From contig CBFGKC010000003.1 of NCBI GenBank assembly GCA_965649265.1, positions 117,641 through 181,640 of the forward strand: a DNA stretch of 64,000 bases, in the 5' to 3' direction. The notes below the pieces were generated by a model that made no database searches, was not told where the DNA came from, and saw only the letters and a program-made list of their open reading frames with translations. Below are positions 1-64,000 of this stretch, in pieces. Source of the stretch: a candidate division WOR-3 bacterium. GTDB lineage: Bacteria > Hydrothermota > Tepidihabitantia > B3-TA06. The translations under genes and the position numbers were made by a program. Every line of letters begins with the position of its first letter. The first letter of the stretch is position 1.

Positions 1-6
1 GGCGTT

Positions 7-423
7 ATGGAAACTACACCTGAAGTCTCCAAGAGAATGAAACGAGTTCCGAGAAGCGGGACTAAGCTTGAAGTAGCTATGGAGGGAATCCTTAATGATC
101 TCGGTATTAAATACGAGAGTCAACCTAAGATACTCAAGGCTTCCCCTGATTTTCGTTTGAAGGGAACCAATGTCTTGGTCTTTTGCGATAGTTCCTTTTG
201 GCACGGCAAGAGAAAAAGAGAATTATCCGGCGAGGCTTTCAGTAGGAATCGTGAATACTGGATCGAGAAATTGAACACCAATAAACGGAGAGACCAGCGA
301 ATCAATAGAAGGCTGCGCAGAGCAAGGTGGTCGGTGCATCGTTTCCTGGATGTCGACGTCTTGAAGAAACCCGACAAAGTGATTCGAAGACTTCGGAGGA
401 TCATAAATGACTACTCAGAATAA
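7..423 (+). CDS. vsr: Very short patch repair (Vsr) endonuclease
   Basis: SKRMKRV..GTKLE start, PDF, DSSFWHG and YWIEKLNTNKRRD motifs; directly upstream of a C5 methyltransferase. Confidence 0.93.
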   Translation: METTPEVSKRMKRVPRSGTKLEVAMEGILNDLGIKYESQPKILKASPDFRLKGTNVLVFCDSSFWHGKRKRELSGEAFSRNREYWIEKLNTNKRRDQRINRRLRRARWSVHRFLDVDVLKKPDKVIRRLRRIINDYSE

Positions 424-1504
424 AACCTTAACGGCAGTCGATTTGTTCAGTGGCGCTGGCGGATTGACGTTAGGTTTAAAGCAGGCTGGAATCAATGTAG
501 TAGCCGCAGTCGAAATCGATCCTCGAATAGCACGAACTTATAATACTAACCATCCAGAAGTTAGACTTCTAATCAAAGACGTTCGTGACGTTACGGGGAA
601 AGAAATTCTCAAGGAGGCTAAAGTAAAACGGATTGATCTTGTGACTGGTTGTCCTCCTTGCCAAGGGTTTTCTAAATTGACGTACAAATATAGAAGAGAA
701 GACCCCAGGAATGGACTCGTCATTGAAATGGCAAGATTGATCGAAGAGCTTAAGCCTAAGATAGTGATGATGGAAAATGTTCCCGGTATAGACACGCGAG
801 GTAAAACGATTCTAGATCGATTCATCGAAAGATTGAAAGTCAATGGGTATGTCATAAATAGAGGCATTTTGCAGATGGCAGATTTCGGAGTACCTCAATC
901 TCGGAGAAGATTCGTATTAGTAGCGGGTAGAGGTTTCGAAATTCCATTACCTCCGAGTACTCATAGTCTCAAGGGAGACAAAGAAAGGGAGTTATTCCCG
1001 TGGGTAACGATCGGAGAAGTAATCAAATATATGAAATTCCCCGTAAAGTTTTCGGAAGCAAAACGAATGGGTGGTGCTCAATTATTCGATTGGCATGTCA
1101 TCAGTGATTTACATGAAATTAGCATCCGGAGACTCAAGGTTTTGGATTCGGGAGGAAATAGGGCCGCACTACCCAAGGAACTAAGACCCCCATGTCACCA
1201 AAACAGAGATAGGGGGTTCGATAACGTCTATGGAAGACTCAGATGGGACATGGTCGCACCAACCATCACGAGAGGATTTACTACTACTTGCATGGGAAGA
1301 TTCGGTCACCCCGAAGAACTGAGAACATTATCCGTCAGAGAAGCCGCCCTGTTGCAGACTTTTCCGTTGAATTACAGATTCGAAGCTGAATTCCTTAAAA
1401 CGGCTTGCGACTTGGTTGGTAATGCTTTGCCGCCAAAATTCGCAAAACTCTTGACTTTGACTTGCTTAAAAGCCTTCGAGGCCTATCGAGGAGGAGTAAC
1501 ATGA
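407..1504 (+). CDS. dcm: DNA (cytosine-5)-methyltransferase
   Basis: Motifs DLFSGAGG, GCPPCQGFS, MENV, QSRRRF, LSVREAALLQTFP, GNAL. Confidence 0.96.
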   Translation: MTTQNKTLTAVDLFSGAGGLTLGLKQAGINVVAAVEIDPRIARTYNTNHPEVRLLIKDVRDVTGKEILKEAKVKRIDLVTGCPPCQGFSKLTYKYRREDPRNGLVIEMARLIEELKPKIVMMENVPGIDTRGKTILDRFIERLKVNGYVINRGILQMADFGVPQSRRRFVLVAGRGFEIPLPPSTHSLKGDKERELFPWVTIGEVIKYMKFPVKFSEAKRMGGAQLFDWHVISDLHEISIRRLKVLDSGGNRAALPKELRPPCHQNRDRGFDNVYGRLRWDMVAPTITRGFTTTCMGRFGHPEELRTLSVREAALLQTFPLNYRFEAEFLKTACDLVGNALPPKFAKLLTLTCLKAFEAYRGGVT

Positions 1505-3399
1505 GAAAAAACTTTTACATGGAATTCGAACCGAATACTATCGAACACTTAGGGCAAAAATTATATTCGACCTTGCCTCCCGTTATGGGAGAATTAGTTT
1601 CCAATTCTTGGGATGCCGATTCAAAAAAAGTCGAGATAACTCTTCCGATCGGGGAGATAACGTCTCAGTCAGAAATCGTCATCAAAGATTGGGGACACGG
1701 TATGAACGATGGTGATTTGCAAGATAAATATCTCATAATAGGGCTGAACCGTCGTGAAGTAGAGGGAACGGATAAGTCTCCTGGTGGAAGATATTTAATG
1801 GGAAGAAAAGGATTGGGGAAGTTATCAGCTTTCGGTATCGCTACTCTCTTAGAAATTAGAACCATTAAGGACAAGGAAGCTATTTGCATCAGGTTGGATT
1901 ATGAGGAAATGAAAAAATGGCCCAGAAAAAAACCTTACGAACCAAAAATCGTGACTGAACGTTGCGGCAAAACTACAGAGAAAAAAGGCACAGAAATACG
2001 AATAAAAAGGCTAACTCGAAAAACACCGATCACAGAAGAATATCTAGACAGTTTCAGGAAGAACTTGGCTAGAAGATTTTCAGTGATAGGCAAAGATTTT
2101 GCGGTAGTAGTTAACGGATATGAATTGACTGCTAAAGATAGACGATTGAAGGAAGAATGTAGGAAAGCATGGGACGTTAGCGAATTACCTAACGGGGGTA
2201 TCGTGGATGAAACGAATAATCTGCATGTTACAGGATGGATAGGTCTGGTGAGTAGGTCTTCTCGTAAAGACACTGGCGTAGACATATTCGCAAAAGGTAA
2301 AGCCGCAGAATTAGGAACATTCTTCGAAAAGACGACGGATATCCAATTTTCTCAAGCTTATATATTGGGAGAAGTACATGCCGATTTCCTCGACGTTGTT
2401 GATAGTATAGCTACTGCCCGAAACTCAGTACATTGGGAAACGGATTCAGGTCAAAAACTCAAAGAATGGGGTACGAAAGCACTTCGTTTCGTTTCTCAGC
2501 AGTGGTTAGAATTACAACGTCAAGAAAAGGAAGAGAAGGTCATCAAAATTTCTGGCTTCGACGCATGGTTAGAGACACGGAATAAACGTGAACAAAAAAT
2601 AGCAAAGAAACTCCTCAAGGCGATCGTCGAAGACGAGAAAGTGGATCCTGAATCATCTGGTCCCTTGATCGACATCATCAAGACCAATATCGAACAACAA
2701 GCGTTTTTGGAATTAGTAGACGAAATCGAGGAATCAGGCATTAGTATAGAAACGCTTTTAAAATTATTCGAAGAGTGGCGTGTAGTACAAGCTCGTGACC
2801 TTTTAAAACTCTTCGATGGTCGGCATGAAGTCATGAAAAAACTCTATACCTACATTCATGAAGGAGCCCTGGAAGTCCAGAAGATCCAACCTCTTTTTGA
2901 ACGAGAAGGTTGGCTTATCGATTCAACTTGGATAGATGTTACCGGTCAAACGCGCTATTCAGATCTACTAAGAGTTAATTTTCCAGAATCACCTAAACTA
3001 GAAGAAAAAGATCGCAGGATCGACATTTTAGGTTATCATGCAGGCGGTGAGGTACGAATCGTAGAACTCAAGAGACCAGAAAAGATATTGCAATACAAAG
3101 ACCTAAATCAAATAGAAGAGTATGTTAGATGGGCGAAAACAGAATGGTTAGGAACTGGACGGGATTCACCGAAATTCATTAGTGGTTTATTGGTAGTTGG
3201 GGATTTAAGTCATGATGGAAAAGTATCGGATAAAATGATAAGTTTAGCAGGTGAGAACATTAGAGTCGAAACTTTCCTGGATATATACAATAGGGCAAAG
3301 AATGTTTATGGAGATCATCAAAAAAGATTGAAATCTCTAGCTCCTGAGTATTCACGGGAAGCAAGACGTAAGGCAAAGGAAAAGACTTCTGTAAAATAA
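1501..3399 (+). CDS. GHKL (MORC/HSP90-like) ATPase fused to a C-terminal PD-(D/E)xK nuclease-like domain; probable restriction component
   Basis: ELVSNSWDAD, DWGHGM, GRKGLGKLS and GTEI Bergerat motifs; C-terminal RRIDILG...IVELKRP; ATG at 1501 overlaps the dcm stop (ATGA). Confidence 0.85.
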   Translation: MRKNFYMEFEPNTIEHLGQKLYSTLPPVMGELVSNSWDADSKKVEITLPIGEITSQSEIVIKDWGHGMNDGDLQDKYLIIGLNRREVEGTDKSPGGRYLMGRKGLGKLSAFGIATLLEIRTIKDKEAICIRLDYEEMKKWPRKKPYEPKIVTERCGKTTEKKGTEIRIKRLTRKTPITEEYLDSFRKNLARRFSVIGKDFAVVVNGYELTAKDRRLKEECRKAWDVSELPNGGIVDETNNLHVTGWIGLVSRSSRKDTGVDIFAKGKAAELGTFFEKTTDIQFSQAYILGEVHADFLDVVDSIATARNSVHWETDSGQKLKEWGTKALRFVSQQWLELQRQEKEEKVIKISGFDAWLETRNKREQKIAKKLLKAIVEDEKVDPESSGPLIDIIKTNIEQQAFLELVDEIEESGISIETLLKLFEEWRVVQARDLLKLFDGRHEVMKKLYTYIHEGALEVQKIQPLFEREGWLIDSTWIDVTGQTRYSDLLRVNFPESPKLEEKDRRIDILGYHAGGEVRIVELKRPEKILQYKDLNQIEEYVRWAKTEWLGTGRDSPKFISGLLVVGDLSHDGKVSDKMISLAGENIRVETFLDIYNRAKNVYGDHQKRLKSLAPEYSREARRKAKEKTSVK

Positions 3400-4100
3400 T
3401 GAAAGTGCTTCCTTTCTGGATCTGGTTCACTATTTCTAAAAAAAAATCTCAAGAAGAGCTTTACCGAACCGATCGGCAAGGTGCACCTGATCTAAAAAAG
3501 TCTCCATATCAATTTGGCCAACGTTTAACGCTTCCCCAAAACTACTGGGACGGTGGTCCTTGGGCTATGCCAAAATACAAAATATCCGCAGATGATCCAG
3601 GAGGCCCTAAGTCACGACTTTTCATTCGGCTTCAACAAATGGGGTGTGATCGGAGTAGACCTTTCTATATTCCTCGAAGGTTTTTCCCACGAGGTTCCGG
3701 CCTGAATTGGCGTTATGAAATACTCAGAAGGCGTTTCGAGTTATCGACCGACGATGCGAAGCTCGTGATCTCGATAGAGGAAGAGAAGGAATATACCGAT
3801 TCCGCCCTCAAGGTGGCTAAACACAGGGAACGGCAAGATATAGAGTCAGTCTTAACCCTTCCTGGTGGCGACTGCCAAGGAATGAGTTTCGAGTGCTATA
3901 AAGCCCTTAAAGAGATGTTCCCTTATGCCGAGGTGCTCCGAATACCCAAGGAACCAGAAGACTTCTGGCCGACCGAACTCGTGACTTTCTTCAGGAGAAC
4001 AAATTACTTGGGAAGGACATGGAATGTGCCTCACCGACCACCTAGAAATGTAACCTTTTTACCCCTAAAAGAGGCCTCTCAACCCCAACCTGCCATGTAA
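3399..4100 (+). CDS. Hypothetical protein translationally coupled to the ATPase-nuclease
   Basis: 233-aa ORF with TAATG stop/start overlap; no recognisable motif. Confidence 0.5.
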   Translation: MKVLPFWIWFTISKKKSQEELYRTDRQGAPDLKKSPYQFGQRLTLPQNYWDGGPWAMPKYKISADDPGGPKSRLFIRLQQMGCDRSRPFYIPRRFFPRGSGLNWRYEILRRRFELSTDDAKLVISIEEEKEYTDSALKVAKHRERQDIESVLTLPGGDCQGMSFECYKALKEMFPYAEVLRIPKEPEDFWPTELVTFFRRTNYLGRTWNVPHRPPRNVTFLPLKEASQPQPAM

Positions 4101-4233
4101 CCTTTTTCGTGATTTTTGCAGTTCAAATTACATAATGTTCGTGGATTTTCCAAATAGACTTTACATAGTCCGCGACACAAGTTACTAGCACGACTGATCG
4201 GCACCGCGACCTGAAGCGGCGGGGAATAGGCAG

Positions 4234-5511
4234 CTAAAACGTAAATCTGCGATTTCCGAGAATGACCTGTTCTACCTTGCCCTTTAACGACTTTCCGAAC
4301 CACGGGGAGTTTCGCGAACGTGAACGGTTGGTCGCCGCGTCAAAGATCCAACGCGAATTCGGGTCGAAGACGATAAGATCGGCCTCGGCGCCCTGTGTCA
4401 ATTCGACCTTTCTGCCGATCACATTGGCCGGACCGACGGTGAAAAGCGAAAGCAGGAGTTCGGGTTTGAGGATTCCCTGATCAACCATTTTCTCCCACAA
4501 CACCGAAAGGGCGGTTTGCAGACCTATCATCCCAGAGGGCGCGATATCCATTTCCTGTTCTTTTTCCTCGACTGAATGCGGGGCGTGATCGGTGGCAATG
4601 GCCTGGATCGTTCCGTCCAGGAGCCCGCCGACGAGTGCATTCCGATCCCTCTCCGTCCTAAGCGGCGGGTTAACCTTGTAACTGGAATCGAAAGAGAACA
4701 TTGACTCATCGGTGAACAGGAGGTGGTGCGGTGTAACTTCGGCCGTAACCTTGATACCGTCCGCGCGGGCTTTCCTGACAAGTTCCACGCCTTTCCCGGT
4801 CGAAAGGTGCGCCACGTGCAGATGAGAGCCGGTGTACTCGGCGAGCGCGACATCCCTTCTCAAGGCTATCTCCTCGGCGATGGACGGCCTCGTGCGAAAT
4901 CCAAGAATCGTCGAAACACTTCCCTCGTTCATTACGCCGTTCTCGCACATCGTCGGTTCCTCCGCGTGAGTGATTACGGGAATGCCCAGCATGCCTGCGT
5001 ACTCCAGAGCATGCCGCATGACCTCGGATGAGCGCACCCAGTCACCGTCGTCGGATACTGCGATCGCGCCGCCTTCCTTAAGGAGCGCGTATTCCGAAAT
5101 CTCCTCGCCCTTTCTGCCCTTCGTGATTGCGCCCACGGGCAAAATGCGAGCCAGCCTCAGGGCGTCGGACCTGTTCTTGATGAAAGCCGCCTGCTCGCGT
5201 GAATCCAGCGCGGGCTCCGTGTTCGGCATGGCGCAGACGGTCGTGAAGCCTCCTGCGAGCGCCGCCCACGCGCCCGATTCGAGGTCCTCGGTGTCCTCCC
5301 TGCCCGGTTCCCTCAAATGCGAATGCAAATCCGTCAGGCCTGGACTCACTATCTTGCCCTCGGCCTCGATCACCTCAAACCCGTCCGCGGGTGCAAGCCT
5401 TGCGTCTATCCGGGTGACGACACCGCCCTCTATTTGCACGTCCGCCTTGCGGATAATGCGTTCGCCCGGGAAAAAAACTTCTCCTCCACGGATAAGATAT
5501 CTAGCGCTCAA
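4234..5511 (-). CDS. pyrC: Dihydroorotase
   Basis: DLHSHLREPG, MPNT, HAEE, EVTPHHL, KVNPPLR and ATDHAPH motifs; TTG start at 5511 after GGAGG is preferred over 5526. Confidence 0.95.
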   Translation of the reverse strand: MSARYLIRGGEVFFPGERIIRKADVQIEGGVVTRIDARLAPADGFEVIEAEGKIVSPGLTDLHSHLREPGREDTEDLESGAWAALAGGFTTVCAMPNTEPALDSREQAAFIKNRSDALRLARILPVGAITKGRKGEEISEYALLKEGGAIAVSDDGDWVRSSEVMRHALEYAGMLGIPVITHAEEPTMCENGVMNEGSVSTILGFRTRPSIAEEIALRRDVALAEYTGSHLHVAHLSTGKGVELVRKARADGIKVTAEVTPHHLLFTDESMFSFDSSYKVNPPLRTERDRNALVGGLLDGTIQAIATDHAPHSVEEKEQEMDIAPSGMIGLQTALSVLWEKMVDQGILKPELLLSLFTVGPANVIGRKVELTQGAEADLIVFDPNSRWIFDAATNRSRSRNSPWFGKSLKGKVEQVILGNRRFTF

Positions 5512-6436
5512 GTTCGCCTCCTGCAAGAATGTAAAGAACCGCCATCCGCACCGCGACGCCCGCGCGAACCTGAGCCAGAACCACCGAGTTCGGCCCGTCG
5601 GCCACGTCCGCGTCTATCTCCACACCGCGGTTCATGGGCCCGGGATGCATAACGACCGCATCCGGTCTGGCCTTCTTCAACCGCTGCGACGTCAGGCAAT
5701 AAAGGTTTCGGTATTCCCTGATGGACGGGAACAAACTCCGCCTCTGTCTCTCCAGCTGCAGCCTGAGCATCATTACTATATCGGCGCCTTCTATGGCGCG
5801 ATCGAAATTCTCTTCCACCTCGACCATCGGAAAGGCCGCCTTGATGTCCCTCGGCAGAAGGGTCGCCGGCCCGCAGACCGTTACCGCTGCATTCATGGCC
5901 GAAAAACCGATTATGCCCGACCGGGCCACTCGCGAGTGAGCGATGTCGCCGACTATGACGATTCTCTTGCCGTCGAGATTACCGAGTCTCTTGCGGGCCG
6001 AGAAAAGATCCAGGAGACCCTGCGTCGGGTGCTCGTGCGCCCCGTCCCCCGCGTTGACTACAAACGCATCCACTCTGTCAGCGACGAATTTAGCCGAACC
6101 CGGACACGCGTGCCTTATGACGACCCCGTCCACCCTCATCGATTCGATAGTCTTGACCGTGTCCAGAAGCGTTTCGCCCTTCTGGACGCTCGACGTCGAC
6201 TTGCTGAAGCTCACGACGTCAGCCGAAAGGCGCTTGCCCGCCATTCCGAAGGAGATGGAGGTTCTTGTGGAGGCTTCGTAAAACATGGCGAGGATGGTCT
6301 TTCCCCTCAGCGCGGGAACGAGAGGAATGGGCCTGTCGAGAACCTCGTGAAACCTCTCGGCGGAATCGAGAATATAGCCGATCTCGTCCGCGCTCATGCC
6401 CTCAAGCCCGAGAAGATGCTTGTATTTCCAGGTCAC
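5501..6436 (-). CDS. pyrB: Aspartate carbamoyltransferase catalytic subunit
   Basis: FYEASTRT, HPTQGLLD, RLQLER and MHPGPMNRG motifs. Confidence 0.97.
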   Translation of the reverse strand: MTWKYKHLLGLEGMSADEIGYILDSAERFHEVLDRPIPLVPALRGKTILAMFYEASTRTSISFGMAGKRLSADVVSFSKSTSSVQKGETLLDTVKTIESMRVDGVVIRHACPGSAKFVADRVDAFVVNAGDGAHEHPTQGLLDLFSARKRLGNLDGKRIVIVGDIAHSRVARSGIIGFSAMNAAVTVCGPATLLPRDIKAAFPMVEVEENFDRAIEGADIVMMLRLQLERQRRSLFPSIREYRNLYCLTSQRLKKARPDAVVMHPGPMNRGVEIDADVADGPNSVVLAQVRAGVAVRMAVLYILAGGELER

Positions 6437-6978
6437 TCGTCCTCCTCCTTCTTCTTGATGAAGATTCCTTCCCTGCCGTCCGTTTCCTCGAAATTTACGT
6501 CGATTATCTCGTCTCTTGCCGCCGGTATCTTTCGTCCCGTGAAATCGGCCCCTATCGGGAGCTCGCGGTGAATTCTATCCACCAGGACCGCCAGCTGTAT
6601 CATCTGCGGCCTTCCGAAATCGAGAATCTCGGACAGCGCCGCCCGGACGGTCCTGCCGGTGAAGAGAACATCATCCACGAGCACGACTATCTTTCCGTTT
6701 ATATCGAACGGTATGGACGAAGCCTGAACGATGGGCATCTCGGCCGCAAGCTGGAGGTCGTCACGGTAAAGGGTAATGTCAATGGCCCCGACGGGGACTT
6801 CACGCCCCTCGAGTCTTTTCAGTTCCAGGGCAAGTCTTCGGGCAAGTACGTCTCCTCGGCGAACGACTCCCACCAGGGTTAATTCTTCTATTCCCTTGTT
6901 GCGCTCGACTATCTGCGTCGCTATTCGGGTTATCATGCGGCCTATTTCGGCCGCATCGGCGAGTCGGTGTTCGCTCAT
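6433..6978 (-). CDS. pyrR: Bifunctional pyr regulator / uracil phosphoribosyltransferase PyrR
   Basis: DITLYRDD, VLVDDVLFTGRTVRAAL, LVDRIHRELPI. Confidence 0.96.
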   Translation of the reverse strand: MSEHRLADAAEIGRMITRIATQIVERNKGIEELTLVGVVRRGDVLARRLALELKRLEGREVPVGAIDITLYRDDLQLAAEMPIVQASSIPFDINGKIVVLVDDVLFTGRTVRAALSEILDFGRPQMIQLAVLVDRIHRELPIGADFTGRKIPAARDEIIDVNFEETDGREGIFIKKKEEDE

Positions 6979-6994
6979 TCCCGTTCCTATTGCG

Positions 6995-7252
6995 CTACTT
7001 TGCCTGCGCGTCCTGATTCTTACTCTTGAAACGCAACAGCAAGGCGACAGGAATCACGACGCAGTAACCAAGAACGAGCATTATGGGCGCAAGGGTAATA
7101 GAACCGTTCCAGAGAAAAAGAAACCCGAGCCCGATTAGAACGACTGAGGTTCCAAGAAGCAGCCAGTTGACCAGGTGAAACCGCGGGGTCTTGACCACGC
7201 CCTGTTCGGACCTTCGCCTGTCCTGTTTCTTGGGTGATTTCTTGTCCGTCAT
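6995..7252 (-). CDS. Small two-TM membrane protein (DUF3098-like)
   Basis: ATG at 7252 overlaps the upstream stop; NWLLLG...ITLAPIMLVLGY pattern. Confidence 0.6.
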   Translation of the reverse strand: MTDKKSPKKQDRRRSEQGVVKTPRFHLVNWLLLGTSVVLIGLGFLFLWNGSITLAPIMLVLGYCVVIPVALLLRFKSKNQDAQAK

Positions 7253-8946
7253 TTGATCTCCTTTAACTCTTCGTTTTGAATTGAATAGATATGCAGACAC
7301 GGTTCCTGAGGGGAATCGGCAAAAACAAGCCTTCCCAGGGTTCCTCGCCTGTTGTCCAGCTGACGAAGCGCCCGGCACAGCGACTCTGATTTACCAGACG
7401 TGATCGCGTTTAGCACGAAATTGTATGCGTCGTATCCGAGCGCGGATTCCCAGTCCGGATTCCTGCTGTATCGCGCCTTGTATTGGCTGAAAAAGGTCTC
7501 GAACGAAATACTGGTTTCTATTTTGCAGGGCGGCGATGCGAACCATACGTTTTCAAAGGGGACCCCTCCCTGCCTTAAGATGTCGGCGTCCGCAAAATCG
7601 TCGATTCCGAGGATCCTGACCTTCAGGCGATAATAAGCTATCTCGGGAACCACGGATAAAAGCTCCTGTTTCGAAAACGGAATGAACACAGCCTGGACGG
7701 CATTGTGCCTGACCGCTATGATGGTCTTTTGCATCTCGGTCACTGTGTCGCTCAGGGACTGAGAGTACATGACCTTTCCGCCGCCGGATTCGACCGTTTT
7801 CGCGAAGATGTCGGCCAGAAGTTTCCCCTGATCGGTCCTGGGGTACAGTATTCCGAACTGGGTCATGCCCTGGGAGAGAGCATATCGGGCTATTGTCCTG
7901 GTCTCGAGTTCTGCGTAGGAGTTGAGCTGGAACAGACACTCGTACTGCGAGATCACACTCGGATCGGTGGAGGTGGGCGATATGACTACGATGCCCGACG
8001 GAGCCGCCGCTTTTGTCACCGCACCGACCCCGGACGAAGTCAGTGGTCCGATGATTATGTTGGCCCCCTCGCGGATAAGGAACTCCGCGCCCTTGAGGGC
8101 CTCACTGGGATCGGAGCGGGTGTCGTAGACCAGAAGACGAGTCGAGAACCCACCTTTCAGTGAAACCGCCAGATCAATACCTTCTTTGACTTTTAAACCG
8201 TAGCTCGAGAGACTTCCCGTGAAGGGAAGGAGCACACCGATAGTTATCTGCCCCTTGAGTGTCGAGGCTGCCTGCTGCTTTCCGCCTATCTTTTCCAGAT
8301 AGGGGCTCGATGGAAATCGTTTGCGAAGATCGGCATAGTAACGTTCCGAGGCCTGGTAATTCTCTATATCATAAGCGACAGTGCCGAGTCTGAATAAAAT
8401 CCACTCCGCGGCATCCTCTCCTTTATAGCGTTCATATATGTCTACGAGTACGTTGAAATCGTTTTCCCTTCCTAGTAGATTTTTAGCCTGTGCGGCTGCG
8501 GTTTCGCGTTCTTTCGAATTTTCAGAAAACTTGTAAACATCCAGATAAGATAGAAGTGCTTCATGGTAGCTTCCAAGATTGTTATAACCTTCAGCCAGGA
8601 TTATCTTTGTGCGGGGCAGGAGCTCGGAATGGGGGTAGTCTTTTTCTAGTTTCTGGACAGCACCTATGGCGTGGGGCCAGTCCTTCTTTTTAGCAAAAGA
8701 TAAAGAAGCAAGATAATATGCGTCGTCGACGAGTTGGGAACGAGGATAGCTTTTTATAACACCTGTAAAAGTTGAAATTGCTTTGTCATATTCTCCCTTT
8801 TGGTAAAACCCTTCACCTGTCTGAAAGAGAGCGCTTGCTTCTTGTTCGTATCGCTCGCGATTTATAAGCGGCAAAAAACACCCGGTAGTACTAAATAATA
8901 TTGATGCCGCGGTGACTGATAGAATCATGCGCATGCTTTTCATCAT
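7249..8946 (-). CDS. Lipoprotein with BamD-like TPRs and an LpoA/LppC-type periplasmic-binding fold
   Basis: Lipobox TTGC; TPR YPRSQLVDDAYY; IGVLLPFTG, IIGPLTS, ALGYDAY. Confidence 0.75.
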   Translation of the reverse strand: MMKSMRMILSVTAASILFSTTGCFLPLINRERYEQEASALFQTGEGFYQKGEYDKAISTFTGVIKSYPRSQLVDDAYYLASLSFAKKKDWPHAIGAVQKLEKDYPHSELLPRTKIILAEGYNNLGSYHEALLSYLDVYKFSENSKERETAAAQAKNLLGRENDFNVLVDIYERYKGEDAAEWILFRLGTVAYDIENYQASERYYADLRKRFPSSPYLEKIGGKQQAASTLKGQITIGVLLPFTGSLSSYGLKVKEGIDLAVSLKGGFSTRLLVYDTRSDPSEALKGAEFLIREGANIIIGPLTSSGVGAVTKAAAPSGIVVISPTSTDPSVISQYECLFQLNSYAELETRTIARYALSQGMTQFGILYPRTDQGKLLADIFAKTVESGGGKVMYSQSLSDTVTEMQKTIIAVRHNAVQAVFIPFSKQELLSVVPEIAYYRLKVRILGIDDFADADILRQGGVPFENVWFASPPCKIETSISFETFFSQYKARYSRNPDWESALGYDAYNFVLNAITSGKSESLCRALRQLDNRRGTLGRLVFADSPQEPCLHIYSIQNEELKEIK

Positions 8947-9452
8947 ACTTCTTTCTCTCCAAGGTGTTCTTTTGTGAGCTCGACGTAATGCTGGCCCGCT
9001 TGTCTTATCATCTCAATGGTTGAAGGGTCCAGGGATCTTTTTATCTCACCTGGTATTCCTACAACGAGACTACGAGGCGGGATCTGCATCTTTTCTCTAA
9101 CAACGCTGCCAGCGCCTATTACAGAACCATGACCAACTTGAACTCCGTCAAGAACTATTGCTCCCATTCCGATTAAACAGTCATCCTCTATTACGCATCC
9201 ATGTAATATGGCACCATGTCCAATGGTTACGCGATCACCCACAATAACCGGTAAGTCGTTTGTCACATGTAAGACGCAGTTATCTTGTACATTGGTTTCC
9301 TTGCCGATTTTAATGTAATTAAGATCTCCACGCAGAACCGCGTTATACCATACACTAGATAATTCGCCGAGTTCGACTTTGCCTATTATATGTGCACCAG
9401 AAGCGATAAAGCAGCGTTTGGTAATTATGCTTGGTTTTTCTATTTCAGGCAT
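8943..9452 (-). CDS. Gamma carbonic anhydrase family protein
   Basis: AVLRGD, TNVQDNCVLH, TIGHGAILHGC hexapeptide repeats. Confidence 0.93.
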   Translation of the reverse strand: MPEIEKPSIITKRCFIASGAHIIGKVELGELSSVWYNAVLRGDLNYIKIGKETNVQDNCVLHVTNDLPVIVGDRVTIGHGAILHGCVIEDDCLIGMGAIVLDGVQVGHGSVIGAGSVVREKMQIPPRSLVVGIPGEIKRSLDPSTIEMIRQAGQHYVELTKEHLGEKEV

Positions 9453-9500
9453 CTTGACTGGATTTTACCGCATTCATTTGCAGAAGTCAAGCGCAGGCAC

Positions 9501-9529
9501 TTGACGAAGGGGTGATAATCCCTTATTAT
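9501..9529 (+). promoter_or_regulatory. Sigma70-like promoter of the giant histidine kinase
   Basis: TTGACG-N17-TATTAT, then GGAG RBS before the TTG start. Confidence 0.55.
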
Positions 9530-9556
9530 CTCAATATAATTACCTGGAGATAGCAT

Positions 9557-12500
9557 TTGGAACAGGAAAAAAAAGAAATTGGAGCTTTATTTCAGTCGCT
9601 TGCACGAAGATTACCGGTAGTATGTATCTCTTTTGATTTAAAACGGGAGATTATGGACTGGAATAATGGTGCCGAAATCTTTTTCGGAGTGAGCCGTAAG
9701 GATGCCTTAGGGCGAGACTTCGCCGAATTTGTCGAACTCTCAGAAAGTGATTTTAAAGAAGTGATCGAGGGGAATGAAAAGGAATTTCAGGAAGTCGTAT
9801 CTAGAAAGCTTGACGGATCTAAAACAGTTGTAAAGGCATCATTCTATCCTCTAAGATCTCAAAGTGGTGAATGCAATGCAATAGTGATGGTTGGTGCAGA
9901 GGCTGTGTTTTCTTTGCAGTCAACGCAAGTTATTGAGTCCAGTGACATGTATCGTTCTTTGAGCGAATCGGCATCCATCGGGGTCTGCATCTGTTTCGAA
10001 GACCGTTTCCTTTACGTAAACGAACAGATGTCAAGAATTACAGGTTATAGAGTAGAAGAACTTCTGAAAATGCTGACAAGCGAACTTGTAGCTCCGGAGG
10101 ATAGAGAACGCATAGATCGAATAACAGAATTACGTGAAGCAGGAGAAGCTGCAAAACAAACTTACTCCTTCAGGATAATTCGTAAAGACGGCAAGAGGGT
10201 TTGTATTGATTTGCACGCGCGAGATATCCTTTACCAGGGGAAAAAAGCAAGATTGTGCCACTGCATCGAAATAACGGAAAGGATGCATGCCCAGGAAGAA
10301 TTACGTAAGATTACAGAGCTTTACCGGTCCACAATAGAATCCATGGACGATATAGTGCACGTCATTGATAAAGAAATGAATCTGGTGATGTACAACCACG
10401 TTATGGAAAAGTGGGCTTCCGAAGCGGGCATCGATTTAAAAAAAGCAACAGGGAAATCGCTGTTTGAAGTACTTCCATTTCTAGGGGAGCAAATTCGAGA
10501 TGACTATAGAGAGGTTTTTGAAAAGGGTAAAGTGCTTGTCACGAATGAAAAAGCGGAGCGAAGGGATAAAACTATGATTACGGAAGTGCGCAAGATACCG
10601 GTCAAGGATAAAGAAGGAAACGTAGAGAGAGTAGTAACTGTTATTCGAGATATAACTGAAAAAAATCATTCCGAGAAGTTCCTTAAAGCTTCCGAGGAAC
10701 TTTACCGTTCAACAATCAACGCAATGGGTGAGCTCATTCACGTTGTTGACCGGAACTTAAGAATAATCATGTACAATTTGTCCTTCAAACTCTGGACAGC
10801 CGAGTTAGGCATGAAACTGGAAGACGTTAAGGGGAGACTGGTTATGGAAGTTTTTCCCTTCCTTTCCGGAAAAGTTTTTGAAGAATACATGGAGGTTCTA
10901 AAAATCGGCAAGCCACTTGTGACCCACGAGAGTAATACTATATCTGGACGTGTGATTTATACGGAGACGCGGAAGATTCCAGTGAAGAATAATAAGGGTG
11001 AAGTAGAACGTATAGTAACCGTAGTTCGTGACATAACAGAATTAAAACGTGCGGAGCAAGGGCTAAAACTGACGAATCTGGAACTTACTCAGGAGCGTAA
11101 CTTGTTTGTTTCCGGTCCGGTTGTAGTTTTCAAATGGCAGAACCGAAAAGGATGGCCTGTCGAGTATGTTTCATCCAACGTAGAAAATGTTCTGGGTTAT
11201 TCGGCTGAAGACTGGATTACGGGTGTGATTTCTTACGAAGATCTCATATTTGAGGATGATCTTGCGCGTGTATCCGGTGAAGTTAATAAGTACAGCGATA
11301 GCGAAGCAACGAGTTTCAATCATGAGCCGTACAGGCTTGTTTGTAAAGATAGAAGAATAATATGGGTTGATGATTATACAACTATCATAAAAGACGATAA
11401 GGGTAACATCACACATTATTTAGGTTATATCGTTGATATCACCGAACGTAAAACTGCCGAGGAAGCGCTTAGAAAGTCTGAAGAGAGGTACAGAAATGTT
11501 ACAGAAAGCATTGAGGATGTTATCTTTTCTCTAACCCCTGCCGGTGAGGTGATTTTCGTAAGTGGCGCGTGCGAGAAGATTTTCGGGGTTTCTCCCGAAT
11601 CTCTCGTTGGCAAGAATCTCATAGATGCGGCCTCTAAAGTTACGGTTTCAAAGGAAGAGATAGAAAGACTTGTTGCTCTTCACGCTGAAAATGTCGCCGG
11701 GAAGAAGGAATTTTTACAATACGAGTTTGTGTTTGAGCGAGAACACGAAAAGAAAACCCTTGAGATAAAGCAACGAATGGTTTACGACAAAAACGGCAGA
11801 CTCGTTAACAGTTTTGGAATCTTGAGGGATATTTCAGACCGTAAGAATGCGGAGCAGGAAATCGAGCGAACGAGCCAAGTTCTCAAAAATTTGTTGGATA
11901 TAAGCACGGAAGTATCCTCGAACTTAAATGAGGAAGATGTAGTCAATGTAATTGCAGAAAGGGCTACAGAGCTTTTGAGGGCGGACGGTTGCACGGTCTA
12001 TCGAATGGATCCTGAAACCGATGAACTGGTTCCAAAAACGACGACAATCAAGGAAGATCGCGAGAAAAGGTTATCTTACAGGATACCTATGGGTAAGGGA
12101 ATTACAGGTAAGGCGGCCACAGAACGCAGGGCAATAATAGCCAATGATGTAGAAGATTCAGATGATGCCATTCGCATTCCAGGCACAAAAGATCTTCCCA
12201 GATGTCTTTTAGTGGCTCCTCTTATAGCGCAGGGTGAACTTTGGGGAATGATGACACTCGTTAGATTCAACAAGGAACATTTTATCGAAAGAGACCTCGA
12301 ACTTCTTTCACTATTTGCAAATCAGGTAGCCGATGCCGCCTTAAACAGTACCTTGTTTTCACTTCTTGTCGAATCTGAAGAAAAATACCGTTCATTTGTT
12401 GAACAGGCCCTGGACGGCATAACCATAGTCCAAGACGGCAATATAGTATTTGCCAATCAATCCGTCTTGCGCAGTCTTGGATATGAAATGGACGATATTT

Positions 12501-15500
12501 TGAATAAAGATTTCTTTCATATAATTGCTCCGGGTTCCAGGGATTTGGTCAAAGATCGTTACTTGCGTCGCATGAAAGGTGAAAATACCCCATCGGTATA
12601 CGAGACCCAGCTGATTACTAAAGATGGTAAAATCCTCGATGTCGAGGTCAATGCGGGAATAATACGCTATGCCGGTCGGCCGGCCGATCTGGTTTTTGCC
12701 AGGGATATCAGAGAACGTAAGATAATATCGGAGGCTCTCAGGGCAAGTGAGGAATTCAATCGAACCGTCATAGAGCATTCTCCTCTAGGGGTTTCAGTCC
12801 GTTCGAGAACAGGTAAACTTCTTAGCGTAAATAAGGCCTGGAAGAGAATATGGGGGATATCCGCTGAAGTACTTAAAAAAGATATGGATAAGGAGAGGTC
12901 TGAACTGCATTTTGACGAAAGCGATTCATATCTTGGGGAATGGCTCGATGAAATAAAAAAGGTTTACGAAAATGGAGGATACCTTCATATACCCAAATTG
13001 GAAATCAGGAAGGTAAAGTCAAGCTCTCCGATCTGGATTTCTCATTATTTCTACGCGATTAAAGACCCTTCCGGGGACGTTGAGAGGGTTGTAATTCTTA
13101 CCGAAGACATCACGGAACGCATAAAAGCCGAAGAGGCTCTTCGCGAATCCGAGGAGCGTTATCGCAAGCTGGTTTCTCTATCCCCTGAGGCGATCATTAT
13201 TCTGCTTGAAGGCAAGATTGTTTTCGCAAATAACGCAGCAGTAAGAATGCTGGGAGCTTCCGATCCCAAGGAGCTGATGGGCAGGCCGGGCCTCGATTTT
13301 GTTCATCCGTATTACAAGGATATAGTTTCAGAAAGGATGAGTAAGGTTGAAAACGACGGTGTATCCCACCCCTTCCTTGAAGAAAAACTTATTGCGCTTG
13401 ATGGAAAAGAGTTAATTGTTGATTCTATCTCGATTGCCTTCACCTATCAGGGAAAGCCAGCGGTGCAATTGGTGGCGCACGATATTACTGCGCGAAAGAG
13501 AGTAGAGGAGGCTTTGAAGGAGAGTGAAGAGCTTTATCGAAGTCTTGTTGAGACTTCTCCGGACGCGATTGTTCTCTCCGATCTTGATAATACGATAGTC
13601 AAGCTCAATTTGAGAGCTGCTTTGGTTTTGGGCGTTGAAACCCCAGCCGACCTGGTTGGAATGAATGTCTTGGATTTCTTTGTACCCGAGGACAGACAAC
13701 GTGCCAAGGAAAACGCGGAGAAAACCTTGAGTGAAGGCAAAACATTAAACATTGAATATACCGGCTTGCAGAAGGATGGAACAAAAATACCAATAGAGTT
13801 GAGTACCTCCCTCGTGACAGATGCCGACGGGAAGCCGAAGGGCTTCATCAGTGTAGCTAGAGACATAACAGAACGCAAACTTGCCGAGCAAGCCTTGGCC
13901 GAGTCGGAGCAGAAATACCACGCGATTTCCGACATGGCGGCATTCGGCGTAATAATACATAAGGACGGGAAACCGTTATTCGCGAATCCGATGGCCAGAA
14001 AGCTGCTTGGGTACGGTGAGGATGAGGATGTATCGGGTGTATCAATAATTGACGATGTCATTGTATCGGAAGACAGGAAAAAAGCCCTCGACATAATGGA
14101 AAAAAGGAAATCGGGAGCCGCCCCCCCTGTTTATGACATTAGAGTAAAGACAAAGGGCGGCAAAATTAAAACCATTGAGATTTCGGGAGAGAGAATACGC
14201 TATGGAGGCGAGTCTGCTTATATGGTTTCGTTTGTTGATATAACCGAACGTAAGAAGGCGGAGGAGGCGTTGAGAGATTCGGAAGAACGCTATCGTTCGG
14301 TCGTTGAAACTGCAAAGGACGCTATCGTTTCGACGGACAGCGAAAACAGGATAATTTTCTGGAACAGGGAAGCGCAGAGCATGTTTGGTTATTCTGACGA
14401 AGAAATAGTTGGAAAGCCTTTGACACTTATAATACCGGCTGGTTTTCGCGAAGAACACGAAAGAGGTGTAGCAAAAATAGCAGAGGGGGGAGACCTGAGG
14501 TATGAAGGAGCGGCAAGAGAAGGATTCGGGTTACGAAAAGACAAAACCGAATTCCCGATAGAGTTTTCCGTAAAGGCATGGAAAACAGCCGAGGGAACTT
14601 TTTTTACCGCTATTTTCAGGGACGTTACCGAAAGGAAACATTCTGAGGAGGCCCTCGCCAAATCCGAGGAACGCTATCGTCTTATCTCCGAAAGTGCAAA
14701 CGATCTGATTACTCTTAACGATGAATCCATGAAGTTTCTGTATCATAATGTGGCAGTCGAAAGAATCCTCGGGTTTACTTCCGACGAGATAAGCAAATCC
14801 AGTGTATTGAAACTGGTACATCCTGACGACAGAAAAGCGGTTGCCGAAGCATTTGTCGATGCGTGGTCAAATAAAAGAAGTGCATCTCTTGAGCTCAGAA
14901 TTGGAAAGAAAGACGGTACATATATCTGGATTGAGTCGAAGGGCAGACCCCTTTTTGACGAAGGCGGTAAAGTCAACAGGGCGTTGATAATCTCTCGTGA
15001 TATAACCGATCGCAAACTCGCCGAAGAGGCCCTTCGTGAATCTGAGGAACGTTACCGCAATCTTTTCCAGCAAGCTAACGATGCAATTCTTGTTGCGAGT
15101 CTTGAAGGGCGTATTCTTGCCGCAAATCAGAAGTTATCTGAATTATGTGGTTTCAGCGAAGAAGAACTGCTTTCACGCAACTTTGGGGATATTGTCGCGC
15201 CGGAGATGACGGGCATAATACCTGAGCTTTTGAGACAGGTAAAAACCAGAGGTGGTTTTTTTGGCGAGGGTGTTGGAGTAAGAAAGAACGGCGTAAAATT
15301 TCCGCTGGAAGTGAGTGGCAGTCTTATACCTTGGGGTAAGGGGCAGGGGATGCTAGTGTTTTTGAGAGACATCGGTGAACGCAAACAGGCAGAAGAAGCG
15401 GTCAGGGAGGGGGAGCGTTTTCTTGCAAGTATATTTGCAAGCATTCAGGACGGATTGAGCATTCTTGATAACGATCTGAATATTGTGAGAGTAAACCCCA

Positions 15501-18304
15501 CAATGGAAAAATGGTATGACTATGCAATGCCACTTACCGGTAAAAAGTGTTACGAGGCTTACCATTCCAGAAATGAAAGTTGTGCATCGTGTCCAACCCT
15601 GCGTACAAGAGAAACGGGTGAAAAGGATTACGAGGTAGTACCTAAACGAGGACCCAAGGGGGAAATCATTGGGTGGCTTGAACTTTACAGCTTTCCTCTC
15701 AAGGATCTTTCTACAGGTAAGATGAAAGGTCTCATTGAATATGTTCGTGATATAACAGATCGAAAAGAAGCGGAGGAAGCTCTTAGAGAACGTGAAGAAT
15801 TATACAGAACTCTGGTTCATACGGCTCAAGAAGGCATAAGTCTGGTGGATCCGCAAGAGAAAATCCTTTTCGTCAATCCCAAGATGGCTGAATTGTTGGG
15901 ATACTTGCCCGAAGAACTCACAGGTAGGACCTTGACGGATTTCATGTCCCCAAAAGATACAGAGCTTATCATTAAGGAGACCCAGCGTCGAAAAAAAGGA
16001 GAAACGTCACGTTACGAGATTACACTTTATAATAAAGACAAGATACCAAGGGAAGTTCTTGTCAACGCTGCGCCTATTTTTGAAGCAGACGGGAAGTTAT
16101 ACGCGACTCTAGGGGTTCTGACAGACATCTCTGATATTAAAAAAGCCGAAGAGAAACTCAGGTTAAGGTTGCTATATCAAATCGCACTCTCGGAAATTCT
16201 TAACAGGGCAATAAAAGTTGAAGAGTTTGACAAGTTTTTAATGGATTCGTTCAAAACTCTAGGCAGGGTATTTGCTACCGACAGGGTTTACTTGGCAACC
16301 AATCTTGACAGAAGCGAAAGCTACAGAATAACCCATGAATGGTTTAAGGAAGGTGAGTCTTCTCTTTACGGTTCCGATTATGAGTACTCTGGAATGCGGG
16401 TTTTTTACGACAAATTAGCGAAGGATGAATTGGTAGTAGCTTATTCTAATGAAGAATCTATTGAAAAAAGTTTGCTTTTAAAAAACTCAAAGGCTCAATC
16501 AGGGATATTCGCTCCGCTTAAAATCAGAGACGGTTTTTATGGATTCATCGGTGTATGCAATTCTCAAGAATTTAGGGAATGGACAGAGTTCGAACTTGAA
16601 GAATTCCAGACTTTTATACGACTCATAAGTACCGTAATGGATCGTTTTTTTGAAGAGCAGGAAAGGCGCTTTGCCGAGAATGCACTTTCCGAATCGGAAG
16701 AACGTTACCGGACTCTTGTCGAGACCTCCACAGATATAATATTCCTGCTTACAACAACAGGTCAAGTGCTTTACGTTTCGCCGGCGACCAAAAGGCTGGG
16801 TTATAATCCGGGGGATATTATTAGGAATCCTGCGAATATCACCAAAGCGATTCCACAGGATGAACTGGTTACTCTAAAAGCGATTTTCACGAAGACTTTA
16901 AGGCAAGAGCACTCCGTTCACGAAATCGACACTGAGGTTTATGATGCGAAAGGAAATAGGCATTGGTTTTCTTTGAGTTGGAACTGGATAAGAAATGATA
17001 AGAGCGAAATAATCGCAGTTCAGGGTATAGCTAGAGATATATCTGAACGAAAAGAGACAGAGCGAGCGTTGCGTTTACGAATGGAATATGAGAAGGCTCT
17101 TTTTGAGGTTTCTTCCTTATTTCTTGCAGAAGGTGTCTCGGATACTTCAATTCACGAGTTCCTTGAACGTCTTGGAAGAGTTACTGAAGTTAGCAGGGTA
17201 TACATGTTTTCGCATGACAGGGACGAGGAAGATCGTTTATGTATGCGTCGAACACACCGTTGGGTCTCGGAGGCCTCCTCCAGTCTTGATAACGACAGTA
17301 TGGATAAAATTTACTATGACCAGGGATTTGAAAGGTGGTTGACCAAACTCTCCACAGGGGAAGATATGCACGGACTCGTTGGTAACATGCCACCGATAGA
17401 AAAAAAGCTCTTTACGCAAGAAGGCATAGTCGCATTCTTGGTTCTTCCGATATTCGTAGAAGGGCGCTTCTGGGGTGCAATTGGTTTTGACGAGGCCAGA
17501 GAGGAACGTGAATGGGACGTTGAGGATATAAGGCTTATCTGGACGGCCTCACAAAGTTTTTCTTCAGCTCTCGCCACCGAGAGCAAGGCGCGAGAACTCG
17601 CAATGTCTTACGAAAATCTACGGGAAAGAGAGCGACAGATAACCGATTTGCATATAAGATTAGTTAAGGCTGAGGAGGAAGAGCGCCGCCGTATTGCCCG
17701 TGTTCTTCACGATGAAATCGCCCAGCAGTTGACAGGCATTGCTCTGCTCTTATCCACTCCGGAGTTTAATTTGACCGAGCAATCCGAAGGTCGAATTAAG
17801 GAAGCAAAGGATATGGTCAAGGAGACACAGAAGTTCATACGTGATCTCTCTTATGATTTACGACCTCCCGCTCTCGATAATTTGGGCCTTCTGGCGGCAG
17901 TGAGGGCGTTAGCCAGATCGGTGGCTTTGGCGACAGGTGTCAGCTTTGATGTGGAGGCAGAAGAAGAAATTCCGCGTACGGAACCTGAGACGGAAATAAT
18001 GCTCTATAGAATAATTCAGGAGGCGGTTAACAATGCCCTTAAACACGCAGAGCCCGAAGAAATAAGAGTAATTTTCAAATACCGAAAACCGGTTCTTACG
18101 GTCGGTGTCAGCGATGATGGGAAAGGTTTTGAACTCGAGAAGGTTGCGGCCGAACATAGGGGAATAGGCTTGAACTCAATGCACGAAAGGGTTGCGCTTA
18201 TAGGAGGGAGAATGGAAGTTTCTTCAGCCCCGGGTAGGGGTACGCAATTAAAAGTAGAGGTTGAAATAAAACCCAATGTGAATATACTAAATCCGGAGGA
18301 GTAA
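9557..18304 (+). CDS. Giant cytoplasmic sensor histidine kinase (about 17 PAS, 3 GAF, HisKA_3, HATPase_c)
   Basis: Repeated DITERK..EEAL..SEERYR PAS linkers; GAF segments; ERRRIARVLHDEIAQQL, LRPPALDNLGL, NNALKHA, DDGKGF, GIGL. Confidence 0.95.
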   Translation: MEQEKKEIGALFQSLARRLPVVCISFDLKREIMDWNNGAEIFFGVSRKDALGRDFAEFVELSESDFKEVIEGNEKEFQEVVSRKLDGSKTVVKASFYPLRSQSGECNAIVMVGAEAVFSLQSTQVIESSDMYRSLSESASIGVCICFEDRFLYVNEQMSRITGYRVEELLKMLTSELVAPEDRERIDRITELREAGEAAKQTYSFRIIRKDGKRVCIDLHARDILYQGKKARLCHCIEITERMHAQEELRKITELYRSTIESMDDIVHVIDKEMNLVMYNHVMEKWASEAGIDLKKATGKSLFEVLPFLGEQIRDDYREVFEKGKVLVTNEKAERRDKTMITEVRKIPVKDKEGNVERVVTVIRDITEKNHSEKFLKASEELYRSTINAMGELIHVVDRNLRIIMYNLSFKLWTAELGMKLEDVKGRLVMEVFPFLSGKVFEEYMEVLKIGKPLVTHESNTISGRVIYTETRKIPVKNNKGEVERIVTVVRDITELKRAEQGLKLTNLELTQERNLFVSGPVVVFKWQNRKGWPVEYVSSNVENVLGYSAEDWITGVISYEDLIFEDDLARVSGEVNKYSDSEATSFNHEPYRLVCKDRRIIWVDDYTTIIKDDKGNITHYLGYIVDITERKTAEEALRKSEERYRNVTESIEDVIFSLTPAGEVIFVSGACEKIFGVSPESLVGKNLIDAASKVTVSKEEIERLVALHAENVAGKKEFLQYEFVFEREHEKKTLEIKQRMVYDKNGRLVNSFGILRDISDRKNAEQEIERTSQVLKNLLDISTEVSSNLNEEDVVNVIAERATELLRADGCTVYRMDPETDELVPKTTTIKEDREKRLSYRIPMGKGITGKAATERRAIIANDVEDSDDAIRIPGTKDLPRCLLVAPLIAQGELWGMMTLVRFNKEHFIERDLELLSLFANQVADAALNSTLFSLLVESEEKYRSFVEQALDGITIVQDGNIVFANQSVLRSLGYEMDDILNKDFFHIIAPGSRDLVKDRYLRRMKGENTPSVYETQLITKDGKILDVEVNAGIIRYAGRPADLVFARDIRERKIISEALRASEEFNRTVIEHSPLGVSVRSRTGKLLSVNKAWKRIWGISAEVLKKDMDKERSELHFDESDSYLGEWLDEIKKVYENGGYLHIPKLEIRKVKSSSPIWISHYFYAIKDPSGDVERVVILTEDITERIKAEEALRESEERYRKLVSLSPEAIIILLEGKIVFANNAAVRMLGASDPKELMGRPGLDFVHPYYKDIVSERMSKVENDGVSHPFLEEKLIALDGKELIVDSISIAFTYQGKPAVQLVAHDITARKRVEEALKESEELYRSLVETSPDAIVLSDLDNTIVKLNLRAALVLGVETPADLVGMNVLDFFVPEDRQRAKENAEKTLSEGKTLNIEYTGLQKDGTKIPIELSTSLVTDADGKPKGFISVARDITERKLAEQALAESEQKYHAISDMAAFGVIIHKDGKPLFANPMARKLLGYGEDEDVSGVSIIDDVIVSEDRKKALDIMEKRKSGAAPPVYDIRVKTKGGKIKTIEISGERIRYGGESAYMVSFVDITERKKAEEALRDSEERYRSVVETAKDAIVSTDSENRIIFWNREAQSMFGYSDEEIVGKPLTLIIPAGFREEHERGVAKIAEGGDLRYEGAAREGFGLRKDKTEFPIEFSVKAWKTAEGTFFTAIFRDVTERKHSEEALAKSEERYRLISESANDLITLNDESMKFLYHNVAVERILGFTSDEISKSSVLKLVHPDDRKAVAEAFVDAWSNKRSASLELRIGKKDGTYIWIESKGRPLFDEGGKVNRALIISRDITDRKLAEEALRESEERYRNLFQQANDAILVASLEGRILAANQKLSELCGFSEEELLSRNFGDIVAPEMTGIIPELLRQVKTRGGFFGEGVGVRKNGVKFPLEVSGSLIPWGKGQGMLVFLRDIGERKQAEEAVREGERFLASIFASIQDGLSILDNDLNIVRVNPTMEKWYDYAMPLTGKKCYEAYHSRNESCASCPTLRTRETGEKDYEVVPKRGPKGEIIGWLELYSFPLKDLSTGKMKGLIEYVRDITDRKEAEEALREREELYRTLVHTAQEGISLVDPQEKILFVNPKMAELLGYLPEELTGRTLTDFMSPKDTELIIKETQRRKKGETSRYEITLYNKDKIPREVLVNAAPIFEADGKLYATLGVLTDISDIKKAEEKLRLRLLYQIALSEILNRAIKVEEFDKFLMDSFKTLGRVFATDRVYLATNLDRSESYRITHEWFKEGESSLYGSDYEYSGMRVFYDKLAKDELVVAYSNEESIEKSLLLKNSKAQSGIFAPLKIRDGFYGFIGVCNSQEFREWTEFELEEFQTFIRLISTVMDRFFEEQERRFAENALSESEERYRTLVETSTDIIFLLTTTGQVLYVSPATKRLGYNPGDIIRNPANITKAIPQDELVTLKAIFTKTLRQEHSVHEIDTEVYDAKGNRHWFSLSWNWIRNDKSEIIAVQGIARDISERKETERALRLRMEYEKALFEVSSLFLAEGVSDTSIHEFLERLGRVTEVSRVYMFSHDRDEEDRLCMRRTHRWVSEASSSLDNDSMDKIYYDQGFERWLTKLSTGEDMHGLVGNMPPIEKKLFTQEGIVAFLVLPIFVEGRFWGAIGFDEAREEREWDVEDIRLIWTASQSFSSALATESKARELAMSYENLRERERQITDLHIRLVKAEEEERRRIARVLHDEIAQQLTGIALLLSTPEFNLTEQSEGRIKEAKDMVKETQKFIRDLSYDLRPPALDNLGLLAAVRALARSVALATGVSFDVEAEEEIPRTEPETEIMLYRIIQEAVNNALKHAEPEEIRVIFKYRKPVLTVGVSDDGKGFELEKVAAEHRGIGLNSMHERVALIGGRMEVSSAPGRGTQLKVEVEIKPNVNILNPEE

Positions 18305-18954
18305 TGGCAGAGAAAATAAGAGTTGTACTTATTGATGATCATACCGTAGTTCGTAAGGGTATTCGTGTACTCCTTGAACAGGAGCCGGATATAGAGGTAG
18401 TAGCGGAAGCCGAAGACGGTCTGAAAGGTGTAGATGTTTGTGTCGAATACGAACCAGATGTTGTTGTGCTGGACATGGCTTTACCTCTGCTTTCCGGAGT
18501 GGAGGCCGCAAGAAAGATACGCGAAAAAGTACCTGGAGCAAGAATTCTTATACTCTCCATGTATGATGATGAAGAATACATACTCGATTCATTCAAGGTT
18601 GGGGTATCCGGCTACATACTGAAAGACGTGGTAGTCTCCGATCTTGTCTCTGCGGTTCAAAGTGTGTATAGAGGATCAACATTTCTCTCTCCATCGGTAT
18701 CTGAGAAACTTCGCCGTCAGCTGCAAGAAGGTCAAACCCGAGGTGGATCAAAACAGGGGCCAGCAAAACTGACTTCACGCGAACGCCAGATCCTTAAACT
18801 AATAGCAGAAGGTTATACCAGCAAACAAATATCCGAGATACTCAAAATCAGTTTCAAGACCGTTCAAACTCATCGCGCCCACATTATGGAAAAACTGGGA
18901 GTCCATTCAACGGCAGAGTTGACTCGCTACGCGGTCACAAAGGGTTTACTGTAG
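18304..18954 (+). CDS. NarL/LuxR-family response regulator
   Basis: IDDHTVVR, VLDMALP receiver; LTSRERQIL..KTVQTHRAHIMEKL HTH; coupled to the kinase. Confidence 0.96.
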   Translation: MAEKIRVVLIDDHTVVRKGIRVLLEQEPDIEVVAEAEDGLKGVDVCVEYEPDVVVLDMALPLLSGVEAARKIREKVPGARILILSMYDDEEYILDSFKVGVSGYILKDVVVSDLVSAVQSVYRGSTFLSPSVSEKLRRQLQEGQTRGGSKQGPAKLTSRERQILKLIAEGYTSKQISEILKISFKTVQTHRAHIMEKLGVHSTAELTRYAVTKGLL

Positions 18955-19138
18955 CGCGAAGTAGAAAACCGTGTAAGGCCTTTTAAGTAGGCTCTAATAT
19001 AGGTTAGATGTCCTATTGATATAGGGACCCTTCCGAAGCACAATTCCAAAGTAAAATCGGTTATAGAAGTCGCTAATGTATCTATCCAAGCAAGAAGAGG
19101 GATGGAATAGACGTTTACGACGTTAATTAGGAAGCAAA

Positions 19139-19498
19139 ATGAAACACCGTGTATGGTTTGACGAAGATCACAATGCACTTAGGGTAAGATTGGTTGGGCA
19201 CTGCGACAGGAAAGATATTGTAGAACTTGGCAAGAGATTCCGGGATCTGCTTGGAGACAAGAAATCTCGGCGAGGTGTCATTGATCTCTCGGAGATAGAT
19301 TCCTTTCCTGATGAAGACACAAGGGAGCAGCTTGTGGATGAAACCAGCGCTGCCGGGTTTACAAAAGTCGCAGTTGTTGGAACCAGGCCTGAGATAAAGG
19401 TTGTGGGCCTCATAATCTTCGAAAGATTAGGCAAGGAGGTGGAAACAGAATTTTTTAACGAGGAAGCAAAGGCGATTGTCTGGCTCAACGGTGATTGA
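19139..19498 (+). CDS. STAS/SEC14 (SpoIIAA-like) small protein
   Basis: VIDLSE, KVAVVG, FFNEEAKAIVWL C-terminus. Confidence 0.7.
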   Translation: MKHRVWFDEDHNALRVRLVGHCDRKDIVELGKRFRDLLGDKKSRRGVIDLSEIDSFPDEDTREQLVDETSAAGFTKVAVVGTRPEIKVVGLIIFERLGKEVETEFFNEEAKAIVWLNGD

Positions 19499-19572
19499 GT
19501 AGTCTTGAAAAAAATTTGATACGAATTCAGGGTGAGCAGAACAAGGAAATTCCTGCACTCCTCCCATGGTCC

Positions 19573-19602
19573 GAAGGTCCCCGCCGCGAGGTTGGGACCT
19601 TC
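19573..19602. terminator. GC-rich hairpin between convergent genes, possible terminator
   Basis: GAAGGTCCC/GGGACCTTC perfect stem around CGCCGCGAGGTT; no strong U-tract. Confidence 0.4.
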
Positions 19603-19609
19603 TTCCTTA

Positions 19610-20137
19610 CTAACGATTCCTGTAACGAAGTTTAGCTGTAAGGATCTCTTTGAGCAGATCAGGTTCACGAGGTGAAACGAGCAAGTTTCTTTCACCGAGA
19701 AGTATCAATGCCTTTTTGGAGTTAGTAGCCTGCGCCTCGAATTTCCCCCATTCGCGATTGTGGAATGTGCCGAAGTAGCCGAAGAGACCTGCCGAACCTG
19801 ATATCTTTCGGGAGAGAGCCTTAAATCCAACGTCTACAAGCTCCATTCTTTCGAACAAATGCAGAGGGTATATCTTCTGCCCGAAGAAACGTCTGCGGAC
19901 CACGAATTCGGTATCCGTCAGCTTATATCCTGCCGGCGCCCATCCGGCAATGAGAAGCATCACTATTAGATAGAAGAGACCAATGCCCATTATAAACCAT
20001 CGGAGTGAAAATTCCTTCGCATACTTCTCATAATCAAAAGGGATCAAAGCCCCAACCAGAAAAATGAGAATCAGAATAACAAATACAATAAACCCCGCCT
20101 TGTTGGGGCGATCGAACTCAGCAATAGGAAAATCCAT
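19610..20137 (-). CDS. Membrane protein with a bacterial PH domain (bPH_5-like)
   Basis: Two TM helices then GSAGLFGYFGTF..WGKF..ATN..LVSP. Confidence 0.75.
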   Translation of the reverse strand: MDFPIAEFDRPNKAGFIVFVILILIFLVGALIPFDYEKYAKEFSLRWFIMGIGLFYLIVMLLIAGWAPAGYKLTDTEFVVRRRFFGQKIYPLHLFERMELVDVGFKALSRKISGSAGLFGYFGTFHNREWGKFEAQATNSKKALILLGERNLLVSPREPDLLKEILTAKLRYRNR

Positions 20138-20314
20138 GAATTATAATAGACTTTTCTGCGACAAAGTCAATTTACCAGTCACCATGCAAATCGCCGTTGA
20201 AAACCGATTCGTGGATTGTTGTGAACGTTGCAACCAGAAAGGATGCCTCGACAAGGACAGTTTCTCTAATGATCCCCTTTGTTGAAGTTATCATCTTGCC
20301 GTCCGGGATATGCT

Positions 20315-20935
20315 TTACTGATCGGATATCCCCTTGGGATAAAAGGCTACCAGTTCCTCTGTCCAGTTGATGCCGGCGTCGCTGTGACCGAGTTTCACGA
20401 GTCCTACATCCGGGGCATACCAGTAGCTCGTGATGGTGCCCGATTGATTTGGAGATTGAACCCTGAACGTCCGGTACAACCCCTGAGCTAGCTCAATGGT
20501 GTCGTAACTCACGCATTCCCACTCCGCGCTCAAGGTATCCTCCAGATCGCCGTGCCAGGTTTTGCCTTCACTTAAGGGAAAATCGATATAAGGGACCGGG
20601 TCGGCAAGATAACCGGTCGCGTTCGTGCCGTAGTAGAAGTAGTAGTCATTGTACAATGCAAAATACTCCTCCCAGTGCAGGCTGAGTGTATCATTCATGA
20701 AATACGCCAGGCTATCGACGTAAATAGTGTGGTCATTGTAGCGCTTCGTCCTCACGGTTGTTGTAACAAGGGAATCGACTCCCTGGGGGTGTCCTTCAAG
20801 TTTGTAGACGTGGACTGCTCCTACCGCAAGAGGGAAATCCTCCTTGTTCAACTGAGGATGTTCCCAAGGATAACATCCAACTAATATTACTGCAACCGAT
20901 AAAGCCAAGAATTTACATTTCATTTCAAACCTCAA
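20315..20935 (-). CDS. Hypothetical lipoprotein
   Basis: LVGC lipobox; YWYAPDVGLVK C-terminal motif. Confidence 0.7.
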   Translation of the reverse strand: MRFEMKCKFLALSVAVILVGCYPWEHPQLNKEDFPLAVGAVHVYKLEGHPQGVDSLVTTTVRTKRYNDHTIYVDSLAYFMNDTLSLHWEEYFALYNDYYFYYGTNATGYLADPVPYIDFPLSEGKTWHGDLEDTLSAEWECVSYDTIELAQGLYRTFRVQSPNQSGTITSYWYAPDVGLVKLGHSDAGINWTEELVAFYPKGISDQ

Positions 20936-21039
20936 TAATCCGATGATCTTGATTCTGCGCTTAACTTAAAAAGACGCAAGGCGTGTGGATTTGTTTCTTC
21001 CGCGAAGATTCGTTCAGAAATACCGACAGGGGAGGAGGG

Positions 21040-21903
21040 TTATTTTGTGGTCGATTGATGCCGCTCACCCCAGAGGTCGATCCTACCCATTTCAAGACAA
21101 GCTTTAAAGAGTACGGGGGTGAAATATTTGAGACCGGGGGGAGGGGTGCGGTCAATTATGCTGAAAGGGTCAAGGGTCTTTGCCGCCCAAGTAAGCGACC
21201 AGAGTCCGGCGTACGATGGAACCATTATAGCATAGGTCGCGACGTGCGGGTAGCGTTCTTTCAGACGTCTCGTGTAGTTCTTGAGGTAGGCGATGGAATA
21301 AACCGGTGTTTCAGACTGTGCGACCATTATTCCGCCGTCGGTGAGTATGTTGGAGAGATTGTCGAGGAACTCGTCCGTTATCAAGGTTCCGGCGATCTCG
21401 GTGGGTCCGGGACCTGCAACATCTGTACAATCTATGAAGCAGATGTCGAAACGATCCTTCGTCGTCCTGACGTACTCGGCGGCGTCACCTATTTTCAACT
21501 CTACTCTGGGATCGGTTAGCCCTGAAGTAAGGACCGGAAAGTATTTCTTAGATGCCTTGATGACTTCATCATCTATTTCAGCCAACACCGCTTTCTCGAT
21601 AACGGGATGTTTTACAATCTCGCGTATCGTACCTCCGTCACCACCACCGACAACGAGCACTCGTCTCGGTTCAGGGTGCAACAGCATAGCCGGATGCACG
21701 AGCATCTCGTGATAGATGTGTTCATCTCGCTCAGTGACCATCACCTTTCCGTCCAATAACATGAGACGCCCGAACTCGGGCGTCTCGAGGATTTCAAGGA
21801 GTTGGTACTTTGTCTGTTTCCTCAGGAGCAAATCGGTAACCCGATAGCTGAAGCGTATGTGCTCGGTGTACTCCTCGGTATACCATAACTCACTTTCAGT
21901 CAA
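21040..21903 (-). CDS. speE: Polyamine aminopropyltransferase (spermidine synthase)
   Basis: LDGKVMVTERDEHIYHEM, VLVVGGGDGG, AEID, IDCTD. Confidence 0.95.
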   Translation of the reverse strand: MTESELWYTEEYTEHIRFSYRVTDLLLRKQTKYQLLEILETPEFGRLMLLDGKVMVTERDEHIYHEMLVHPAMLLHPEPRRVLVVGGGDGGTIREIVKHPVIEKAVLAEIDDEVIKASKKYFPVLTSGLTDPRVELKIGDAAEYVRTTKDRFDICFIDCTDVAGPGPTEIAGTLITDEFLDNLSNILTDGGIMVAQSETPVYSIAYLKNYTRRLKERYPHVATYAIMVPSYAGLWSLTWAAKTLDPFSIIDRTPPPGLKYFTPVLFKACLEMGRIDLWGERHQSTTK

Positions 21904-22274
21904 TCAAAAACTCCACGCTCAAACGTCTTGCGGCTGATCCTTTCGGGCTTTAAGCATCTGCGTAGATGCTCAACCGCTATATCAATGTCCACGTCATCCG
22001 AACAGGTAAAGAAATCAATAGCTGCATAACCATGCTCGGGCCAAGTGTGAACGGTAAAATGCGACTCCGCTATCACCACCACTCCTGAAACACCGTGTGG
22101 GTTAAAGTAGTGGAAGAGCGAGTTTACAATTGTGGCGTTTGAACGCCGTGCAGCCTCGCGAAAGGCCATCTCCACTTCTCCTGAATCCGTAAGCCGCTCC
22201 GCAGGGCAACCGGTGAATTCGAGGATGGTGTGGGTCCCCAGTGCTTTCTTTACTATTGTCTGCATCTTTCGCAT
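21900..22274 (-). CDS. speD: S-adenosylmethionine decarboxylase proenzyme
   Basis: PHGVSGVVVIAESHFTVHTWPE (ESH autocleavage site), DFFTC. Confidence 0.95.
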   Translation of the reverse strand: MRKMQTIVKKALGTHTILEFTGCPAERLTDSGEVEMAFREAARRSNATIVNSLFHYFNPHGVSGVVVIAESHFTVHTWPEHGYAAIDFFTCSDDVDIDIAVEHLRRCLKPERISRKTFERGVFD

Positions 22275-22387
22275 CCATTATAGCACCCCAGTGCTGTTTG
22301 AAGGGTTTACCATAACAGACACGGCGACCATCCATGGTTAGGCGGGCCGCCGCCCAGAGACCACCGATTTAACGGCGCAAGATTGGT

Positions 22388-22415
22388 ATTATAGGTAAAT
22401 TAGAATGAATGTCAA
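22388..22415 (-). promoter_or_regulatory. Consensus sigma70-like promoter of speDE
   Basis: TTGACA-N16-TATAAT on the minus strand. Confidence 0.7.
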
Positions 22416-22484
22416 TATTAGCTTCGAGTCTGTTTGGAGGATGCCGGTGGTCTTTTTAACGCTAAGCTGGTCGATTCTTTCTGT

Positions 22485-23585
22485 TCAATGATTCTTCTCT
22501 TCCAGGGAATCTGCGGCCCATCCGAGGTAGTTCGCAAGTTCCTTCAGATTGCACTCGGCATAGCTCACGTGCCACTCTTTTTTTCTGTTAGAGGCACTGT
22601 ACCATATGCGAATTCGAGCATCGAGTGAATCATAAAGAAAAGTACTGCGGTAGATGCGTTCCGAATCCCAACCGTCCCTTGGAGGGGTAAGGATAGGTTT
22701 GGCAAAGAACTGCCAGTCCTTGCCGTTTTTTGAGCGCGCGAAGTAAAGTTCGGTTGGAATGTTTTTTTCCGACTTCACCGAGTCGGATTCAATCCAAACA
22801 GGAGGTGGGAAATCGTAAATGCTCATAGAGTCGTAACAGCAAAGTAGTGCCCAGAACTCCTGGAAGTCGTGAATATACTCTACATCCATATGCCATAAAA
22901 CTCGTTCGGGCATACTTATGGTAAGGGTCTCCGGCTCGCTCCAAATAAAGCCGTCCCCCGATTCCCGGAATTCAACTGACGAAGATACGGCAGCCCATCC
23001 ATTTGTGCGTACCGACCACATGAGGAAATTTTCTTTACCACCTTTATCCTTAACCAGAACAACTGCAGGTGATGCGAAAAAATTCGAAGTGGTAAGAATT
23101 TCCTTTGGAATTGACCAGTCTTTTCCGTTTTTCGAAGTAGATAATTTCAAGAAGCTTTCTTTTGACCCTCTGTCGACATAATACAGCAGCAGTTCTTTAG
23201 TCAAGGAATTGTAGCTCAAATCGGGATCGCAGTTGACGTAATGGGTCGTCGAATCTATGGGATTTGTAAGCCCGTTCGGGACCTGCCACAAAATCCCGTC
23301 GTGGCTTGTCACTATGCTTGGATTTTCGTATTGCCCCTTTTCGAATGGGTAGGGGGTGAAGGCCATCCAATATTCCCATTCGTTCCAACCTTCCGGGAAG
23401 AAGAGGATATCGGGGTGAACTACCTGTCCCGATCCTTCGTAGGTAGGTATACTCAAAGGTTCTTGTGCATTTCTTAGGGGGCCTGCTGCGCTCACAATCA
23501 TGGGGCAGACTAACACGAGGATCGCCAAGCTTTGAATCGTCCGTTTTTCGATTCTGTTCAGAAGATATTTCTTAGAAATCCGCAT
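22485..23585 (-). CDS. Secreted beta-propeller, glycoside hydrolase-like protein
   Basis: Signal-like N-terminus; HPD, ENPSI..SHDG..W, DPDL and repeated SxNGxDW blades. Confidence 0.6.
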   Translation of the reverse strand: MRISKKYLLNRIEKRTIQSLAILVLVCPMIVSAAGPLRNAQEPLSIPTYEGSGQVVHPDILFFPEGWNEWEYWMAFTPYPFEKGQYENPSIVTSHDGILWQVPNGLTNPIDSTTHYVNCDPDLSYNSLTKELLLYYVDRGSKESFLKLSTSKNGKDWSIPKEILTTSNFFASPAVVLVKDKGGKENFLMWSVRTNGWAAVSSSVEFRESGDGFIWSEPETLTISMPERVLWHMDVEYIHDFQEFWALLCCYDSMSIYDFPPPVWIESDSVKSEKNIPTELYFARSKNGKDWQFFAKPILTPPRDGWDSERIYRSTFLYDSLDARIRIWYSASNRKKEWHVSYAECNLKELANYLGWAADSLEEKNH

Positions 23586-23668
23586 GAAAAAACAAGCTAA
23601 TCAATCCATCCGTCAATCTCATCCAAGTGATTCGATCCCTCCCTATAACCTTGATTGAGCGGTATAGG

Positions 23669-24577
23669 CTAATTTACGATTACGGGTATACCCCAGAGTA
23701 CGCTTGACCAATCGTCTGAGGCATAAATGAGACCGGTCAGGCTTACCCCGATTACGTACAAGCGCGTTTTACCCTTTTTAGAGAATGTTATGTTCATATC
23801 CTGTTCGTACGGGAGCCATTCTCCTTCACCTTTGACGTAAAGAATCAAGGTATCATTCGTTGCGGGATATATCCCCTTTAAGGAGATGTTTCCACCGGCA
23901 GCTATATTTACAAACTTTGAGGTGTCAAAAAGACCTCTTATTCCGTATATGCTGGTGTCGGCAGGGAAGATAACCTTTAAATCGTTTGAGGCGTATTCAA
24001 GCATTACGCTATCAAGAACAGGGGAGGAAGCGACATCGGGGGTTTGTCCGTCCGAACCACCCGAATACTTGGCAATTCGCCAAGCAGCTGTTCCGCCGAG
24101 CGAATCGAAGAATATAGCGCCGCGTGACGAATAGCGAAACGGCTTGGAAAGCGTGGTGTCAAGAGCGGTAAGGCTGTCCGATCCATGTGGAAAGAACGAA
24201 TCCGCATTAAGCGTAACAAGTCCTTTCAATGTGTCGAATACGTAACCGGTAACGGTTGTGTCGACTGCAGATTCGAACTTATAAGCATAGACAGAATCCG
24301 TAACCGAAAAAGAGAAAGCCTTGATCAGATAGCGTGTTGAGGTTGTATCCAGTTTTATGTTTTCGAGAAGGTCCAGGGGTATATTCACCGCCACTTGAGT
24401 ACCGGGAAGATGATCGCGCGTCGATAAAAAAGCCTCCTGGGGTTCAAGAAGCGCCATTATTGCGATGCTGTCGTCAACCTCCCAGGTCCATACCTCGGGA
24501 GTTGTGTTGTCGTTACAGCCTGTAAATGTCCCCAGAATCGGGATCACAAAGATGATTGAGTAAATCAACCTTTTCAT
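23669..24577 (-). CDS. Hypothetical lipoprotein
   Basis: FTGC lipobox; beta-rich. Confidence 0.7.
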   Translation of the reverse strand: MKRLIYSIIFVIPILGTFTGCNDNTTPEVWTWEVDDSIAIMALLEPQEAFLSTRDHLPGTQVAVNIPLDLLENIKLDTTSTRYLIKAFSFSVTDSVYAYKFESAVDTTVTGYVFDTLKGLVTLNADSFFPHGSDSLTALDTTLSKPFRYSSRGAIFFDSLGGTAAWRIAKYSGGSDGQTPDVASSPVLDSVMLEYASNDLKVIFPADTSIYGIRGLFDTSKFVNIAAGGNISLKGIYPATNDTLILYVKGEGEWLPYEQDMNITFSKKGKTRLYVIGVSLTGLIYASDDWSSVLWGIPVIVN

Positions 24578-24592
24578 GGTTTCATTATATGC

Positions 24593-24623
24593 AAAAAGGG
24601 GAGAGCATGCAAGCTCTCCCCTT
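24593..24623 (-). terminator. Rho-independent terminator
   Basis: AAGGGGAGAGC/GCTCTCCCCTT stem with U-tract on the minus strand. Confidence 0.75.
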
Positions 24624-24645
24624 CAGTTTTAAGGGATCGATGTCG

Positions 24646-26475
24646 TTAATGAACTACCACGAAGCGGCCGTTGGAAGTCTTGGTCGGGGTGGAGAATGAG
24701 TAGAAGTAAACTCCTGCAGGGACGTTGCTTGCGTTCCAGGAGATGGTTCCTGAATTAACGCTGCCGGATACAAGAGTCTTGACAAGCGCGCCCGATGTGT
24801 TGTATATCTTGAGGCTCGCATTAGAGGTCGGAGCGCTTATCCTGAAGCTGACCTGATCGTTAAAAGGTCCGGAACCAACCAGTGCGGCATCTTGTGTTTG
24901 AGGTATAGGGGATTCTTCAACGCCAGGGCCTCCAACTTTTACAGGATAATATCTAAGGTACATGACCGGGTTCTCGGTGAATAAGTTTTCTGTGGGTGGC
25001 CACAGAGAAGGGCCCGAGAACTTATCAAGAATGTAGGTTATGTGAAGAATACTGTCGGTATCGACTTTCCTAACCACTGAGAACCAATCCTCGCCGTCGC
25101 AGGCCCCGGGATCTGCACCAGGTGTGTGTGTGTTGGTGATGTTGGTCCAGTACATCTTTGTAGAGTCAGCATGAGTAAGGATGCTTTCTGGACTCCAATC
25201 AACAACGGGGCGCCATGTTTTTCCATTATCGGAAGTCATTGAAACGTAGAGGTCACCATTTAGCCTTCCTGCGGCATTCATGTCGAGAGAATCCCATTGA
25301 CCGCACCAGGTGATAACGAGGGCATTCTGATTCGACGCACACACAGCTCCTTGAGGTTTCCAGGCGCCCATGTTGACGGCCTGGACCTGGTTATCGGCAT
25401 CCATCATGCTGAAGCCCGAGCCCCACATGTGAAGCGAATCAAGGGTGGTCACCACGGTGTCCGCGTTCATAGGCGTGTAAGTGGTTACAGGTCCCGAGAC
25501 CAGGTGAAAACCGCTTGCCTTGTTCCAGTGAATGATGCGCTTGAAGCAGATGTTGTAAAAGCTCCAGGTGTCATCGGGGTTCAGTTTTCCTGCAAACTCA
25601 CCGAACGTTATATTAAGATTGCCGTTATTGTCGTAGAAGGCATCGTAGTCTCCGCCGAATGCAAACGGAATAAAGCCGTCAGTCTCTGAGGGGAGGGGGG
25701 TGGGGTATCTATCTTCGGTGAGTGTGACGGGTGAACTCCATGTAACACCGCCATTGGTTGATTCTACATACTTGATGTGCTGGAACCAGAGATTGCGAGC
25801 CCCGATGCCGCAGGACCACACGACGGCTACTTTTTTGCCGTCAGGCGATACGGCTATTGCCGGGTTATGCTCCGCGTCTGTTGCAATGCTTTTCCATGTG
25901 GAAAAAGTCTGCCCTTTATCCGTTGAGCGCGAGTAGTAGACTACATCGCCTGCAACGGTAGTATCGTTGATCTGAGCAACGACATGAATGATATCATCGG
26001 ATCCCACAACCATGTGCGGCCATATTGCCTCCTTTGATTGGTCAATACGGACGGGTGTGCTGAATGAGCCGAAACCTTGAGTGGCATCAACAGCCACTGC
26101 GGAAAAGTTCTGAGCTCCGGAAACTTCGTGGAAGGCAACAATTGCACGTCCGTCGGAAAGAACACCGCCGGTGCAGTAGCCGGCTCTTGCAACGCCGGAT
26201 GCCTTGGTGCCGCCGGTAAAATCGAAAACGGATGTCCCGGCGTTCCAGAAGTTATAGTAGATGTCGCGATTTGGGTAGTTAGGGTCCTGGTCGACGGAAT
26301 GCATCCAGAAAATGTGGGCATTTCCGTCCTTATCTATGGCTATTCTGTCACCCACGTTCTCATTTTGCTGGAAATCGTATGTGGTTATCCCTGCTTGTTC
26401 CGGCGAGGCAAGGAAAGGATTTGCGAAACCTACTGCGACCAGCAAGAACGCTGCCATTAAGAGTCTTTTAAGCAT
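24646..26475 (-). CDS. Secreted BNR/Asp-box protein with T9SS (Por) C-terminal sorting domain, paralogue 1
   Basis: Signal peptide; SRSTDKGQTF, STNGGVTW, SDNGKTW Asp-boxes; LKIYNTSGALV..GVYFY tail. Confidence 0.8.
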   Translation of the reverse strand: MLKRLLMAAFLLVAVGFANPFLASPEQAGITTYDFQQNENVGDRIAIDKDGNAHIFWMHSVDQDPNYPNRDIYYNFWNAGTSVFDFTGGTKASGVARAGYCTGGVLSDGRAIVAFHEVSGAQNFSAVAVDATQGFGSFSTPVRIDQSKEAIWPHMVVGSDDIIHVVAQINDTTVAGDVVYYSRSTDKGQTFSTWKSIATDAEHNPAIAVSPDGKKVAVVWSCGIGARNLWFQHIKYVESTNGGVTWSSPVTLTEDRYPTPLPSETDGFIPFAFGGDYDAFYDNNGNLNITFGEFAGKLNPDDTWSFYNICFKRIIHWNKASGFHLVSGPVTTYTPMNADTVVTTLDSLHMWGSGFSMMDADNQVQAVNMGAWKPQGAVCASNQNALVITWCGQWDSLDMNAAGRLNGDLYVSMTSDNGKTWRPVVDWSPESILTHADSTKMYWTNITNTHTPGADPGACDGEDWFSVVRKVDTDSILHITYILDKFSGPSLWPPTENLFTENPVMYLRYYPVKVGGPGVEESPIPQTQDAALVGSGPFNDQVSFRISAPTSNASLKIYNTSGALVKTLVSGSVNSGTISWNASNVPAGVYFYSFSTPTKTSNGRFVVVH

Positions 26476-26681
26476 TGCTCTACTCCTTAGCTTTAGCTCT
26501 TCATAGTTTGGGGGCTGTATCTTTGACTTGCCAAGGTTGCAGCCGCCCTATTTTTTAGACCACATAGATTGGTTTTCTGAGATCATCTCCTCCCCGCAAC
26601 ACAGTACACTCAGTTCATCCTCATTGAAAATAAAACCAATCTATTCTTAAAGATGATCCCTTTTCATAATTAATTATAAAC

Positions 26682-26711
26682 AAAAAGGGGAGAGCTGCAA
26701 GCTCTCCCCTT
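26682..26711 (-). terminator. Rho-independent terminator
   Basis: AAGGGGAGAGCT/AGCTCTCCCCTT stem plus U-tract; nearly identical to the terminator at 24593. Confidence 0.75.
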
Positions 26712-26734
26712 AAGTTTCGAGGGTCTGGGATTAG

Positions 26735-28561
26735 TTAGTGAACTACGACGAAGCGACCGTTGGAAGTTTTGGTCGGGGTGGAGAATGAGTAGAAGTAAAC
26801 ACCGGCAGGCACGGTGCTTGCGTTCCAGGAAATGGTTCCCGAATTCACGTTGCCCGAGACGATAGTCTCAACAAGCGCGCCTGAGGTATTATATATCTTG
26901 AGGGTGGTGTTCGTTGCCGGGGCACTAACCTTGAATGACACCGTACTTGAATAAGGTCCGCTGCCCAGGAGTTCTATGGAAGAAGCCTGAGGCAGAGGTG
27001 ATTCTACGACGGCAGTAAGGGGTTTTCCGACTTTCATGCTCTGGTAGCGGAGGTACATGACCGGGTTCTCGGTGATAATATTAGTGGTGGGGTCGTGCAA
27101 ACAGCTGCCTGAGAACTTGTCGAGAATGTAGGTTATGTGCAGGGTATTGTCTGAGCCCACGTTCCTTACTATTGAGAACCAATCTTCGCCATCACAGGCT
27201 CCAGGATCTGCGGCAGGCGTGTGTGTGTTTGTGATGTTAGTCCAATACATTTTTGTAGAATCGGCATGTGAGCAGGTGGCTGTATCCCAGTCCGCCAAGG
27301 GACGCCATGTTTTTCCGTAGTCGGGAGATACCGCAACGTAAAGATCGCCGTTAAGTCTTCCGGCGGCGTTCATATCGAGAGAGTCCCATTGACCGCACCA
27401 GACGACGACGATAGTATCGTTACCCCATGCTGCGGACTGAGGACGCCATGCGCCCATGTAGGGGGCTTGTCCAGGATAATCTGCAACCATATTGAAGCCT
27501 GAACCCCACATGTGAAGGGTATCGAGACTGGTTACAACGGTGTCCGCGGCCATCGGGGTATATGTGGTTACCGGTCCTGAAACCAGATGAAAACCGTTGG
27601 CCTTATTCCAGTGGATGGGGCGTTTGAAATTTATGTTGTAGTAGTTGAAGGTTTCGTCAGAGTTGAATTTGCCGGCAAACTCGCAGAAGGTTATATTAAG
27701 ATTTCCCTTGTGATCATACGAGCAATCGTAATCACCGTACCAACCGTACTTAATGAAACCTGGAGTTTCTGAAGGCGTCGGATCGAGATATCGTCCATCG
27801 GTAGGCGTTTGAATTGCTGCCCAAGTTACGCCGCCATTGGTAGATTCAACGTACCTCATGTGCGTCATAATGTAGTTGGGGCCGCCAATACCCGAGGACC
27901 ATGCGATTGCTACTTTCTTTCCATCATCTGATACGGCTATTGCAGGGTCATTTCCGGCATCGTCGGTTATGGCTTTCCACGAAGAAAAAGTTTGACCTTT
28001 ATCGGTTGAGCGGGAGTAATAGATAACGTTATCTGCTCCACCGGTCGTATCCTGTACGTGACCGACGACATGAATCACGTCATCAGATCCCACAACCATG
28101 TGCGGCCAGATTACTTGTTTCGATCCATCAATGACAACAGGAGTGCTGAAAGCGCCGAAGCCCTGAGTAGCGTCAACCGCCACTACGGCAAGAGTTTGGG
28201 CGCCAGAAACCTGGTGGAAAGCAACCACGGCGCGTCCATCAGAAAGAACACCGCCGGTGCAATATCCGGCTTTTGGTCCGCCAGAAGCCTTTGTACCACC
28301 AGTAAAATCGAACGAGGAAGAGCCAGCATTCCAGAAATTATAATAAATGTCGCGATTGGGGAAGGTGGCGTCGGTTCCGGCGTCATGCATCCAGAAAATA
28401 TGGGCATTGCCGTCCTTGTCGAGAACTATTCTATTTCCTACGCATCCATTTTGCTGGTAGTCATAGGTAGTTATTCCTGCCTGTTCGGGCGTGGCAAGAA
28501 AAGGATTTGCAAAACCCATTACAGTCAGCAGGCATGTTAGCACTAAGAGTTTTTTAAGCAT
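26735..28561 (-). CDS. Secreted BNR/Asp-box protein with T9SS C-terminal domain, paralogue 2
   Basis: Co-linear and highly similar to 24646..26475, with an identical VPAGVYFYSFSTPTKTSNGRFVVVH end. Confidence 0.8.
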   Translation of the reverse strand: MLKKLLVLTCLLTVMGFANPFLATPEQAGITTYDYQQNGCVGNRIVLDKDGNAHIFWMHDAGTDATFPNRDIYYNFWNAGSSSFDFTGGTKASGGPKAGYCTGGVLSDGRAVVAFHQVSGAQTLAVVAVDATQGFGAFSTPVVIDGSKQVIWPHMVVGSDDVIHVVGHVQDTTGGADNVIYYSRSTDKGQTFSSWKAITDDAGNDPAIAVSDDGKKVAIAWSSGIGGPNYIMTHMRYVESTNGGVTWAAIQTPTDGRYLDPTPSETPGFIKYGWYGDYDCSYDHKGNLNITFCEFAGKFNSDETFNYYNINFKRPIHWNKANGFHLVSGPVTTYTPMAADTVVTSLDTLHMWGSGFNMVADYPGQAPYMGAWRPQSAAWGNDTIVVVWCGQWDSLDMNAAGRLNGDLYVAVSPDYGKTWRPLADWDTATCSHADSTKMYWTNITNTHTPAADPGACDGEDWFSIVRNVGSDNTLHITYILDKFSGSCLHDPTTNIITENPVMYLRYQSMKVGKPLTAVVESPLPQASSIELLGSGPYSSTVSFKVSAPATNTTLKIYNTSGALVETIVSGNVNSGTISWNASTVPAGVYFYSFSTPTKTSNGRFVVVH

Positions 28562-28844
28562 TGCTATCCTCCTTAGCTTAGCTCAGAGTTATTAGGTGGA
28601 TATTACGAAATCTTTGGTTTTTTACCAAAGTCTTCCACCTTCTTCAAGCTTTAGATTGGTCTTTTTGCTTCTACGAATCAACGCTTTGAAATCTGCGCGT
28701 TATTGTTAGAATTTCTTTTTTTGAATTGCACTTAATCCATCCGAGATAGACCTTGCGCGATTACGACCAATCTAGATTTTAATCAAGTTAGTACTTTCAC
28801 CTCCACCTTTAAAGACTCTTGTATAATAAATTCGTCCATATCAT

Positions 28845-29480
28845 CTATCCTTCTGTAAGACTGAAGTTGAAGGGGATACTCACAGGAACCTTTACCGGAA
28901 CGCCTCTTTGCTCACCAGGAGAGAACTTCCATTTGCGAGCCGCTTCGGACGCGGCGCGGTCCAGTTCGGGAAATCCCGAAGATTTCATAATCTTAACTTC
29001 TCCGACGGAACCGTCAGGGTAAACTATAGCCTCAATTATTACCTGTCCCTCCATACCGCTTTGTTTTGCGATCGGCGGGTAATCGGGCTTCGGGGAATAT
29101 TGAGGCGAAGGCTTCTTCTCTACTTTGTAATAGGGCACGATGGGAATATCGACCGCTTCTTCGGGTTTAGAGTAGATTTCTGCGAATTCAGTCTGTCCCA
29201 TGGTCGCGGCTTCAATTTCCTCTTCAGACGAAGCCGCCTCTGGGACAGCAGGTTTCACATCCGGGGGAGGGGCTACAAGATTCTCGACGTTTAGCTTGAT
29301 ATCCTCGGAAATAATCGCTTTTTCAACACCGCTTCTCTGGTAGGGTTTAATGTTAAAACGTTGAGGAATGAGAAGAAAAAGGATTATTGCCGCAAGCAGG
29401 GCACCTATGGTTCCCCAACGTATATTATAAGGATACGCTAGCTTGTAGTCAGCAGCTTTTGTTGCTGTTTTTGTGCTCAT
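28845..29480 (-). CDS. tonB: Energy transducer TonB
   Basis: N-terminal TM; PDYPPIAK..GMEGQV..SSG..LDRAA..WKFSPG. Confidence 0.9.
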   Translation of the reverse strand: MSTKTATKAADYKLAYPYNIRWGTIGALLAAIILFLLIPQRFNIKPYQRSGVEKAIISEDIKLNVENLVAPPPDVKPAVPEAASSEEEIEAATMGQTEFAEIYSKPEEAVDIPIVPYYKVEKKPSPQYSPKPDYPPIAKQSGMEGQVIIEAIVYPDGSVGEVKIMKSSGFPELDRAASEAARKWKFSPGEQRGVPVKVPVSIPFNFSLTEG

Positions 29481-29481
29481 A

Positions 29482-29904
29482 CTATCCTTCTTTCCAGTTG
29501 GTTGCGAAGGTCAGCTTTAAAGCCTGGACCTCCTTCATTTTTTCGATGAGATCACTTACCAGTGCGTAGCGAGCATCCTTATCTACACGTAAAAGCACGA
29601 CAAGATCGGGCTTCTCTTTGAGCCTGCGAGCGATTCGCGCGGCGAATTCATCGTTAGTCTTGACCAGATTGTCCTGAATACTTATGCGATTTCCTTTATC
29701 CACCCAAACGCTCAGGACATTACTGCGCAGCCTTATTCTCTGAGTCGCTTCCGCTCTCGGAACGTCAAGCCTCAAACCTTTCTCGCCGGTAACCGTCGTG
29801 GTGACCATGAAAAACAGCAAGAGAAGGAAGGCTATATCGGACATGGAGGCAGAAGGTATGGCGGCTTGTCCACGCGAACGTCTTACGAGCTTCTTTCCGC
29901 TCAC
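29482..29904 (-). CDS. exbD: Biopolymer transport protein ExbD
   Basis: SMSDIAFLLLLFFMV. Confidence 0.9.
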   Translation of the reverse strand: MSGKKLVRRSRGQAAIPSASMSDIAFLLLLFFMVTTTVTGEKGLRLDVPRAEATQRIRLRSNVLSVWVDKGNRISIQDNLVKTNDEFAARIARRLKEKPDLVVLLRVDKDARYALVSDLIEKMKEVQALKLTFATNWKEG

Positions 29905-30344
29905 TGGCCGCCTCCTTCTTCTTCGGACATAGGAACCAGGCTTATTCGGGTGGCTTTTGCCATCTTCACCTGGTCAAGAACGTCTATCATCACGCTGTAA
30001 GGGGCGAGTCTTGAAACCTTTAATGCGATGGAAACGGAATCCTTTGTTCGTTTCACTGCATCTTCAACTTTTGCCCGAATATCCATGGAATTGTCATACG
30101 ACTTGAGTGAGCCGTCCTGCTCCTCAATGAGGACCTTTCCTTCGGGTGAAACGTATATCTGCATGATGTTGCGGCCCGCAATCTTGACAGTTTCGCCCTT
30201 TTCGGGCAGGAGCATGGTCAGACCCTTTTCGCGGGCAAAAATAGCCGCAGTCATGAAAAAGATAATCAACAGAAAGGCGATATCCGACATCGAGGCTGAC
30301 GGAATCTCGGCGCTTGTTTTCTTCTTCTTTCTAAGAGAAATCAT
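29901..30344 (-). CDS. exbD: Biopolymer transport protein ExbD
   Basis: SMSDIAFLLIIFFM. Confidence 0.9.
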   Translation of the reverse strand: MISLRKKKKTSAEIPSASMSDIAFLLIIFFMTAAIFAREKGLTMLLPEKGETVKIAGRNIMQIYVSPEGKVLIEEQDGSLKSYDNSMDIRAKVEDAVKRTKDSVSIALKVSRLAPYSVMIDVLDQVKMAKATRISLVPMSEEEGGGQ

Positions 30345-30357
30345 TGCGGATTCCTTC

Positions 30358-30978
30358 TTAGTTCTTCAAGAGCCCCTTTTCAAGCAGGTAGTCGATCAAA
30401 GATGTGGCCGCCTGTTCCATATCGCGGGAGTAGCGGTCGGTCATCTGCGTGAAAAGGGTGTGCATGATAACGAGAGGGGCCGCGATAAAAAGACCTGCTG
30501 CGGTAGTAATAAGAGCTTCAGAAATACCTGAAGCCACGATTGTAGGTTCAACCTCGCCAGCCCTGGCGATGGCTTCAAAGGCTCCGATCATACCGGTGAC
30601 CGTACCCAAGAATCCTAGAATGGGGGCGAGGGTTGTGGACATGGATATCCACAGCATGCCGCGATCGAGAAATGCGAGTTCTGTAGCACCCGCAGCTGCA
30701 ATACTTTCTTCTACAAACTGACGACCCATTTTGACCTTAGCTAACCCGGCGGCCATTATCTTGGCCACGGGTTGAGGTGTAGAATCACAAAGCTCGCGAC
30801 CCGCATCTATGCCCCCTTTGTCGATGGCCGCAGACAGCTGATCCATGAACTTTAGAGGATTGAGACCCGCTTTAAACAAGAGGGTTATCAAGCGTTCGAT
30901 TACGAATGCAAGACCGATTATTGCCGTTAACAGAATAGGCCACATGATTGGCCCGCCTTTTTGCCACAGTTCGATCAT
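30358..30978 (-). CDS. exbB: MotA/TolQ/ExbB proton channel protein
   Basis: APILGFLGTVTGMI, GISEALITTAAGL. Confidence 0.92.
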   Translation of the reverse strand: MIELWQKGGPIMWPILLTAIIGLAFVIERLITLLFKAGLNPLKFMDQLSAAIDKGGIDAGRELCDSTPQPVAKIMAAGLAKVKMGRQFVEESIAAAGATELAFLDRGMLWISMSTTLAPILGFLGTVTGMIGAFEAIARAGEVEPTIVASGISEALITTAAGLFIAAPLVIMHTLFTQMTDRYSRDMEQAATSLIDYLLEKGLLKN

Positions 30979-31080
30979 TGTATAGCCTCCTTTAAGGGCT
31001 TCTTTAGTACTTCATTTTGAGTATAATCAAGGCGTCCTGCTTGTCAAGTGTTCCTTATTCTTGAGAAAGATGGTTGTATC

Positions 31081-33795
31081 CTACACAATTCCAAGCATCT
31101 CCAGCACGAACCTTGATGGTTTTGTCGCCTGACGGAACCTTCTTGCGGGGATGGTTACATAAAGATTCCTTTTTGCTCGTGAAAGACCCACATAGCAGAG
31201 TCTGCGTTCCTCATCAAGAAGGTCTTGAGAGTTGGTACTTCTTGTTGTCGGGAATACGCCCTCAATCATACCAGCCATGAAAACACATTCTGCCTCGAGT
31301 CCTTTAGCCGAATGAGCAGATAAAAGCTTTACTGCATCACTATTCCATTCTGCAAGTTCCAAATCCTCAAGCAGCGCCATCCTGTCAAGAAACAACCCAA
31401 GCTCACCCCTTTTATATGCTGAAGCGGCTACCCTTAACTCGCGAAAAGATTCTGCTACCCTCCCTTGCGAAAGCCTTTTTGATGCGTATTTCGATTCAGC
31501 GAGAAAATCCAACAAATCGCCAGGTGAAAATTCGTCAGCACTCCTTGAAAGCCCTTCCAACGTCTTAAGATATTCATTTATACCGTTTCTTGAGCGTGTT
31601 TTAGCATCCGGAGAAACTTGAGCAAGTCCAGATTCTGCAACAATTGTGTTTGTTTCAGGGTCAAGGCAAAGAAGCCAGTTTAAATGCGACGAGTCAACGG
31701 CTTTAAAGCCGGACTTGAGCATTCTCAGAATACCAAGGACATTGGTAACCTCCTCTTGTCCATGAAATGAGGTCGAACCGATGACCGTAAAGGGTATCTT
31801 TTCTGTAAGTAAAGCTTTTTCAAAGGCATGCGAGTAAGAATTTATTCTGTATAATATTATAAAATCCGACGGCCTTAAGCCTTCGTTTTGTATCAAGTTT
31901 GAAATCTTCGACGCTGCAAATCTTGCCTCATCCTGAGTGTCGCTTGCCTTGTATAACTCGAATACACCTTTCTCCCCGGCCAGCGCTAAGACAGGCACAT
32001 CCCGGGTGTTACGGGTGTTACGGGTGTTATTTCCTTTGAACTCAAGCTGCTGATGAAAATGCCCCGAAGGGGTACGGGTGTTAAATGAGTGGGCCATTAA
32101 GTTAGATAAAATCTTACGAATATCCTCCGTAATCCTGAAGCTTATAACCGACTCAACCTTTTTTAAACCCTCGAACTCCGCAAGAGCTCGATCGATCCGG
32201 GCAGGGTCGGCCCCTCTCCATGTGTATATGGACTGCAGCGGATCAGCCGTCAGAAAGAGCCCGGTATCCGGATTCAAAAGATGCTTAAGCATCCAGTACT
32301 GCAGCGCATCCACATCCTGGAATTCGTCTGCAAGGATAAACGAATACTTTTTCTGCCATTCTTCACGAACATCAGGGTATTTTTCAAGAATCCTGATTGT
32401 ATTGAGCAAAAGATCGTTAAAATCCAGGGCATCGTGTTCTTTTAATTCCTCTTTGTAGTTCCTGAAGAACTCCTCGAACTCATCTTCACCTTCTGCGGTC
32501 TTGTCGAGATCGGGAACCGATCCTTCGGATTCCGACACATTCCTTTTCGTAGCTTCAAGCTTGTCCAAAAGATAGTTGGTTTTATTGGCACCCCATCTTT
32601 TTGAAAGCGCTTCCTTCATTTCGCGAGGCGAGCGTATCTCGAACTCCTCGGGAAGATCGATCCTTGCACCCTCGCTTCGCAGGAACCGCAGGCAAAACGA
32701 ATGAAAGGTTTCTATCCAGGCGTCCGGGATTGTTCTTTCGATAAGTCTTTCGAGTCTTGCGCGAATCTCTTCCACGGCCCTGCGGGAAAAGGCGAGTACG
32801 AGCAGCTTATTTGCCGGGAGTTCTTGTTTTTCGATAAGATGACGGGCCCGATGAACGAGCATGGTGGTCTTTCCGCATCCGACCGAGCCCACGAGGAGAA
32901 GTCTTTTCTCGCTCGATTGCACGATATCTCTCTGCTCCGGGGTCAGGATGAGCCCCTCGACGCGGGTTCTTTCCGGGAATGCGCCGTTTGCATCTGCAAT
33001 CTCCGGCTTCCTGCCGTGTGCCGAAAGCATGTCCGATACGGCGAAAGCTTCCTTCGGTCTGTTCTCCGGTTTTTTTGCAAGCATGGCTTGAACCGTCTTG
33101 CCGAGTTCAAGGGGAATCTCGGCCCGCAAGGTCTGAAGCGGTGTCGGGGTATCGTTTGCGATCCTTGAACGAATCTCATCCAGATTATCTCCGTTAAAGG
33201 GCAGGACGCCTGCCAGCATCTCGTAAAGGATTACTCCGACGCTCCAGATATCGGATTCCTTTGTGAATCTTCCCTGCCAGGCTTCGCTGCTCATGTAGAG
33301 CGGGGTGCCTGCGACGGAGGCCGAAAGAGAGCCCTTCTTTAAAAATCGTGCCAGACCGAAATCGGCAACCTTTACCTCCCCCTCATCGGAGACGAGCACG
33401 TTTTCGGGTTTAAGGTCCCGGTGGACCAGACCCCTGGAGTGAGCGTAAGCGAGGGCGGAAAGAATCTTTTCCGTAATCCTGAGAGCCTCGGATATCTCCA
33501 GTCTTCCCCGCTCGATGAGGTCGCGTAACGAGCACCCCTTCACGTATTCGCTCACCAGTATGAACTGGCCGTCAATCTGGTCGGCGGAGTAGAATCGCAC
33601 GATATTCGGGTGTGTGAGAGAGGCTAGAAGACGGGCCTCATCCCGCAGCATCTGGACATCCTGGGGTCGCATGCGTGAGACCTTGAGTGCAAACTCTAAT
33701 TCCAGAATCGTATCCTGCGCGAGGTAAACGTCACCGAACTGGCCGCCGCCCAGCCAGCGGATGATGCGGTACTTGCCTAAAGTCTGTCTGATCAA
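31081..33795 (-). CDS. Hanks-type Ser/Thr protein kinase fused to a UvrD/PcrA-family SF1 helicase
   Basis: Kinase: LGGGQFGDVY, ALK, HRDLKPEN, DFG, DIWSVG. Helicase: GCGKTT, TFHSF, DEFQD, DPLQSIYTWRGA, HSAKGLE, EERRLCYVGLSRAK. Confidence 0.9.
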   Translation of the reverse strand: MIRQTLGKYRIIRWLGGGQFGDVYLAQDTILELEFALKVSRMRPQDVQMLRDEARLLASLTHPNIVRFYSADQIDGQFILVSEYVKGCSLRDLIERGRLEISEALRITEKILSALAYAHSRGLVHRDLKPENVLVSDEGEVKVADFGLARFLKKGSLSASVAGTPLYMSSEAWQGRFTKESDIWSVGVILYEMLAGVLPFNGDNLDEIRSRIANDTPTPLQTLRAEIPLELGKTVQAMLAKKPENRPKEAFAVSDMLSAHGRKPEIADANGAFPERTRVEGLILTPEQRDIVQSSEKRLLLVGSVGCGKTTMLVHRARHLIEKQELPANKLLVLAFSRRAVEEIRARLERLIERTIPDAWIETFHSFCLRFLRSEGARIDLPEEFEIRSPREMKEALSKRWGANKTNYLLDKLEATKRNVSESEGSVPDLDKTAEGEDEFEEFFRNYKEELKEHDALDFNDLLLNTIRILEKYPDVREEWQKKYSFILADEFQDVDALQYWMLKHLLNPDTGLFLTADPLQSIYTWRGADPARIDRALAEFEGLKKVESVISFRITEDIRKILSNLMAHSFNTRTPSGHFHQQLEFKGNNTRNTRNTRDVPVLALAGEKGVFELYKASDTQDEARFAASKISNLIQNEGLRPSDFIILYRINSYSHAFEKALLTEKIPFTVIGSTSFHGQEEVTNVLGILRMLKSGFKAVDSSHLNWLLCLDPETNTIVAESGLAQVSPDAKTRSRNGINEYLKTLEGLSRSADEFSPGDLLDFLAESKYASKRLSQGRVAESFRELRVAASAYKRGELGLFLDRMALLEDLELAEWNSDAVKLLSAHSAKGLEAECVFMAGMIEGVFPTTRSTNSQDLLDEERRLCYVGLSRAKRNLYVTIPARRFRQATKPSRFVLEMLGIV
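32003..32083. repeat. Intragenic copy of a dispersed repeat element, including 3x CGGGTGTTA
   Basis: 32024-32061 matches 59376-59413 at 34/38 nt, followed by CCCCGAAGG.GTACGGGT in both copies. Confidence 0.8.
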
Positions 33796-34709
33796 TTCCC
33801 TGCCGGAAAGAAGGAAGCCTGAAGGATCTCGGAGTTCCTTGCAAGGGCGCGTCCGACGAATCTTGAGTCTTCGAAACGCAGCTCCCGGCCTGCGGAGACG
33901 CCCGGATACAGGGACGGCTCGAGGCTTCCGATTCTTGAGATGATACGTTTGAGCGCCTTCGTATCCAGGGGCCTGGAGCCGGTTCCCGGTCCCCGGGCAT
34001 CGAGAGAGTAACCGGCGAGGAGCCGCGATGAGAGTTTGGAGAAGAAGGCCGGGCCGGCAGCGTATTCCACACCTAAAAGGTCCCTGTCCCTCGTAACGAT
34101 CATCCCCCTTGCATTGGCGAGCACCGCTGGATCGAGAACGAACCTGTCTGAATCCTGATTCATGGTCGCAGCAAGATCGTGGAATGAAGATGTTATCGAT
34201 TTAACCTTATGGGTGGTCAGTATCCTTGATACCTCGTCCCAAACCCTTCTCTGGGGAGCTTTGAAACCCCGCTCGTGCCTGAGTGAATCGTTGACGCCCC
34301 GGCACAGAATCGAACGCAGCCTGGGGTTAGTGCTCCCAAGGCTCCCCTCGAAATTTCCTGCACCCTCCCAGCGTCCCTCCTCAACGCACGCGACAGGCAT
34401 GCTAGCGCGCGTCCCGGCCTCTATCAATGCAGCGGTCGTCGATACCCTCGTCTGGCGAGCGCCGAATATCTCGTCGCCGTCAAGAAGAAAAAGCGGGTCG
34501 GTTCCCATGTTGTCAATGGCGACCTCGTCAACCTGCGGCATCTGGAGCTCGCTGACCGACACGGTACCGTTCCCCATGCCTTCTTCGAGCGTCAACGGAT
34601 TAAAGGGCGCCTCTCGCTCGCCGTCCAGCAAAGGGTAAACGACGAGGCTGCGAACAAAGAGCGGCTCATCGATCCTCAAATTCTCGAGCACGTCTCCGAT
34701 TCCTTTCAT
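33792..34709 (-). CDS. ARPP-1 family (DUF6569-like) protein
   Basis: PLFLLDGDEIFGARQTRV..PVACVEEGRW..QRRVWDEV signature; ATG at 34709 next to the rimI stop is preferred over 34805. Confidence 0.75.
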   Translation of the reverse strand: MKGIGDVLENLRIDEPLFVRSLVVYPLLDGEREAPFNPLTLEEGMGNGTVSVSELQMPQVDEVAIDNMGTDPLFLLDGDEIFGARQTRVSTTAALIEAGTRASMPVACVEEGRWEGAGNFEGSLGSTNPRLRSILCRGVNDSLRHERGFKAPQRRVWDEVSRILTTHKVKSITSSFHDLAATMNQDSDRFVLDPAVLANARGMIVTRDRDLLGVEYAAGPAFFSKLSSRLLAGYSLDARGPGTGSRPLDTKALKRIISRIGSLEPSLYPGVSAGRELRFEDSRFVGRALARNSEILQASFFPAGN

Positions 34710-34710
34710 G

Positions 34711-35271
34711 CTAGGCCTTCTTTCCCTCATTTCCCTTCTCGCCCGTCCCCCCGCTGGGGGACTCGCCCTCTGCGCCGGGACAGGCCTTGTCGTCTTTTTC
34801 GACAATTGCGAAGGAGTCGTCGAGAACGAGCGCCATCTCGTATGCGTCCGATGAATCCTCGTAGTAGCGTGAACGCATCCTGAGAATCCTGAAGCCGAAC
34901 TTCTCGTAGAGCCTTATAGCCGCAAGATTAGTCGTTCTCACCTCGAGATAGACGTACTTGACGCCCGTCGCTCTTGAACGCTCAAGGATCACCTCGATGA
35001 GCATGGTAGCAAGGCCTCTGCGCCTTGCCTTCTTGTTCACGGCGACATTGACTATGTGCATCTCGTCGGCTACCGTTCTTGCAAAGATATAACCATCAAG
35101 CTTGCCGCCCCCTCCCCCCTCTTCGACCACGAGCGAAATGGAATGGCCAAGTTCGAGTTCCTCCTGTAGCATGCGCATCGACCAGGGCGAAGGAAACGAG
35201 CCTTGCTCTATCTCGAAAACCCCGGCGAGATCGGAGCTAGACATTCGTCTTATCTTTGGGGTGTCTTGCAT
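34711..35271 (-). CDS. rimI: Ribosomal protein S18 alanine N-acetyltransferase
   Basis: EQGSFPSPWS, NVAV..RRRGLA, LEVRTTNLAAIRLYEKFGF; start uncertain (35244-35298). Confidence 0.9.
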   Translation of the reverse strand: MQDTPKIRRMSSSDLAGVFEIEQGSFPSPWSMRMLQEELELGHSISLVVEEGGGGGKLDGYIFARTVADEMHIVNVAVNKKARRRGLATMLIEVILERSRATGVKYVYLEVRTTNLAAIRLYEKFGFRILRMRSRYYEDSSDAYEMALVLDDSFAIVEKDDKACPGAEGESPSGGTGEKGNEGKKA

Positions 35272-35920
35272 CGGGTTTCCGCAGGTAGAAAGGTTCAAGC
35301 GGCTCGGGATCGACGGATTCGTCCCGCATCGCCCAGGCGAGCGCGGCGAGCGCCCGTGCAGAAGGCGCGGCGGCGTGATTTTCGAGTTTTATCAGCCTTT
35401 TTCCGAGAGCGGCCTCGATCTCGCTCGAGTATTTGACGAAGCCCGGACCGAAAACGGCCAGGTTCCCTTCGTGGCCGGCGAGCGCGGCGATCTCCGACGG
35501 AGCAACGATGACGGGTCCTGCCAATCTGTCCCCGCCCCTGTAAAGGGCGGCAAAGACCTCGCCCTTGTAGGCGTCCATGAGCGGGATTCTCAGACCCTCG
35601 ACATCAAAACCGACGCTTGCGTTCAGGACGTCGAGCGTCATGACCGGCACTATCCGCAGGTTCCTTGCGAACGCAATACCCTTTGCGGTCAATAGACCGA
35701 TCCGCAAGGCAGTGAACGATCCCGGTCCTATCGAAACGGCAAGAAGACCCAGGTCTTCAACTTTTCTTGCCGCTTCGCTCAGTACTTGCTCTATGAGTCC
35801 CGGAAGCACCTCGTTGTGGGTGGAACGGCTCTCGGCGTTCCGCTCGGTGACAACTTTTCCATCCTCCAGAACGGCCACGCCTGTCCACTGCGAAGAGGTC
35901 TCGATTGCCAGTAACGTCAT
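35237..35920 (-). CDS. tsaB: tRNA threonylcarbamoyladenosine biosynthesis protein TsaB
   Basis: LAIETS, SIGPGSFTALRIG, LEPFYLR. Confidence 0.93.
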   Translation of the reverse strand: MTLLAIETSSQWTGVAVLEDGKVVTERNAESRSTHNEVLPGLIEQVLSEAARKVEDLGLLAVSIGPGSFTALRIGLLTAKGIAFARNLRIVPVMTLDVLNASVGFDVEGLRIPLMDAYKGEVFAALYRGGDRLAGPVIVAPSEIAALAGHEGNLAVFGPGFVKYSSEIEAALGKRLIKLENHAAAPSARALAALAWAMRDESVDPEPLEPFYLRKPDARHPKDKTNV

Positions 35921-36348
35921 GACATGCGTTCCTCTAAGGGACCTCTAATCTCGATAACCCTCTCGTCATCCTTACCGTCGACAAAGCGAATCTCTATCTT
36001 ACTCGGTACACCGGGAAACCAGGTCGAGCGCTCGGCCCATTCGACGAGCATTATGCCGCCCGGGTCAAAAATCTCCCCCAGATGAAGCGAATCCACCGCT
36101 CCGGGTTCGAGCCTGTATAGATCCACGTGTTTCACGCGGGGAGTCGTCTCATACGTCCTTGCGATAATAAACGACGGGCTTTGCACGCGCCCCGAAAAAC
36201 CCAGCCCCGAGAGTATGCCCTGAATGAGGGTCGTCTTGCCGCTTCCGAGATCTCCGTAAAGTGCCACTACGTCGCCGGGCACAAGTACCCTCGCGATTTT
36301 CGCGCCAAGCGCCCTGGTCTCATCCCCGGTGTGCGTGACGTGCTCCAT
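35917..36348 (-). CDS. tsaE: tRNA threonylcarbamoyladenosine biosynthesis ATPase TsaE
   Basis: GDLGSGKTT, VQSPSF, HVDLYRL, VEWAE. Confidence 0.93.
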   Translation of the reverse strand: MEHVTHTGDETRALGAKIARVLVPGDVVALYGDLGSGKTTLIQGILSGLGFSGRVQSPSFIIARTYETTPRVKHVDLYRLEPGAVDSLHLGEIFDPGGIMLVEWAERSTWFPGVPSKIEIRFVDGKDDERVIEIRGPLEERMS

Positions 36349-36351
36349 CCA

Positions 36352-37116
36352 TTATCCCTTTTCTTCGAGTTTGTTCAAACGGTAAAGATGCCAGCATCCC
36401 TTGAGTGTGAGGTCGCGGTCGATGATTCCAATAGCCGAAGAGAGCGGTGCAAAGCGCTCGGCAAGCCCTCCTGTCGCGACGAAGGTGAAATCGATCTTCG
36501 TTTCTTTTCGCACGGCCGTCCGGGAAGCTTCTATAAAGCCGATGGTCAGAAGATAGAATCCCGACTGCATGCACTCTTCAGTGGAACGTCCAATGTAACG
36601 GGTGGGTTTCGCAAGCTCTATCTCGGGAAGCCTTGCGGTTGAAGACACCAGATGATGAAGGCTTTCGTCGAGTCCCGGGGCTATGATCCCACCGAGATAC
36701 TTTCCGTCGCTGGTCACGAAATCTATCGTCGTCGCCGTTCCGAAATCCACGACAGCCACATCCTTCCCGTACTCGTAGTAAGCCGCCACGGCGTTGGCTA
36801 TCCTGTCAGGACCTAGATTGGACAATGTTTTGTAATTGAGTTCGATACCCGTGACTATATAGGGTGAGACAACGAGCGGATGGCCGAGATTCATTCTCTG
36901 GCGGAACATGGATACGAACTTGGGCGTCAGGGATGGGACGACGGAACAAACGACGGCGTCGCGAGGTTCGCTCATGCCTAGCGTCTTCAGGTACACGTAA
37001 AGCTCGTCTGGTGTTCTTGTCTCCTCCGTCGTTATTCGAGTCACCGAAAGGATTTTTCCGCCCTCGGCCGTCGCTATCTTAGTCGATGTGTTCCCTATAT
37101 CTACGAGAATGATCAT
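36352..37116 (-). CDS. coaX: Type III pantothenate kinase
   Basis: VDIGNT, LGPDR, VDFGTATT, GGIIAPG, ATGG. Confidence 0.94.
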   Translation of the reverse strand: MIILVDIGNTSTKIATAEGGKILSVTRITTEETRTPDELYVYLKTLGMSEPRDAVVCSVVPSLTPKFVSMFRQRMNLGHPLVVSPYIVTGIELNYKTLSNLGPDRIANAVAAYYEYGKDVAVVDFGTATTIDFVTSDGKYLGGIIAPGLDESLHHLVSSTARLPEIELAKPTRYIGRSTEECMQSGFYLLTIGFIEASRTAVRKETKIDFTFVATGGLAERFAPLSSAIGIIDRDLTLKGCWHLYRLNKLEEKG

Positions 37117-37850
37117 TCGAGCCCCATTATGTGCGACAGGGAGAGTTCTAGTTTTTCTCCCCCGCTGGTTTCAATAAAGCCGTTTCCTTCCACGCTCATA
37201 TCGTAAAGTCTCCCTGTCAGTATCTCCTCTTTCCGGTAAAAACGGACAGGTTGATCCGAGCGAATCAACGCATCCCTGATCTCCGCGTGAAAGCCGGAAA
37301 ACCCCTCCGCTTTCAAACGATTTACACCGTCCATCACGCACGAGGTGAGTATTCTGAGAACGTTCCCCAGATCAAACAACCTGCCGGTCAACATGAACAA
37401 GGACGTCGCCGGAACGGAGAAATCACCCGAAAGCCACGATTGATTGACATTTACGCCGACGCCTATCCCTATGACATTCTCGTCGGAAAATTTCCAGGCC
37501 TCGGCGAGAATTCCAGCCAGTTTAGAGTGACCGAAAAGAATATCGTTCGGCCACTTCAGCGAGAGTCCATCCACCAATCCCGAAAGCTCGTTCATCACGA
37601 GATAAGCGCTTACCAGCGGCAAAGCCCAACTTTCCTTGATCTTGCGAACGACGAGAGTGAAATAGAGTCCGCCGTCGGGGGATAACCAGGTTCTGCCTAA
37701 CCTCCCCCTCCCCTCGAGCTGCCTTTTGGCCCACACGAGGTAGGGCGGTTTTGCCTTTATCTCGCGGGCGGCATCCTGCGTAGAGGATAGTTCCTCACGA
37801 TAGTGGACCAGGGTGAGTTCAAGCGTATTTTTCAGCACCTCATTGATCAT
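37113..37850 (-). CDS. birA: Biotin--[acetyl-CoA carboxylase] ligase
   Basis: SSTQ, QLEGRGRLGRTW, LKWPND, KLAGIL, GVGVNV; ATG at 37850 overlaps the upstream stop. Confidence 0.9.
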   Translation of the reverse strand: MINEVLKNTLELTLVHYREELSSTQDAAREIKAKPPYLVWAKRQLEGRGRLGRTWLSPDGGLYFTLVVRKIKESWALPLVSAYLVMNELSGLVDGLSLKWPNDILFGHSKLAGILAEAWKFSDENVIGIGVGVNVNQSWLSGDFSVPATSLFMLTGRLFDLGNVLRILTSCVMDGVNRLKAEGFSGFHAEIRDALIRSDQPVRFYRKEEILTGRLYDMSVEGNGFIETSGGEKLELSLSHIMGLE

Positions 37851-39040
37851 TTCTTCTCGAGTATCGCCAGGGGCATGTGAAGCAAAACGTACGTGTGATT
37901 GTGCGGACTCCTGAAGGTATATTCGGGATAATCGTTCATCTCGATTCCTTCCTTGATTGAAAGCATCATGCCCGATTCCAGGCGCAGTTCGAGATTGAAA
38001 AGCAGTCGCGCCTGGTTGTATCCCGCAGGCCCCTTCCATGGTTCAAGTATGGTAGTGTCGTTGTTGTATCGAGTCCGTTTTGACTGCTGGTATCCGGCTT
38101 CGACAAAAAGAAAGTCCAGGGGCTGCCAGCTTGCGAGGGCTGAAAAAACGTCCGTATCATTCCTGTAAGTTACCGAATCCATATCTCTCGAGATGTTCTG
38201 AAATCTATACTCGGTCCGGAGTTCAAGGCGCTCAGTCGGCCATACAGATATAAAAGGCTCGGCCCAGAAGTATCTCAGGGTATCGAAAACGACGACACCC
38301 TGGTCGGGCCAGCGGATTTCAGAGCGTTCAAGCATTGCCTCAAAACGCGTTCCGAGCCACACCCTTTCTACAGGTTTGATTTCAATCCTTCCCCAGGCCT
38401 TGCTCTTGTCGTATTTCTTTTCCCACACGTACTGAACGCTGTCAGGCCAGTCGAGATACTGGTCGGCCTGCGTGCCGAGCTCACCGTGGAATCTTAAACG
38501 CAGCCAATCCCGTTCGCCCCTGGCGTCGAGCTCGAATTTCAATGGAATTTTCCTGAAAGGGTCCCTTGTCGGGCCGGGCAGGGTATACATGAGACTGAAA
38601 CCGTGATCGAACCGCTGCATCATGCAGTAAAAGGCAATCCAATCGGTATTCTCTCTTCTCCAGGATATGCCGGCACCAAGCTCATTATAATTCTTCTGGT
38701 AATACGGCGAAATCGCCAGATGAGTATAAAGGTTCGGAACGATCATCATTGTCGGCTCGAAACGGTGCTCGGTAAGTGTGTCGTCATAGTTGCGATGCAT
38801 TTGAAACTGGTAGCGCAAGCTGAAACGCTTGTTGAAGGCGGCTTCGGTTTTCAATTCATATAACTGGTACCACCCCGAATGATCGAGGCAGCCCTGGGAA
38901 GTTCTGAATGCGGTGGTCGAACGTTCATACACCCACTCCCAGTATCTCGAAAACTGTGCGATGTTTACGTCCATGCCTCCGTAAATGTTTGTGTCCCCGG
39001 GCATGACGTATGCCAGTAATCCGAGCAGAAGTAAACCCAT
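37847..39040 (-). CDS. Hypothetical secreted / outer-membrane beta-barrel-like protein
   Basis: Short signal-like start; alternating aromatic beta strands. Confidence 0.55.
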   Translation of the reverse strand: MGLLLLGLLAYVMPGDTNIYGGMDVNIAQFSRYWEWVYERSTTAFRTSQGCLDHSGWYQLYELKTEAAFNKRFSLRYQFQMHRNYDDTLTEHRFEPTMMIVPNLYTHLAISPYYQKNYNELGAGISWRRENTDWIAFYCMMQRFDHGFSLMYTLPGPTRDPFRKIPLKFELDARGERDWLRLRFHGELGTQADQYLDWPDSVQYVWEKKYDKSKAWGRIEIKPVERVWLGTRFEAMLERSEIRWPDQGVVVFDTLRYFWAEPFISVWPTERLELRTEYRFQNISRDMDSVTYRNDTDVFSALASWQPLDFLFVEAGYQQSKRTRYNNDTTILEPWKGPAGYNQARLLFNLELRLESGMMLSIKEGIEMNDYPEYTFRSPHNHTYVLLHMPLAILEKK

Positions 39041-39176
39041 AATTCATACTTTAGCCGTGCCGCAAAAAAAGTCAATCTTAGGTGGATGAGAGGACTAACA
39101 TCTTTCCGGCAACTCACCCCCTCACCCTTTCTGTTCCCCTTTATCCTCCGGGAAAAACAAGCCGTTACATAAAACG

Positions 39177-41591
39177 TTACTTGCCGGACTTTCCTTTCTT
39201 GCCCGAGAGTGCGGCGTTCATCTGGGCCAGACGTTTTGCCACCTTTTCGAAGACCTTTGTTGAAGGAAGCCCGGTAAGTATCTCTATGCCTTCTTCTATT
39301 TTTCCCACCGCGTAAATGTGGAAGGAACCTTTCTTTACGGCCTCAACCACTTCGTCGCGAAGCATGAGGTTGGCGAGATTTGTCTCCGGGATCATGACAC
39401 CCTGGCTGCCCGAGAGACCCTTTGCCTTGCAGAGGCTGAAAAATCCCTCTATCTTCTCATTCACGCCGCCGATGGGCTGCACTACGCCAAGCTGGTTTAC
39501 CGAGCCTGTGACCGCGATGCTTTGCGTCAGGGGTACGTCTGCCAGGCTTGAGAGGAGTGAGTAGAGCTCGGCAGAGGAGGCGGAATCACCCTCAACCTCG
39601 TCGTAAAGCTGTTCGAAAGTCAGGCTTGCCGATAGGGGAAGGGGGTAGTCGCGCGCGAATTTGCCGCCGAGAAAACCGGAGATGATAAGAACACCCTTGT
39701 TGTGAATGGGACCGGCCATGCGAGTCTCGCGTTCAATCTGCATGACGCCCGACCGGCCGAGCCACGTGCGCGCCGTTATCTTCACGGGTTTGCCGAAAGA
39801 ATAATCACCCAGGGACATTACCGTGAGACCGTTTATCTCGCCGACCTTCTCGCCAGACACATCGATGATTATGGTCCCGCGGAGAATGAAATCTTCCAGC
39901 TTCTCTTCGATCATGCGACTGCGGTAGGTTTTCTCTTCAAGCGCCTTGCGGACGTGCTCAGCCCGGACCGTAGGCGAGTTGGCGTCCATGGCCCAGAAGC
40001 TGGCCTCGCTTGCGAGATCTGAGATGTGCAAGAAAAGGGTAGAGAGAAGTTTCTGATCCTCTGCAAGCCTTGAGCCGTATTCGATTACCTTGGCGAGGGC
40101 TTTCCTGTCGAACTCCCTCAAGCCGTCTTCGCGGCATCGGGCGGCCACGAATCGGGCGTAAGATATCTCGTTCTCGGTCGTTCGAGACATGGTTACGTCG
40201 AAGTCCGCCCTGATCTTGAAAAGCCTGCGGAAATCTTCGTCCAGTTCGTGGAGCATGCCGTAAATTTGCGGTGCGCCGATTAATATAACTTTGAAATCGA
40301 CCGGGATCGGCGAAGGTCTGAGGGTTTCTATTATGGCTCCTCGAACAACCTTCTCGGAAATGTTTTCGATCTTGGCTTCTTTTGAAAGCAGTGTGCGTTT
40401 CAAGGCTTCCCACGCGAATGGATCGGTCAGTAGCTCACGGGCAGGAATAATGAGATAGCCGCCGTTTGCGCGGTGTATGGAACCAGGCTTTATTTTGGAG
40501 AAATCGGTCACCATGTTGCCGGCCACATTGCGGTATTCAATCGCACCGAAGAGGTTGTAATAGTTCGGGTTATCCTCGTACACCACCGGTGAACCTTCCC
40601 TGCCGGAATTATCAACGAAGACGTTGACGTGGTAGCGCTCAAGAAGCGCCTTCAGGTGAGCCTGGGCATCGCCGTCTTCCTCCTGTTTCTTGAAAAGCTC
40701 TATGTGCCGGACGATATCTCGCTTCACCCAATTCAGATACTTGCTGAGTCTGGTCTCGTTCTTGTGTGTCTCCATGAGGGGGTCCAGGAGCTTGCCGAGG
40801 ACGTAGTATGAAACCTTGCGGTCATAGTCAAGCAGGGCTTCAGCTTCAGCTTCTTCGATGCGTCTGATCTCGCCAAGCATGTCTTCCGTAATCTGGGTAA
40901 GCTCCTGGCCTGTCTGGCGAATCTTTTCCTGCTCTTCAGCGGAAAGGGCCTGGAATTCCTGCTGCTCGAGGGGTCTGCCGTCCTTCAAAGGCAATGGGAC
41001 AAGCCCTGTGGGAGCACGTTGGATTCCGAATCCGCGCTTCAGTGCCTCGACGTTGAGGGCCTTGAACTGCTCCTCTTTTTTTGCCTCGAAGTCCTTGGTG
41101 ACCGTGTTGCGCTCCGTCGCGTATTCTTCGCTTGCAAAGACCTGCGGAATTTCCTCCCGGCACGACTTTACGAAATTATCCATCGCCGTGGCGAGCTGTT
41201 TTGCCACACCCGTTTTGAGACCTATGGATAGAGGTTCACCGGGATTCTCGAAGTTGTAGACGTATACCCAGTCAAGAGCGTTTTTTTCGTCTCTCGCTCG
41301 CTTGCGCACGATTGACATGACCGTGGTCATCTTGCCCGTTCCAATAGGTCCAGAAACGTAACAGTTGAAACCGCCCGTGCCGTGCGCGAGGGCGAAGTTT
41401 ATCGAGCGCACGCCGCGTTCCTGACCTATCGTGCCTTCAAGCGGTTCAAATCCACTGGTAGTCTCGGACGGAAACTTTGCCGGGTTCATGATGCGTGAAA
41501 GATTTTCAGGTGAAACACGCCTTTTTTCCTTCAATGAAATCGCCTTTGTAACAGTCCCCTTCTTTTTATCTCCAGATGTCTTTTTCTTCAT
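39177..41591 (-). CDS. Lon-like (LonC/AAA_32-type) ATP-dependent protease
   Basis: IGQERG, GPIGTGK, PGSIHRANGGYL, EGDSASSAE and GGVNEKIEGF Ser-Lys dyad. Confidence 0.92.
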   Translation of the reverse strand: MKKKTSGDKKKGTVTKAISLKEKRRVSPENLSRIMNPAKFPSETTSGFEPLEGTIGQERGVRSINFALAHGTGGFNCYVSGPIGTGKMTTVMSIVRKRARDEKNALDWVYVYNFENPGEPLSIGLKTGVAKQLATAMDNFVKSCREEIPQVFASEEYATERNTVTKDFEAKKEEQFKALNVEALKRGFGIQRAPTGLVPLPLKDGRPLEQQEFQALSAEEQEKIRQTGQELTQITEDMLGEIRRIEEAEAEALLDYDRKVSYYVLGKLLDPLMETHKNETRLSKYLNWVKRDIVRHIELFKKQEEDGDAQAHLKALLERYHVNVFVDNSGREGSPVVYEDNPNYYNLFGAIEYRNVAGNMVTDFSKIKPGSIHRANGGYLIIPARELLTDPFAWEALKRTLLSKEAKIENISEKVVRGAIIETLRPSPIPVDFKVILIGAPQIYGMLHELDEDFRRLFKIRADFDVTMSRTTENEISYARFVAARCREDGLREFDRKALAKVIEYGSRLAEDQKLLSTLFLHISDLASEASFWAMDANSPTVRAEHVRKALEEKTYRSRMIEEKLEDFILRGTIIIDVSGEKVGEINGLTVMSLGDYSFGKPVKITARTWLGRSGVMQIERETRMAGPIHNKGVLIISGFLGGKFARDYPLPLSASLTFEQLYDEVEGDSASSAELYSLLSSLADVPLTQSIAVTGSVNQLGVVQPIGGVNEKIEGFFSLCKAKGLSGSQGVMIPETNLANLMLRDEVVEAVKKGSFHIYAVGKIEEGIEILTGLPSTKVFEKVAKRLAQMNAALSGKKGKSGK

Positions 41592-41690
41592 GAACTAGTA
41601 TAAGAATGTCTTGCCGGGTTGTCAAATCAGTGAAAAGTAACGCCCAGGGCGGTCAGGATTAATTGAAAGTTGCCTGATCCCGATCCCGGA

Positions 41691-42110
41691 TCAGTGAACG
41701 ACAAGGACAGGACAGCCTGCGTTGTCAAGCACGCGCAGCGATGTGCTTCCGAGGGCTTTAACCTCTTTGGCGTGAAGACCACGGGAGCCTATCACGACAA
41801 GATCGAACGCTTCGTCCCTGACAATCCTCAAGATGGCTTCATCAGGTCTTTCATCGAAGACAAGCCTCTCGGACGGCTCAATGCCTGACCCCTCGAATAA
41901 TCTTGCCGCCGCATCAAGAATCTTTCGACCGTCCTCGTGCAGGGCGTCCTTGACCTCAGGGTTAATGTCCACCGAATACATCTCGGGGATGTAGGCGGCG
42001 TACACAAGCGTTAATCCCGAATTCATGCATTGCGCCATATCCCGCGCCATCCTTACGGCACGGAGTGAATTTTCAGAACCGTCCACGGCCACGAGAATCT
42101 TTTTAAACAT
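41691..42110 (-). CDS. Universal stress protein
   Basis: KKILVAVDGS, DLVVIGSRG, LGSTS..CPVLVV. Confidence 0.93.
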   Translation of the reverse strand: MFKKILVAVDGSENSLRAVRMARDMAQCMNSGLTLVYAAYIPEMYSVDINPEVKDALHEDGRKILDAAARLFEGSGIEPSERLVFDERPDEAILRIVRDEAFDLVVIGSRGLHAKEVKALGSTSLRVLDNAGCPVLVVH

Positions 42111-42140
42111 AAAGAATCCTATCCGGATTTACACCACAAG

Positions 42141-43139
42141 TCAAGAGCATCTAAGTACCGCGCCTCCCCGGATTCTGCTCTCCTTGACCGCCATAAGCGC
42201 CGCGTTTGCATCGTCCAGATCAAACAGCGACACCTCGGTTCTCAGAGGGATGCGGCCAGCGTAATCCAGAAGTTCCCTTACATCCCGGTGCGTGCTGTTG
42301 GCGACCGAGCGAAGGGTGCGCTCCCCGTAAATCGTCTCGTATCTCATCTTCGGGATATCCGTCATCGTTATTCCTGCAAGCGCCAGTGTTCCGCCCGGTT
42401 TAAGGTGCTCGAGCGCCGCAGGAACAAGAGGACCCGAAGGCGCGAAGATTATCCCCGCATCCAGGAGGGTGGGGGGGACCTCCTCCGCGCTTCCCGTCCA
42501 TTCGGCACCGAGAGTCCTTGCGAGCTCAAGATTTTCCCTGGTTCTTGAGAATACAAAGACCCTTATTCCAAGGAACCGCGCAACCTGTATCGTGACGTGC
42601 GCGGAGTTGCCGAATCCGTAAAGCCCGAGCACGTCACCCCTGCCCGCTCCGGAAAGCACGAGAGAACGGTAGCCTATGACACCGCCGCACATGAGGGGCG
42701 CGGCTTCGGCATCCCCTAACCCGGAAGGCAGCGGATAAGCGGAATCCTCCGGAACCACCACGTATCCGGCGTATCCTCCGTCGACGTGGAAGCCCGTGAA
42801 TCTCGCGTTCGTGCAGAGATTCTCTTTTCCCTTCATGCAAAACTCGCACTTCCCGCACGTTTCGTATAGCCAGGGCACTCCGACTCGCCGGCCTGTTATA
42901 TCCTTGCGAACCCCTTCTCCCGGCTCGTCCACCACCCCTACAATCTCGTGTCCCGGAACGAGGGGAAGCCTTGGCAAGACAAGATCCCCCTCCACGATGT
43001 GAAGATCGGTGTGACATACCCCGCATACGGAAATCTTGATCCTGACCTGTCCCGGGCCGGGTTCCGGCTCCGGCAACTCGACCATCTTCAGCGGGCACTT
43101 GTCCACGGCCGCTGCCTTCTCCAAAAGCATTGCCTTCAT
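42141..43139 (-). CDS. Zinc-dependent alcohol dehydrogenase family protein
   Basis: CGVCHTD, GHEIVG, CGKCEFC..C, GLYGFG. Confidence 0.93.
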   Translation of the reverse strand: MKAMLLEKAAAVDKCPLKMVELPEPEPGPGQVRIKISVCGVCHTDLHIVEGDLVLPRLPLVPGHEIVGVVDEPGEGVRKDITGRRVGVPWLYETCGKCEFCMKGKENLCTNARFTGFHVDGGYAGYVVVPEDSAYPLPSGLGDAEAAPLMCGGVIGYRSLVLSGAGRGDVLGLYGFGNSAHVTIQVARFLGIRVFVFSRTRENLELARTLGAEWTGSAEEVPPTLLDAGIIFAPSGPLVPAALEHLKPGGTLALAGITMTDIPKMRYETIYGERTLRSVANSTHRDVRELLDYAGRIPLRTEVSLFDLDDANAALMAVKESRIRGGAVLRCS

Positions 43140-43211
43140 ATCATCCTAGGATAAATCCATAATCAACAAAGTCAAGCTTGACATCACCTGTCATTATCCT
43201 AGACTCAACCA

Positions 43212-44432
43212 ATGATTCTGACAATCCTAAGCCTCTTGTGCTCGAGCCATGAAGCAACCGAGTTCGGGTCCTTATCCCGGGAATGGGCCCAGGAGGCTCG
43301 AAGAGAAGGATGGCGAATCGATTCAACCGATGCGGAGGTTTTAGAGGAAACGATGCGGGACTTTGGTCCGTACCTCGAATCCGTTATAGGCAAGGCAAAG
43401 CTCTCAAGGGTCGAAAGAAGGATAAAAACGCCTTACGACGTCTCAGACGCACTCGATAAGGTCACCGGAAGGCGCTTCGGCGAGTATTATCCCTCCTTTT
43501 ACTCTTACTGCGAATCGGAAAGCCGCATATCCGATACTTCGTGGCTCTCGCGCGAGAGCGAGCACTTCATATTTCTCTACCATCCGGGAAGCCGGGCTGC
43601 CCAGGACGTGGCACTTATCGAAAAGGTCTGCGAGCAGGCCTTTGATGATATAACGGGCATCCTTTCCCCTGACTCGTCTCAACGTTCGAGGCTGGAAAGG
43701 GTAATCATGACGGGAGGTCAGGAGCCTTACTACTCCGGCGGGAAAATCCCTGTCAGGCTGCACCCGAATCGTTCAGGCGTCGGCGGATACGAGGAGTCGT
43801 CGGGCGGACAGACCGGTTTTCGCCCGGTATGGTTCGCCGATACGGTCGGCTACGCCTTGTGGATTAACCTCGGGTATCCCGGTCCCGTAGGCCTTTTCGG
43901 AATTCCCCACGAGGTTGCGCATTCACTCGCGCTTCTCTATCTTTCAAACGAGGCTCTCCTTGCAGGCCTCATGAGGGGTGGCGCAAACGTCACCTCAAAC
44001 AAGCTGAGGGCTGCGGTTCTGCCTGACGATCTCCTGCGGCTGGAGGGCTGGGCTTACATGATTCAGAACAACTACTCCGCCTACGTCCGCCTGAATCTCT
44101 GGCGCTCATCGCGCGAAGCCATGGCCTCCGCGTCGGCACGTTTCGGATTTCCCGACGCGTTCAACCTCTTAAACGGCGAAGTCTCAAAAACCGCTCTCGA
44201 ACGCACACTCTCCGTGCTCGGTATGGATAAGTCCGTTGACTACGCCGAAAGGATGCGGTACTTCTTCTCCGCCGCGGACATGATCCGCTATCTCTATGAA
44301 CGCTACGGTTCCGAAAAGCTTGCACGCTTCCTTGCCGACCAGCGCGAACCCATGGAGGCACTTCTTGCCGTCTACTCTCTGACGCCCTACGCACTCGAGG
44401 ATGACTGGAAGAAGGATGTTGTTTCTGAATAA
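43212..44432 (+). CDS. Secreted zincin-like (peptidase MA-like) protein
   Basis: ESEHFIF, HEVAH, downstream EGWA, YLYERYG..L pattern. Confidence 0.55.
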   Translation: MILTILSLLCSSHEATEFGSLSREWAQEARREGWRIDSTDAEVLEETMRDFGPYLESVIGKAKLSRVERRIKTPYDVSDALDKVTGRRFGEYYPSFYSYCESESRISDTSWLSRESEHFIFLYHPGSRAAQDVALIEKVCEQAFDDITGILSPDSSQRSRLERVIMTGGQEPYYSGGKIPVRLHPNRSGVGGYEESSGGQTGFRPVWFADTVGYALWINLGYPGPVGLFGIPHEVAHSLALLYLSNEALLAGLMRGGANVTSNKLRAAVLPDDLLRLEGWAYMIQNNYSAYVRLNLWRSSREAMASASARFGFPDAFNLLNGEVSKTALERTLSVLGMDKSVDYAERMRYFFSAADMIRYLYERYGSEKLARFLADQREPMEALLAVYSLTPYALEDDWKKDVVSE

Positions 44433-44706
44433 GAAGGATTCGACGCCTGGAGAAGCCTGGTACGTTTACATCCTTCAGTGTTCGGACGGCTCCCTTTACA
44501 CCGGCGTCGCAAAGGATGTATTCGTGCGGCTTGCCGAGCACAACTCGGGCAAGGGTGCGCGCTATACCCGGAGTCGCAAGCCCTGTCTCCTTAGATTCTT
44601 CGAGCGCCACCCGACCCGTTCGAGCGCGCAGGCCGAAGAGGCGAGGATCAAGCGCATGTCGCGCGATGAGAAGATTGCATTCCTGAGCCGCTGCCCGGCG
44701 GAGTAA
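44416..44706 (+). CDS. Small GIY-YIG nuclease (YhbQ/UPF0213-like)
   Basis: WYVYILQCSDGSLYTG, RLAEHNSGKGARYTR, EARIK. Confidence 0.9.
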   Translation: MLFLNKKDSTPGEAWYVYILQCSDGSLYTGVAKDVFVRLAEHNSGKGARYTRSRKPCLLRFFERHPTRSSAQAEEARIKRMSRDEKIAFLSRCPAE

Positions 44707-44884
44707 GCCCTCCTCCCCCTCCTCAGCAGAATTCCATTCTGCCCATGCGCCCCCGGCGCTAGCCCCCCCTCAGAAACTCTTAGCGAATATCTTTTTCTTA
44801 TTTGAGATGTTTCTCACGAAGTGGAGTTTTACATCCAAGCGATAATATTCAAGCAAAACTTCTCATGGCACCCGGCGCTATCAT

Positions 44885-45127
44885 TGATGTGTAAATATGA
44901 AGTGGCGGAAGCAGAGCTTGCGCCCGGCGCCCCTGGCGCTCATCATTTGATGTGTAAATATGAAGTGGCGGAAGCAGAGCTTGCGCCCGGCGCCCCTGGC
45001 GCTCATCATTTGATATGTAGATGTGAATGGCGGAAGCGAAGCTTGCGCCCAGCGCCCCTGGCGCTCATCATTTGATATGTAGATGTGAATGGCGGAAGCG
45101 AAGCTTGCGCCCAGCGCCCCTGGCGCT
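44885..45127 (+). repeat. Tandem array of four 62-63 bp hairpin-rich units (A-A-B-B)
   Basis: Units start at 44885, 44948, 45011 and 45073; units 1=2 and 3=4 (last unit truncated); no spacers. Confidence 0.9.
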
Positions 45128-45412
45128 AGCCCTCCCCGCCTTCCTCAGTCCTCCTCAGTAACCTTCTTAACGACTCCATGGTTTTTGGGAAATTATCCAG
45201 AAGCCATTCGGTCGAACGAAATTCAACATGCCGGATTCAAGTCGCTGTCCATCGCTTCGGTTTCCCTAAGATTCCCTGGTTTACCTGCCCATCCTTGACA
45301 ATCAAATCAAATATTGTATCATCTTTTGTCAAGCTCGTACCCGGAGGTATGTATCGACACAATCATCATTCTGGAAAGTTGCAGCTTTTTAAAGGTTCTG
45401 CGGAAGTGAAAA

Positions 45413-46177
45413 GTGAGGCTGAAATCATTTCTTGCCTGTCTGTCGGGCCTTCTTGTTGTTTCGATGGCATGTCCGGCAAGGAAATCTGACATGACGACGA
45501 GTTCCGATTTTCGAATAATCATCCTTGACGGTGACTGGCAAAGCCTGAACCTGGGATACGAGTCCGGCAACGCGGTCTCGACACTCAAGACTCTCGACAC
45601 ATCTAAGGCGCTTTTTACGTTAAACCTCGACGCGATCGAAAGCTACGACTGGGACAAGCAGAAGATTACCCTTACGCAGGACGCGACCAATGCGCTTGCG
45701 CAAAGCCTTGAAAAGGCAGGCAGACTGACAGATGGGGTCGAGAAGCTGAAGAGTCTCAAAAACAGCATGGGCTGGGGAAATCCGCTCCAGTCAGCGTTGT
45801 ACACTCGCGTATTTCTGATCGAACTCAACGAAGATATCCTTTACTGCGGTATCTTTCTGGACGCGACCTCGCAAATGCCCATCAACTATCCGGTCGCAAG
45901 GGTAATGCTCGATGGCGGCAAGGCCGTGATCGCGCTTCTTCCTATACACATCCCTTTCGTTAACGAGGACCCGGTTGACGGTTCAGGAAATATCCGCGGT
46001 CTTGTCGTAACAGATGAGGCCAGGGCAGATATTGCGGATTTGAATCGCAAGGACTCGTTTGCAGACAAGTGGATCTGCAACCTGGCAACGAGCCCCGGGG
46101 CGGTCGAGCACCGCAAACTGCAGAGGGACCCGAGAATCAAAAGGATTCTGGAAGCCTCGGGTAAAATCGGCGAGTAA
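45413..46177 (+). CDS. Hypothetical lipoprotein
   Basis: GTG start, SMAC lipobox, upstream TTGACA-N16-TATCAT. Confidence 0.65.
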   Translation: MRLKSFLACLSGLLVVSMACPARKSDMTTSSDFRIIILDGDWQSLNLGYESGNAVSTLKTLDTSKALFTLNLDAIESYDWDKQKITLTQDATNALAQSLEKAGRLTDGVEKLKSLKNSMGWGNPLQSALYTRVFLIELNEDILYCGIFLDATSQMPINYPVARVMLDGGKAVIALLPIHIPFVNEDPVDGSGNIRGLVVTDEARADIADLNRKDSFADKWICNLATSPGAVEHRKLQRDPRIKRILEASGKIGE

Positions 46178-46312
46178 AATGCCACTCAGGGCAATCATTA
46201 AAAAAGCTATCACGAGCGATACTTTTAGTTAATATTCCTTGATTCACCCCTTGACAAAGTTGCCTTAAGGGTTATTATTTTTTACACAATCATCCAACCG
46301 GAGGAGCGTAAA

Positions 46313-47764
46313 ATGAAAAAATTCTTCATTATATTATTTGCAGCTATAGTGGGAGCGTTGGCGGTCGAGTGGGATGTGGAGCAGGTTACACCGGCATCCG
46401 AGCCTTACAACTACTGCCCTGTTCTTGCCCTGGATGACCAGGGATCGGCATACATCCTCTACTACCAGTGGAACGAGCAACCTCTTCTCAAGGTGGCATC
46501 CAACGCAACCGGCGCGTGGAAGACGAGAATGGTTACTCACCTGACCGAAGCCTTCGGTGAGATTTTCAGCATCGATGTCGACTCAACGGGTCATCCGTAT
46601 GCCGCTTACATGGACTCGGCCGGTCCGGGCAAGTACGATATATTCCTTGCGACCGATACCACGGGCATGTTCGCATCGTACAATCTGACCGACGATGAAG
46701 CTTACGATTGGGCGCCCGTCATAAGAATCGGGAATTTCGATCACATCAATCTGATTTACATAAGCCAGATGCAGCTTTACTGGAACTGGTTTTCCATAAA
46801 CGATTCTTTAATGCAGCCGACAACCTCCAACCTGAATCAGGAAGGCTACCTTGGCAACGATATCGCTTTTTTTGAGGGCGAAACTTCAATGAATGACAGG
46901 TACTGCGCTCTTTATATAGGCGATGACGGCTTTTTGTGGCTGACTCAATACAACATAGTAAATCTCGGACTGAACCAGAGTACGGAGCACTGGAACGAGT
47001 CGAAGGTCAGCAACGAAACGAGCTTCTGGCCTTCGGCAGAGTTCGACGGGTCCGGCTATCTACATGTCGCTTTCACTGGCGGATTTTATCCTAGTACGAT
47101 CCGTTACGGGACGAACCCGGCGCCGAATACGGTTTACGAAGCGGCGTCGACCACGGGTCCGGAGGAAACCATGAACGAACGTCCCTCTCTCACTCTCGGA
47201 CCGTCCGGAGACCCCCACATCGCATGGATGCGCTCGCTGCAAGTAAACGATACCGTCTGGCAGTACGATATCTACTACACTCATAAAACGCAGTCGGGCT
47301 GGGAGGAGGAGGCCGTGACCTCCACACTCGATCGTGACGAGAGACCCGGCTACGGTCATTACTTCGCGATAGACGCCCAGGGTTACGGTCACATTGTATG
47401 GTCTGCGCCCGACACCACGGACTGGATCGATCACATCTTTCATGCAAAATCAAAGACCCCGATTGCATCAGGCATAGTCGAAAACCCTCCTCCTTACCTT
47501 CCTCGCCCTCCACTGAACCTCCTCCTCTCACTCGAGACATACGGTTACGCAATCGCCTTCGACCTTCCCCGAGCCTGCCAGGTGAGTCTGGCGCTCTACG
47601 ATGCGTCGGGCCGGCTGGTCGAAAAACTGGCTTCAGGTCTCTATCCTGCGGGCAGACACACAATCGAACTCGGCACCCTGGAACATTCAGGAGGAGTTTA
47701 TTTCGTAAGAGGCGAGATCGAGGGGCAGAAGGTAGGCACAAAACTCATCGTCTACAAGAAATAA
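46313..47764 (+). CDS. Secreted beta-propeller-repeat protein with T9SS C-terminal domain (family copy 1)
   Basis: Signal ..ALAVEW; PSLxLDxxGxPHI repeats; FAIDAQGYGHI; LYDASGRLV..GVYFVR tail. Confidence 0.78.
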   Translation: MKKFFIILFAAIVGALAVEWDVEQVTPASEPYNYCPVLALDDQGSAYILYYQWNEQPLLKVASNATGAWKTRMVTHLTEAFGEIFSIDVDSTGHPYAAYMDSAGPGKYDIFLATDTTGMFASYNLTDDEAYDWAPVIRIGNFDHINLIYISQMQLYWNWFSINDSLMQPTTSNLNQEGYLGNDIAFFEGETSMNDRYCALYIGDDGFLWLTQYNIVNLGLNQSTEHWNESKVSNETSFWPSAEFDGSGYLHVAFTGGFYPSTIRYGTNPAPNTVYEAASTTGPEETMNERPSLTLGPSGDPHIAWMRSLQVNDTVWQYDIYYTHKTQSGWEEEAVTSTLDRDERPGYGHYFAIDAQGYGHIVWSAPDTTDWIDHIFHAKSKTPIASGIVENPPPYLPRPPLNLLLSLETYGYAIAFDLPRACQVSLALYDASGRLVEKLASGLYPAGRHTIELGTLEHSGGVYFVRGEIEGQKVGTKLIVYKK

Positions 47765-47776
47765 ACAAGGGGAAAA

Positions 47777-49135
47777 GTGAAACTCTTCTTTGTGATTTTT
47801 ACCGTCGGTGCCTGCTGCCTGACCGCGGTACAGTGGGAGTACGAAAAGGTTTTCGACGAAACTGAAATGTATTCCCATGGTTCGAAGATTGCACTTGACG
47901 GGAACGATGCCCCGTACATACTATATTCCGCAGGGGAGTCCGAGGATCATGTCTACATCCTCAGGCTAGTAGAGCCTGAGGGCGAGAATCGGAATATCCT
48001 TGTTATTGACACGGTGCCCATATACAAGCTCACCTTCAGTTTTGATATCAATCCCGATAACGACGTCGTTATCGCTTACACCGATACGGTAATCCCTGGA
48101 ATCAGCGAGCTTTACCTTGCGACATATCACGAAGGCGCTTTCGATTACGTCAATCTTACCGATAACTGGGTGCTTAAGCTTCGCCCGATAGTTCATGTGG
48201 GATCGGACGGGATTGTAAGGCTTGTTTATCTCGAGTTTATCGGCAATGTTGCCGATTTGCGCTACGGGTGGTACGACGGCGAGACCTTTGAATCGGAATC
48301 TATACGGGACAGCACGGATTCCTATGGTAACGGATTCGATTTCTGTCTGGATGCCGCCAATCAGCCGCACGTATTTTTCATCGGCGACGACTACAATCTG
48401 CGGCACGCAACCCGGGCAGGAGCAGATAACTGGACGAGCAGTACGCTGGGAATGAAGGGATACCATCCCTCGGTTGCAATGGACAAGAAAGGTAACTTTC
48501 ATATAGGCTGCGAGGATCCGCCAGATATAGGCTACCTGACCGATGCCTCAGGGTCGTGGACCGCGGAAACGGTGGCCGTTTCCGAAGGCGATGTGGACTG
48601 GATCCTGCCCTCTATTGCCCTGGACCCCCAGGACAACCCCCACATGATATGGTATACATGGATGGCTCCCTATCACCAGCCTGCCGACATCGATATCTGG
48701 TTCTCCTCCAGAACCGACGGCTCATGGAGCGAACTGGAAGCCCTTCCTCCCGATCAGTCCAAGACACTCGGTGATTTCCGGATTGACCAGGAAGGCTACG
48801 GGTATGCATGCTATTCCATATATAAAGACTTGTACTACGCGAAAACGACCGAACCCCTGGCAGGGGGGGTAGTAGAGGCCGAACCCGGCATTGCGCCGGT
48901 TTCAATGGTTGTGTCGGGCAGCCGACTGCGTTTCGACTTGCCGCAGCCGGGCAATATCGCCATCTCCATTTACGACGCATCAGGCAGGATGATCGATAAG
49001 CCGGCAACAGGATACTACCCGGCGGGTCAGAACGAGATGATTTTCAACACGAGCGCTTTTCCGGCGGGTGTCTACTTCGCGAGGCTGGAGTGGGGCGGCT
49101 CGTCGGCAAAAGCAAGGATGGTCTTAATCAAATAG
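47777..49135 (+). CDS. Secreted beta-propeller-repeat protein with T9SS C-terminal domain (copy 2)
   Basis: LTAVQW, FRIDQEGYG, IYDASGRM..GVYFARL. Confidence 0.78.
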   Translation: MKLFFVIFTVGACCLTAVQWEYEKVFDETEMYSHGSKIALDGNDAPYILYSAGESEDHVYILRLVEPEGENRNILVIDTVPIYKLTFSFDINPDNDVVIAYTDTVIPGISELYLATYHEGAFDYVNLTDNWVLKLRPIVHVGSDGIVRLVYLEFIGNVADLRYGWYDGETFESESIRDSTDSYGNGFDFCLDAANQPHVFFIGDDYNLRHATRAGADNWTSSTLGMKGYHPSVAMDKKGNFHIGCEDPPDIGYLTDASGSWTAETVAVSEGDVDWILPSIALDPQDNPHMIWYTWMAPYHQPADIDIWFSSRTDGSWSELEALPPDQSKTLGDFRIDQEGYGYACYSIYKDLYYAKTTEPLAGGVVEAEPGIAPVSMVVSGSRLRFDLPQPGNIAISIYDASGRMIDKPATGYYPAGQNEMIFNTSAFPAGVYFARLEWGGSSAKARMVLIK

Positions 49136-49160
49136 ATGCCGTGAGGATGATTGAGGAGGG

Positions 49161-49258
49161 CTAGCGCCAGAGGCGCTGGGCGCAAGCTCCGCTTCCGCCA
49201 CTTCATATTTACGCATCAATGACAGTGCCGGAGGCGCATTGGCAGAATGGGATTCTGC
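49161..49258 (-). repeat. Inverted solo copy of the 63-bp unit plus its left flank
   Basis: Reverse complement reads GCAGAATCCCATTCTGCCAATGCGCC...TGATGCGTAAATATGAAGTGGCGGAAGCGGAGCTTGCGCCCAGCGCCTCTGGCGCTAG, matching 44726-44762 and the array. Confidence 0.85.
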
Positions 49259-49412
49259 AGATGGGGGCTCGAGGAGGACTCAAGGAGGGTAACAGGCGGC
49301 GTTTCGAATAAACTTGCCGCCGGAATAGGAATCTATACCTTTGTGGTAAGTAAAAAAACGATTCTGTAATAAACTGCAGGATCCAAAACTCTAACGTGGT
49401 TATGGAGGAAAC

Positions 49413-50804
49413 ATGAAAAAAACACTAATGGTTCTTTTCGCAGGAGCGTGCGCCCTTTCTGCCGTGGAGTGGCAAGTAGAGCAGGTTACAAATCAGACGG
49501 AATACGGCGCATACTCTCCCGTTCTTGCCCTGGATGCAGACGGAAAGGCCAGGATTTTATACCTGGATGAAATAACGGGTCTCAAGGTGGCTTCAAACGC
49601 CGCAGGGCCATGGAACATCAAGCCTGTCGCCGAGGTGAACGAGACATACGCGTACAGCATAGACGTGGATGATTCGGGAACGAGTTATGTGGCCTATGAT
49701 AACTTTGTGAGCGTGGATAATCCTGAAATCTTCTTCGCAACAGACAAGGGAGGTACATTTACACCCGTCAATATTACTAACGATGCCGCGTATCAGGCAG
49801 CGCCGGTTTTAAAGCTTGACAACGATAATATTCCGCACGTCGTTTACGCCCAGGCTTTAGGTGAAGAAGATATTCAGTTATACCACGGCTGGATAGACGG
49901 TGTCGAGCTGCACGCCGAAAAAGTTACCGGCAATTTCTACCAGGACGATTATTCAGGCTACGACATGGTTTTTGACCTTTCGGGTGACGTTCATATCTTC
50001 TATATTGGAGACGACTATTATCTGTGGCGCACCACGTCGGGTGAGCCGGCATGGATCAAAGAGAAGATCAACGAGCTTTCAAGCATGTGGCCGTCTGCCG
50101 TGGCTGATCCCATGGGTTCGTTGCACGTGGCATACGACGTAGACAATAAAAGTATCCACTACACCACGAACACAAACGGAACCTGGCAGGATGAACTCGT
50201 CTCCGACGGCGGCTCTGAGTACGGCGGAAACGTGAGACCGTGTCTTGTACTCGACGTGTTCTACGGGTACCATGCCCAGGGCAGCCCGCACGTCGCGTGG
50301 ATTCGGTACGACGACGAATACTGGGGCGACTTGTACTACTCGTCGAAACCCGAAGGAAGCTGGGTCGAAGAGGCGATTACCTCTGAGCCCGGCAAGGACG
50401 AATGGCCCGGATACGGCCGCTACTTTGCGATAGACAACGAGAACTACGGTCACATCGTCTACGACTTTCCTGACGAAAACGATGTATGGCAGATCATGTA
50501 TGCCAAAAGCAAGGAACCCCTTGCAGAACTTGTAGCCACAACTGAAGTTCCGCAGGTGCCCCCCTCCCCCTCCCTCAGGATCGAGGGTTCAAGGATATGT
50601 TTTGAACTTCCCCGAAGCTCCTTCGTCCGTTTGACCCTTTTCGACGCGACAGGCCGGATGGTTAAAGAATTGGCCTCAGGTACTTACCCGGCGGGTCGGA
50701 GCGAGATGACTGTGGTTTCCCGGGACCTTGCCCGGGGCGTCTACTTCGCAAGGCTCGAGTCGGAAGGCTTTTGCGCGAACGCAAGGATGGTCGTAATCGA
50801 ATAA
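49413..50804 (+). CDS. Secreted beta-propeller-repeat protein with T9SS C-terminal domain (copy 3)
   Basis: LSAVEWQVEQV, FAIDNENYGHI, LFDATGRM..GVYFARL. Confidence 0.78.
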   Translation: MKKTLMVLFAGACALSAVEWQVEQVTNQTEYGAYSPVLALDADGKARILYLDEITGLKVASNAAGPWNIKPVAEVNETYAYSIDVDDSGTSYVAYDNFVSVDNPEIFFATDKGGTFTPVNITNDAAYQAAPVLKLDNDNIPHVVYAQALGEEDIQLYHGWIDGVELHAEKVTGNFYQDDYSGYDMVFDLSGDVHIFYIGDDYYLWRTTSGEPAWIKEKINELSSMWPSAVADPMGSLHVAYDVDNKSIHYTTNTNGTWQDELVSDGGSEYGGNVRPCLVLDVFYGYHAQGSPHVAWIRYDDEYWGDLYYSSKPEGSWVEEAITSEPGKDEWPGYGRYFAIDNENYGHIVYDFPDENDVWQIMYAKSKEPLAELVATTEVPQVPPSPSLRIEGSRICFELPRSSFVRLTLFDATGRMVKELASGTYPAGRSEMTVVSRDLARGVYFARLESEGFCANARMVVIE

Positions 50805-50820
50805 AAGGCACTTGAGCACG

Positions 50821-50850
50821 AAAAAAGGGCGCAATGTGCGCCCTTTTATT
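50821..50850 (+). terminator. Rho-independent terminator
   Basis: AAAAGGGCGCA/TGCGCCCTTTT. Confidence 0.75.
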
Positions 50851-50966
50851 AGGGTCATATTTTTTACATCCTTGCTAGCACAATACACCTTTGAGTAATG
50901 GAATAAACTCAAAACAATGTTGTATGGCTAAGAGAACGTACAACGAACTTCGGTTCTGGAGGTATC

Positions 50967-52424
50967 ATGAAAAAAGCGCTTCTCGCTCTTTTCACAGGAG
51001 TGTGCGTTCTTTCCGCAGTGGAGTGGCAGATAGAACAAATAAACAACAACCCCGATTCAATAAGCGGCCTGCCGTCAATCGTCCTTGACCCTCAAGGCAA
51101 TCCGAGAATCATTTTCTTTGAGGTCGAGAATGGAGCCTATGATAACGTTGCCTTTAAAGTGGCGGCGCATGACGCAAACCCATGGGTTACTGACGAGATC
51201 TGCAAGGTCTGGGATATCGGTTACATCCCAAGCATCGCTACCGATTCAAAAGGAAACACCTTCATTGCGTACGATGCTCGCGAAATTGAAGAAGACGACT
51301 ACAGTGTCTTTCTTGCCTCGGATTCAAGCGGGACATACGGCTCCATGAGAGTTATCCCTGCTGACGGGTTTTGCTATGAGATGCCTACCGTAAAGGTCGG
51401 TCCGGATGGCAAGATTCACCTGGCCTATCTCAGGTGGATTGTAGATGAATTTGAAGATATTTACATATACGAGGTCCGCTACGGGTATCTTGACGGCGAA
51501 GACTTCATTTCCGAGGTGATTGACGACAGCTTCCTTCTCTCCGAGGAGTCATATGGGCCTCCTGAAGGCTCCTCGCCCATAGACTTCGTACTCGTAAACG
51601 ATGTTCCTAATGTTCTCTACGTCGACGGCGGCTCCAACCTTTGCCTCGCCGAGCGTATATCGGCTGGTAACTGGCATGTCGATACCGTCCAGACGCGGTC
51701 ATTGATGATTTCCGCAGCCGTTGACGCGCAGGGTAAGCTTCACCTCGCGTACCGAAAAGGCGAGTCATACGACAGCATCTATTACTCGACCAACAAGACG
51801 GGTACATGGCAGCACGAATTCGTTGCAAAGGTTCAGGAGCCGGCAATCGGTAGCAATTTCGGAGGAAACAGCGCCTTCTCTCTGGATCTGGACCCCAAGG
51901 GCAACCCTCAAATCGTTTGGTGCGATTACCGGCTCTCGGATTTTTTCTCTGACATGTACCGCTCCTGGAAGACCCCGGGCGGATGGAGCAAGGAGCCCGT
52001 CGTTTCCGATCCTGACCTGGCCGAAGGTAACCAGTTCTGCCGTTTCTTCAAGATCGACGGCGAAGGCTACGGGCACGTTGCCTATATGGCCGGCACCAGT
52101 GACGATGACATACAGGTTTACTACGCCAGGAGCAAGGAGCCGATAGGCGAGGTCTCGTCAGTGATAGAGAGCCCTCATCGGGTTCCCCTCTACCTTTCTG
52201 TTGAGGGAGCGCGTATTCGCTTTGAACTTTCCCGGGCCTCTCTTATTCGCCTGACTCTCTACGACGCATCCGGACGTATGGTCAGGGAATTGGCCTCAGG
52301 TACCTGCCCGGCGGGTCGAAGCGAGGTAGCGGTCGACACGAAAAACCTTTCGTCCGGCGTCTACTTCGCAAGGCTCGAATCGAACGGCATCTCTGTGAAC
52401 GCCAGGATGGTCGTAATAAAGTAG
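50967..52424 (+). CDS. Secreted beta-propeller-repeat protein with T9SS C-terminal domain (copy 4)
   Basis: LSAVEWQIEQI, FKIDGEGYGHV, LYDASGRM..GVYFARL. Confidence 0.78.
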   Translation: MKKALLALFTGVCVLSAVEWQIEQINNNPDSISGLPSIVLDPQGNPRIIFFEVENGAYDNVAFKVAAHDANPWVTDEICKVWDIGYIPSIATDSKGNTFIAYDAREIEEDDYSVFLASDSSGTYGSMRVIPADGFCYEMPTVKVGPDGKIHLAYLRWIVDEFEDIYIYEVRYGYLDGEDFISEVIDDSFLLSEESYGPPEGSSPIDFVLVNDVPNVLYVDGGSNLCLAERISAGNWHVDTVQTRSLMISAAVDAQGKLHLAYRKGESYDSIYYSTNKTGTWQHEFVAKVQEPAIGSNFGGNSAFSLDLDPKGNPQIVWCDYRLSDFFSDMYRSWKTPGGWSKEPVVSDPDLAEGNQFCRFFKIDGEGYGHVAYMAGTSDDDIQVYYARSKEPIGEVSSVIESPHRVPLYLSVEGARIRFELSRASLIRLTLYDASGRMVRELASGTCPAGRSEVAVDTKNLSSGVYFARLESNGISVNARMVVIK

Positions 52425-52440
52425 ATTACACTTGAGCACG

Positions 52441-52472
52441 AAAAAAAGGGGCGCGTGACGCGCCCCTTTTTT
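52441..52472. terminator. Bidirectional Rho-independent terminator
   Basis: AAAAAAGGGGCGCG/CGCGCCCCTTTTTT between convergent genes. Confidence 0.85.
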
Positions 52473-52487
52473 AATCTTTCGGGATAC

Positions 52488-53336
52488 TTACCAGGAGACT
52501 ACCTCGAGCGTCGGGCGCTTGGAAGCATCGCCATCCTTTGAGCCGTAATCCCTGCGGCCCGCCGAAGAGATTTCGTCCCTGGCCCGGATCATTATTCCGT
52601 AATTGTTAATTCCCGCTATCCAGTTCTGCACAGCAGGAGTTACATCGACGTAAAAGGTGCCCACGGCGGCTATCGTGTCCGTGTAAGCTGCGAAGCTCGA
52701 TGAGGAGGTGTTCGGCTGGTTATTCCAGTTCAGACTTCCGCCCTGCCAGTCATTCGAGATGGAGTAAAACAGCATATAGAGAGTATCCGTCGGAAAATAT
52801 TCCCTGTAAAGCCTCAAGCGGGCGCGGCGGAAGGTTTCGCCGGACGGTATCGGAGGGGTAAGGAATCTTATGAACGAACGGAAGTATCCGTTCTCGCTTT
52901 CTTCATATCCGACGAGCAAATACTCACCGTCGCCGTATGAGTTTGAAGGATATGCACTATAGGCGTAAGTGTCGTCTGTGGCATCGTACGCGTTAAAGGA
53001 AACCTCTACCGTAAGCTCAATTATGGCCGTGTCGGATTCAGAGTCTTTATTGGTCGCGATCACGGTTACCGTATCGACGGTCGTCGTCCAGAGGAAATCG
53101 GGCGCGGTCCAGGTTGCCTCCTCGCCCGTGCCCTGAACGGTACCGAGCGAGGCGCTCCAGCTGTAGGTTACACCGGTCGTATCTTCGACGATACAGTGAA
53201 GGATTGTGCTCTGCCCGGGCATGAGGGCGGTATCGCCGGCATTAAGTTCCGTGATGGTTACCGGCGTCGGTTTGCTGCAGACCACGAGACCTGCCACGAT
53301 AGCAAAGGAAGATATTATCAAAAGCGCACGTTTCAT
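52488..53336 (-). CDS. Lipoprotein with an Ig/PKD-like domain and a DNRLRE (CBM96-like) domain
   Basis: GGAGG RBS, LVVC lipobox; DTY..NYG-like, RSFIRF, WNNQP, DVTPAVQNW, NYGIM, RPTLEV. Confidence 0.7.
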   Translation of the reverse strand: MKRALLIISSFAIVAGLVVCSKPTPVTITELNAGDTALMPGQSTILHCIVEDTTGVTYSWSASLGTVQGTGEEATWTAPDFLWTTTVDTVTVIATNKDSESDTAIIELTVEVSFNAYDATDDTYAYSAYPSNSYGDGEYLLVGYEESENGYFRSFIRFLTPPIPSGETFRRARLRLYREYFPTDTLYMLFYSISNDWQGGSLNWNNQPNTSSSSFAAYTDTIAAVGTFYVDVTPAVQNWIAGINNYGIMIRARDEISSAGRRDYGSKDGDASKRPTLEVVSW

Positions 53337-53382
53337 ACTGCCTCCTTTTGACTTTTGAACCCGGCAAGCTTCATCGAGCGGC

Positions 53383-54288
53383 TTACTGGGCGGTTTTGGA
53401 AACATTCAAAGCGTAAGGTTCAAGATAATTGAACGCCACCAGACCCTTGCCCCACGAGGGATAGGCCCCCCGTTCGTCCGTAACCTCGATAAACCAGTAC
53501 CCGGAATCAAAAGACTTTGATTCGTAAGGTGTTATGAGGTCGAACACCGCCGAAGTATCCTTCACGGCTCCGAAGAGGGTTCCGTCCGGCTTGTAGAGCA
53601 CAAGCTCGGGCTCCGCGTCTCCTCCGAGCTTTGAGACTTTTACGTAAAGCATTGTGGTGTCTGTAAGTTCAAATTTGAAAAAATCGGGCAGCGACTTCAT
53701 CGGCTCCACCGTATCGCTGAAGGCGTCGCAAAGGTACGAGCCGTCGTGGGTGAAGCCGGGAACTATTTCGTTTGCAGACGTGGTGTCGTCGTCGGGTTCA
53801 AAGGGATCGTTAATGGTGCTTCCGGATATGATGATGCCGTATTTGTAGCGGTCGGTACCGGCGTCACCCTTGGGTGTGAGTCTTAAGTAAAAAATCTCTC
53901 CCGGACGGGCTGCAATCCAAGAGCAGGGTTCGGTGCTGGAGTTGCGTGAATCCACGAGCAAAGCTTTATCATACGTTAAGAGTTCCGCCCTGAGGTAGAA
54001 ATCGTTTGTTACAGGTTCAATAATCACAAGCTTTACAAGAAGCACCGTACCGAAGGACTTGTTATCGGGAACACCGAACTCGAATATCTCCACGGAATCA
54101 GTCAATGGAACGGAGATGGTGTCCGAATACGGTGTAGATACGGTCCATGCGCTGTCAAATGTGTTGTTGGCTGTCGGATCGGGGAGGGGGTCAGTGGATT
54201 CGTCGCAGTCGAGACCCGCTATCAAAAAGACGAGAGAGAATAAAAAAATCAAGGTAACCCTTTTTACGAAAGACCTTAAATTATTCAT
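53383..54288 (-). CDS. Hypothetical lipoprotein with PPC-like beta-sandwich repeats
   Basis: GLDC lipobox; NNTFDSA and DPFEPDD..A motifs; DFFKFE. Confidence 0.6.
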   Translation of the reverse strand: MNNLRSFVKRVTLIFLFSLVFLIAGLDCDESTDPLPDPTANNTFDSAWTVSTPYSDTISVPLTDSVEIFEFGVPDNKSFGTVLLVKLVIIEPVTNDFYLRAELLTYDKALLVDSRNSSTEPCSWIAARPGEIFYLRLTPKGDAGTDRYKYGIIISGSTINDPFEPDDDTTSANEIVPGFTHDGSYLCDAFSDTVEPMKSLPDFFKFELTDTTMLYVKVSKLGGDAEPELVLYKPDGTLFGAVKDTSAVFDLITPYESKSFDSGYWFIEVTDERGAYPSWGKGLVAFNYLEPYALNVSKTAQ

Positions 54289-54353
54289 CCACAAGAATAA
54301 CCGATACTTGCCGCTTGTCAAGATCGGAACATCGGAGACTTTTAAAAACCGTC

Positions 54354-54381
54354 TTGACAAGTTTTTTGTCGAGCTTATAAT
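54354..54381 (+). promoter_or_regulatory. Consensus sigma70-like promoter
   Basis: TTGACA-N16-TATAAT. Confidence 0.7.
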
Positions 54382-54426
54382 AAATTTGTTAACCAAGATT
54401 CCCCAAAAAAGGGGAAGGAGGAGAAA

Positions 54427-57021
54427 ATGAGTATCTTGGGTTTAACATTATCATTGTCCGTCATCCTGAATTCGGGAGTAATCAAGGATGACTTTCTCGT
54501 AAGTATCGATTTACCATCAAAATGCAACAAAAACGGGGTATTTGCCGCGTCCACTGCAGCAGGATGGTTTGCAGCATGGGTTGACAACCGCAATGCCTCA
54601 GCCGATATATACGGACAGGCGCTTTCATCCACTCTTACGCCGTTGGGCGAAAACACCATGCTCAACTTTGATTCGACCGGCGTCGAGGAATCAATGGTGG
54701 GAGTCGTTTCCGACAGTCTGGGCAACGTTATAGTCATGTGGCAAAGCAACCAGGGGAGTTCTTGGGACTACCATTTGCGAAAGATGTCGCCCTCAGGTGT
54801 TCCCCTTGTGAAGGACACCCTCCTATTCTCCCTTCCGCAGTACTGTTATGCCAGCGTTGCCATGAACGCCAAGGGCGAGTATGCTTTGGTCTGGCAGGAT
54901 GCAGGTTATATAGGGATTGCGTTCTTCAACCCGGACGGTTCGCGCAAGGCCGAGGCAAAGGAAGTCGCAAAGAATGAACCAAGACCAGGGGTGTTTCCGC
55001 GCGTAGCCATTGCTTCTAACGGCGCAACAATCGTGACATGGCAACATCTGACCACCATTCCGCCGGATACGGTCGCCAGAATATACGCTCGATGTTACAA
55101 TACCAGGTGCGAACCCAGGGGAGAGGTTTTTGAGGTTTTAAGCGCCACTAACAGCATTGAAGTAAAACCAAGTGTATTGTCCCTTGCCGTTGGTTCAGAT
55201 CATGCGGGAAGGTTCATCATCTCATGGATTATGATTGATGCTTCCCTGTTCCAAGATGATGTGAGGCTTTACTCGAGGTCGTATGCGTGGGACGGCTCCG
55301 CATATGGCCCTGTAAAGGAAATTGCTAAGGGAGTGGGGTCGTCGCACAAGATGGCTGTGGCCTGGGACGGAAGTTACAGCATCGCCTGGAGTCAGGATGG
55401 AGCTTACCTGCAGAGCTTTTACGCCGACGGTTCGGCGAGAGGACCACTGCTCGATATAGGCGGAGGCAGGGGGGAAATCCAGGACCTGGCGCTTCGTTCG
55501 GATCAGTGGTTTGCCGTTTATTCCTTTGAAAACGACATCTACTGCAGGTGCGGTATGGTGCAGGGATCAATGATCGGCTCCGAGGCGCTTCTCAATGACG
55601 ACGAAGGCTCATCGAACCAGACCAGTCCCCAGGTCTTTACAAGGGATGCAGGGGATTTTGACGTTTTCTGGGATCCAGGCGGGTTTATCGCCGAGACTGA
55701 ATTCGTTTTTACATCAAACAACCAGGGGCGGCGCTTTACGGGTGGCGGTTCCCCAGTCGGCGCGGAATTTTCCATACAAAGGGGTCCCGGAAGTATGAAC
55801 CCTGAGACGGGTGAGTTCGTAAAAACCTGGTTTACGCAGTTTACGGACAGTTTTTACTATATGCAAAGATACTCCTCAATCGGTCAGTCTATGGGCGGCT
55901 CTGTAAAAATCAACCCGCGCAAGCTTGTAAACAGCATGATGGCGAATTACGTCAATATCTCAATGAACCGCAAAGGAAATATTGTTGCGCTGTGGAGTGA
56001 TACAGATTCCCTAGGTATTAAGCGAAAACTTTTTGCCCGGCGTTTTAACAAGGACAATAAACCGATTGATGCCGAAGCGATAGAAGTGGCACCCGCTCTG
56101 ACTCCCACTTCTGTCTACTCATATCTGGACGTGGCGATGAGAGAGGATAACGGGTTCATCGCGGCGTTTCTTGTTCTGCAGCAGCAAAATCCGACCTCGA
56201 TCTATTGCTGCTATGCGCAGATTTTCGATAAAGATGGAAACGCCCTGGGAGAACCGATCAAGGTAAGTGAAAACGTTGAGGTGATTTCAGAGGCTCGCCC
56301 GCCGTCCCTTGCGGTCGACACAAGCGGTAACTTTTGCGTGACCTGGGGCACATGCGAGTCCGGCGGCGATCGTACATTATACGCGCAGTGTTATGATGCC
56401 TCCGGCCAAAAGCTCGGAGGTAATCTTAATACCGGCATAATGATGGGTTCACTGGTCGGAGTCGGTATAGCGGCAAGACCCTCCGGCGGTTACGTCATCT
56501 TCGGCACCGATTACGTAGACGGACACGGTAACTCCAACGTCAGCGCATATTATGTCAACAAGGATGGAACGGCCGTGGGCCGCAAGGTTCAAATAAACCA
56601 GCCCGACTTTTTCCCGGCCAACTACCAGCGCACCGGTTCCAACAGCGTCGCAGCGACCGATGACCGCATTATCTATACCTGGCTCGATAACCGGCGTCAC
56701 AAGGGCTGGGACGTCTACGCGAAGGTTACAGACTGGGATGCCTCGGGTATCTCCACTCCGCTAACACCAGAGAATTATGAACCTTACGAACTGGAAGTGA
56801 CTAATTCAATCGGACGCGAGATTACGCTTCATTACTCCAACTATGCCGGAGGTTTTTGCGCATCGGTCTACGACGCTTCGGGTCGAAAGATTGATAAGAT
56901 ACAATCCTCCGCGACTTCGGGTGTAGTTGTGTGGGGAGGGGAGCACCGGGCGCCTGGCGTATACTTCATTGTGCCGCAGCAAAGCGACCCGTCGGTCACA
57001 AAGGTTGTACTGGTGAAGTGA
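54427..57021 (+). CDS. Large secreted repeat (beta-propeller) protein with T9SS-like C-terminal domain
   Basis: Repeated VAMxxxGxFxxxW..IYAxxYxxxGxPxGxE units; VYDASGRK..GVYFI tail. Confidence 0.72.
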   Translation: MSILGLTLSLSVILNSGVIKDDFLVSIDLPSKCNKNGVFAASTAAGWFAAWVDNRNASADIYGQALSSTLTPLGENTMLNFDSTGVEESMVGVVSDSLGNVIVMWQSNQGSSWDYHLRKMSPSGVPLVKDTLLFSLPQYCYASVAMNAKGEYALVWQDAGYIGIAFFNPDGSRKAEAKEVAKNEPRPGVFPRVAIASNGATIVTWQHLTTIPPDTVARIYARCYNTRCEPRGEVFEVLSATNSIEVKPSVLSLAVGSDHAGRFIISWIMIDASLFQDDVRLYSRSYAWDGSAYGPVKEIAKGVGSSHKMAVAWDGSYSIAWSQDGAYLQSFYADGSARGPLLDIGGGRGEIQDLALRSDQWFAVYSFENDIYCRCGMVQGSMIGSEALLNDDEGSSNQTSPQVFTRDAGDFDVFWDPGGFIAETEFVFTSNNQGRRFTGGGSPVGAEFSIQRGPGSMNPETGEFVKTWFTQFTDSFYYMQRYSSIGQSMGGSVKINPRKLVNSMMANYVNISMNRKGNIVALWSDTDSLGIKRKLFARRFNKDNKPIDAEAIEVAPALTPTSVYSYLDVAMREDNGFIAAFLVLQQQNPTSIYCCYAQIFDKDGNALGEPIKVSENVEVISEARPPSLAVDTSGNFCVTWGTCESGGDRTLYAQCYDASGQKLGGNLNTGIMMGSLVGVGIAARPSGGYVIFGTDYVDGHGNSNVSAYYVNKDGTAVGRKVQINQPDFFPANYQRTGSNSVAATDDRIIYTWLDNRRHKGWDVYAKVTDWDASGISTPLTPENYEPYELEVTNSIGREITLHYSNYAGGFCASVYDASGRKIDKIQSSATSGVVVWGGEHRAPGVYFIVPQQSDPSVTKVVLVK

Positions 57022-57162
57022 CAGACGGCATGCGCGCATAAGTGACGTAGTTTCGGGCGTAGAAAATCAAGGATGGCTGGGGGAGGAGACGGCTGGATTA
57101 GTTTAGGGCGAATGTGCTTCTCGTTTTGCTAGTGGATAAGTGATTCACAGGAGGAAACTTAT

Positions 57163-58188
57163 ATGATTCGCAATCAATGGTATGCAGTGCTCGATTCAAA
57201 GGAGGTCAAGCCGGGGGTACCCTTGGGTGTAACTCGCATGGGTGAGAAGCTTGTGTTCTGGCGCACGGAGTCCGGGGAGATCGCCTGCTTGCGTGACAAG
57301 TGCGCGCACCGCGGCGTGCAACTTTCGTATGGGTGTGTCTTAGGCGACAACGTCATGTGCCCGTTTCACGGGTTCCGTTACGACTCTTCGGGTCGCGGGG
57401 TGATGATCCCGGCAAACGGCCGTAACTCGCCTGTTCCCAATAACTTCAAGGTGCCGTCCTATCCCGCTCGTGACGCGCACGGTTTCATCTGGATTTACTG
57501 GCCCTCCTCGCCCTCCTCGCCCTCCTCAGAACTCACCTCACCCTCCTCAGAATCCTCCACGCCCGATCTCTCTAAGTTACAGCCTGTCAAGTGGTTCGAC
57601 AACCTCGATGAGAGCTTCTACTATTCTACAAAACCCGATCCGTGGAACGCGCACTACTCACGCGTGATTGAAAACCAGCTCGACGTCGTGCACGTGCCGT
57701 TCGTGCACTATAACACCATCGGCAGGGGCTGTCGAACCCTCGTACATGGGCCACTTGCGGAACTTTCAAACGACGAAATCCGAATCTGGATGCACAACGT
57801 TTCAGATGACGGCCACACGCGACCAATGAAGCCGGAAGAACTCGATAAGTCCTTATCACCAGTGTATTTATACTTCATCTTCCCGAACATCTGGCAGAAC
57901 GTCATCTCGAAAGACCTGCGGGTCATGATCGCGTTCGCGCCCGTTGATGACGCGCACACGATGGCGTATATCCGCTTCTATCAAAGATTTATGAAGTTCC
58001 CAGGCATCCGGCACATCATCCATTATTTCGGCGACCGCTACAATCTCAAGGTCGCGCACCAGGACCGCCGCGTGGTCGAGACGCAACAGCCCAAGCCGTC
58101 GGGACTTAAGATCGGCGAGAACCTCATCCAGGGCGACAACCCGGTCGTTCTGTACCGCCGCCGGCGCGAGGAATTGCAGAAAAAATAG
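57163..58188 (+). CDS. Rieske aromatic-ring-hydroxylating oxygenase alpha subunit (VanA/KshA-like)
   Basis: CAHRG..CPFHG Rieske motif; ENQLDVVHVPFVH mononuclear iron motif; QDRRVVE. Confidence 0.92.
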   Translation: MIRNQWYAVLDSKEVKPGVPLGVTRMGEKLVFWRTESGEIACLRDKCAHRGVQLSYGCVLGDNVMCPFHGFRYDSSGRGVMIPANGRNSPVPNNFKVPSYPARDAHGFIWIYWPSSPSSPSSELTSPSSESSTPDLSKLQPVKWFDNLDESFYYSTKPDPWNAHYSRVIENQLDVVHVPFVHYNTIGRGCRTLVHGPLAELSNDEIRIWMHNVSDDGHTRPMKPEELDKSLSPVYLYFIFPNIWQNVISKDLRVMIAFAPVDDAHTMAYIRFYQRFMKFPGIRHIIHYFGDRYNLKVAHQDRRVVETQQPKPSGLKIGENLIQGDNPVVLYRRRREELQKK

Positions 58189-58712
58189 TACCGCAAAAGG
58201 TATCATTTTGTGGCGAAAAAAGCTGGACAAAAGTGGGACAAATTCCGCAGCCCAAAACTGCACTTAGAGAATTACGCTTCTTTTGAAACCACATCCCGTT
58301 GTCACTTACAAAGGTGCGAACAAAGCTAAATGGACGTGCTTCGAAAATGGCCAAAAACGGGGTTTTCGATACCCCAAAGGATTGCCGGAGGCACTCCTTT
58401 GGGGACCCCGACGATTTTTGACCACTCCGGGAAGTCAAACTTCCGTTCCAAATGAAGGCCTTCCTCGTCACAATGTACTCCTTTTGGGGCCCCCGTGACT
58501 TTCAAAGAAAGTCGTCAGAAGTTTTCCTTCAAAATCAAATAAGGTAAAGGAAAACTTTAAACACTCCGAAGCTTGGTCAGTCAGGATTAACGGTTCGTGT
58601 CCCGGTTTGAAGAAGCGCGTCAGCGCCTCTCTTTTGAAGGGAGGTGTCCTCTACAAGGGAGCGGACGGAGGGAGCCATCTATTTTCGTCTTGACGAAAAT
58701 GCTCCTTGGGAT

Positions 58713-58743
58713 CCCCGTGAAATTACGGAGTAATTTCACGGGG
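58713..58743. repeat. Perfect 14-bp inverted repeat (REP-like element or terminator)
   Basis: CCCCGTGAAATTAC-GGA-GTAATTTCACGGGG. Confidence 0.7.
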
Positions 58744-58749
58744 GTGTTT

Positions 58750-59214
58750 TTAAAAGTAATACCTGACGCCGATCCCTGCGCCGAGCCCGAGCCCGATTCC
58801 GGGAAGAAGGTTGAGCCTTGGGTCGAGCTGGGCGTAGAATCCGAACGAGCGGTAAATGTATTCGAGCCCGAGCGGAACCCTTGCACCCAGAAGGGCCTCG
58901 CTTACGCCGGTGTTGCGGTTGCTGCCCCCGCCCAGTATGCCGCCCACGCCCACGTACAGCGCAAACGAGCCCGCGGCAACACTTTGCGGAAAGTGCCACA
59001 GATACCCGGCCTGCACGGTGAACTTCTGCGCCACAAGGTTCCAGCCCAGCGCCGCGTCTATCGCGTTTCTTGAGCCGACCCAGAACTTTGCCGAAAGCGC
59101 CGTCGGCTCACCGAGCTGCAAACCCAAGCCAATGCTCCCGTGTCCTGCCGCCGCCCGCGCGGCCAGAGGCACAAATATCAATGTCAAAAGAAAAATGATG
59201 GTTAAGCGCTTCAA
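58750..59214 (-). CDS. Small outer-membrane beta-barrel protein (DUF3996-like)
   Basis: TTG start after AGGAGG; signal peptide; GLGLQLGEPTALSAKFW, RVPLGLEY, terminal RYYF. Confidence 0.75.
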   Translation of the reverse strand: MKRLTIIFLLTLIFVPLAARAAAGHGSIGLGLQLGEPTALSAKFWVGSRNAIDAALGWNLVAQKFTVQAGYLWHFPQSVAAGSFALYVGVGGILGGGSNRNTGVSEALLGARVPLGLEYIYRSFGFYAQLDPRLNLLPGIGLGLGAGIGVRYYF

Positions 59215-59370
59215 GATAGCCTCCTGTTTCCTTAAGATTAGGCTCAGGGAGGAGCATGTCAAGGGTGTTACGGGCGGTGTTACGGGGCTCTCCTCAGATA
59301 CACCTCAAAGATAGCACCACGTAAGAGAGGAACTGAACTGCGTCTTTTCAAGTCGCTCACGATGAGAGGG

Positions 59371-59481
59371 CGGGTGTGTTATTTCCTTTGATTCCAAGCT
59401 GCTGATGGAAATGACCTATGAGATGAAAGCTCATCTCAAGGGTCAGACCCTGCCCCGAAGGTGTACGGGTAGTGTTGCGGG
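59371..59481. repeat. Intergenic copy of the repeat element also found inside the kinase-UvrD gene
   Basis: GTGTTATTTCCTTTGA..CAAGCTGCTGATG.AAATG, then an internal TGAGATGA/TCATCTCA hairpin, then CCCCGAAGG.GTACGGGT. Confidence 0.75.
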
Positions 59482-59514
59482 TCCCCCTCCTTGATGGGGT
59501 GTTTTTCTTCTTTA

Positions 59515-59648
59515 GTCATTGCGAGATTTTGTGAAACAAAATCGTGGCAATCCCATAGCACAAAGTCAAGTACACATGGCCCTATCCGGAATGCTTCAGG
59601 AAAGTGCCATGAGATCGCCACGTTCGTCTTCGACTCATTCGCGATGAC
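59515..59648. repeat. REP-like palindromic element of the GTCATTGCGAG...GCAATC / GAGAT.GCCACG...CGC.ATGAC type
   Basis: Left arm 59515-59552 and right arm 59611-59648 are imperfect inverted repeats; a second right arm lies at 60342-60380. Confidence 0.7.
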
Positions 59649-59705
59649 GAACCGTCACTTGACTTCCTTAGTTCATGCAGTTTAATATGTACCGTAAGAG
59701 GAAAG

Positions 59706-60305
59706 ATGCAGAAGATAATAATAGAGATTGCGACGAGAGAATCAGATTCTGTTGTCGAAAACCTAATGGGTGAAAAGAATCCATCCGAAACCAAGATTCT
59801 TGAAATAAATGAAAAGGCAAAACTTCATTATGAAGGTACTAAGATATTACTAAGTGCGGATAACCCAGATATATGCTATTTTCTTCTGGATTTTGTTACA
59901 GATAGTCTTGCTGGTGCAATAATAGCCCTGAGTGCAACATGGTTTTTCAATAAGTTGAATATGCTAGGCAAAAAGATTATTCTTAAGATAAACGGTCGAA
60001 AAACAGCTATGTCTGAGAAGGCAATTTCGGAAGCGATTGAATTGGCTGCATCTGAACCAAGTATTGAAGATCAGATTAAAAGAATTCTATCAGAGATCGA
60101 CCAGTTTGCTGAGACTATTATCCCATTGGCTCAAAAGAGCAGATTAGATACAGAAGAATTCTTCAAAGGCGATCCTTGCACACCCTTGTGGGGGGCTCAC
60201 CAGTTTTACTTAACGATAAAATCATCTGTTGAATCCAAGCTTGAGGAGATTAATCGACTGGCTAATATTTGCAACGGTCCCATAACTATAACGGAACTAA
60301 AATAA
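59706..60305 (+). CDS. AT-rich hypothetical protein
   Basis: 199-aa ORF with RBS and TTGACT-N16-TTTAAT promoter; flanked by REP-like arms. Confidence 0.6.
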   Translation: MQKIIIEIATRESDSVVENLMGEKNPSETKILEINEKAKLHYEGTKILLSADNPDICYFLLDFVTDSLAGAIIALSATWFFNKLNMLGKKIILKINGRKTAMSEKAISEAIELAASEPSIEDQIKRILSEIDQFAETIIPLAQKSRLDTEEFFKGDPCTPLWGAHQFYLTIKSSVESKLEEINRLANICNGPITITELK

Positions 60306-60562
60306 GGAAGTAGTTTCTAAATCCTCACTTATAAAAAACTTGAGATTGCTTCGGTCATCTTCGATGACACTCGCAACGACCATTTCTGCCCCGCCCCCTC
60401 CCCCCTCCACAAAGGGAGGGGGAATCTCTCGTCCCACAAAGTTGCTTCGTATTTCCGTTGGGATTTGGCGGTGTTTCGCTCTCTTTATAGTCAACTTGCT
60501 TGACAATTAACCGAGCGTACTTACAATAAACTCTATGAGAGATATAACATGGAGGTCCCCCA

Positions 60563-61507
60563 ATGGGTAAGTTTACTTTCGTCCCCGTATGGATTATCCA
60601 GGACGTTATCGTTTACGTGCTGGCCGTCGTCACGCTCGTATTCATAATCAAGCGCGAAAAGCACCCGGCGACAACGATCCTCGAATTCATCTCGTTCGTA
60701 TTCCTCAACGCGGCCGTGTTCGAGAACTTCGCCACGCTCCAGGGGCTTTACGGCTACGGCCGGTCGCTCATCATGATATTCAACGTGCCCGCATCGGTCC
60801 CAATAATGGAATACATAGTGGTCTACACCGCGCTGCGGCTGGCTGATTCAATGAAGATTCCCACGTGGACGAAGCCCGTGTTCGTGGGCGTATTCGGCAT
60901 GCTGACGGACTTTTCGCTCGACCCACTCGCGGTCAGCCAGCGGTTCGCGACGCTCGAGGGGACGATAGGCCGCTGGACGTGGTTTCCGGCTGCTGCCGAC
61001 ATCCAGGTCTTCCACATCCCGGTATACAACTTCACGGGCTGGGTGCTCCTCTGCGGCTACGGGGCGGCGATGCTTCTTCTGGGCCGCTGGTGGTTTAAGA
61101 AGTCCGGGTACAAGAACGCGGTCGGCATGGCCTATCCGCCTTTGGCAATGATCGTGGCGCTTGGTATCCTCATGAGCCCTCTCTCGAATTTCCTTCTCTG
61201 GCTCGAACCGATATTCAAATCCCGGGGCGGCTGGTCAGAGATTGTAATGATCTCGGCGTTCGCGCTCGGGTTTATCATCATCCTCACCGCAGCCTGGCGC
61301 GGCCGGATGGCGCGCAAACTCTCCTGGAGCCAGGACTACATCATCCCCGTGGCGTTCACTCTCTTCCACGTATCCAACCTGGCCTTCACCGTCATCGGAG
61401 GATACTGGCACATATTGCCCCTCACGCTGCCGATTGCAGTGGCGCACCTTGCGATTGTTTACCTCATCTACGGGTTGGGAACAAGGCATAAGGTCGAGAA
61501 GGTCTAG
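60563..61507 (+). CDS. Multi-pass membrane protein, CruF/DUF422 carotenoid-biosynthesis-like
   Basis: FEN..G.YGY, NVP, DFSLDPLAV, W.W, IPVYNFTGW. Confidence 0.65.
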   Translation: MGKFTFVPVWIIQDVIVYVLAVVTLVFIIKREKHPATTILEFISFVFLNAAVFENFATLQGLYGYGRSLIMIFNVPASVPIMEYIVVYTALRLADSMKIPTWTKPVFVGVFGMLTDFSLDPLAVSQRFATLEGTIGRWTWFPAAADIQVFHIPVYNFTGWVLLCGYGAAMLLLGRWWFKKSGYKNAVGMAYPPLAMIVALGILMSPLSNFLLWLEPIFKSRGGWSEIVMISAFALGFIIILTAAWRGRMARKLSWSQDYIIPVAFTLFHVSNLAFTVIGGYWHILPLTLPIAVAHLAIVYLIYGLGTRHKVEKV

Positions 61508-61689
61508 CGGGCTTGAGCCCGCACTCCCCGGCTCTAGGATACGCGAGTCTCCGAGAGGATTGGGCGGCGCAAGAATCCCCGGTTCACCCGGCCGGTTCAG
61601 AGTTCCAAAAAGACCCCGCCGGAATCGTAGAGTCGAGCTTCGTTCGACCGAATGGCTATTTATAATTCAAGGTGAGATGAAGAGATTTT

Positions 61690-61740
61690 CTGAGGGAGAC
61701 TGAGGGGGGCTGAGGAAGGCTGAGGAGGGCTGAGGAGGGC
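61690..61740. repeat. Five copies of a 10-11 bp CTGAGGAGGG-type minisatellite
   Basis: ctgagggaga ctgagggggg ctgaggaagg ctgaggaggg ctgaggaggg. Confidence 0.8.
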
Positions 61741-61748
61741 TTTCTTAG

Positions 61749-61776
61749 TTGACAAGCATGACCTCCAGACTATAAT
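61749..61776 (+). promoter_or_regulatory. Consensus sigma70-like promoter of the rnf operon
   Basis: TTGACA-N16-TATAAT; TAAGGAG RBS downstream. Confidence 0.72.
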
Positions 61777-61825
61777 CTGCAAACGTTTGAGCAATCCCGA
61801 GGCTTTTTAATAAGGAGCAGACAGT

Positions 61826-63172
61826 ATGATTACGTTCCGCGGCGGGATACATCCGCCCGAATTTAAACATCTGGCAGAGGAGAAGGCGATTGAAAAGATG
61901 CCGCCTCCACAGAAGGTTGTGCTTCCACTCTCACAGCACACCGGCGCGCCGTCAAAGCCGTGCGTGGCCGTCGGCGATACGGTAAAGGTGGGCACGGTTC
62001 TGGCCGAGGCGGTGGGCATGATTTCGGTTCCATTGCATTCCTCGATAGCGGGAAAGGTCAAGGAGATAGGCCCGTGGCCGCACCCGGTTCTGCCCGTGCC
62101 GGCGACGGCGATCACGATTGAGTCCGACGCGTCAGACGAACTCGACCCTTCCATTAACCCACGGACTGAAGCGGAGATAGAGAAGCTCGGCCCGGACGAG
62201 ATAAGGGAGATTATCCGTAACGCCGGAATCGTCGGCCTCGGCGGCGCCGCTTTCCCCACCTCGGTGAAAATCACCCCGCCCAAGGATGCCAGGATCGATG
62301 CGCTCATCATCAACGGCGCGGAGTGCGAACCGTTCCTTACCGCCGACGACAGGTTGATGAGGGAACACCCGGAAGAAATCATCAAGGGAGCAAAGATTAT
62401 CGCGAAGGTTTTAGGTCTGGACTCGGCGATCATCGCAATCGAGCACAACAAACCTCACGCGACAGAGAAGATGCGCGAGGTCGCATCCTCAGTCTGGCCG
62501 GGCGCGCAGGTCACGACCGTCAAGACGAAGTATCCGCAGGGCGCGGAAAAGCAGCTCATCTCCGCACTTCTGAAACGCAACGTGCCTCGCGGAGGCCTGC
62601 CCTTTATGGTCGGCGTGGTTGTTCAGAACTCGGGCACCGCGTACGCGGTCTGGGAGGCTGTCTCAAAACGCAAGCCCTTGTACGAAAGGGTAGTCACGGT
62701 CACCGGACCCGGAATCGCAGAGCCCAGGAACCTCCTCGTCCGCATAGGGACGCTTGCCGCAGACGTCATCACCCACTGCGGCGGTCTCAACCCGGACGCA
62801 CAGAAATTCATCTCCGGCGGCCCCATGATGGGCATAGCCCAGTCCACCGATCAGATTCCGGTCACGAAGGGCACCTCCGGTCTCCTGTTCCTCAATTCCA
62901 AACACCCGCTGTTCCGCACGGCACCTGAGGCCAACTGCCTGCGGTGCGGCAAGTGCGTAGGGGTATGTCCCATGAAGCTCATGCCCTGCGAGATTGCGCG
63001 AGCGGCCGAGTACGATAAGCTGGAGCAGGCCGAGGAGTGGGGGATACTCGACTGCATGGAGTGCGGTTCGTGCGCGTTCCTGTGCCCTTCCGGGCGCAGG
63101 CTCGTGCAGTGGATCAAGTACGGAAAGACACAGATATTCGCCGAACGCAGCCGTAAAAAGGAGAAGAAGTAA
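61826..63172 (+). CDS. rnfC: Electron transport complex subunit RnfC/RsxC
   Basis: TFRGGIHPP, AGIVGLGGAAFPT, NGAECEP, YPQGAEKQL, two CxxCxxCxxxCP motifs. Confidence 0.96.
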   Translation: MITFRGGIHPPEFKHLAEEKAIEKMPPPQKVVLPLSQHTGAPSKPCVAVGDTVKVGTVLAEAVGMISVPLHSSIAGKVKEIGPWPHPVLPVPATAITIESDASDELDPSINPRTEAEIEKLGPDEIREIIRNAGIVGLGGAAFPTSVKITPPKDARIDALIINGAECEPFLTADDRLMREHPEEIIKGAKIIAKVLGLDSAIIAIEHNKPHATEKMREVASSVWPGAQVTTVKTKYPQGAEKQLISALLKRNVPRGGLPFMVGVVVQNSGTAYAVWEAVSKRKPLYERVVTVTGPGIAEPRNLLVRIGTLAADVITHCGGLNPDAQKFISGGPMMGIAQSTDQIPVTKGTSGLLFLNSKHPLFRTAPEANCLRCGKCVGVCPMKLMPCEIARAAEYDKLEQAEEWGILDCMECGSCAFLCPSGRRLVQWIKYGKTQIFAERSRKKEKK

Positions 63173-64000
63173 TGGCAGAAAACACCTCTCCCGCACCCGT
63201 CACGACCCCTCAAGGCTCGCGCAAGTTCGTAGTGACCCCCTCCCCCCACTTCAAGGCGCCCTTCAACGTCCGCACCATCATGTACCTCGTCATCCTCGCG
63301 CTCATGCCCGCCCTTGTCGGCGCCGTGTACTTCTACGGGTTCTGGTCGCTCTTCCTCGTCCTCATATCAGTCGCGACCGCCGTCGGCTCCGAGTTTCTCA
63401 TGAACCTCGCGTTCAAGCGGCCTCTTGCGGACTGTCTTGACGGCTCGGCCATCATAACCGGCATGCTCCTCGCGTACAACGTTCCGCCGTCCGCCCCCTG
63501 GTGGATGGTTGCGGCGGGTTCGGCGTTCGCCATCATCGTCGCGAAGGCATTCTTCGGCGGGCTCGGCCACAACTTCCTGAACCCCGCGCTCACCGGCCGC
63601 GCGTTCCTGATGGCCTCCTGGCCCACGTTGATGACGTCGGGCTGGCTCATACGCAAAGGTCTCGGAACCGTTTCAGGCGTCCCTGAAAGCATGTGGACGA
63701 GCGTCATTGACGCGGTGAAGTCATCCCCCTCGACGATTCACGGCGTTGACGCGCTCACGGGCGCCACACCGCTCGGTGTTTTGCAGAAATTGAAGATAGC
63801 CACCGATCCCGCGCTCATATCGGGAACCAGGCACGTTCTCAACGATCCGGCGGTCATCAAGAGTCTTTTCTGGGGGAACGTAGGCGGCGTAATCGGCGAG
63901 ACGTCCGTAATCCTCCTCCTCGTGCCCGCGCTGCTGCTCATGGTCATCCGCGTGATTGACTGGCGAATCCCTCTTGCCTACATCGCCACGACCGCGGCAA
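63172..64000 (+). CDS. rnfD: Electron transport complex subunit RnfD/RsxD (runs off the window end)
   Basis: ATG coupled to the rnfC stop; SPH, DGSAIITGMLL, FGGLGHNFLNPALTGR, DALTGATPL, GGVIGETS. Confidence 0.93.
   Translation, partial: MAENTSPAPVTTPQGSRKFVVTPSPHFKAPFNVRTIMYLVILALMPALVGAVYFYGFWSLFLVLISVATAVGSEFLMNLAFKRPLADCLDGSAIITGMLLAYNVPPSAPWWMVAAGSAFAIIVAKAFFGGLGHNFLNPALTGRAFLMASWPTLMTSGWLIRKGLGTVSGVPESMWTSVIDAVKSSPSTIHGVDALTGATPLGVLQKLKIATDPALISGTRHVLNDPAVIKSLFWGNVGGVIGETSVILLLVPALLLMVIRVIDWRIPLAYIATTAA

Follow-up and report, generated by a model that had tools for sequence, protein, structure and literature searches.

A cytoplasmic ARPP-1 protein and a Ser/Thr kinase–UvrD-like helicase fusion as a putative functional pair in an uncultured bacterial phylum

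Described systems closest to the locus

The locus described here brings together an ARPP-1 protein and a fusion of a Hanks-type Ser/Thr kinase to a helicase of the SF1A type, which engages 3' single-stranded DNA. The ARPP domain was defined inside predicted conflict systems (Iyer, Burroughs, Anantharaman and Aravind 2022, Viruses 14:1977, PMC9503650). As described in that source, it has an absolutely conserved Cys and Gln, and its core is a duplication of a four-stranded beta-meander, with an inserted beta-barrel that carries the conserved residues. The chemistry proposed by its authors concerns riboses and DNA ends, and one of the described partners, HIRAN, binds DNA 3' ends (PMC9503650). Genome context is the sole source of knowledge on the widespread ARPP-1 domain, whose fold, with a conserved Cys/Glu/Arg site, seems to have no match.

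The window, which is the whole analysed stretch of 64,000 nucleotides, resembles the described two-gene ARPP neighbourhoods in that a PF20208 protein with the hallmark Cys and Gln is tightly coupled to one partner gene; where HIRAN binds DNA 3' ends, the helicase partner in the window would engage 3' single strands. In contrast to these neighbourhoods, the partner is a Ser/Thr kinase–UvrD helicase fusion, and the main text of the ARPP paper contains neither the term UvrD (0 occurrences) nor a protein-kinase context for ARPP (PMC9503650). In the window, the ARPP-1 gene stands between a GNAT/rimI-like gene and the kinase–helicase gene, not beside the genes of an ARG-centred conflict system. No ARG, rhodanese-phosphatase, WYL or HIRAN gene adjoins the pair, and among 20 further neighbour proteins that were annotated at related loci there was neither an ARG nor a phosphatase. 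The described ARPP neighbourhoods are variable conflict islands, whereas the present pair lies in a housekeeping, vertically inherited context.

Few bacterial Ser/Thr kinases take their input from DNA. YabT of B. subtilis is a Hanks kinase activated through a DNA-binding motif and, according to a paper title, phosphorylates a bacterial recombinase (PMC3708118, PMC6333020); a DNA-damage-responsive kinase is described from D. radiodurans (PMC6052341). The fusion is similar to these kinases in having no extracellular sensor and, presumably, in taking its input from DNA. YabT binds DNA through a short basic motif and is anchored in the membrane (PMC3708118, PMC6333020), whereas the fusion contains a complete ATP-driven helicase, is soluble and has a dedicated ARPP-1 partner. 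We found no description of a bacterial Ser/Thr kinase that is joined to an entire helicase motor, and our literature search returned no paper or named system for the pairing of ARPP-1 with a kinase–helicase, in agreement with the initial annotation, which had not recognised this architecture as a named system.

Gene junction and encoded proteins

Table 1. Positions of genes, protein domains and other elements in the window. Residue numbers refer to the fusion protein.
Feature	Position	Strand	Details
ARPP-1 gene	33792..34709	minus	ATG 34709, TGA 33792-33794, 305 aa
Kinase–helicase fusion gene	31081..33795	minus	TTG start 33795-33793, 904 aa
TTGA overlap	33792..33795	minus	bases common to the stop TGA of ARPP-1 and the start TTG of the fusion, read in sequence
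Pkinase (Hanks-type Ser/Thr kinase)	33052..33771	minus	residues 9-248, E 7.1e-54 (Pfam)
Linker	32947..33051	minus	residues 249-283, without Pfam domain or TM segment
UvrD-helicase PF00580, UvrD/PcrA-type N-terminal half	32176..32946	minus	residues 284-540, E 2e-60
Low-complexity insertion, 24 residues, NTR repeats	32014..32085	minus	residues 571-594
UvrD_C PF13361, motifs V and VI	31153..31458	minus	residues 780-881, E 2.5e-35
Upstream co-oriented genes	34711..38039	minus	Pfam
GNAT/rimI-like	34711-35298	minus	Pfam
tsaB	35237-35920	minus	Pfam
tsaE	35917-36348	minus	Pfam
coaX	36352-37116	minus	Pfam
birA-like	37113-38039	minus	Pfam
Candidate sigma-70-like promoter, 11/12 consensus match	31020..31047	minus	consensus scan, pattern only; gap before exbB

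The overlap of the ARPP-1 gene with the start of the fusion gene by TTGA, as initially annotated, was read directly in the window (Table 1). A -4 nt overlap is found at 7 of 16 loci with adjacent genes (families f1, f2 and f9), and a gap of 3-8 nt at four more. The TTG start of the fusion is credible because the kinase domain starts at residue 9 and the orthologue starts align with this TTG. Upstream, 1 nt separates the TAG stop codon of rimI from the ARPP-1 ATG; downstream, a 102-nt gap separates the fusion from exbB. The sigma-70-like match in this gap suggests that the pair is the end of the upstream transcription unit. The pair thus closes a birA-coaX-tsaE-tsaB-rimI operon as first proposed, a context that is limited to the window's own family f1 (4/4 genomes looked at) and is not general to the pair.

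The assignment to ARPP-1 is upheld by a full-length match to Pfam PF20208 (E 6.9e-62, covering profile positions 2-297 of 297; 209.9 bits, cut-off 27). Eight residues are invariant among 68 sequences and present in the window copy (Q86, R88, C108, E110, R113, R132, Q153 and W157), and C108, Q86 and Q153 among them correspond to the Cys and Gln of the defining paper. Position 79 in the window copy is D instead of the family E. The AF2 model (pLDDT 91.9) contains a strand-rich region at 50-126 that bears Q86-W114, and further sheets at 202-217 and 266-302. The translation shows no signal peptide, and the window protein falls in the cytoplasmic "type A" clade of the ARPP-1 tree. The invariant Cys/Glu/Arg/Gln/Trp cluster suggests an enzyme or a covalent sensor. 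Comparison of the fold gave no informative match, and the chemistry of ARPP-1 is therefore a conjecture that comes from the 2022 paper (PMC9503650).

The Pkinase, UvrD-helicase and UvrD_C domains are contained in one open reading frame, as expected for the Hanks kinase–UvrD fusion that had been read from the sequence. No PASTA or other additional domain was found in it by Pfam, and the kinase is followed by the linker and then by the helicase, consistent with a kinase free of TM and PASTA domains. A PknB/Stk1-type PASTA/TM receptor kinase was rejected accordingly (PknB_PASTA_kin 237.8, cut-off 450). The closest solved structures to the kinase part by sequence are StkP and PknB. The window copy has all Hanks-type motifs, namely the VAIK Lys K38, the alphaC Glu E53, H125-R126-D127 (HRD), K129, N132, D145-F146-G147 (DFG) and the APE Glu E171. 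K38, E53, D127, N132, D145 and E171 are invariant across 62 fusions, and the remaining motif residues are invariant or nearly so. The noted change of APE to SSE (S169, S170, E171) is confined to the window copy; the orthologues have A-P-E, and the Glu is invariant.

The helicase part matches PcrA (1pjr) with E 5.1e-68 and shares with the SF1A helicases PcrA, UvrD and Rep (PDB 1pjr, 2is1, 9dci, 1uaa) the same domains and all core motifs. These include Walker A (G303-x2-G306-x-G308-K309-T310) and motif II (D490-E491-x-Q493-D494), in which G308-K309-T310 and D490-E491 are invariant in the 62 fusions, as are H828, K831, G832 and the Arg fingers R865 and R873 (motif VI) of UvrD_C. The divergence of motif IV noted earlier is real, and it again concerns the window copy only: motifs IV/IVa read LYRINSYSH...IGSTSFHGQ against the family consensus LYRxNxxSR...IGGxxFYER. 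The fusion differs from PcrA, UvrD and Rep in its N-terminal kinase and in the lack of a C-terminal tail; it ends 23 residues after UvrD_C, which leaves no space for a Tudor-like tail, in line with the first reading. Since the genome of the window has a separate canonical UvrD-family gene (a 720-aa open frame), the fusion is an extra helicase. It was rejected as an equivalog of PcrA (313.8, cut-off 911.2), UvrD (266.6, cut-off 1144) and Rep (260.9, cut-off 951) by the NCBIfam models. Judged by these motifs, the fusion combines an active-looking Hanks Ser/Thr kinase with an active-looking SF1A 3'-5' DNA motor, in accordance with the catalytic cores described at the outset.

In the AF2 model of the fusion (pLDDT 84.2, pTM 0.57), residues 261-280 of the linker are predicted to be disordered (pLDDT <50), and the protein is thus modelled as two rigid modules on a flexible linker of ~20 residues. 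The pLDDT is also below 50 at 574-598, which spans most of the NTR insertion. This insertion is specific to the window and absent from >60% of the orthologues in an alignment of 21 fusions.

Distribution and ancestry of the pair

Among 151 sampled genomes of the phylum, 48 encode the fusion in an unbroken ORF and 61 have ARPP-1. Both the Pkinase and the helicase domains are present in all of the best 120 database matches listed, so the fusion is real and not the assembly artefact that the initial annotation had allowed for. Nor is the gene pair a one-off, as the two genes are adjacent on the same strand in 16/48 fusion genomes from seven families. ARPP-1 precedes the fusion at 14 of these loci and follows it at two, and the flanking genes otherwise differ from family to family. 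The annotated neighbours include t6A genes, biotin ligase, CoaX, ExbBD-TonB, a TonB-dependent receptor, radical SAM, Nth and rhomboid proteins. In one genome (G042), a gene for a PLD-family nuclease lies after the pair.

The ARPP-1 tree (68 sequences, with a cut copy from genome G125 left out) is split into two clades at SH-aLRT 100. The cytoplasmic type-A clade has 45 rows, all from fusion genomes; these 45 typed copies and the cut copy lie in the 48 fusion genomes. ARPP-1 was not detected in two fusion genomes, G150 (94% complete) and G115 (75% complete). The signal-peptide clade has 23 rows, 12 of them from 10 non-fusion genomes and 11 from 10 fusion genomes. Every typed ARPP-1 of the non-fusion genomes falls in this clade, and no type-A protein was found in these typed genomes. 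The phyletic match between ARPP-1 and the fusion is one among related, non-independent genomes, and their co-occurrence is therefore partly phylogenetic inertia.

The pair is single-copy. The fusion is present in all sampled genomes of 13 out of 17 families that hold it (for example, 8/8 in f13, 5/5 in f24 and 4/4 in f7), and its tree tracks taxonomy with the minimum possible number of family changes, 10. Both genes are absent from f3, f4 and f8, which belong to the window's own class. Judged from kinship labels, the pair was gained or lost in at least one event inside this class and in one outside it. In a motif-based metagenome sample, the fusion adjoins ARPP in 5 of 87 ARPP-encoding loci; two of these five loci (L349 and L372) have fusions with only 32-44% identity to the sampled orthologues that served as queries. 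By these sequence patterns, the cytoplasmic ARPP-1 clade and the kinase–PcrA/UvrD-like fusion appear to be a conserved, vertically inherited functional pair in the phylum.

The two proteins might also have separate functions, with adjacency and co-occurrence reflecting shared ancestry and operon hitch-hiking; the fusion would then be a self-contained regulated helicase, and ARPP-1 would act on an unrelated small-molecule sugar. Type-A ARPP-1 is unlinked to the fusion in 30 of the 48 fusion genomes, where it lies amid unrelated housekeeping genes (ndk, asparaginase, OTCase, NUDIX, cdaA or accC), and any contact between the two proteins is hypothetical. A partnership would therefore have to operate in trans, or be less tight than an obligate complex. 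We nevertheless consider separate functions unlikely, as adjacency is kept in seven families with otherwise unrelated flanks and in both gene orders, and the stop/start overlap is retained at seven of the 16 adjacent loci. The same is argued by the type-A clade, found in fusion genomes only, as against the second clade, which is seen both in genomes that have the fusion and in genomes that lack it, and by the joint absence of both genes from f3, f4 and f8.

Possible functions of the pair

Our preferred reading, to which we give slightly less than an even chance, is that the pair is a vertically inherited DNA-linked module for phospho-signalling or repair, with genome-maintenance signalling favoured over phage defence. 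The helicase part would load on single-stranded or damaged DNA and track along it using ATP, and this tracking could position or activate the tethered kinase at the DNA site, by a logic similar to that of YabT of B. subtilis and other DNA-activated Hanks kinases. ARPP-1 may supply lesion or sugar-moiety chemistry, or it may be a regulator or a substrate of the kinase. The output would be phosphorylated DNA-repair or replication proteins, or phosphorylated ARPP-1 itself, and translational coupling in the window would provide matched amounts of both proteins. If the motor switches on or places the kinase, the pair would offer a simple, laboratory-expressible system in which to study the conversion of a DNA state into a phospho-signal, and it would be the first biochemical handle on ARPP-1. 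As the phylum is uncultured, there are few clues to its genome maintenance, and lineage-wide genes such as these are among them.

We further speculate, at clearly longer odds, that the pair is a phylum-wide "DNA-tracking checkpoint kinase". The SF1A motor would carry the Hanks kinase along single-stranded DNA, and a Cys-dependent ARPP-1 would mark or covalently capture sugar lesions (abasic sites, ADP-ribosylated or otherwise modified DNA ends), thereby arming or aiming the kinase and turning damage into protein phosphorylation. In its logic, such a bacterial kinase would parallel the eukaryotic DNA-damage kinases, and the ARPP fold would have its first assigned function.

Defence genes are typically patchy and mobile, and conflict proteins usually evolve fast. 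Against this background it is doubtful that the pair is an undescribed two-gene anti-phage system, in which the helicase would sense phage DNA or replication intermediates, the kinase would phosphorylate host or phage proteins in an abortive response like that of Stk2 or PD-T4-6, and ARPP-1 would be a sensor or effector acting on ADP-ribose-type signals. This reading stays alive because ARPP was first described in predicted conflict systems (PMC9503650). At the domain level, the fusion resembles the UvrD-type helicase GajB of Gabija and the defence Hanks kinases MAD6 of MADS and PD-T4-6: its kinase part matches the PADLOC mad6 (1.2e-75) and PD-T4-6 models, and its helicase part matches GajB (1.2e-71). 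The nuclease next to the pair in G042 also fits a defence role. However, these matches are of a generic kind for Hanks kinases and UvrD helicases, each limited to one domain; where a curated cut-off exists, the scores fall below it, and PADLOC has no match for ARPP-1. Gabija was rejected, as the GajB model covers residues 284-567 only and the adjoining genes are ARPP-1 and exbB, with no GajA-like partner; MAD6 was rejected with an NCBIfam score of 182.3 bits (cut-off 460) and no MADS genes among the annotated neighbours. These neighbours are housekeeping genes with no defence gene among them, the fusion is not patchy but complete in the samples of most of its families, and conservation of the proteins is high (mean column identity of 50% in 62 fusions). 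The fusion was also found in 0 of 80 IMG/VR loci among the matches listed, which is weak evidence. Of the initial interpretation, the conserved gene pair is retained, and the defence half of "defence or damage signalling" is disfavoured by single-copy vertical inheritance, housekeeping neighbours and the generic PADLOC and NCBIfam matches. Should the pair act against phages after all, it would be an unusual example of a defence system that has become fixed throughout a phylum and is passed on vertically.

Genome-maintenance signalling also has to be weighed against a role in gene expression. PcrA and UvrD work with RNA polymerase in model bacteria, and their C-terminal tail binds it. A helicase part that serves the transcription or translation apparatus or RNA rather than damaged DNA (for example, in PcrA-like RNA-polymerase backtracking or R-loop removal), with a kinase that regulates this machinery and is tied to the t6A/rimI operon in the window's family, is the least probable alternative, for besides the polymerase association of PcrA/UvrD it has in its favour the position of the pair after tsaE-tsaB-rimI in f1 and a weak generic match to the KEOPS kinase Bud32 (41.7 bits), whereas the fusion stops short of an RNA-polymerase-binding tail, the t6A context occurs in one family only, and the Bud32 score is far under the cut-off of 188.

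The ARPP-1 and kinase-helicase genes in the window

All genes concerned are located on the minus strand of the window. The full length of the ARPP-1 protein is covered by the Pfam model PF20208, at 209.9 bits (cut-off 27) and E 6.9e-62. The stop codon of the ARPP-1 gene overlaps, in the sequence TTGA, the TTG start of an open reading frame for a protein with a Hanks Ser/Thr kinase followed by a UvrD/PcrA-type helicase, hereafter the fusion; the two genes are thus translationally coupled in the window. Reading of the sequence and the Pfam search bear out the initial annotation in this overlap, in the assignment to ARPP-1 and in the domain layout, a kinase with neither PASTA domain nor membrane segment joined to a UvrD helicase without a C-terminal tail, the protein ending 23 residues past UvrD_C. 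Two deviations that had been pointed out, SSE in place of the kinase APE motif and a divergent helicase motif IV, are correct for this copy but peculiar to it, since the orthologue consensus retains APE and LYRxNxxSR. Orthologues also mostly lack the low-complexity insertion of the window fusion.

Features of the ARPP-1 and fusion locus, and the second ARPP-1 copy of the same genome
Feature	Position	Strand	Remarks
ARPP-1	ATG 34709, TGA 33794-33792	-	305 aa; one base past TAG of GNAT/rimI-like gene
Fusion	31081-33795	-	904 aa
Pkinase	fusion residues 9-248	-	Pfam E 7.1e-54
Linker	between kinase and helicase	-	35 residues
UvrD-helicase	fusion residues 284-540	-	Pfam E 2e-60
NTR-repeat low-complexity insertion	32014-32085 (fusion residues 571-594)	-	24 residues; within helicase; predicted disordered
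UvrD_C	fusion residues 780-881	-	Pfam E 2.5e-35
birA-like, coaX, tsaE, tsaB, GNAT gene	upstream of ARPP-1, co-oriented	-	Pfam
397-aa ORF	37847-39040		no Pfam match
102-nt gap with 11/12 sigma-70-like site, then exbB-exbD-exbD-tonB	downstream of fusion		consensus scan
Type-B ARPP-1	L041:6077-7072 (own genome, G000:C6:165127-165975, outside window)		332 aa; directly after TonB_C-domain gene

The genomic context of the pair is a housekeeping one, the birA-coaX-tsaE-tsaB-rimI series described upstream being present in the same direction. A Bud32/KEOPS link to the upstream tsaE and tsaB was rejected, the score being 41.7 bits (cut-off 188) and the context limited to one family. The 397-aa ORF, which overlaps the birA-like frame from upstream, is found at a conserved position in two other genomes of family f1 (neighbour-protein cluster c12). 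The window segments 1-4000 and 8001-20000 have a G+C content of 0.42-0.46, compared with 0.50-0.57 in the remainder, and strongly positive GC and AT skews.

Distribution and predicted activity of the fusion

The best 120 matches to the fusion in a collection of 5.8 billion proteins are all 834-905 aa long and all contain both Pkinase and UvrD domains; where names are given, these are UvrD-helicase (domain-containing) or PcrA proteins from candidate division WOR-3, TA06 or "bacterium". At E <= 1e-60, the fusion query matches 52 of the 151 sampled genomes of the phylum; 48 of these alignments begin in the first six residues and continue into the helicase, and the other four are helicase-only. 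Such recurrence excludes an assembly artefact, which had been raised as an explanation of the fusion. In 13 of the 17 fusion-holding families every sampled genome has the gene (for example, f13 8/8, f24 5/5, f7 4/4 and f1 3/3). It is absent from the sampled genomes of f3 (0/15) and f16 (0/20), and the single match among the 14 genomes of f14 is helicase-only. The number of family changes on a tree of 21 fusions is ten, the minimum possible. The fusion is real and old.

A search of contigs with the fusion alignment was seeded on generic patterns (HRDLKPEN and a motif V stretch) and is therefore uninformative on the spread of the fusion beyond the phylum: the 80 matches listed are all plain UvrD-type and start at query residue 264 or later, almost all at about 284. 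None of the 80 matches listed for viral contigs spans both domains, a weak negative result; all are kinase-only, and many come from GVMAG-labelled records.

The fusion comes in addition to other helicases of the same genome, which also has an AddA-like gene and, in a 720-aa open frame, a canonical UvrD-family gene. By sequence, the closest solved relatives of its motor are PcrA (1pjr, E 5.1e-68), UvrD1, UvrD and Rep, and those of its kinase are StkP and PknB. It falls outside the PcrA, UvrD and Rep equivalogs, scoring 313.8 bits with the pcrA model against a cut-off of 911. Invariant in 62 fusions are K38, E53, H125, D127, K129, N132, D145-F146-G147, T164-P165 and E171 of the kinase and G303, G306, G308-K309-T310, D490-E491, Q493-D494, R527, R554, R650, R865 and R873 of the helicase, and judging from these residues both halves look active. 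The AF2 model (pLDDT 84.2, pTM 0.57) contains two confident modules with a disordered linker at 261-280. Three Pkinase domains are found elsewhere in the same genome, in open frames of 1693-1728 aa (G000:C1:271559-272290, C4:131900-132640 and C7:156016-156750).

ARPP-1 clades and their linkage with the fusion

Of the 151 sampled genomes, 61 gave an ARPP-1 match. The tree of 68 of the 69 fetched copies (the G125 copy, truncated at a contig end, was excluded) is divided by a branch with SH-aLRT support of 100 into type A (45 rows) and type B (23 rows); weak or partial matches in G117, G144, G088, G122 and G138 and two G009 fragments were left untyped. Type A comprises all 16 fusion-adjacent copies and 29 unlinked ones, all in fusion genomes; none of the typed copies from non-fusion genomes belongs to it. 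Type B includes all 12 rows of 10 non-fusion genomes; its other 11 copies are from 10 fusion genomes. Together with the truncated G125 copy, type A covers 46 of the 48 fusion genomes; the genomes are kin, and such co-occurrence counts therefore overstate independence. ARPP-1 was not found in the other two fusion genomes, which are 94% and 75% complete. By kinship labels, joint absence of both genes occurs inside the class of the window (f3, f4, f8) and outside it.

The window's genome holds one copy of each type. Its type-B protein has a signal-peptide-like N-terminus (MKFLIPLALALLGSTSG), and no such leader is seen in the translation of the type-A gene in the window. The type-B clade, predicted to be exported, occurs throughout the phylum, both in genomes that have the fusion and in genomes that lack it.

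The pair is adjacent on the same strand in 16 of the 48 fusion genomes, representing seven families. ARPP-1 precedes the fusion in 14 of them (f1, f2, f5, f7, f9) and follows it in two (f11, f25); seven of these loci have a 4-nt overlap, four have gaps of 3-8 nt and five have gaps of 32-464 nt. Only the pair is common to the adjacent loci of the seven families, and the flanks vary: f1 loci have ExbBD along with t6A/biotin genes, those of f5 and f7 a TonB-dependent receptor, and those of f9 radical SAM and Nth. The co-occurrence on which the candidate two-gene system depended is thus seen elsewhere both as adjacency and as the presence of type A. It is unlikely that ARPP-1 and the fusion are mere neighbours without a shared role, as might be suggested by their being unlinked in about two thirds of fusion genomes, because type A co-occurs with the fusion in a clade-specific manner and the adjacency persists where all other synteny is lost. 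The pair is conserved and apparently vertically inherited.

In 30 of the 48 fusion genomes there is no linkage between the two genes; a toxin-antitoxin reading, based on the hipBA-like overlap of the first gene with a kinase gene, was rejected for this reason. Neighbours of unlinked ARPP-1 include ndk, asparaginase, OTCase, NUDIX, cdaA, accC and STAND-like GGDEF/TPR genes. In f13, two large STAND-like proteins are encoded after type-A ARPP-1, GGDEF + AAA_16 + TPR (1054 aa) and AAA_16 + TPR (898 aa), with a NUDIX gene on the other side (L042:7150-12985 and relatives); this layout is kept in four genomes of one genus.

A metagenome sample was collected by a degenerate motif scan, and many of its loci are too short for judging neighbours; an ARPP homologue, mostly a distant family member, was found in 87 of 119 loci. 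The fusion adjoins ARPP in five of the 87, and the fusions of two of these five (L349 and L372) have 32-44% identity to sampled query orthologues.

Genes for ExbB/ExbD/TonB, TonB-dependent receptors and TonB_C recur beside ARPP-1 or fusion loci of several families (window 28845-30978; L066-L073; L080), which may merely reflect their abundance in these genomes. The TonB system was rejected as part of the pair because an unknown 144-175-aa gene (cluster c4) accompanies the receptor genes and different families do not have the same flanks. In f9 and in G053, the fusion has an HhH-GPD (endonuclease III-like) base-excision gene at a distance of one or two genes (L065:5032-5652, L071, L078), a possible hint at a link with abasic-site repair.

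Possible function of the pair

No description of a kinase-UvrD fusion, alone or paired with ARPP-1, was found in the literature search, in agreement with the earlier impression that the architecture is not a named system, and PMC9503650 alone was found to bear on ARPP. The main text of that report has neither UvrD nor a protein kinase beside ARPP. The domains are known ones in a new combination, and ARPP gains a new partner in the fusion.

In the available text of PMC9503650, Iyer et al. (2022), who defined ARPP, report a novel fold with a conserved Cys and Gln, and proposed sugar moieties as its target, with a perhaps covalent action similar to that of SRAP. The window ARPP-1 has the same conserved Cys and Gln. 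Residues G78, Q86, R88, V106, C108, E110, R113, R132, Q153, W157 and G202 are invariant in 68 ARPP-1 proteins, and type A has additional P105, S175, H177 and a 9-residue insertion. The AF2 model of ARPP-1 (pLDDT 91.9, pTM 0.91) has no Foldseek match in PDB at E <= 0.001; the best VIA score (Z 5.2) comes from 65 residues within the barrel (59-126), in matches to small barrels, phage baseplate proteins among them, and is below a meaningful level. Prediction of a complex of ARPP-1 with helicase residues 262-904 scored 0.00 in two runs without controls, which counts neither for nor against binding.

The conserved pairing is a matter of observation, and it is by inference that we assign it a function. 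The catalytic centres of the kinase, the helicase and ARPP-1 are all intact as far as residue conservation can tell. We tentatively suggest that the helicase part would engage single-stranded or damaged DNA and then place or activate the tethered kinase, and that ARPP-1 could supply lesion or sugar chemistry, or serve as a regulator or substrate. The nearest working analogy is YabT, which the available texts describe as a DNA-activated Hanks kinase (PMC3708118, PMC6333020).

The initial annotation had proposed defence or damage signalling. The defence half of this proposal now seems improbable: ARPP originally came from conflict systems and there are generic PADLOC matches, but the phyletic pattern, the sequence conservation and the neighbouring genes all point against it. 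A role connected with transcription or RNA is poorly supported and very unlikely.

Among the ARPP contexts in the available text of PMC9503650 are ARG/phosphatase systems and two-gene neighbourhoods with HIRAN, WYL or PF01522. A PF01522 polysaccharide deacetylase, a member of one of these partner families, follows the pair in G052 (L075:10493-11140), and a PLDc_2 nuclease with an OB-fold match follows it in G042 (L074:4703-5497).
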